Source: a virus (lineage: Duplodnaviria; Caudoviricetes). Taken from it: DNA of 29,285 nt. The DNA lies in IMG/VR virus record IMGVR_UViG_3300037634_007778, positions 1-29,285 of that record; one strand, 5' to 3'. Numbering within the stretch: the first letter of the stretch is position 1; each line of letters starts with the position of its first letter. The notes beneath the pieces are model-generated. The model made no database searches. It had not been told where the DNA came from and was given only the letters and a program-made list of their open reading frames with translations. This document shows, one piece after another, positions 1 through 29,285 of the stretch. A program made the translations under genes and the position numbers.

Positions 1-1401
1 CCAAGTTTTTAAATTATTTTTAATTGTAGAATTAGTTGCAATTAGTTTATTTTGCTGATCAGTAGATATGACATACATATTTAAATTTCTCTTAAGAGAG
101 TCTGGGTCTTTTTGTACCGATACTCGTTGGACTGAACCGTACTTAGCCGGCATCCTATAAGCAACATTTTCATAATCTGCTTGTGTAACTGCCCTATTTT
201 GTGTCGGAAAAGTGTCATAAATTCTTCTTTTTAGTGCGGTTGAGTTAGCCTCGCTACTTACACCAACAATAGGCTCTTCGTTATTGACTTCTAGAGAATT
301 AATTACTGTATTTATAGTATCACCACTTAACGAAGTTTGATCTTCAAATTCATATGATACTTCAGCAACAACATTAATTGCCTCAACGCCAACATTAGTA
401 TTAACGGGATCTATTCCTCTATATGTTATATATAAAACTGTATTTGATGGTACAATTCCAAAATTCTCATTTTGAGACAGCCGGCTCGGATCGAAAGTGG
501 TGCTCGTAGTATAATCTTTGCCAAAAATATCTAGCGCAACAGATTGTATATCGGCCGCTACATTTGATTGCCCAGATTTTCCACTTCCAAATTGGAGATA
601 ATTTCCGCGGGAGTCCCTTTCAAGAACAAACTTTCTTGAAACTAAATAAGGTTTTAAAATAGATGGAACATTATCGTTCTTATAATTTTTATTAGACATT
701 TCTTTATACACGAGATCTTGGGCTAAATAATCAACTTCAAAATATTCATTCCCATTTGAGTCTACAACTGAAATTATCTCTACAATATTTTTGCTTTTTA
801 ATCTAATTTTCTTAAACCTTTCATAAGATCCGACACGAACCCTCTCTTCATCAAAAAAACCAGATACTACTGCGCCTTCAGCTTTTATAGCATAATAAGT
901 GGGGGCACCAGTAGATGTGCTTGTTTGGGCAACCACCGTAGTAAGCGACGGATCACTAAAATCTACATTTTCTATTAATAGAAAATTAATTCCAGTTTTG
1001 GATGAAAACCGTGTGCCAGCTTTTATTAAAGGGATGTATGCTGTGTCTGGTCCGAGGCCAGTTGAAGAGGCGGGCACAAGTATAAATAATACTATATTAC
1101 CATAGCTCGTGCCTGGACCAGAAGGTTTATATCCTAAAACCCTTCCATGGCGTAAAATATTTGAATACTGATATGCCGTATCCAAAAATGACTCATTAAC
1201 ATTATAGTCTAAGTAAAATGATAATTGATCGCCGACATAAGCTACTGCATCTAACATTATTGCGCCAAAAGATCCCTCGCTGAAATCTTGGAAAGTGTCG
1301 GGATAAAACCTCTCTGCCATCTGCATTAAATCAGCACGGATAGATTCGAAATCTCTATGAGTGTAGTCAATTGGTATTATCTTTTTTTGGTCATCCGCCA
1401 T
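1..1401 (-). CDS. Baseplate wedge protein, T4 gp6-like / baseplate J-like (partial; runs off the window edge)
   Basis: Not in the ORF track because no stop lies in the window. Hand translation from ATG at 1401 gives MADDQKKIIPIDYTHRDFESIRADL...DFSEGSFGAIMLDAVAYVGDQLSFYLDYNVNESFLDTA...GRVLGYKP, later TQNRAVTQADY; both are gp6-family hallmarks. GAAAGGA SD upstream; the frame is still open at position 1 (…NNLKTW). Confidence 0.9.
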   Translation of the reverse strand, partial: MADDQKKIIPIDYTHRDFESIRADLMQMAERFYPDTFQDFSEGSFGAIMLDAVAYVGDQLSFYLDYNVNESFLDTAYQYSNILRHGRVLGYKPSGPGTSYGNIVLFILVPASSTGLGPDTAYIPLIKAGTRFSSKTGINFLLIENVDFSDPSLTTVVAQTSTSTGAPTYYAIKAEGAVVSGFFDEERVRVGSYERFKKIRLKSKNIVEIISVVDSNGNEYFEVDYLAQDLVYKEMSNKNYKNDNVPSILKPYLVSRKFVLERDSRGNYLQFGSGKSGQSNVAADIQSVALDIFGKDYTTSTTFDPSRLSQNENFGIVPSNTVLYITYRGIDPVNTNVGVEAINVVAEVSYEFEDQTSLSGDTINTVINSLEVNNEEPIVGVSSEANSTALKRRIYDTFPTQNRAVTQADYENVAYRMPAKYGSVQRVSVQKDPDSLKRNLNMYVISTDQQNKLIATNSTIKNNLKTW

Positions 1402-1417
1402 AAATTATTTTCCTTTC

Positions 1418-1786
1418 TTAAATAGTAAGTGTAATAGAATCTGTGATGTTTACACCCCTGATCGCATACTCAATCGCTATGTTCATCTGATAGGGGTTTG
1501 TAATGGAGGGGGACGTATTAATTGCTCGAATAGAGATGTAGGGCATGTAGGTGCCAACTTGTGAATTAATAGTGTCGCTTACTTGGGTTTGCCAATTTAT
1601 AGTATTATTCTCAAATAAAAAACGCTTTAATCCCACGCCATAATCAGGGTTCATCACTCTTTCGCCTTTTTCAGTCAATAAGAGCATTTTAAAGTTCTGT
1701 TTTATTTCTTGAATCATCGATTTGTTCATCGTGAATCCATTACCAGAATCCAATGTTAGTGGAAGCTTTACGCCGATAGAAGACAT
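1418..1786 (-). CDS. Baseplate wedge / sheath-initiator protein, gp25/GPW-like
   Basis: 122 aa with the LLLTEKGERVMNPDYGVGLKRFLFE gp25 signature; directly upstream of the gp6-like gene; AAGGA SD. Confidence 0.9.
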   Translation of the reverse strand: MSSIGVKLPLTLDSGNGFTMNKSMIQEIKQNFKMLLLTEKGERVMNPDYGVGLKRFLFENNTINWQTQVSDTINSQVGTYMPYISIRAINTSPSITNPYQMNIAIEYAIRGVNITDSITLTI

Positions 1787-1802
1787 ATCTGTATCCTTTT
1801 TA

Positions 1803-1810
1803 TATAAATA
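1803..1810 (-). promoter_or_regulatory. Candidate late-promoter motif TATTTATA
   Basis: 16 nt upstream of the gp25-like ATG. Related TATTTAAG (1417-1424) and TAATTATA (8424-8431) precede the two neighbouring structural genes. AT-rich, so chance is possible. Confidence 0.35.
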
Positions 1811-1821
1811 TCATCAACTAG

Positions 1822-4800
1822 CTATTTTTTCTTACATATTTCGCCTTTTGAATCAAATGGGTTGGCTTTCTTAAGTTTGTGCCTTTTCCACCATGGCAAA
1901 AATTGTACTCCTGGAGCGCCGCGGAGGGCATTTCTCAAATTCGCGAAGTAAATCCGGGAGGCGTCACTAGCGGGATCTAAATCTAAATCTGTTGTGAATG
2001 TTCTAGAGTGATAATAATTTTTGAACATTCTCTTTATTCTGTGAGTTGAAAGTCTTAATACTTCTCTATCCCAGTCATCGTAATCAAGAACAAAAAGGCC
2101 GCCTTTTCTTCGGTTGCAGACGGAAGCCCAACCATCGGCTCCTTCTCCGATGGTCGGGTTACCATCGCTGTCGATATCTACCCACATGCCGGGCTTGGCG
2201 CCCTCGCCGGAAAGGGTAGAATTGGTTTCGGCATTGGATTCGGAGACAGTGATCTCTCCGATAGAAGCAAGAAATCCCATATCATTATAAATTGCCCATA
2301 AAGCATTTATCTTATTTAATGGAAAAATATACTTATATATTAATTTAAATACACTATCTTCTTTTAAATAATTTAAAAGACATAATAACATTTTACTATC
2401 GCCCTCTAATGGTGCTATTTGAGATATTGGCAAATCAAGAACATCAACCTCCACTGTTGTTAGTGGCAATTTTTCGCCAGATACGAAGATCGAAAATTGC
2501 AACCCATAGCGGACTCCTAATTCTCCGTTTAATCCAACAACTTTGCCGCCGGCGTCAGTAACAAGTTCAAGCGTTCCAGGATAAACATCTGATATATTGA
2601 GAGAGTTGTCATGTTGCTTTATAATCTCAATTGCCTTTGATGAAGTATACTTGGCTCCGTTAATGCTAATATATTTTTCTATTACAAATGGCTTATTTTC
2701 ATCGATAATTGGCTGAAATCCGTAATCTTCGACGTCCCCAACTGGAACAATAATTTTATTCCCCATGGGATTTAATCTATCATGAGGCGAATCTATGTGA
2801 TATTCGCCAGCCATGTATACTGGATCACCATCATCATCCTTTGTAATATGATAATATCCTATATATTCGTCTCCTTTTTCAAATTGGCCGTCTTCATCAA
2901 GTTTTTCAAACACATATAATTCGCCGCCAGGAGTATAAATGTTTTCTCCTTCAGTCTCAAGACCCTGAATCTCTTCTTTTATATCTTTATCTAAAGTAAG
3001 CTCATGGGCGCCCTGGGTCAGATTTTCAAGAAAATAGGCGCCATTATCATCAATTAAAACCTCTGTTTCCATTACTTCCATAGCACTAGTAAACCTTTTA
3101 GCTATAAGGTTCAATTGTTCTACTACTATTTCTTGTAAAACGATTTTTGCTTCATCTTCTGTATCTATAATTGCTTCGAGATTTTTCTTGTATCGATATT
3201 CTTCCAAAGCAGATATACCATCAAAAGGTGTTTGAACATCTTTAAAGTCACCAAGTTTTCTTGCAGCTTTCATGTCTTCTTTAGTAAGACGTGGAAAGCT
3301 TTCAATCATATTGTTGATGGTTCTCAATGCGGCCAAAACATGTGACGGAGGTGAAACAATGTCGCCTCGATCAACTTTTCGCGAATAGGCTTGAACTGCT
3401 TGTTCTAAAAATGCATACCAAAATTCATCATCTTTGAACGTATTAACAAAGTCTGAGTCTACCGCTCCGCGGAAACTTTCTTCTATTCGCGAAATAATAT
3501 ATTGTGCATATATCATACTAAAGTTTTCACTAAAATCTGGTTTAATGGTGCTAAATGTTGCCAATGATTTTATAAAATGTACACTTGAAAATATTCTGGC
3601 TGCGGCAGCAACAAGGCCTTCTAAGCCTGCTGCGGCAGATCTTTCTAAAATTCGATCATATGGAAGCTCTAATACACAATCAGCGTCTCCTTCAAGGCGC
3701 TCGTCTATTGGAATAGTCGGATATATTCTATCAATCATCTCTGATATTTCTCCAAAATCGATTAGACCGGATTTATCTGTGCCCGCATTACACGCGGAAT
3801 ATTCTGGGAACAACTCTTCAAAAAACCCTAACCAACCATCATTTTCTAGAGATGCTATGTAAAAAGGCGGGTTTAAATATGAGCCTCCATAACTGTTGGG
3901 ATCCAAATAGAAAACTCTATTGGGGCCGGGGTTTCGATGGGTTCCGTTTTCAACCTCCCACTGCATCCGACTGATGCCCAATATCTGATCGGATCCTTTA
4001 ATCTTGCGGTCACCGCCGTCTTCATCCTCTACTCTAGCTTTCTTGTAGCGCCTACCGCCCTCTGAAAGAGTTTGTCCGTTATCGACAACATATTCTACAT
4101 CTTCTTCACTTAGTCCATCAAAAGATGTTCCATATTTAAAAGCTGCGTCATTAGCAGCAATTAATGCTCGGATCTGATTGGTTATAGATGACATATGTAA
4201 ATCGTGAAAAGCCTTAACTTCTGATTTTCCTATATTGGCGCCATTATTTTTAAGAATTTCGTGTAATAAAACTACTTGTGGCAGGTAATCCTGCTTGCTA
4301 TTGAATGTTCTTTTGAATGCCGGGTAGTTGTCTAGTCTTATATCACCCACTTGTTCGAACGTATTATCAACTGCCAAGAATTCATATTTTTTATCGGAAC
4401 TGTATTCTTCCTCTGAGTCTCTATCTCTTACTTTTCGCCATCTACACTTATACAGTGAATCTTTAGTAAGTTCGTGTATTGTTATTCTCGCATTATCATC
4501 TGGGCGATTAGCTATGATTCCGGTGGGTTCCCATGGGACGAATTCATCCCTTACAAATTCAGTTTTAGATTTAGGTTGGCGCGTCGGGGATAGTTCAGAA
4601 AGATAAAGCTCTAAATCGAATCCCCAACCCCAAGAAGTATCGGGCCTTTGACCTTGGTTATTGTCTCTAAAGTCTAGTGTAATATCAGGGCTTTGTTTTC
4701 TTTCTTTCTCAACAAGATAAATTTTTTCATTGGAGAAATCGATTTCAAGTTCAATATTATAATATTGGGGGCCCGTGTAGTCTCCGCGAAATATACCTCC

Positions 4801-7800
4801 AAACCTAAAATCACTTACGCGACCTTGATCGATTGTTGTTTTAAGAGAGCCCGCTAATTCATTATTTGATGCAAAAACTGGCTCTACTCTGTCTAACTCA
4901 CTCTGCAGCCACCCGGCGAGCCTTGTTGGATAAGCTCCATATTGATCTTCTACTTTATCATAAGTATTCCAGAATCTATCGCCCTGCGAGGGGGCGTTGT
5001 CGCCTTCGGCGGATTTAACATACATATCAACATATGTTTGAGCACCAAAATCATTCGCAACTTTGCGGCGATGGCTGGTCAAGGGTTTACCATAAGTATC
5101 AGAGAGAATCATGTTCCAGAAACCCCACCTTTTTTGAACCCATCCGCCAAAAAGGCCGCCGGCGCCCATCATATCGGTCATAAAATCCATTTGCAGTAAT
5201 TTTAAACGACTATTTAATCCACTTGTTCTTGCCTTAATCATGGCCGGCGTTTCAAACGGGAAAATTCCATTATCGCAGCCTGGATCGGAGGTCATGGGCG
5301 GAAAATCCGGGCTGAATGGGACTTGAAGTGCTCTAGAAAGCTCATCTAATTGCGCTTTGTGATCGGGCGCCATTTTTTTACATTGTTCTGCTGTGGCGCG
5401 GTCCTCTAGCAAACTACAACGATATTCTGCAAATTCTTCAACTTGCTCATCTGTTGCACAAAGAGATGGATTTGCTGGTAATCTATCACCTTCTGGTAGC
5501 ATTGCTACAAAATCTCCTAGTTGGGCTTTAAAGCCAGCCGGCATTAAATTACCAATATTTGAAAAGAAAGCACCAACAGCTATTTCATTTGGCAGCGCTG
5601 ATTCAAAATCTGGGTATTCGGAGGTGACTAATTGTGCCACTGCAGCTTTAAATTCTGGTGACGGATCTCCTAAAAATGCTTCTGCTAATTCTTGTCGAGT
5701 CGACGAACACGATACATCATTAGCAAAGTTTAAAACTTGCTCCTTATCAGATAAAGCTGCTGTACCTAATCCAAGTTTTGCAAACGCATCAACAACTGTA
5801 TCGTTAACTTGGCTAGCTGTGGCTTCTGAGCCACAAAGAGAATCTTTGATTAGCTGACTTAAGCGACCGGTTTTTTCACCACATTCGTCATAATCAGGCA
5901 TGGCCAAATCGAGTAATGTGCAAGCTGCAGAACTAACTAATTGGCATGCTTTAATGAGCATTCTCATTAAAGTCTTCCATATTAATTCTTGAATCGCCAA
6001 CAAAGCGGCTATCTCAAGCATCTTTCCAAAATCTACTCTAAGGCCGCGCCAGCGGAAATTATTATTAAACCTAGGCCAGACAATATCTCCCACATCTCTA
6101 CAAAATGGTAATTCTATATCTTTAATGAAGTCCATGGGACTGGGCTCAAATAGTGGGGGCCGTGGACAATCAAATGTTGTAATTAAAAATTTGATTAACG
6201 GTGCACCGGGGAATTTATTAAATTCTGAAACGAGTTCAAGTAAATTTTCTTGATATACCTCTAAAAGAGCTTCTATGTATGCTTGCATTAAAATATTATT
6301 GCTTAATTGTTTTCTTTTGTCTTCGCTTCCAATATCAAATTGTTGGGCTAGCGGGCGCCGGTCGTTTTCCGAAACTTTGCCCTTTACAAACTCGTCTAGT
6401 GTGGTATTCTTGTCTATCTTGCTATCGGCCTTGCGGTAAGCTTGCCAAGGCCATCTGAATTCAGCGTGGCCGACAACTTCAGATGTGTCCATACCGGCGG
6501 CGGCATCTGATAATTTTTGATTTGTGCTATCATCTTTAAAAATATCTCCGTTAGCTAATTTTTTCTTTACTAGTGCATCAAGCTCGACTTGTTTTTCATA
6601 AGGAAGTCCTATGAATAGCCGATCAAAATTCTGTACACTCATTGCTTTTAGCGCTTGGTTCAGCATTGTTCCTAAAGCTGCTTCTAATGTCATTCCTTTA
6701 AACAAACACTGGATAGCACCTATCAATAAGCTTTGTAGCCCGCACAATTTTAAATCCCCAAGTGCATCCTGAGAAGTGAACAGTTTCTTTAGTCTTTCGC
6801 CGACGCCGGCCGCAGTAGGCTTCTCCTCTGTGGCTTCTGCCTCTGTGGCTTCTGCCTCTGTGGCTTCTGTCTCTTGAGCGCTTTCGGCGGCTGTGCCCTT
6901 AGCTTTGGCGGCGGCGGCGGCTTTGGCAATCGTGGATCGGGGGCCCTCAGCAGATTCCGCCTCTAGAGTTTCTAGAGCAAGACAAAATTTTGTAAATATA
7001 TTTTTTTCATTTTCAACTTCTTTGTTTGCTTGCGTAAGAGCCATATTATATATATTTTTAAAACTATCGCTTTTATCGTTGCCGCCGGCGGGAGCATTAG
7101 GATCAGAAATCATACCTAGTGCTACCTGTTCCTCAAAATATTTTTCTTGGCCGCGTTTCCCGGGGGGGTAACACGTTTCAGAAAATTTAAATGCTATGGC
7201 ATCTCCAATATCAAAAACATCATCAAGAATATTCTGTCCTAATTGTTTTACTTCATTACGCAAAGCTGCAGCAACACAGCTTTCAACATCGCCTATGTTT
7301 TCTACTGAATGATTAATAGATGAATAAATTTTAGGATAAGTATATTCAATAACAAAATCTAACCACGGCTTTGGAGTTCGGGCGGTTAAATCGGCTTCCA
7401 TTTCATCTAAGCGCGTAAAATATGCTACTGCTGTGGGATCTTTCCAAGCAGAGCGGCCCCTTAAATTGCGGCATGATTTTATAAAAGTACGTGGTACTTC
7501 ACCGCATTCCTTTGTGTATACGAGGAGTTTTTTAAGCTTATACTTTGTATCGAAAGAAAAGGTGATTTTTGTAACGTCGTTATAGCCTCGGAAAATATGG
7601 GGGCGCCCAACACCAGGAATTTCATAACCTTTAAGGTTTAAAAAGGCTTCTAATTGTTTGAGCAATTTTGCCGTAACACATTTGCGTCCGCCGCCAAAAT
7701 CGCCATAAATACTGAGATTAAAAATGGTATCTGGGTTTTCTTCAAAAAAGAGGTTCCCCTTGTCCAGTGCTTGATATTTTTTCAAATAAATATTATAAAG

Positions 7801-8412
7801 CGCCAGCCCTTTTCGGATTTTCATTAGCTTGGGTGCAAGCTCTGCTGCTTTATATGTAACTTCGCGGCGCCCTTCTTCTGCTGCAGCGGCATCTTCTTCT
7901 GCCTCTTCGTCCTCTGTTGGGCCGTCTGCATTTTCTAGCTCATAAAATGTTTCAAAAGGCACCGAATAAAGCAACAACAAAGGCGATTTTGGGCGAGGAT
8001 CCAAATAATAATCTGTATTTTCAAAATCGCTTTGTAGTGCTGCTCTTGATGTTTCGTTATCAACTTTTTCAAAAGCAACTAATAGGGCTTCAATAGCATC
8101 TTCTTTATATTTTTCAAAAACATCATCTATAGCTTCCTGGCCTTGCTCTTCTGTCGCCGAGGTTGCTTCATACGGGCTTTCTTGAAAAATGCTTTTTAAT
8201 GAGGTTACGACCGTGATTTGATAAGTACAATTCTTTTCATTAAAAAAAGGCTCATCAATTGTTAGTGTTTTCCAATCCGGGAGAATCGCATCGGGATTAG
8301 GAGAACATGGTAGACAATTATCAATCGAGGCCTCGGGTACTAGGGCTTCGCATACATCGATTAATCCATCATTATTCTTATCTTGGTGTTTTAAAAATTT
8401 AGATTCTGGCAT
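1822..8412 (-). CDS. Giant (~2196 aa) acidic, Cys-rich protein of unknown function; probably virion/baseplate-associated
   Basis: Long uninterrupted ORF between spike-like and gp25-like genes. Start moved from 8472 to ATG 8412 (MPESKF) to remove a 44 nt overlap with the upstream gene. No recognisable catalytic motif. Confidence 0.75.
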   Translation of the reverse strand: MPESKFLKHQDKNNDGLIDVCEALVPEASIDNCLPCSPNPDAILPDWKTLTIDEPFFNEKNCTYQITVVTSLKSIFQESPYEATSATEEQGQEAIDDVFEKYKEDAIEALLVAFEKVDNETSRAALQSDFENTDYYLDPRPKSPLLLLYSVPFETFYELENADGPTEDEEAEEDAAAAEEGRREVTYKAAELAPKLMKIRKGLALYNIYLKKYQALDKGNLFFEENPDTIFNLSIYGDFGGGRKCVTAKLLKQLEAFLNLKGYEIPGVGRPHIFRGYNDVTKITFSFDTKYKLKKLLVYTKECGEVPRTFIKSCRNLRGRSAWKDPTAVAYFTRLDEMEADLTARTPKPWLDFVIEYTYPKIYSSINHSVENIGDVESCVAAALRNEVKQLGQNILDDVFDIGDAIAFKFSETCYPPGKRGQEKYFEEQVALGMISDPNAPAGGNDKSDSFKNIYNMALTQANKEVENEKNIFTKFCLALETLEAESAEGPRSTIAKAAAAAKAKGTAAESAQETEATEAEATEAEATEEKPTAAGVGERLKKLFTSQDALGDLKLCGLQSLLIGAIQCLFKGMTLEAALGTMLNQALKAMSVQNFDRLFIGLPYEKQVELDALVKKKLANGDIFKDDSTNQKLSDAAAGMDTSEVVGHAEFRWPWQAYRKADSKIDKNTTLDEFVKGKVSENDRRPLAQQFDIGSEDKRKQLSNNILMQAYIEALLEVYQENLLELVSEFNKFPGAPLIKFLITTFDCPRPPLFEPSPMDFIKDIELPFCRDVGDIVWPRFNNNFRWRGLRVDFGKMLEIAALLAIQELIWKTLMRMLIKACQLVSSAACTLLDLAMPDYDECGEKTGRLSQLIKDSLCGSEATASQVNDTVVDAFAKLGLGTAALSDKEQVLNFANDVSCSSTRQELAEAFLGDPSPEFKAAVAQLVTSEYPDFESALPNEIAVGAFFSNIGNLMPAGFKAQLGDFVAMLPEGDRLPANPSLCATDEQVEEFAEYRCSLLEDRATAEQCKKMAPDHKAQLDELSRALQVPFSPDFPPMTSDPGCDNGIFPFETPAMIKARTSGLNSRLKLLQMDFMTDMMGAGGLFGGWVQKRWGFWNMILSDTYGKPLTSHRRKVANDFGAQTYVDMYVKSAEGDNAPSQGDRFWNTYDKVEDQYGAYPTRLAGWLQSELDRVEPVFASNNELAGSLKTTIDQGRVSDFRFGGIFRGDYTGPQYYNIELEIDFSNEKIYLVEKERKQSPDITLDFRDNNQGQRPDTSWGWGFDLELYLSELSPTRQPKSKTEFVRDEFVPWEPTGIIANRPDDNARITIHELTKDSLYKCRWRKVRDRDSEEEYSSDKKYEFLAVDNTFEQVGDIRLDNYPAFKRTFNSKQDYLPQVVLLHEILKNNGANIGKSEVKAFHDLHMSSITNQIRALIAANDAAFKYGTSFDGLSEEDVEYVVDNGQTLSEGGRRYKKARVEDEDGGDRKIKGSDQILGISRMQWEVENGTHRNPGPNRVFYLDPNSYGGSYLNPPFYIASLENDGWLGFFEELFPEYSACNAGTDKSGLIDFGEISEMIDRIYPTIPIDERLEGDADCVLELPYDRILERSAAAGLEGLVAAAARIFSSVHFIKSLATFSTIKPDFSENFSMIYAQYIISRIEESFRGAVDSDFVNTFKDDEFWYAFLEQAVQAYSRKVDRGDIVSPPSHVLAALRTINNMIESFPRLTKEDMKAARKLGDFKDVQTPFDGISALEEYRYKKNLEAIIDTEDEAKIVLQEIVVEQLNLIAKRFTSAMEVMETEVLIDDNGAYFLENLTQGAHELTLDKDIKEEIQGLETEGENIYTPGGELYVFEKLDEDGQFEKGDEYIGYYHITKDDDGDPVYMAGEYHIDSPHDRLNPMGNKIIVPVGDVEDYGFQPIIDENKPFVIEKYISINGAKYTSSKAIEIIKQHDNSLNISDVYPGTLELVTDAGGKVVGLNGELGVRYGLQFSIFVSGEKLPLTTVEVDVLDLPISQIAPLEGDSKMLLCLLNYLKEDSVFKLIYKYIFPLNKINALWAIYNDMGFLASIGEITVSESNAETNSTLSGEGAKPGMWVDIDSDGNPTIGEGADGWASVCNRRKGGLFVLDYDDWDREVLRLSTHRIKRMFKNYYHSRTFTTDLDLDPASDASRIYFANLRNALRGAPGVQFLPWWKRHKLKKANPFDSKGEICKKK
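6826..6874. repeat. In-frame 15-bp tandem repeat (CTCTGTGGCTTCTGC, ~3.3 copies) encoding AEATE repeats
   Basis: Units at 6826-6840, 6841-6855 and 6856-6870 (last base differs), plus a partial CTCT. Confidence 0.95.
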
Positions 8413-8428
8413 TTTTTTATTCTTATAA

Positions 8429-9397
8429 TTAAGTGGTGCGCACGTTATTGCTACAAATATATTTATAACCATATGGTTTAAAATAATTTAATTTCCAAAG
8501 TGTTTTGTTCTTGCGCGCTTCGTGCATAGGTTCAAGACAGCCGGTATCGATCTTCTCCACAACCTGCATGAGTGCATCACCGATAGGTTCTCCATAGGGA
8601 CTGAACGCATAAAAGGATTTGGCCAAGGCCTCATAAAGGTTTCGCTCGATTTTTCCCAATGTCTCTATGCCGGTAATAATCTCGCTTAGAATTTCTTCAA
8701 GCTCTTCTAACGCATCGAGGGTATTATCGCCCAATAAAATCGGTTGTAATGTTTCTATGCCGTTGGCCTTGGGCTCTGTATTATTGCCGGCAATTAAATC
8801 AATTTTCGGAGCTTGTGATAGAACGCCCCCTATTGAATTTGTTTCTCCGTCGCTCCCGGCGCCGCGGACGCCCTGAGCGCGGCCAGTTATAATCTTTATT
8901 CCTTCGCGTCCAATCATTCTTAAGCCATCGGCTTTAAGACATATAGCCGAACGACCCTTAATACTACCAATAGAACCATTTGCAAATCCGAAATTCTTAT
9001 CAACATCTGTTTTTTGACTAATATAAATTCTTGCAGCATCGGTAATCATATTATTTTTTACCATAGTACCGTCTTCCGCGCCGCGGCCGGTGCGGGCGCC
9101 GCCGGCTCGCCCAACAACTAGATCGATAGTAGCACACCTTTGGCCACCGACCCCACCGTAACCGGATTCGGCTCCTTTAGGATAATCTGCGCCCAATACA
9201 ACTGATGCATTACTGTGTTGCATTACACTTTGATTTGGCAGTTGAAGATAGAATACTTCACATTCTGGCGCCTCGGTACCGAGAAGGCCAGAATTAGGAG
9301 GTATTTGGTTTATTATTTCGTTTGCTTCTAATCTATCAAATGTAGTTTCTACGCCACAATCATCTTTAGAATATATTTTTGTTGTATCTCTAGACAT
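8429..9397 (-). CDS. Putative baseplate central spike protein (gp5 C-terminal/gpV-like beta-rich region plus helical tail)
   Basis: Gly-rich short beta-strand pattern (IDLVVGR, ARIYISQKTD, SAICLKADGLRMIGREGIKIITG), then QPILLGD and an amphipathic helix; lies in the baseplate block. Fold inferred. Confidence 0.5.
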   Translation of the reverse strand: MSRDTTKIYSKDDCGVETTFDRLEANEIINQIPPNSGLLGTEAPECEVFYLQLPNQSVMQHSNASVVLGADYPKGAESGYGGVGGQRCATIDLVVGRAGGARTGRGAEDGTMVKNNMITDAARIYISQKTDVDKNFGFANGSIGSIKGRSAICLKADGLRMIGREGIKIITGRAQGVRGAGSDGETNSIGGVLSQAPKIDLIAGNNTEPKANGIETLQPILLGDNTLDALEELEEILSEIITGIETLGKIERNLYEALAKSFYAFSPYGEPIGDALMQVVEKIDTGCLEPMHEARKNKTLWKLNYFKPYGYKYICSNNVRTT

Positions 9398-9408
9398 AAA
9401 ATTTTTAG

Positions 9409-10983
9409 CTACGCGGTTGGGGCGGGGCCCAGATGGCGATGCTCTGGGCGCTCGTCGGTATCTTGAGCCTCCACAAGAAACCGGCCGGCGCCCCAGCCGC
9501 GCTGTAATACAAAACCTTTAGCAGCAAGGGACCGTAATGGAACGCTGTATGCAAGATTCCACCCGCAATAAGTCATTGGATCCGTGCGCTGAAACCCGCG
9601 GGGGCCCTCGTAGGAAAGTTGCAGGTGTAAATGCGGGCCAAATTCTGGTACACAGTGGCCCGTTGTACCAACACGACCTAAAACTTGGCCACGCTTTACG
9701 GTCATCCCGGCTCGAAGGGGTTCGCCGCCCAGTCTAGCAACTGAATCTAAGTGACAAAAAAGCCACTGAGTTTTCGGGTTTGTGTCGCATTCAAGCTTGA
9801 TAGCAATACCACAGTTGGGGGACCACTTTCCATTATCTCCCTGGGAACTATCAAATCTCAAGGAGCTAGCCGGCGAGACACTCAGTATTACGCCGGCCTG
9901 TGGAGCAATAACAGCACCAAGAAATTTGCCCGGGTTCATCCCCCCACTTGCGCCGTCATCGCGAGGTGAGGTTCTTGAGGAGTGCTGGGGAGGACTGCTA
10001 TAATCAGGGTACCCAAAATCTAAAGCTCCGTGGTCGCCATAAGATCTCTGAGCATCATAAGGAGAAGTAATTTTTCCTGTATATGGTATTATAAATCCGC
10101 CGGCCATGGCCGCATCGGTGGCGCCTTCGCGGATGCTTTGTTTATCTCGGTAATCAAACGCCGCGTTGAGACTGGGTGGGTTAATCATGCCGCGCTGGGA
10201 GAGGCCTTTTGAGGCGGCGTCACTGTGGCCGTATCCTATATGGGGTGCAACAACGGAAGCATATGGTGGCCCGAAAAAATCGCCATATTTGGCACATTCA
10301 GTAGTATTTGAATAGCCGACAGCATCACAAAATGTTTTTTGTTCATCGCTCGTATAAGCAGTCACAGTACCAGAACTTCTTCCAGCTTGCTGAAATTCCG
10401 ACAAGGCGCGTTTGTCTCCGCGGAGGCCGGCCGAAAAGGCATCGCCAGGACTGCATATGATGGTATCGGGCCCCGTGTCCGGCTGGGTTTCTGCTATTCC
10501 CAGATGTAGCCCAGTTTGTAAATTAAAAATATTGTTTGAGGATTTTAATTCAACCCACACAATTTGGCCGGCGATGGGTTTGCGTTGCGATGCTGTATTT
10601 TTACCTAATTCATAGTTTGATACAAAAGTTGTATGCATAGCCATGATACTTATTGCTTCGCCAGGATGTTCCTCATAATAGGTCGTGCATGGATCTGGTA
10701 AAAAGCCGTGTGGTGAATCGTCTCCAAGAATTCTTGCTTTATATTGAAAAGTGGCATATATGGCGTTTTCTTGGACCGTGGCGGGGAGTCCTGGATCTGG
10801 ATTAGTAGCATTAACCATTTCTTCTGATAGATAAACAGCGTTTGTTAGGACGCGCGCTTTAAAGCGTTTCTTGCCGGCATAAGCATCAAAACGGAGCGTT
10901 TTACGAATAGAATTAGAGAATAATTCGAGGCCCGATAATGCATCAGTAAAAATTGACCAGTCTAAAAAACCTTTATTTGCCAC
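9409..10983 (-). CDS. M23-family peptidoglycan endopeptidase with a putative gp5-like N-terminal OB domain
   Basis: HxxxD (HGALD, 10018-10032), FCHLDS, VKRGQVLGRVGTTG and HxH (GPHLH, HLH at 9625-9633) form a complete M23 zinc site. N-terminal YKARI...P..GQIVWVE recalls gp5 OB folds (weaker call). GTG start. Confidence 0.85.
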   Translation of the reverse strand: MANKGFLDWSIFTDALSGLELFSNSIRKTLRFDAYAGKKRFKARVLTNAVYLSEEMVNATNPDPGLPATVQENAIYATFQYKARILGDDSPHGFLPDPCTTYYEEHPGEAISIMAMHTTFVSNYELGKNTASQRKPIAGQIVWVELKSSNNIFNLQTGLHLGIAETQPDTGPDTIICSPGDAFSAGLRGDKRALSEFQQAGRSSGTVTAYTSDEQKTFCDAVGYSNTTECAKYGDFFGPPYASVVAPHIGYGHSDAASKGLSQRGMINPPSLNAAFDYRDKQSIREGATDAAMAGGFIIPYTGKITSPYDAQRSYGDHGALDFGYPDYSSPPQHSSRTSPRDDGASGGMNPGKFLGAVIAPQAGVILSVSPASSLRFDSSQGDNGKWSPNCGIAIKLECDTNPKTQWLFCHLDSVARLGGEPLRAGMTVKRGQVLGRVGTTGHCVPEFGPHLHLQLSYEGPRGFQRTDPMTYCGWNLAYSVPLRSLAAKGFVLQRGWGAGRFLVEAQDTDERPEHRHLGPAPTA

Positions 10984-11281
10984 TGGTTGCGGATCCTTGG
11001 GTCTGTATTATATCAAATAGGCTATCTTTGTCTTCATCTGTCAGTCCATCACTTTGTGCTTGTCCTTTCTGCCTTAAGCCGATTAATTTTACTAATTGTT
11101 CGTTTGATCTTTGAAGAGTCTCGATATGTTTGGCAGCTACAGGGCTAAGATATTTATTTTGCTCTGCATCTTTTGCGATTTGATTGGCGATCTCATTTAA
11201 AAATTCTCGGGCGACTTTTCTGTCGCTACGAATATTTGATAGTGCCTCATCAATAAGTGTTTCTAGATCTTTCTTACTCAT
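10973..11281 (-). CDS. Small helical hypothetical protein (102 aa)
   Basis: Start moved to ATG 11281 (MSKKDL): ATGA overlap with the sigma gene stop and a GGAG SD. All-helical, coiled-coil-like composition. Confidence 0.7.
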   Translation of the reverse strand: MSKKDLETLIDEALSNIRSDRKVAREFLNEIANQIAKDAEQNKYLSPVAAKHIETLQRSNEQLVKLIGLRQKGQAQSDGLTDEDKDSLFDIIQTQGSATSGK

Positions 11282-11979
11282 AATTCTCCACTTTCCCAAT
11301 CGCTCTTAAAACTATAATATCTCTTTCTAAATTTTTTAAGAGAATTAACGATCTGCTTGGTGTTCAATCCTGTAATCTCTCTCAAGTATAGATAAATAGC
11401 TTTCTTGTTAAAAATATCGATATCCTCTTTTGATTCAAAAAGGATATTGATCGCTTGATATACTTTGAGATCATTCTCTTTCATCTGTGATGCATCCCAC
11501 GATTGTAGTTCGTCATAAAATAGCTTCCAAAATTCTTCTTCTTCGCGGTAGGTGATATAAGATTCGCTAGTAGATAAAAATTCTTCTTCGTAGGCTTTCG
11601 ATATATTATCATAATCCACTTCACGCTTATTGCGTTTCTGCTGACGCTTAACTTTATGGATAAACCAGTTTTTTGTAATAACTGAAAAATACGAAAAGGC
11701 TTTGGAGCCTTTATTTGGATCGTATTTGTCAAGAATTGTCATTAACCAAATCTTGCACTCTTCCCGTAGTGAGTCACAATTAGGCAAATTAGTAAACTTA
11801 TATGTAAACACGATTTTATCCACCATCTCATTAAAAGCCGGTTGGATATATTCTATGTATAATTGTGTACGTTCGCGCTGACAACTTGTGCGCGCATATC
11901 TTATAATGGCTTCTTCGTGATCAGATGTGAAATAATGGTTTTTACGTCGGGTTCTCTTCTTCTTCGGAGGTATCGTCAT
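11278..11979 (-). CDS. Phage RNA polymerase sigma factor, T4 gp55-like (sigma70 region 2)
   Basis: Basic N-terminus with NHYF, then LDKYDPNKGSKAFSYFSVITKNWFI, matching the region 2 pattern of phage late sigma factors; C-terminal HTH-like LYLREITGLNTKQIVNSL. Confidence 0.75.
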   Translation of the reverse strand: MTIPPKKKRTRRKNHYFTSDHEEAIIRYARTSCQRERTQLYIEYIQPAFNEMVDKIVFTYKFTNLPNCDSLREECKIWLMTILDKYDPNKGSKAFSYFSVITKNWFIHKVKRQQKRNKREVDYDNISKAYEEEFLSTSESYITYREEEEFWKLFYDELQSWDASQMKENDLKVYQAINILFESKEDIDIFNKKAIYLYLREITGLNTKQIVNSLKKFRKRYYSFKSDWESGEL

Positions 11980-12301
11980 CTATTTCTTCTTCTTCTTCTG
12001 TTTCATTTTTTTGGGGTTCCTCTGTTAGTGATACGATGTAGTCAAATGTTTCCATCTGCTCGTTAAATGAGATTGCATGTTCCAAAAGACCGTGGAGCGT
12101 CTCGTCGCCATAAAACGAATCCAATTCGTAAACAGCTTTAAGGTGTCCAGCGAATGAGTTTACCATTCGCTGAAGATCTCCCAGTTCTTCCGAGACGGAT
12201 ACTATCCTAACAATTGCCGCGCGGGCATACAATAATAATCCTACATTTAACACTATCGATAGTGCTAATATTGCCGACAATATAATTTCAAGACGGCTCA
12301 T
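11942..12301 (-). CDS. Hypothetical protein with N-terminal transmembrane helix and acidic tail
   Basis: IILSAILALSIVLNVGLLLYA hydrophobic stretch, then helical region and E/D-rich C-terminus; overlaps both neighbours. Confidence 0.75.
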   Translation of the reverse strand: MSRLEIILSAILALSIVLNVGLLLYARAAIVRIVSVSEELGDLQRMVNSFAGHLKAVYELDSFYGDETLHGLLEHAISFNEQMETFDYIVSLTEEPQKNETEEEEEIDDDTSEEEENPT

Positions 12302-12557
12302 AATTTTCTTCCTTTGCTTCTTTTTTTTGTTGCATTAAGATCTCACGATTAGATTCAATATGTTCTTTGGTAATCTCGCCGACTTCTTGTTCTTGGTCAA
12401 TTGGTTCCTTTTGAACAATCGTCGGACGCGTTAATATTTTTTTAAGCGTGTTCTCTATTTTACACATAATACATTTTTCTTTGAATACATCATTCATTCC
12501 ATGAAATACTAATACAATGTGCTCACAATTACTACACTGATATTTATAGCGTGGCAT
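12288..12557 (-). CDS. FmdB-family zinc-ribbon protein
   Basis: MPRYKYQCSNC...CIMC matches the MPxYxYxCxxC...CxxC pattern. Confidence 0.8.
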   Translation of the reverse strand: MPRYKYQCSNCEHIVLVFHGMNDVFKEKCIMCKIENTLKKILTRPTIVQKEPIDQEQEVGEITKEHIESNREILMQQKKEAKEENYEPS

Positions 12558-12562
12558 TTGCG

Positions 12563-12751
12563 TTATTCAGTTGTTTCAACTGCTGTCTCGGCGGTGGGCG
12601 CCCTTACAGTTGGTGGATTCTTAACTATTAGTCCATCATCAGATGTAATAAGTTCAAATCCCTGTAGAACCGGCATGATATCCGTTTGGTTCATCAAAGA
12701 TTCTTGGAGGGCCATCATAATGGCACCGAGTGCTTGATTCGATAATTGCAT
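12563..12751 (-). CDS. Hypothetical protein (62 aa)
   Basis: Strong AAGGAG SD; co-oriented; ends 5 nt before the next gene. Confidence 0.75.
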   Translation of the reverse strand: MQLSNQALGAIMMALQESLMNQTDIMPVLQGFELITSDDGLIVKNPPTVRAPTAETAVETTE

Positions 12752-12825
12752 TTTAATCTCCTTTTAGCTTTATCTTTTCGCGGTCCTTTCGACCAAATGT
12801 TTGTTAGTGCGATATGTCATGTTCT

Positions 12826-13197
12826 CTAATCCCCTTTTAGGACTCGATGGCTATCGCTATCAAAATGTTGTGTTGAAAATTCAAACAATTCTGAATCTTC
12901 AAGGGCCACCATCTGGTGGCGTAATCCACGATATACGTGGAAGTTTTCGCCGGCGTTCAAAACAAGCTGTTTCGCTTGTGTAATATCATCGCTGTCTGAA
13001 TAATATATCATCATTTTGCCGGATTGCAAGTAAAATACTTCATCTTTTAATTTGTGAAAGTGCCATGAACACCGTTTTCCTTGCTGAAAAAACAAAAGCT
13101 TGCCACAGTATTCTTCGCAATTTACAACCCATCGTTCCCAACCCCATCCCTTGTCGACATGGTTCATCGGCAAATTTATATTATTATCTAATGGCAT
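12826..13197 (-). CDS. Cupin, mannose-6-phosphate isomerase type II / sugar isomerase-like
   Basis: KGWG-x-[14 protein letters not shown] and GLRHQM cupin metal-binding motifs; overlaps the gmd stop. Confidence 0.8.
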
Positions 13198-14176
13198 CTT
13201 GAATCTCTTTTAGATCGGACTCATACATCATTTCAGCTAGACCCTCAAAGGTTACTTCTGGTTCCCATCCGAGAGCCTTTTTGGCCTTGGACGCGTCCCC
13301 TAACAAATAAGGAACTTCATTGGGCCTAAACAGCCGTGAGTCTATCTCTACATGTTTTTCAACACTTAGGCCAGCGCGCTCGAATACACATTCTAAAAAC
13401 TCTCTTACAGAATGAGTCTCGCCAGTGGCAATGACATAATCATCAGCTTCATCTTGCTGCATCATCATCCACATTAGTCTTACATAGTCACCGGCAAACC
13501 CCCAGTCTCTTTTCGCGTCAAGGTTGCCGAGTGAAAGCTTATCTTGAAGCCCTAATTTAATTCGAGCGGCAGCGAGTGTAATCTTGCGTGTTACGAAGGT
13601 TTCGCCGCGGCGAGGGCTCTCATGATTAAACAGAATGCCGCTCGTTGCAAACATTCCATATCCATCACGATAATTTCTTATCATGTGGTGAGCGTATACT
13701 TTTGCACACGCATAAGGCGATGCAGGTTCTAGAGCGGAATCTTCATTATAAGGTGGGTTAGGATTAACCCCGAACATTTCCGATGAAGAAGCCTGATAAA
13801 ATTTAGCGTTTGGACACAAGTTTCTGGTTGCTTCCAGAAGCCGGAGGGTACCCAGCGCTACGATATTAGTAGTTTCCTCGGGAGTTTCGAAAGATACGCG
13901 AACGTGCGATTGGGCCCCTAAATTATAAATCTCATCTGGTTGGTAATTCAACAATAATCTGTGAATGTTTCCTGAATCAATTAAGTTTCCATATTCCAGT
14001 GTAAAGTTTTGCAATCTTTCGGGATCATCAAAAATGTGATCGATGCGATCTGTAGAAATTAGTGAAGTTCGGCGTTTGACGCCCACTACATGGTAGCCCT
14101 TATCAAGCAATAAGTCTGCTAAATATGAGCCGTCTTGACCTGTGACTCCTGTTACTAACGCTGTCTTTTGTTTCAT
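13184..14176 (-). CDS. gmd: GDP-mannose 4,6-dehydratase
   Basis: [67 protein letters not shown]. Start moved to 14176 (ATGA overlap with fcl stop). Confidence 0.97.
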
Positions 14177-15078
14177 GTGGTTTCCTTGTTTTCTATATAC
14201 CAATCATAAGTTTTCGTAATACCATCTTTAAATTTGGTAAATTTAAAATCTCCAATTAATTCTTTTAATTTATGATTGCTGCCGTCTTTTCTAAACTGTC
14301 CATCTAGTTTGTTATTATACACGATATTAATGTCTTTGTCTACATGAGATAATAAAGTTCGTGCCATTTCGTCGATAGTTAAATTTTCATCAGGCGCAAC
14401 AATAAGAGGTTCAGCACTATAATGCTTCTCTAATAAGAGTGGAATTATCTGGCACAAATCATCTACATATAATTGTTGTCGCATAGGCCGGCCGGTGCCC
14501 CACAACTCTAGCACACCTCCCTCGTTTAAAGTGGCCATTTTTGACACCAGGGCTGCAATAAAATGGGACCGGTCACTGTTAAAGTGATCGCCTGGGCCAT
14601 AAATATTAGAAGGGCTGAAGGTTGAGTAATTTACTCCGTATTGTTTTCTATAAGATAAGATAAGAGTGTGAAGCATTCGTTTTGTAAATCCATAAGCAAA
14701 ATTAGTTTCTGCTGGGGGGCCTTCTAGTAAATCTTTTTCTTTAAAGGGGTATTCTGCGACAACATCTGGGAAGGCGCACGTACTCAAAGAGGCGAGAAGT
14801 CGGTCGACTCCGAAATCATAGGCGGCCTTTATAACATTTAAATTTATAAGCATGTTCTGTTCGAAAAAATCAACTTGATTTTCGCTATTGTCTTTGATCC
14901 CTCCTACTCGCGCTGCTAAATGAATTACTGCGTTTGGTCGAATTTCTTCAAACATCTGCATAGTTTCCACTGAGTCTGTCAAGCAATAATCTGCGGTGGA
15001 TACGTATATCCATTCCGGGTGATAAATTTTTAATCTTTTCCCTAAAAAGCCGCTGCCACCAGTAACTAAAGTTTTCAT
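14173..15078 (-). CDS. fcl: GDP-4-keto-6-deoxy-mannose 3,5-epimerase/4-reductase (GDP-L-fucose synthase-like)
   Basis: [40 protein letters not shown]...[11 protein letters not shown]; adjacent to gmd. Confidence 0.9.
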
Positions 15079-16739
15079 TTTTTAAGATATTCATCAGCAG
15101 CCGGGTGGTGATCGGTGTGCCATCGATGAAGCGTTGAAACATCTTCATCGCGTTGAGCCGAGTATTGGTTTACAAAATCTTCTCGTTGTTCTTCAGGTAA
15201 ATTAGCGAGAATTTGTTGAAGAATCTGTTTTTCTACTTCAAAAGAAATTTTAGGCATTAAATCTTGTGGCTTTCCAGAGAAGAAACAACGAAGCAACCGG
15301 TGAGACATCTCTGGCTTTTGAACTACTTGGGCACTAAGCTGTATTATAAAGGGAAAATTGAATCTCCAGCCATATTTTATTATTGAAGGTAAAAGCTTTC
15401 TTTGTTGCAAAAAACTTTTCGGCTTAAATATTCTAACTAAAGAGATGGCATCTCTCACTTGTTCCTTCCATTCTAAAAGTTGTTCATAAGAATGCTCACA
15501 TTCATAAAATGGAACTTCTCCATCAGTAAGCCAGTAACCATCATCCAATGGCCCGTATCCTTCGACTTGTAGCTCCCGTCGTTTGGCTATATTATAAAGT
15601 TCGGCGCCGGGATAAACTCCACAAACACCGATATCATCATAAAATAAATAATTATTATTTTGCATCTCTTGAACAAAATCAATTGTTTCGTCTATAGTTT
15701 CTTGCGTTTCGCCAGGAAGACCGACAATTAAGAATGCCGTAGTCTTAATGTTGCTTTCAGCAAATAACGAAGTAGCATATCGAATATGGTCCTTCGTGAT
15801 TCCCTTAAACATGCCCTTCATCACTTCATCGGCAGCGGATTCTAAGCCGAATAAAACATGATTAAAGCCCGCCTGTTCCATTCGCTGAACCAATTCGCGT
15901 GATACTGGCCGGAAGCGCGCACTACACGTAAAGGTAGTTTTAATTCCTCGTTTAATAATTTCATCACATAAGGCCATTGTGCGCTTCTTATTAATCATGA
16001 ACGCATCATCATGCAACCAAATAATCTGAATAGTGGGACATATAGCTAGAATTTCTTCGATTTCATCACAAATATTTTCTGCCGTTCTAAAGCGGACACT
16101 TCGCAGTGATACGTTATCCAATACACAAAAATTACACTTAAATGGACATCCACGACTTGTTAATAAATTCGCTACCTGTTTACCTTCAAATAAAAATATA
16201 TCATGCTTGGGGAACGGCAAAATGTCTAAATCGTTTATCAGGGCGCGCTCTTCAGTCTTAACTACTTCTTCTCCATTAAAGTATGCAATCCCCTCTATCT
16301 CACTAACAGGCTTCTTGGCTTCTAGCTGATCTAACAGCGCGTGAAATGTTGTTTCACCTTCTCCAATAACAACTATGGTTTCGGGATACTTTTTTGCAAG
16401 TTGCTCCCACATAATCGTAGGATGGATGCCTCCAAGGACAAGCTTAATATCGGGGTGGTTTTCAATAATGTACTCAACCACCTTAAAAGAACTGATACGA
16501 CTGTGAGTCATTATTGAAATTCCAATAACATCTGGATTAAAAGTCTCGATTTCTTTCTTAATTTTAGTGGTACAAATTTCAATATTGACATTATTTAAAA
16601 AATGTGTTTCAACTTTATGCTCTGAATATTTTTCTAAATACGTATGAAGATATGCTAACCCAAGCGGATAGTGGCTATCGGGCGCATCCTCCAATCTGTG
16701 GGAATCGTCGATGCTGGTGCATGTTAATAATACTTTCAT
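15075..16739 (-). CDS. B12-binding domain radical SAM enzyme (class B methyltransferase-like)
   Basis: YPLGLAYL and LGGIHPT in the N-terminal cobalamin-binding domain; SRGCPFKCNFC CxxxCxxC; FGLES and IVGLPGET. Confidence 0.9.
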   Translation of the reverse strand: MKVLLTCTSIDDSHRLEDAPDSHYPLGLAYLHTYLEKYSEHKVETHFLNNVNIEICTTKIKKEIETFNPDVIGISIMTHSRISSFKVVEYIIENHPDIKLVLGGIHPTIMWEQLAKKYPETIVVIGEGETTFHALLDQLEAKKPVSEIEGIAYFNGEEVVKTEERALINDLDILPFPKHDIFLFEGKQVANLLTSRGCPFKCNFCVLDNVSLRSVRFRTAENICDEIEEILAICPTIQIIWLHDDAFMINKKRTMALCDEIIKRGIKTTFTCSARFRPVSRELVQRMEQAGFNHVLFGLESAADEVMKGMFKGITKDHIRYATSLFAESNIKTTAFLIVGLPGETQETIDETIDFVQEMQNNNYLFYDDIGVCGVYPGAELYNIAKRRELQVEGYGPLDDGYWLTDGEVPFYECEHSYEQLLEWKEQVRDAISLVRIFKPKSFLQQRKLLPSIIKYGWRFNFPFIIQLSAQVVQKPEMSHRLLRCFFSGKPQDLMPKISFEVEKQILQQILANLPEEQREDFVNQYSAQRDEDVSTLHRWHTDHHPAADEYLKK

Positions 16740-16754
16740 TTTTATTTTGTTCCT

Positions 16755-17705
16755 TTACCAAGTAAATTTATTTTTATAATAATTTACGATTTCTTGTATC
16801 TCTTCATCAAAATTCTTTTGTGGTTGCCAGCCAAGATTTTTTAATTTTCTATCATTTAGGGCATATCGAACATCTTGACCTTCTCTAAACGCATTAAACT
16901 CTACATATTGTTTCCAATTTTTATCGGTGCCAAAATATGCTTTAATTATTTTTCTTACAGTTTCAGCGTTTGTTTGTTCAAAGCTGCCGGCAACATTATA
17001 AATTTCATTAATATTGCCAGAATCAATAATTGCTAATACGGCTGCAGCCGTATCATCTGCATGAAGCCAATTGCGGGTGGGGCGCCCCTGATCGTGAAGT
17101 CTGATTTTTTTGCCTCTATTTAAATTTTTAACTGATAGTGGTATGAGTTTTTCGGGATATTGGCCTGGGCCGTAATTATTCGTTGGTCGTAAAATAATAT
17201 ATTTAATATCATAGGTTCTAGCCCATGCATTGATTAACATATCTCCCGCGGCTTTTGCAGCAGAATAGGGATTGCTTGGTTTTAAAATATCTGTTTCGAC
17301 ATGGGCACCATGAGAAATATCGCCATAAACTTCATCAGTGCTAATGTGAAATAAAATAGGCCTTTCGTTACAATTTGTTGGCTTATATCTTATTAAATCT
17401 AAAAGATTTTTAACACCTAGAACATTGCTCTCAATAAACTCATCGCTATTAACAATACTGTTTCCAACATGGGACTCTGCGGCAAAATTTATAATATAGT
17501 CACAGTCGTATAATCGTTTAAGATCTTTAATATCTGTTCTTTCGAATGTAAAATTAGAATAAGTTTGAAATTCTTCTAACAACTCTATATTGGCAGCATA
17601 GGTAATCTTATCTATGCCGCGCACCATGTACCCGCGCTGCAGGGCGCGGCGGGTCGCATGCGATCCCATAAACCCCAAACAACCAGTAATATAAACTATC
17701 TTCAT
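16755..17705 (-). CDS. rfbB: dTDP-glucose 4,6-dehydratase
   Basis: DKITYAA, NFAAESHV, HISTDEVYG, PSNPYSAAKA, NNYGPGQYPEKLIP, RNWLH. Confidence 0.9.
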   Translation of the reverse strand: MKIVYITGCLGFMGSHATRRALQRGYMVRGIDKITYAANIELLEEFQTYSNFTFERTDIKDLKRLYDCDYIINFAAESHVGNSIVNSDEFIESNVLGVKNLLDLIRYKPTNCNERPILFHISTDEVYGDISHGAHVETDILKPSNPYSAAKAAGDMLINAWARTYDIKYIILRPTNNYGPGQYPEKLIPLSVKNLNRGKKIRLHDQGRPTRNWLHADDTAAAVLAIIDSGNINEIYNVAGSFEQTNAETVRKIIKAYFGTDKNWKQYVEFNAFREGQDVRYALNDRKLKNLGWQPQKNFDEEIQEIVNYYKNKFTW

Positions 17706-18799
17706 TCTTCAAGGCCTTGTTCGATAAAAAAATCGCCGCAATCACATTGATTTGTAAAAAAGTCTTTTGTTTCTTGGTTAAACCAGTAGCTTAACCAACG
17801 GTCCAACAATGATTCAAATGTTCTATCATCAAGACCTCCAAATCCATCGGAGTAATGCCACACTTTAATCTGCTCATGGTCTTTAGTATAAAGCTTGTCA
17901 TCTTTTACGTAAAATTCTTTTACAGAATTCCAAGGCTTATGGTGCATGATACCGTAGCCGTCCGCGGCGGCGGAAGCGCGTCCAGGAATAACCTCTCCTT
18001 TTGAGCGATTATTATAAACTACGCTATCTTCACCATAAGGATCATCAACACACTTAATGGTAAAATCAAACATGGGGGTATCTCCCCGGGGAGCGGGGGA
18101 TAAGCACAAGTTAGCCACTATATTAAGGCCGGCCTGATCTGCATAATAATCTACGAGCTTTAGTTCTGATACGGGCATATTACCAAAGGAATGGAGCCAT
18201 TTCCGACACTCATCAGGATGGAAGGTGGGTCCCACAAACGTGGGCTTTTTAAGAATTTCTGCCAACGAATTAGCACAACTCGATGCCATTTTATAATCAG
18301 ACAGTGCTTTGCGGTGCGCTAGCGCGATTTCTATAACTGTCTTAAGAGCGTCAAGATTATTAAAGCATACAACATCTGAATTATAGTTGTAGTAATCTTT
18401 TTTGCCATTGACTAAACGATGTCTAGTTTGGACTATAGCACAGCTGTTGTTCTCTTTATAATAAAGAGGAAAAAGGTGATCTACATTAAGACAGCGAGTG
18501 GTCAGAATGTCTTCGTCATTATCAAGAAATTCACTTAAGCGCGCACATGTTATTGTATCTCCCCCCAAGATAATCATTTTATCATATGCGTGTCTTACCA
18601 TTAGTTCATAAGCTAACATATATTTAAAAATACCTCCACATTCCGGTGCATTGAATGCGCATGCAAATTTAGACCCTTTTACCTCATCAATATGATGCAA
18701 AGGAATATCGGGATGAAATTTTTTAAAACTTTGCCGTGCGCACAAGCCAATCTTCTCAAACCTCTCTCCATAATGATAGATCATACAGCCGACATTCAT
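17702..18799 (-). CDS. Putative GT-A fold (GT8-like) glycosyltransferase
   Basis: Motif order matches GT8: IILGGD(T) at the DxD position, NSDVV (cf. NSGV), DQAGLN (cf. DQDxLN), YN, IKVWHY (cf. IxHY). Confidence 0.5.
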   Translation of the reverse strand: MNVGCMIYHYGERFEKIGLCARQSFKKFHPDIPLHHIDEVKGSKFACAFNAPECGGIFKYMLAYELMVRHAYDKMIILGGDTITCARLSEFLDNDEDILTTRCLNVDHLFPLYYKENNSCAIVQTRHRLVNGKKDYYNYNSDVVCFNNLDALKTVIEIALAHRKALSDYKMASSCANSLAEILKKPTFVGPTFHPDECRKWLHSFGNMPVSELKLVDYYADQAGLNIVANLCLSPAPRGDTPMFDFTIKCVDDPYGEDSVVYNNRSKGEVIPGRASAAADGYGIMHHKPWNSVKEFYVKDDKLYTKDHEQIKVWHYSDGFGGLDDRTFESLLDRWLSYWFNQETKDFFTNQCDCGDFFIEQGLEE

Positions 18800-20148
18800 T
18801 ACTTAATCCCCCTCTCAGCGAAAAATTCATGAATAACTTTTGCAATATAACCCATCTTTTCATCGGTGAGCCCTTTATACGTTCCTAGGAAAAAGGAGTT
18901 GGTAGTTACTAATTGCGCGACGGGGAAAACCTCGTCTAGGTCTCCATATTCGGCTGCCATATGATAATAGCCGGGGTGGGCAAGAATATTCCCTGAGAAG
19001 TAAGAACGAGTTTGAATTTTTGCCTCTTCAAGATGTTCTACAATATCTTGGCGGCTAAATGGTGCGTCTGGTTTAATAGTGAGCACATACGCAAACCAAC
19101 ATGGATCTGCTTTGTCAGTAGCCTTTGGCAGATGAAAGTGTTCCTTATAGGGGGCGAAAATCTCCTCTAGTTTTTGGAAATTTTGTCGACGGGCAGCATC
19201 TAACTCTGGAAGTTTTTCAAGCTGCTGTAGGCCCATTGCGGCCTGTAAATCAAGGGGTTTTAGGTTGTATCCGATCTCGTCAAAAACATAGCGGTGGTCG
19301 TAAATGGCTTCTGGCATGCCCGGAAGCCAGTTTTTAAACCTATTGCCGCATGCGGTGCCGCCTGTGACGTCTCCGGGCTTTGCAGTGTTACAATAACAGG
19401 CGCGGCCCCAGTCGCGCAAGCTAGCTATTATCTTTCTAGTTTTGCAATTCTTCGCAGCCACAAAGCCGCCTTCGCCCATCGTCATGTGGTGGGCGGGAAA
19501 AAACGAACATGTGGACATGTGGCCGAAGGAGCCGAGCTTTTTACCATCGTAAGTTGAGCCCAGTGCGTCACAGCAATCCTCCAAAAAAACAAGATTATAT
19601 CTTTCTACCAAAGACATAAGCCTATCCATGTCGGGAGGGTTACCCAATACATGCGCAAACATAATTGCTTTAATTTCTTTGTTTGTGTCTTCTTCTAAAA
19701 GCTTCTCAACCGCATCTAAGTCTAAATTAAGATCCGGGAGGGTGACGTCAACAAACAACGGCTCAAATCCGTTCTGGATAATAGGGTTGATGGTTGTGGC
19801 AAAGCATACTACGGGAGTTATAATTTTTGAGCCTGCGGGTAAATTAAAAAGCTTTTTGGATTTAAGAGTAGACACCATAAGCAAGTTAGCCGAACTGCCC
19901 GAGTTGGTTAAAACACCAAAGTCTGCTCCCAAATATTGTGGAAATTCTAATTCAAACTTTCTACCATTTTCGCCAAAAATCAACCAACCAGATAACAACT
20001 GTTTAATGGCCGCAATATATTCATCTTCCGTGAAAATTGGACCAGAATAGGAAAGCCAGTCTTCTCCAGGCTTCCACTCAACCTCTTGCTGTTCCGCCAT
20101 ATGCTCCGAAACTAGCTTTAAAATTTCATCTAATTTGTTCGCTTTCAT
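18799..20148 (-). CDS. rfbH: NDP-4-keto-6-deoxy-hexose 3-dehydrase (E1; RfbH/DdhC), PMP and [2Fe-2S] dependent
   Basis: NSGSSANL, EDCCDALG, SFFPAHHMTMGEGG (His where aminotransferases have Lys), RDWGRACYC...C, YDHRY...GYNLK. Confidence 0.93.
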   Translation of the reverse strand: MKANKLDEILKLVSEHMAEQQEVEWKPGEDWLSYSGPIFTEDEYIAAIKQLLSGWLIFGENGRKFELEFPQYLGADFGVLTNSGSSANLLMVSTLKSKKLFNLPAGSKIITPVVCFATTINPIIQNGFEPLFVDVTLPDLNLDLDAVEKLLEEDTNKEIKAIMFAHVLGNPPDMDRLMSLVERYNLVFLEDCCDALGSTYDGKKLGSFGHMSTCSFFPAHHMTMGEGGFVAAKNCKTRKIIASLRDWGRACYCNTAKPGDVTGGTACGNRFKNWLPGMPEAIYDHRYVFDEIGYNLKPLDLQAAMGLQQLEKLPELDAARRQNFQKLEEIFAPYKEHFHLPKATDKADPCWFAYVLTIKPDAPFSRQDIVEHLEEAKIQTRSYFSGNILAHPGYYHMAAEYGDLDEVFPVAQLVTTNSFFLGTYKGLTDEKMGYIAKVIHEFFAERGIK

Positions 20149-20975
20149 TTTTCTATATATCCCTTTATTCCTTTATCCAATCCAAGTAACTCAATATCCA
20201 TTCGGCTTAAGCGTTTTCCGCATCCGGTATATGAACTGGCTAAATGTCTTTCTTGTATTATAACTGGTTTTTTGCTTTCTGTCAAATAAATAATTTTATT
20301 TGCAATATCTGTTAACTTATGTTTTTGCTGGTAACACAGGTTGATATCTCTCGGTATGTTTTTGCTTTGATTGTTGATAATATATTCAATTACGCGGCCC
20401 ACATCTTGAACACAAAAATAGTCCATATATCTATCCTGGTGTATAATTATTGACTGATCGTTTCTTACACATTTAAGGGCTGTCTTTATAAATCTTTGCT
20501 CTGCCTCAAACTCTCCAAAGCAGCCAAATAATCTCAGATTGAAAATCTTTGAATTTAAGTCAGATATTTTCCTACTAATCATGTTCTTTGATAAGCCATA
20601 ATAGTCTTTTGGATAACAATTATAAATCTCGCTTTCCTTGGCAAGTTTAACGCCATCGCTCCGATCAAATTCGGCGCCAGACCCGAAGTTAAACATCATT
20701 ATGTATTTATGCGAAAAATTTAGCAAATTATTAAACATGGATATATTACATAAAAAATCATCAATGTGTTCTTTTTGGTCTCTTTTGCCGCCTTTGATTG
20801 CTGTGTGAATAACAATATCCACATTTTTTGAATTAAAAAAGTTAGAAACTTGTTGCGTATTCGTAATATCTAAGACTTGTCTGTTTGTGTTGTAGATATT
20901 GTGGCTTGAATTTTTAAAATATTGAGACAGCGAACGTCCCATAAAACCATCACACCCAGTAATTAAGATATCCAT
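20145..20975 (-). CDS. Extended SDR NDP-sugar reductase/epimerase
   Basis: ITGCDGFMG, FGSGAEF, YYGLSK (YxxxK), NLRLFGCFG. Confidence 0.85.
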   Translation of the reverse strand: MDILITGCDGFMGRSLSQYFKNSSHNIYNTNRQVLDITNTQQVSNFFNSKNVDIVIHTAIKGGKRDQKEHIDDFLCNISMFNNLLNFSHKYIMMFNFGSGAEFDRSDGVKLAKESEIYNCYPKDYYGLSKNMISRKISDLNSKIFNLRLFGCFGEFEAEQRFIKTALKCVRNDQSIIIHQDRYMDYFCVQDVGRVIEYIINNQSKNIPRDINLCYQQKHKLTDIANKIIYLTESKKPVIIQERHLASSYTGCGKRLSRMDIELLGLDKGIKGYIEK

Positions 20976-21898
20976 TTACTAGATTTTTTAAGTTCATCAA
21001 GTTCGGCCTCTTTAATAGAGTAGGAATATAAGCTGCCAGGAAATGTGCCATCTTGCACATCTCCTACATATTTTTTAATGGCCATTGTGGCTAACATTAA
21101 AAGTCCGTCGCGCCTTTCTTTTCTTCCCAATTTTCGAAGATCTTCAGCAGCGCTTAAATAATTACCAAATTCATTTATTACTTCAGGTATATAACATTTT
21201 GCAAACCAAGGTCTAAATGATTGATAAAATCCCATCAGATCGTGCATAATAACAAGCTGACCGTCAACGGCTCCGCCGGCGCCTATTCCGTAAATTGGAA
21301 TTTCTAATTGCTGTGCGATCTGTGCTGCTGGCTCGGCCGGCATCGCTTCTAGCAAAATAGCAAATGCGCCAGCGGTTTGAAGGGCTAATGCATCTTCTAA
21401 GGTTTTTTCAAAGCTTTCTATTGTTTTCCCTTGAACCTTGTAGCCTCCAAAAGTTGTTGTGCTCTGTGGTGTTAGACCCAGGTGTCCAATTACCGGAATT
21501 CCTGCATCTACTATTGCTCGAACACGGCTTGCGACTCTCACTCCCCCCTCTAACTTAATTGCGTCTGATGCGGCCTCTTTTACAAAGCGTAGTGCGTTTC
21601 TAACAGCATCTTCATCGCACACCTCGTAAGAGCCTTGAGGCATATCTCCTACAATAAAAGTATTGGGGGCACCGCGGCGAGCGGAAGAAGCCATAAAAAT
21701 CATTTCCTCCATTGTAACAGGGTTGGTTGTATCATATCCAAGTTGGACCATCCCGCCGGAATCGCCTACCAAAATCATATCTATGCCGGCATCCTCTGCT
21801 ACTTGTGCAAAAGGTAAGTCATATGCTGTAATCCAAGTTAATGGGGTGCTGCTTCGCTTCATGGATATAAAATCCAAAATTGTCTTTTTAGTTGTCAC
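20963..21898 (-). CDS. panB: PanB-like 2-oxoacid hydroxymethyltransferase (divergent)
   Basis: TAYD, LVGDS, GDMP, KLEGG, GHLGLTPQS, LLE, GIGAG, DGQ...HD all present; GTG start with AAGGAG SD; 311 aa, longer than typical PanB. Confidence 0.9.
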   Translation of the reverse strand: MTTKKTILDFISMKRSSTPLTWITAYDLPFAQVAEDAGIDMILVGDSGGMVQLGYDTTNPVTMEEMIFMASSARRGAPNTFIVGDMPQGSYEVCDEDAVRNALRFVKEAASDAIKLEGGVRVASRVRAIVDAGIPVIGHLGLTPQSTTTFGGYKVQGKTIESFEKTLEDALALQTAGAFAILLEAMPAEPAAQIAQQLEIPIYGIGAGGAVDGQLVIMHDLMGFYQSFRPWFAKCYIPEVINEFGNYLSAAEDLRKLGRKERRDGLLMLATMAIKKYVGDVQDGTFPGSLYSYSIKEAELDELKKSSKWIS

Positions 21899-21930
21899 TA
21901 TCTTCTCCTTCGTTTAGTGGTACTATTGTT

Positions 21931-21959
21931 ATATTAACACGAAATTCTTCTCTTGTCAA
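21931..21959 (-). promoter_or_regulatory. Candidate sigma70 promoter upstream of panB
   Basis: TTGACA (21959-21954), 17 nt spacer ending TGT, then TAATAT (21936-21931): perfect -35 and extended -10. Confidence 0.5.
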
Positions 21960-21968
21960 ATAAGGAAA
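21949..21968. repeat. 20-bp exact direct repeat, copy 1 (TCTCTTGTCAAATAAGGAAA)
   Basis: Identical to 22933-22952; the pair flanks the SDR gene at 21976-22890. Confidence 0.95.
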
Positions 21969-21975
21969 TATCTTG

Positions 21976-22890
21976 TCATTTGACAACATTATTCTCTCCT
22001 CTTAAAAATTCTATTGTCTGCTGTAAGCCTGTTGTTATATCTGTTGATGGCGACCAATCTACTGCGGTGCGTATTTTATCATTTGCGCCACAAATATAAT
22101 TTGAAAAATTATCTCTATCTAAAGCGTGGTCAAAAAGAATTGAAGACGTAGAATGGCTTAGTTCTTGGATCGTCTCTACAATCTCTTTGATACGATATAC
22201 ACTTCCCGCACATACATTAAAAATGCCTTCCAACTGTCCTTCGATCAATTTATATACCCCTTCTACAAAATCTGTAATATAGATGTAGTCTACACAAGAT
22301 TTACATGAATTTAAAGTGAAATTATCATTTTTAAGACACCCTCTAATCGTCTTGGGTACCAAACGCGATTCAACATCATTTTTTCCGTAAACATATGAAG
22401 GTCTCACCCACAACCATTTAAAACCGTGTTGTGTACAAATCTGCTTAGAATACATATTTAATGCATATTTAGAAATTCCATATAAACTTTGCGGTGAGGC
22501 GGATGTTTCTTCTTTTACTTTAAAATTTTTTATCCCATATTCGGACATACTTCCTATACCCACGAAAGACACGTCTTTTAATTCACTTAAAATTTTTAAT
22601 AAATTGATACTGTGGGTAACATTATCAAATTGTTTTAAATCATTAGTATTTTTATAAGCGTTTCCACCATCCCAGGCACAATGTATCACTATCTCTGGCG
22701 CAAATGAAATAATTCTATCTTTGATAGTGTGAAAATCTTTTAGCCTCATACTATCAAATTGAATATTTTTAAACTTTTTTAAATTATGATCATGAACTGA
22801 GAGCGCATAAATATTATGATTATTCTTCAGAAACTTTTCTAATAGGTTGCTTCCCAAAAACCCATTGGCGCCAGTAATGAGAACGTTCAT
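21976..22890 (-). CDS. Extended SDR NDP-sugar reductase/epimerase (4-reductase-like)
   Basis: ITGANGFLG, IHCAW, GSMSEYG, YGISK, WVRPSYVYG, DYIYITD. Confidence 0.88.
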   Translation of the reverse strand: MNVLITGANGFLGSNLLEKFLKNNHNIYALSVHDHNLKKFKNIQFDSMRLKDFHTIKDRIISFAPEIVIHCAWDGGNAYKNTNDLKQFDNVTHSINLLKILSELKDVSFVGIGSMSEYGIKNFKVKEETSASPQSLYGISKYALNMYSKQICTQHGFKWLWVRPSYVYGKNDVESRLVPKTIRGCLKNDNFTLNSCKSCVDYIYITDFVEGVYKLIEGQLEGIFNVCAGSVYRIKEIVETIQELSHSTSSILFDHALDRDNFSNYICGANDKIRTAVDWSPSTDITTGLQQTIEFLRGENNVVK

Positions 22891-24671
22891 TCTTCCTCTA
22901 TCGGCTTTACATACATATTGGCATAAAACTCCTCTCTTGTCAAATAAGGAAACATATCTTCTAAAGGCTTTGAAACCATGCTTCCATCATCTAGTTTTTG
23001 AGCAGCCAATATTGGTAAAATCTCATCCCATTTTTTACACGACACCTCGCATATTGCTGGTCCTTCAAAATCAAAAACTTGTGACAAGTCTTTATCAAGA
23101 TCTGTATTATCCGCAAATAGGAAATATTTTATACCATAGGCATCTGCTATCTTTTTAGTTTCGGGGAACGAAACTCCATCGTTCTTATCGGTACCAATAA
23201 ACCGATCTTCAAAATACTTTCTTTGTGTTGCTCGTATCGACAAATAACCATCATTATTCAAAACAAACAACTTAATTGGCAAATTATATTGTACAATAGT
23301 TTGTAGTTCCTGTATATTAGTTTGAAACGAGCCATCACCGGTGATGCCTATTGCCTCGCCTCTGTCTTTAGCAAAACTAACCCCTATACACCCTGGAATA
23401 GTAAAGCCCATTTCAGCCTGCGCTCCGGGAATAATGTGTCTCTGCTCTTTATCAAGTTGAAGTGCTTGAGAAGAAACATAATATGCCGAGCCGGCATCGC
23501 TAACAACGGCCGAATCGTGTCGCAAATATTCTGATAGTTTTTTTATAAAATAATATAAACTTATTCCTCCTTCGTCATTTACATGTTCTGGCAAAAATAC
23601 TGGCCATTTTTGTTTCCACTCTAAAGTTTTAGCGGGCCAAAAATTATCACACTTAAAGTCTAAATCTAATTTGTTAAGAAAGTCTTTTGCGTCCATGTGT
23701 AAGAACAGATCGATTTTAACAGTATCTTTTTTATGTTCTTCTGGGTCTATATCAACAACAACCAATTTGGCTCCCCTTGCAAAAAATTCATATTTATATC
23801 CTATCGTTGGCACACCCAAACGTGTTCCGACAGATAGCAACAAATCAGAATTCTGCATTGTAAAATTAGCTGCTCGGTTTCCTTTAATCCCAGTCCTGCC
23901 TATATTCAAAGGATGAGAAGTGGGTAGTAAGTCTGCCCCTAAAAATGTTGTCACTACAGGAATATTATATTGTTCAGCAAACTGTTGTAGGTTTTTTGAA
24001 GCATTGGCCAACCTGACCCCATTTCCGGCTAAAATAACCGGTCTTTTAGAGGTCTTTAATAATTTTTTAAAAGGCTCTAGATCGGCGTTAATTCCTGGTA
24101 TGGTTTCTTCGAATCTCTCTAGTTCGTGGGGAGATATAAAAGATCCCTGGACATCCAGAGGAACATCAATCCATACTGGGCCTTTTCTACCCGTGTTGGC
24201 TAAATGAATTGCTTTATCAAAATGATAAGCTATTTTTTGTGGATCATTGACCATTATAGCATATTTGGTTATTGGTTTGACAAGTTCTATAATATTAGCT
24301 TCTTGTACGCCAAATTGTCTTAATTTGAATTTTGAATTGTAGCATGTTTGGGCTTTGTTGACTTGTCCAGAAATAAAAATGCAAGGTAAATTGTCTTGCC
24401 ATGCATCTAGGAGTCCCGTAATACAATTTGTGCTTCCACACCCAGTGGTTGGCATTGTAACTGCAAATCCATTAGTATACTTTGCATATGCGACAGCAGC
24501 CATTGACGAAGCCTGTTCGTGATGATTACAAACAGCCTTTAATTTATTATGTTTAGCAATACCGTCATTTAAAAACATTGCTCCGCCACCTGTAAGGGTG
24601 AATACATGTTTTACTCCTAACTGTGATATTCGTTCCGCGATATAATCAACTACTCGAACTTGCTTACTCAT
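22887..24671 (-). CDS. ThDP-dependent acetolactate-synthase-like carboligase (YerE-like sugar-branching enzyme)
   Basis: GGGAMFLND, HHEQA catalytic Glu, RPVILAGNG, GDGSFQ...NNDGY ThDP motif; in an NDP-sugar cluster with RfbH and without ilvH/ilvC/ilvD. Confidence 0.88.
   Translation of the reverse strand: MSKQVRVVDYIAERISQLGVKHVFTLTGGGAMFLNDGIAKHNKLKAVCNHHEQASSMAAVAYAKYTNGFAVTMPTTGCGSTNCITGLLDAWQDNLPCIFISGQVNKAQTCYNSKFKLRQFGVQEANIIELVKPITKYAIMVNDPQKIAYHFDKAIHLANTGRKGPVWIDVPLDVQGSFISPHELERFEETIPGINADLEPFKKLLKTSKRPVILAGNGVRLANASKNLQQFAEQYNIPVVTTFLGADLLPTSHPLNIGRTGIKGNRAANFTMQNSDLLLSVGTRLGVPTIGYKYEFFARGAKLVVVDIDPEEHKKDTVKIDLFLHMDAKDFLNKLDLDFKCDNFWPAKTLEWKQKWPVFLPEHVNDEGGISLYYFIKKLSEYLRHDSAVVSDAGSAYYVSSQALQLDKEQRHIIPGAQAEMGFTIPGCIGVSFAKDRGEAIGITGDGSFQTNIQELQTIVQYNLPIKLFVLNNDGYLSIRATQRKYFEDRFIGTDKNDGVSFPETKKIADAYGIKYFLFADNTDLDKDLSQVFDFEGPAICEVSCKKWDEILPILAAQKLDDGSMVSKPLEDMFPYLTREEFYANMYVKPIEEE
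22933..22952. repeat. 20-bp exact direct repeat, copy 2 (inside the 3' end of the ThDP gene)
   Basis: Identical to 21949-21968. Confidence 0.95.
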
Positions 24672-25395
24672 GGGCCCACCTCTCTTTCCAATATTGTTTA
24701 ATTTTAACGTCTATTTGGGAAAAATCTCTTTGCATTCCCCACGTTGACTGTGTAGAATGCCATCTATAAAAATATCCTATCCATTTTGGATAAGGATAGA
24801 TGAACAGTCCTTTATCGGCTATATTAAAATATAAGTCGTAATCGGCTGCTCCCAAGTACTCTTTAGAATTCCACCGAACGATGCCTTTATCATATAATTC
24901 CTTCTTATACACCATGCTTGGAGTGTTTACGGGACATCTTTGAAATAAAAGCTTTTTAAAATCGTCTAAGTTGGTGTAAATATGTTTTGTTTCGCCTAAA
25001 AACTCTTCCTGGGCGCCTCTGACTCCTATTATTGGTGTTTGTAATATTTTTATTTTATCTGGGGCCGCTGATATTATTTTTACTATATTGTCAACGTAAT
25101 CGCTTTGTATATAATCATCTGCTCCTAAAATTGTAAAATACTCGCCAGTAGCCTCGTTTAATGCTTTGTTCACAGGCTCTTCCCAAGAATGCTTATATAA
25201 ATTTGGGGTTGTGAGTACTTTAAAATCTTGACCATCTCTCTGCATCTCTTTAGCGATTTGATAGCTGTTATCTAGACTTTCGTTGTCAACAAAAATAATC
25301 TCTATATTTTGATATGTTTGTGCGAGAGCTGATTGAATGCTTTCTGATATCCATTGTTCGGCGTTATAGCAGGGTATAATTATTGTAATTTTCAT
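24664..25395 (-). CDS. Glycosyltransferase family 2
   Basis: IIIPCYN, FVDNESLD, GEYFTILGADD, ADYDL. Confidence 0.92.
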   Translation of the reverse strand: MKITIIIPCYNAEQWISESIQSALAQTYQNIEIIFVDNESLDNSYQIAKEMQRDGQDFKVLTTPNLYKHSWEEPVNKALNEATGEYFTILGADDYIQSDYVDNIVKIISAAPDKIKILQTPIIGVRGAQEEFLGETKHIYTNLDDFKKLLFQRCPVNTPSMVYKKELYDKGIVRWNSKEYLGAADYDLYFNIADKGLFIYPYPKWIGYFYRWHSTQSTWGMQRDFSQIDVKIKQYWKERWAHE

Positions 25396-25416
25396 ATTTT
25401 TATCATGATAAACAAA

Positions 25417-26337
25417 TCATAATTCTAAAAGTTGTTGAACTCGGTTAGTATAGCAATGGTTTTCTAAAATATCTTGACGATTCTTCTCGCGAATATCAGT
25501 CAACTCTTGTTCTGTTAAAGATAGGTAATTTTGTGTTATTTCTACAAGACCTTTGGCGTCTAGCGACGTAGGTAAGTCTGGGAATAAGCGGTTCAACTGT
25601 CCTACAGTATCCGATACTAATATTCCATTGAGTCCCAAAGATTTGAAAGTTCGCTCGTTGGTATCATTGCCTAGGATGCGTTGGTATGCGTCGTGAATGT
25701 TTAGTGTTAATCGACTATTATATAGAAGGGCACACTCTTGTTCATGGGTTAAATTCTTTTCCACAAAGAATCCACATTTTAAATCTGTTTTCATGAATTC
25801 AGAAAATATTTCAATCATGATTGGTCTTTTTTCATTAAATCCATTATTGGCCCAACCTCCAATAAAGCAAATATCATATTGTTTATAATTATCGTCTGTG
25901 GCCGGCTGATAGCCAATGTGATCAAAGGCCAGTGGAACCGTATGGACCTCTTTCCATTTCACATGACGAGATACATCGTCCCCAAACGTCCATAAGTGTA
26001 CATGATCCATTTGGTTTAACACATCTACTAGCCCATCGCTAGCTAGACATCTAAAATTAGGGTGATGTCCCCATGGGGAGGGAAACTGATTAGGTTGTGC
26101 AAAAATAAAGGCTTTTTTGCTTCGCTCTATTAAGCCAATCTCCTCCGGTTGAGGATCCGCATCTACAAACATCACCATATATTCTTCATTGGAGTCTCGT
26201 TGTTCATGTATCGCTTCAATTTCTTCGATCTTGTTTACAGGGTATACATCGTACCCTAGGGCATGCCATGCTTTTTGATATCCTTTGTATATCCAATGTC
26301 CCGCATGCCGAGGATAATCAATCACATAGATTCTCAT
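25417..26337 (-). CDS. GT-B glycosyltransferase, CgeB/Glyco_trans_1_2-like
   Basis: YDICFIGG, LNIH...NERTF, C-terminal ILENHCYTNRVQQLL. Confidence 0.8.
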   Translation of the reverse strand: MRIYVIDYPRHAGHWIYKGYQKAWHALGYDVYPVNKIEEIEAIHEQRDSNEEYMVMFVDADPQPEEIGLIERSKKAFIFAQPNQFPSPWGHHPNFRCLASDGLVDVLNQMDHVHLWTFGDDVSRHVKWKEVHTVPLAFDHIGYQPATDDNYKQYDICFIGGWANNGFNEKRPIMIEIFSEFMKTDLKCGFFVEKNLTHEQECALLYNSRLTLNIHDAYQRILGNDTNERTFKSLGLNGILVSDTVGQLNRLFPDLPTSLDAKGLVEITQNYLSLTEQELTDIREKNRQDILENHCYTNRVQQLLEL

Positions 26338-27245
26338 GATAGCTCCTTTATCTTTTCTAAAGTGTGCGCCAGTCGTATTTTAGAATCGTGTTCTGCTAAA
26401 AATCTCTTGTGACCATTGGTAGCAATTTTTTCCACTAAAGATGGGTTTTTTAAAAAAAATTGAGCTTTGGCAACGAACTCCTCTGTTGATTCAAAAGTGA
26501 TTATTTCCTTATCGATCTCAAAAAATTCCTCCAAGCCTATGTGGTTTTGGGTGAAGAGGAGGCCTCCTCCAGCGGTAATTTCAAATAGTCTTTGTTTCAT
26601 TTGAGTCTTGCCTTCAGGATCGTTAGCATTAAAGCTTAAATTAAGTCCAATCTGTGATCGGCAGTGAGTTTCAAACAATTCTTCCTGAGTTAGTCCAAAC
26701 GCTTGAGTAACGTCCACATGCGGTGTAATAGTATTAAAAAAAGCCTCCCGAGATGCATTCGGAGCGCCAATAAAAGATATATCGATATTTTTATCCAAAA
26801 AAGGCGTCACTGGATAAAAATCTGAATTGGCATGCCAATTGCCCAATAAAATATTATTATAACCAATGTTCTTATATTTGTCTATATATGAAATTTCGGG
26901 GGTAGAACACATAGTAAAATAAGAACAAGCGATACTGGAGAACCTATCGAATCGCCAAGTGTCGTCGCAAAACCAGTTAAAAGTTACGGTGCGGCCAGTG
27001 TCGGTCTCTCTTTTGATGCTTCCCCAAGGCTCATATGGTGTGATACGCCCGTCACCAGTAACACAACAAAATATCAAATCAGGTTTAAACTTTTCAATAA
27101 TTTTGTCATAATCTTTTTCTTTTGGATCCACCGTGTCATACCAATATACTTGATGCCCTAATTCTTTTAAAGGCAAATACACATACCAGTGTCCCGTATC
27201 TGGAAAGCCTCTATATGTCTTGTTAGTTGTGAGAAGGATTTTCAT
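26334..27245 (-). CDS. GT-B glycosyltransferase, CgeB/Glyco_trans_1_2-like
   Basis: WFCDD, DISFIG, QMKQRLFEITAGGG, FEIDKEI, KIATNGHKRFLAEH...RL. Confidence 0.88.
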   Translation of the reverse strand: MKILLTTNKTYRGFPDTGHWYVYLPLKELGHQVYWYDTVDPKEKDYDKIIEKFKPDLIFCCVTGDGRITPYEPWGSIKRETDTGRTVTFNWFCDDTWRFDRFSSIACSYFTMCSTPEISYIDKYKNIGYNNILLGNWHANSDFYPVTPFLDKNIDISFIGAPNASREAFFNTITPHVDVTQAFGLTQEELFETHCRSQIGLNLSFNANDPEGKTQMKQRLFEITAGGGLLFTQNHIGLEEFFEIDKEIITFESTEEFVAKAQFFLKNPSLVEKIATNGHKRFLAEHDSKIRLAHTLEKIKELS

Positions 27246-28081
27246 GAAAATATGTTTATAATCTTAGTGGTTATTTCTTGTCTTTTTTCTCTCATTATTT
27301 TAATGAGATCTGGGCCCTTGAGAGAGAACCATGGTTCCTTTGTTGCTCCAATGTTATTATTAGCTATAATACCAAGCCCCATCATGCGCGCTTCTACCAC
27401 GATACGTGATAAGGTTTCGGGCGTTTTAGGTAAAAAAATAAATTTTGTGTTTTGGCCAAGTCTTTCTAAAAATTCATTATAGTCGCACGGATAAATTAAG
27501 TCAATAGCATTTTTTTTTGCATTGCAATATTGAATAGCTTCTTCTGTATTCTTGTGCCAATTTTGGGATACCATGATGGCGCATTTATCAAATTTTTCTT
27601 TTTTTGAAACTTCAGTCATCAAATCAAGACTGTCTATAGACCATAAATTTCCACCAACATTGGTTATGTTATCTAAATTTAAATTTCTTTTAACTATGGA
27701 TTCATGAAAGTTGCTTTGACATACTATGGCCAACGCATTTCTATAAAAATCATAATTTACTAATTCTTCTTTTGGTGCAGTGTAGTTTGGGTAATCTGCT
27801 GGGTTTCTAGTCCGGACGTATTTGTGATCATGCTCGTAGATTATATATTTTTTCTTCTTTTGTAAGCTTTGTTTACATTCTTCTGACAACTGAATAAAAT
27901 TTGCGACTATAAAGTTTGCATCTGTGTTCTTGTTCAGAAAATCAGGTGTAACTTGTGTGCTCTTTATTTTTATTACATTATGATCTTTTTTTAATAACTT
28001 ATAAAGTTCTTCGTTATTTAGCTCGCCGCCGCCTGATATTTCATTTGCAAAAAAATCAGCAATAATTATATACTCACTCAT
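27242..28081 (-). CDS. Putative GT-B (GT4-like) glycosyltransferase
   Basis: N-terminal GGGEL, YEHD, FLPKTPETLSRIVVEARMMG (ExxxxxxxE-type motif). Confidence 0.7.
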   Translation of the reverse strand: MSEYIIIADFFANEISGGGELNNEELYKLLKKDHNVIKIKSTQVTPDFLNKNTDANFIVANFIQLSEECKQSLQKKKKYIIYEHDHKYVRTRNPADYPNYTAPKEELVNYDFYRNALAIVCQSNFHESIVKRNLNLDNITNVGGNLWSIDSLDLMTEVSKKEKFDKCAIMVSQNWHKNTEEAIQYCNAKKNAIDLIYPCDYNEFLERLGQNTKFIFLPKTPETLSRIVVEARMMGLGIIANNNIGATKEPWFSLKGPDLIKIMREKRQEITTKIINIFS

Positions 28082-29285
28082 GCTCTTCTATATCTAAAGA
28101 GTCTAACCAAAGTTCAACATCAAATTCATCTTTAAATCCCGGAGTCGATAGAATTAATTCAATAAATCTTTCGTACATCTTCTCTTGGTCCAACCTTTCA
28201 TGAATTATTTCTGCATAGTGGTCGGCATTGCCGGCGTAGCTATCTTCATTGTTAGAAGTAACGTCTTCATAGCATTGACGCATTTTTTCTTTTGCAGATT
28301 GCTCACGAGGGTATGCCCACATAGATTCTTTTATTAATACACCATCCCAGACAACCTGCGGTTGAATGTGATTTAAATCAAAATTAACATTATAAAACTG
28401 CTCTCGACCTTCTTCATCAATAAGATAGTCTAACTGACCGGACCAGCCCGTCGCAACCACAGGAATTCCTGAATATACCGCTTCAAAAATGGGAAGACCG
28501 AAACCTTCGCCATGCGCCAGACTCATAAAAGCTGATATCTTGGGGTGTTTGTATAAAGAGTGCATTTCTTCATCAGTCATATCGCCATGCAAAAGATAAA
28601 CTTTGCACTTTCGATCTGGTGCGGTATTTTCTAGGTATGTGCGCAAATCATTGAATGTGTGTTCTCTATCCATATGACAATTTTTTGCCAGATTCCCTTT
28701 AAGAACTAATCCTACCTCTTCGTCCTTAAATTCTTCCAAAAACCATTTAATAGTATTATTAACATTCTTCCGGGGGCTAATCTGTGCTGCAACCAAAAAG
28801 TTAAAATCATATTCTAAATCAAGATCTAATTCTGCCAGATTATCAAATTTTTTAGTGGGATAATTAATAAATTCAATTGGCTTTTGAAGAGACAAGTGGC
28901 GCTTTTCCTCCGGATTTTGAGGATTTGTGACGTCATAATGCGTATTTTTATATACATCTTTCGAGTGACTAGAAATTGTAATAATATTATCTATCACCTC
29001 GTTGGCCTTAGTAAGCCATTCGTGAGCCACTCTGTTGGTCTCAATACCGGCCGTATAGCCAATATTAATGGGGGCGATTCGCTCCCATTCATTGGGGATT
29101 GTGACCTGAAATGAAACATCAAACTGGCCCCCTTGCTGAATGTACCCTATTGTTTTCTCTATTGTATAATCGATCCACTCCCTTTCTTCGTCTTTCCCGC
29201 TAATCCAAGAAGTTTGTCCCCACTTTAGAGGTTGGATATATATATCAAACAAATCCTCTCGTGATCTTAGAGCGCGGAGGGCGTA
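28074..29285 (-). CDS. GT4-family glycosyltransferase (5' end outside the window)
   Basis: RKN, HGEGFGLPIFEAVYSGIPVVATGWSG. The frame stays open past the track's TTG to the window edge (YALRALRSREDLFD...). Confidence 0.9.
   Translation of the reverse strand, partial: YALRALRSREDLFDIYIQPLKWGQTSWISGKDEEREWIDYTIEKTIGYIQQGGQFDVSFQVTIPNEWERIAPINIGYTAGIETNRVAHEWLTKANEVIDNIITISSHSKDVYKNTHYDVTNPQNPEEKRHLSLQKPIEFINYPTKKFDNLAELDLDLEYDFNFLVAAQISPRKNVNNTIKWFLEEFKDEEVGLVLKGNLAKNCHMDREHTFNDLRTYLENTAPDRKCKVYLLHGDMTDEEMHSLYKHPKISAFMSLAHGEGFGLPIFEAVYSGIPVVATGWSGQLDYLIDEEGREQFYNVNFDLNHIQPQVVWDGVLIKESMWAYPREQSAKEKMRQCYEDVTSNNEDSYAGNADHYAEIIHERLDQEKMYERFIELILSTPGFKDEFDVELWLDSLDIEEHE

Follow-up and report, generated by a model that had tools for sequence, protein, structure and literature searches.

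A unifying scheme has been described for the acyl-branched sugars erwiniose, caryophyllose and gastriose (PMC9306805). Aldolase-made gamma-hydroxy-2-oxoacids as donors for YerE-like thiamine diphosphate (ThDP) enzymes were published in 2022: ErwE converts 4-hydroxy-2-oxobutanoate (HOB; 33%) and refuses pyruvate, and MyGE and MMAR_2332 likewise accept HOB in vitro (PMC9306805). The window analysed here, a 29,285-nt stretch of the record IMGVR_UViG_3300037634_007778 of an uncultured marine phage, resembles the erwiniose cluster of Pectobacterium atrosepticum (ErwI/ErwJ, ErwE, ErwF). It holds 3,6-dideoxy-4-keto sugar genes, a YerE-like ThDP enzyme and a reductase in one cluster, with an adjoining C-C bond enzyme, which yields a gamma-hydroxy-2-oxoacid in the known scheme and is predicted to do so here. 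However, this enzyme belongs to the PanB family and not to the DmpG or HpcH family; neither of these aldolases was found in the window, where PanB occupies their slot. Moreover, a C3 branch is predicted, the dehydratase resembles RfbB instead of the CDP-type, and the system is phage-encoded.

The yersiniose A pathway (DdhABCD, YerE, YerF) shares with the window an E1-type RfbH with His220 and cysteine motifs, a ThDP carboligase and an SDR. Unlike that pathway, the window lacks a CDP-glucose synthase, a CDP-type dehydratase and an E3, and has an extra donor enzyme. Prasinovirus clusters (OtV5 037f with 041r, 042f and 043f; PMC2386258, PMC5371798) also contain a ThDP gene amid epimerase, aminotransferase-family and 4,6-dehydratase genes, but a review reads this "acetolactate synthase" as serving host branched-chain amino acid (valine/leucine/isoleucine) synthesis (PMC5371798). 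The same kind of viral sugar-gene layout is seen in our loci L122-L132, which include a giant-virus MAG, together with a PanB bearing the Leu/Leu/Ile signature described below.

An earlier note, made from the window's sequence, had put forward a candidate for an undescribed system. The logic of aldolase-made donors was already known; the kind of donor enzyme and the product predicted here look new. No published description of a PanB-ThDP sugar pairing was found in the literature searched, and neither the main text of PMC9306805 nor a text search of its supplement names PanB or a hydroxymethyltransferase.

Organization of the gene cluster

Eight minus-strand genes form one continuous chain (Table 1), read in the order ThDP enzyme, 304-aa SDR, PanB-like, 276-aa SDR, RfbH, 365-aa ORF, RfbB-like and B12 radical SAM. 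Intergenic distances range from -13 to +15 bases, except that 77 bases separate the 304-aa SDR from PanB, in agreement with the overlapping or nearly abutting ORFs of the earlier note. Contigs X12 and X13, which stem from marine runs that are not labelled as the source, span both the PanB-gap-SDR and the SDR-ThDP junctions, which rules out faulty assembly as the origin of the layout.

Table 1. Features of the window.
Feature	Positions	Strand	Remarks
ThDP-dependent carboligase, JanthE/YerE-like	22887..24671	-	594 aa; Pfam TPP N/M/C
Extended SDR	21976..22890	-	304 aa; GxxGxxG + YxxxK
Intergenic relic of ThDP-gene 3' end	21899..21975	-	41-base direct repeat; immediately before PanB
PanB-like hydroxymethyltransferase/class II aldolase	20963..21898	-	311 aa; Leu-Leu-Ile pocket subfamily, lineage A
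SDR	20145..20975	-	276 aa; GxxGxxG + YxxxK
RfbH/DdhC (E1)-type 3-dehydrase	18799..20148	-	NF011936 above cut-off
GT-A/GT8-like glycosyltransferase candidate	17702..18799	-	365 aa; Atlas likeness
RfbB/RmlB-like NDP-glucose 4,6-dehydratase	16755..17705	-	TIGR01181; TDE + YxxxK motifs
B12-binding radical SAM protein	15075..16739	-	Pfam B12-binding + Radical_SAM; CxxxCxxC at 198
Five glycosyltransferase-like genes	24664..29252	-	GT2, two Glyco_trans_1_2, one without assignment, one GT4
Cupin, Gmd, Fcl-like genes	12826..15078	-	TIGR01472 above cut-off; NF047922 189 bits, below cut-off

Profile scans of 26 minus-strand ORFs of the window gave no match to the panC/panD/panE or ilvC/ilvD/ilvH families, as the note had also read. 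The source record represents a fragment of a virus (16% complete) and carries baseplate genes at 1-1786; gene absences in the window alone therefore show little. In its relatives G001-G003, two of which are complete, PanC was not found, and KARI had no match in the two complete ones (G002 and G003). PanC could come from the host.

A PanB subfamily with a remodelled pocket

The PanB-like protein passes the family cut-offs (TIGR00222, 291 bits against 207.55; NF001452, 304 against 272; PF02548, 312 bits). Its AlphaFold model (pLDDT 92) has KPHMT 1M3U as top fold match (TM 0.92 by target), with which it shares fold, metal ligands and catalytic base. All metal and catalytic residues are retained (D46, D85, E117, E184, K115 and H139); we take D46, D85 and E117 to be the counterparts of the KPHMT metal ligands D45, D84 and E114, and E184 that of the base E181. 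Unlike ordinary PanB, to which it is ~43% identical, it lies on a separate branch, apart from housekeeping PanB, and as a lineage-A member carries a C-terminal insertion of 27 extra residues (42 versus 15). Such long PanBs were not found beside panC (0 of 23 bacterial genomes).

The pocket has L182, L215 and I217 in place of V179, V/I212 and V214, position 179 presumably being pocket-lining. Leu/Leu/Ile is found in 117/117 members of the subfamily, whereas 78 of 80 ordinary PanBs have Val/Val-or-Ile/Val (VVV or VIV). Among 232 columns, these three (182, 215 and 217) are the only ones that separate the two groups. The PanB tree indicates that the signature is one inherited event and not convergence. 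Because I212A and V214G make the site of E. coli PanB larger (PMC7610986), Leu/Leu/Ile would make the pocket smaller. Residue size alone does not discriminate pyruvate from 2-oxobutanoate.

According to the textbook function of PanB, ketopantoate made from host 2-oxoisovalerate would be the ThDP donor and give a 3-hydroxy-2,2-dimethylpropanoyl branch. Ketopantoate, one of the donors suggested in the earlier note, is a gamma-hydroxy-2-oxoacid, and the retained catalytic residues and HMM scores agree with its synthesis. In addition, two incomplete MAGs (G010 and G019) have panC with only a long PanB found, which may still make ketopantoate there. However, all 117 members have larger, not smaller, residues where 78/80 ordinary PanBs have V/V-or-I/V, and no transaminase stands beside PanB for 2-oxoisovalerate supply. 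A quaternary carbon adjoining the ThDP-bound carbon would also make a hindered donor. Ketopantoate is thus an improbable donor.

The ThDP enzyme

The ThDP enzyme falls below the AHAS equivalog cut-off (349 versus 538 bits). Its best solved relative is 8RPH, JanthE of Janthinobacterium sp. HH01 (437 bits), ahead of 5AHK, which we take to be a YerE (251 bits), and of plant AHAS (~230). The catalytic Glu (E52) and a GDG...NN motif are present, where JanthE has CDG, and no AHAS regulatory subunit (ilvH family) was found beside the enzyme among the 26 minus-strand ORFs scanned. JanthE accepts pyruvate and many other donors, including long or hydroxylated ones, and ketone acceptors; its natural substrates are stated to be unknown (PMC12188165). 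By analogy with JanthE, and from the gene context, the acceptor would be a ketone or an NDP-4-keto sugar, and the enzyme would attach an acyl branch to C4 of the keto sugar.

On the ThDP tree, enzymes encoded next to PanB, transaminases or HpcH are interspersed, and at least 9 changes are needed for the PanB label; since the partners intermix, the donor is not fixed by the ThDP sequence. The window enzyme itself is closest to partners of lineage-B PanB, whereas the window PanB is of lineage A and stands directly behind the relic of a ThDP-gene 3' end (Table 1).

A 41-base direct repeat (21931-21971 versus 22915-22955, 83% alike) flanks the 304-aa SDR, and one frame of the relic resembles the ThDP C-terminus. 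This SDR, assigned to the pathway in the earlier note, is not conserved: relatives occur in 3 of 45 comparable clusters, it is absent from L001/L002, and a search for a close viral relative found none. It is likely a later insertion, a reductase outside the core.

Genetic linkage and the donor slot

In 78 of 80 viral loci with a second-lineage PanB, many of them near-copies, a ThDP enzyme lies within ~2 kb; the two misses are loci ending 52 and 809 bases past PanB. The 3 viral loci nearest to the window PanB all hold a ThDP enzyme as well. Searches starting from the ThDP enzyme found PanB in 53/73 viral and 13/72 metagenome loci. Among 174 distinct ThDP enzymes, from loci whose fetching was enriched for PanB, 105 have PanB within 3.5 kb and 46 have an HpcH/HMGL aldolase, acetaldehyde dehydrogenase, class I/II transaminase or DJ-1 gene. 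None has both PanB and an alternative donor-type gene, 7 have neither kind of neighbour and 16 lie at contig edges. Beside ThDP genes that lack a PanB neighbour, an aldolase or a transaminase usually takes the slot; L348 keeps the window's core gene order with HpcH present where PanB is missing. This linkage, the slot exchange and the pocket signature sustain the core idea of the earlier note that PanB feeds a hydroxymethylated 2-oxoacid to the ThDP enzyme, and PanB very probably supplies its donor.

A yersiniose-like pathway would have the ThDP enzyme use pyruvate, as JanthE does, with PanB later extending the acetyl branch or feeding a separate acyl decoration. Such independence is consistent with L010, where a subfamily PanB lies in a glycan cluster with no ThDP enzyme in the 10 kb before or the 2 kb after it. 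The mutual exclusion of PanB and other donor suppliers (0/174) argues against it. Extension after transfer, raised in the earlier note, is further disfavoured by the intact 2-oxoacid-binding metal site of PanB, as an acetyl-sugar has no carboxylate, and by the "aldolase first" order shown for ErwE, which does not take pyruvate (PMC9306805). There is little probability of either role.

Bacterial members of the subfamily

A ThDP gene lies within 2.5 kb of only 6 of the 23 bacterial lineage-A copies. As proposed, the subfamily does not nest with housekeeping PanB, but the expected link to sugar clusters fails for 14 of these 23 copies. A second, ordinary panB is present in 10/23 genomes with a long PanB, and in 8 of those 10 the ordinary copy adjoins panC.

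The 14 copies away from sugar genes, and top NCBIfam names of AHAS and PanB, would suit auxiliary metabolic genes whose products, acetolactate synthase and PanB, raise the host's synthesis of branched-chain amino acids and pantothenate. We consider this highly improbable: the ThDP enzyme is below the AHAS cut-off and much closer to JanthE, PanC and KARI were not found in the two complete relatives, an RfbH-like gene (>250 bits) occurs in 43/45 comparable PanB+ThDP clusters, and the PanB pocket is remodelled.

Proposed pathway

On balance, we favour HOB as the donor supplied by PanB, and we lean towards a cluster that would make an acyl-branched 3,6-dideoxyhexose by an erwiniose-type scheme. 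The identities of the genes, their intact active sites, the linkage, the exchange in the donor slot and the signature of the pocket are observed; all substrates and the product are predicted. The RfbB-like enzyme would convert host dTDP- or UDP-glucose to a 4-keto-6-deoxy sugar, from which RfbH would take off the 3-OH. A host reductase is invoked as electron source because no E3 is encoded. PanB would join one carbon, from methylene-THF or formaldehyde, to pyruvate. The ThDP enzyme would decarboxylate the resulting HOB and put a 3-hydroxypropanoyl group on C4, and reduction by the 276-aa SDR would give a 1,3-dihydroxypropyl branch. The predicted 4-C-(1,3-dihydroxypropyl)-3,6-dideoxyhexose, with a C3 branch between those of yersiniose (C2) and erwiniose (C4), would be transferred to some target by phage glycosyltransferases. 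In E. coli PanB, cleavage of HOB to pyruvate and THF-bound C1 is a side activity (review PMC6966089).

The same scheme could run on another donor, if PanB hydroxymethylates 2-oxobutanoate or acts as a THF-free class II aldolase joining pyruvate to a larger aldehyde. As a promiscuous class II aldolase, wild-type KPHMT takes many nucleophiles and aldehydes (PMC7610986, PMC7611260), JanthE accepts 2-oxobutanoate well, and the pocket change implies "smaller than 2-oxoisovalerate" without naming a substrate. However, every published cluster that follows the unifying scheme uses pyruvate as the nucleophile. On the electrophile side, which V214G widens, V214I is expected to leave less room, and no aldehyde-making gene adjoins PanB, in contrast to DmpF/DmpG loci. 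Another donor is possible but rather unlikely. The 2-oxobutanoate variant would give a 3-hydroxy-2-methylpropanoyl branch.

Returning to HOB, we suggest with more reserve that the Leu/Leu/Ile PanB is a natural HOB synthase, swappable with a transaminase that would produce the same acid from homoserine, and that it feeds an undescribed C3-branched nine-carbon dideoxysugar of giant viruses, many phages of aquatic habitats and certain bacteria. To date, hydroxymethylation of pyruvate to HOB has been treated as a side reaction that involves a "non-natural" metabolite. If true, the subfamily would provide a natural candidate for joining pyruvate and C1, as wanted in synthetic one-carbon assimilation, and would extend the acyl-branched sugar series by a fourth type of donor enzyme and by the C3 branch that it lacks. 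Viral genes named "panB" or "acetolactate synthase" would mostly be glycan genes, and a three-residue rule would separate sugar-type from vitamin-type PanB, so that "pantothenate" and "acetolactate synthase" labels on viral auxiliary genes could be corrected. The copies that stand alone in Acidobacteria and other groups would point to a second, C1-handling use.

Other genes of the cluster

RfbH scores 460 bits with NF011936 (cut-off 423), and 342 bits to 3BCX versus 181 to the ColD-type. H220 replaces the PLP lysine, and C192, C193, C251, C253 and C267 form motifs that we take to be 2Fe-2S cluster ligands. Neither an E3 reductase/ferredoxin (Fer2) nor a nucleotidyltransferase (NTP_transferase) had a match in the 5 virus records scanned, of which 2 are complete. 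In the bacterial locus L008, a flavin-reductase-like gene adjoins PanB. Judged by its sequence, the RfbB-like dehydratase is dTDP- or UDP-type and not CDP-type (TIGR01181, 301 bits, cut-off 365, versus TIGR02622, 88 bits, cut-off 278); 10/10 solved matches are named dTDP-glucose 4,6-dehydratase. The 276-aa SDR, with relatives in 40/45 comparable PanB+ThDP clusters, is from its position likely a YerF/ErwF-type side-chain ketoreductase.

The B12 radical SAM protein had been counted in the pathway, but 0/45 other PanB+ThDP clusters have a copy at >=40% identity, and 3 of 4 close viral relatives are located away from sugar genes. It is a candidate passenger or optional tailoring methylase outside the PanB module. 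The 365-aa ORF, not named in the earlier note, had no Pfam, NCBIfam or PHROG match. An Atlas feature score of 0.97 and TM of 0.56-0.78 to a cluster, 11% of which has PF01501, give a lead to a candidate GT-A/GT8-like glycosyltransferase. The five glycosyltransferase-like genes continue the chain upstream of the ThDP enzyme, beyond the coordinates given in the earlier note. Three of them have relatives (42-53%) immediately before the ThDP gene in L001, L002 and L049, which makes the upstream group candidate users of the branched sugar. The cupin, Gmd and Fcl-like genes, downstream of the chain, likely form a separate GDP-deoxysugar route.

A continuous chain of glycan genes

The 29,285-base window is the entire virus record, estimated to be 16% complete; its left end carries baseplate genes. 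Its listed holders, 20 rows from 17 studies, are metagenomes of marine or seawater origin, with no RNA holder among them. A 2216-aa protein without family, whose gene region contains a 15-base tandem repeat, is encoded between the baseplate genes and a gene for an M23 peptidase. The minus strand carries a single run of glycan genes that overlap or almost abut, the sole exception being a 77-base gap before PanB. The chain of ThDP carboligase, PanB-like protein, RfbH, two SDRs and radical SAM protein proposed in the earlier note is thus borne out by the ORF layout.

RfbH scores above its equivalog cut-off, gives 342 bits for E1 versus 181 bits for ColD, and retains His220 and the cysteine motifs. 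The ThDP enzyme is below the AHAS cut-off, and its closest solved structure is that of JanthE (8RPH). By similarity, the RfbB-like dehydratase is of the dTDP/UDP type, not the CDP type. PanB keeps all metal and catalytic residues, and its fold resembles 1M3U. The 365-aa ORF is a lead as a GT-A-like candidate. PanC was not found in any of three related virus records, of which two are complete. KARI, ferredoxin and nucleotidyltransferase were not found in five virus records; given the latter two, nucleotide sugar and electrons would be supplied by the host.

Features of the window and of related loci, with the genes of the minus-strand chain first and in their order
Feature	Locus	Position	Strand	Further loci
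Run of glycan genes	window	29252-12826	-	
Five glycosyltransferase-like genes	window		-	
ThDP enzyme	window	22887-24671	-	
SDR, 304 aa	window	21976-22890	-	
PanB-like gene	window	20963-21898	-	
Second SDR, 276 aa	window	20145-20975	-	
RfbH	window	18799-20148	-	
365-aa ORF	window	17702-18799	-	
RfbB-like dehydratase	window	16755-17705	-	
B12 radical SAM protein	window	15075-16739	-	
Fcl-like, Gmd, cupin	window		-	
Relic ThDP 3' end (gap before PanB)	window	21899-21975		
Sigma-70-like site (rejected)	window	21959-21931		
2216-aa protein	window	1822-8472		
15-base tandem repeat	window	6825-6874		
Second sugar module	L001/L002	15952-19728		
Radical SAM relatives	L345-L347	7001-8725		
Class I/II transaminase	L218	3820-4992		11 other metagenome loci
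DJ-1/PfpI set	L145	7761-10385		L172, L181, L197-L199, L202, L203
LdpA-like 4Fe-4S protein	L165	6450-7607		L166, L169, L170, L174
~420-aa gene	L018	8598-9854		
~420-aa gene	L019	8671-9915		
~420-aa gene	L020	8663-9934		
Stand-alone Acidobacteria PanB	L004			L007, L009, L014, L015, L017, L021-L023, L047

A PanB subfamily with its own pocket

In an alignment of 198 distinct PanB sequences, we distinguished lineages A (33 sequences, including the window's), B (75, the main viral lineage) and C (9). They are 42-53% identical to one another and 37-44% to ordinary PanB. On a FastTree tree of 68 rows sampled from the 198, the three lineages and the copy of locus L042 form a single branch with 99% local support. 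The window's PanB therefore lies apart from ordinary PanB, and a convergent origin of the pocket signature was rejected. No sugar-linked clade was found within lineage A, where linked and stand-alone copies are mixed on the tree.

Only three of 232 alignment columns are fixed in the 117 subfamily PanBs and near-absent in 80 others, a background drawn from two genome samples (one of them Bacillota-centred), from Actinomycetota loci and from second copies. These columns are L182, L215 and I217 in the window (signature L/L/I) and V179, I212 and V214 in E. coli; the 80 ordinary PanBs read VVV (69), VIV (9), TVV (1) and LVV (1). We take V179 to be a pocket position. I212A and V214G are known to widen the site of E. 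coli PanB (PMC7610986), so larger residues should suit an acid smaller than 2-oxoisovalerate. As the latter minus both methyl groups is pyruvate, pyruvate is a candidate. On two tests, pocket residues and association with panC, the window's enzyme fails as a vitamin PanB.

PanB and the ThDP enzyme are linked in viruses

A search from the window's PanB yielded three viral loci. Each has a ThDP enzyme, and in two the order is ThDP-PanB-SDR-RfbH-RfbB. Searching from the ThDP enzyme added three more loci, in all of which PanB belongs to one other lineage, about 45% identical. This second lineage is represented by the best 80 of 90 loci; 78 of them have a ThDP gene within about 2 kb, and both exceptions are at contig ends. 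Conversely, 74 viral loci were taken from the best 80 among 331 ThDP matches, and of the 73 in which the ThDP gene is whole, 53 have PanB; in metagenomes, where 75 loci were fetched, PanB is present in 13 of 72. Because many viral loci are near-copies, these counts are not independent events and the tree is a better measure: the PanB label changes at least nine times among 123 thinned ThDP sequences.

An RfbH-like gene occurs in 43 of 45 other PanB+ThDP clusters and relatives of the 276-aa SDR in 40. Both are tied to PanB, unlike the radical SAM protein (0/45) and the 304-aa SDR (3/45), which we rejected as core parts. Consequently, only one of the two SDRs assigned to the pathway in the earlier note holds its place, and the radical SAM protein drops out; three of its four relatives stand away from sugar genes. 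Those of L345-L347 (64-67%) are alone among non-sugar phage genes.

In cultured phages, PanB matches were found in 12 records, and in plasmids in 653, all below 60% identity (the best among the matches listed being 40-47%). The record MaAM05 has an ordinary panB together with panC. ThDP matches occur in 58 cultured-phage records (26-32% among the matches listed); plasmids gave none at 1e-90.

The link is loose in bacteria

The link of PanB to sugar clusters, seen in viral loci, is loose in bacteria. A ThDP gene adjoins PanB in 6 of 23 bacterial lineage-A loci (L006, L008, L011, L012, L016, L044) and lies 7.5 kb off in one; 14 copies stand alone, and two are in a glycan cluster in which no ThDP gene was seen. 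An apparent 924-aa ThDP-PanB fusion in L006 is two adjacent genes, the reading crossing a run of N. A second, ordinary panB is present in 10 of the 23 genomes, beside panC in eight of those, which favours a non-vitamin role of the L/L/I enzyme. Two genomes have panC with no other PanB found, and in 11 neither was found; all but one are draft MAGs of unstated completeness.

Ten of the stand-alone L/L/I copies are in Acidobacteria, with an ordinary panB adjoining panC in six of these genomes. In three phyla, a ~420-aa gene with no Pfam or NCBIfam match and no convincing Atlas match lies directly upstream of a stand-alone copy.

Other neighbours where PanB is missing

At ThDP loci without PanB, the neighbour is mostly another 2-oxoacid maker (HpcH-type or HMGL/DmpG-type aldolase, acetaldehyde dehydrogenase, class I/II transaminase) or a DJ-1 set. 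Among 174 distinct ThDP enzymes, 105 have PanB alone, 46 one of the other kinds and none both; seven have no recognised neighbour and 16 are at edges. Two of the HpcH labels are uncertain, as they depend on a protein without Pfam match (L168). Locus L348 has the core order of the window (GT2, ThDP, SDR, RfbH, RfbB, radical SAM, 365-aa ORF) with HpcH replacing PanB. On the tree, ThDP enzymes do not separate by neighbour but are intermixed; the donor is therefore not readable from the ThDP sequence.

At 12 metagenome loci of the same ThDP clade that lack PanB, the transaminase gene sits immediately upstream of the ThDP gene. All its NCBIfam matches are below cut-off, so that its subfamily is not assignable. 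An amino acid such as homoserine may be its source for the donor: in the engineered pathway treated in a review (PMC6966089), HOB (4-hydroxy-2-oxobutanoate) is made by a homoserine transaminase, which would hypothetically account for a transaminase standing in for PanB.

A set of DJ-1/PfpI, cupin and small hydrolase-like genes (with or without Ldh_2) recurs beside PanB-less viral ThDP enzymes and is possibly another donor route; in L181 its cupin forms a fusion with the ThDP enzyme. An LdpA-like 4Fe-4S protein, absent from the window, is found in viral RfbH clusters, mostly adjoining HpcH, and is a possible electron donor for RfbH.

A proposed route to an acyl-branched sugar

RfbB and RfbH would likely produce an NDP-4-keto-3,6-dideoxyhexose, and PanB would likely combine pyruvate with a C1 unit to form HOB. 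At C4 of the keto-sugar, a 3-hydroxypropanoyl group would then be added by the ThDP enzyme, and the 276-aa SDR would reduce this acyl group to a 1,3-dihydroxypropyl branch. Attachment of the sugar to its target (virion protein, host surface or DNA) would fall to a phage glycosyltransferase. We consider it very probable that PanB supplies the donor of the ThDP enzyme, and we lean slightly towards HOB as that donor. There is precedent for both key reactions: E. coli PanB cleaves HOB in the same engineered pathway (PMC6966089), and ErwE, MyGE and MMAR_2332 take HOB as donor (PMC9306805).

The window cluster would work like the erwiniose, caryophyllose and gastriose clusters of the unifying scheme (PMC9306805). 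From the yersiniose pathway it differs by having neither CDP enzymes nor E3. PanB is not mentioned in the main text covered or in the keyword-searched supplement of PMC9306805, and a search missing most subscription journals found no paper joining PanB to a branched-sugar pathway. A published sugar with a 1,3-dihydroxypropyl branch is possible. The earlier note's undescribed system is thus partly described: the scheme itself is published, and what looks new is a distinct PanB subfamily in its donor slot. Prasinovirus "acetolactate synthase" is read as amino-acid synthesis in a review (PMC5371798) and grouped under sugar manipulation in the OtV5 paper (PMC2386258).

The cassette is a mosaic

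The gap before PanB holds a relic 3' end of a ThDP gene (41 bases, 83% alike), confirmed by contigs from other runs. The 304-aa SDR thus lies between two ThDP ends, one intact and one relic. The relic is a trace of recombination within the cassette. Moreover, the window's ThDP enzyme is closest to partners of lineage-B PanB, and its PanB belongs to lineage A. Relic and mismatch together indicate a mosaic in which PanBs 50% identical fill the same place. A sigma-70-like site in the gap was rejected as a signal, being one of 82 matches versus 56 in shuffles. The window's nearest relatives, L001 and L002, carry a second sugar module composed of an epimerase, a split E1/transketolase-type ThDP pair, a second PLP enzyme and an SDR.
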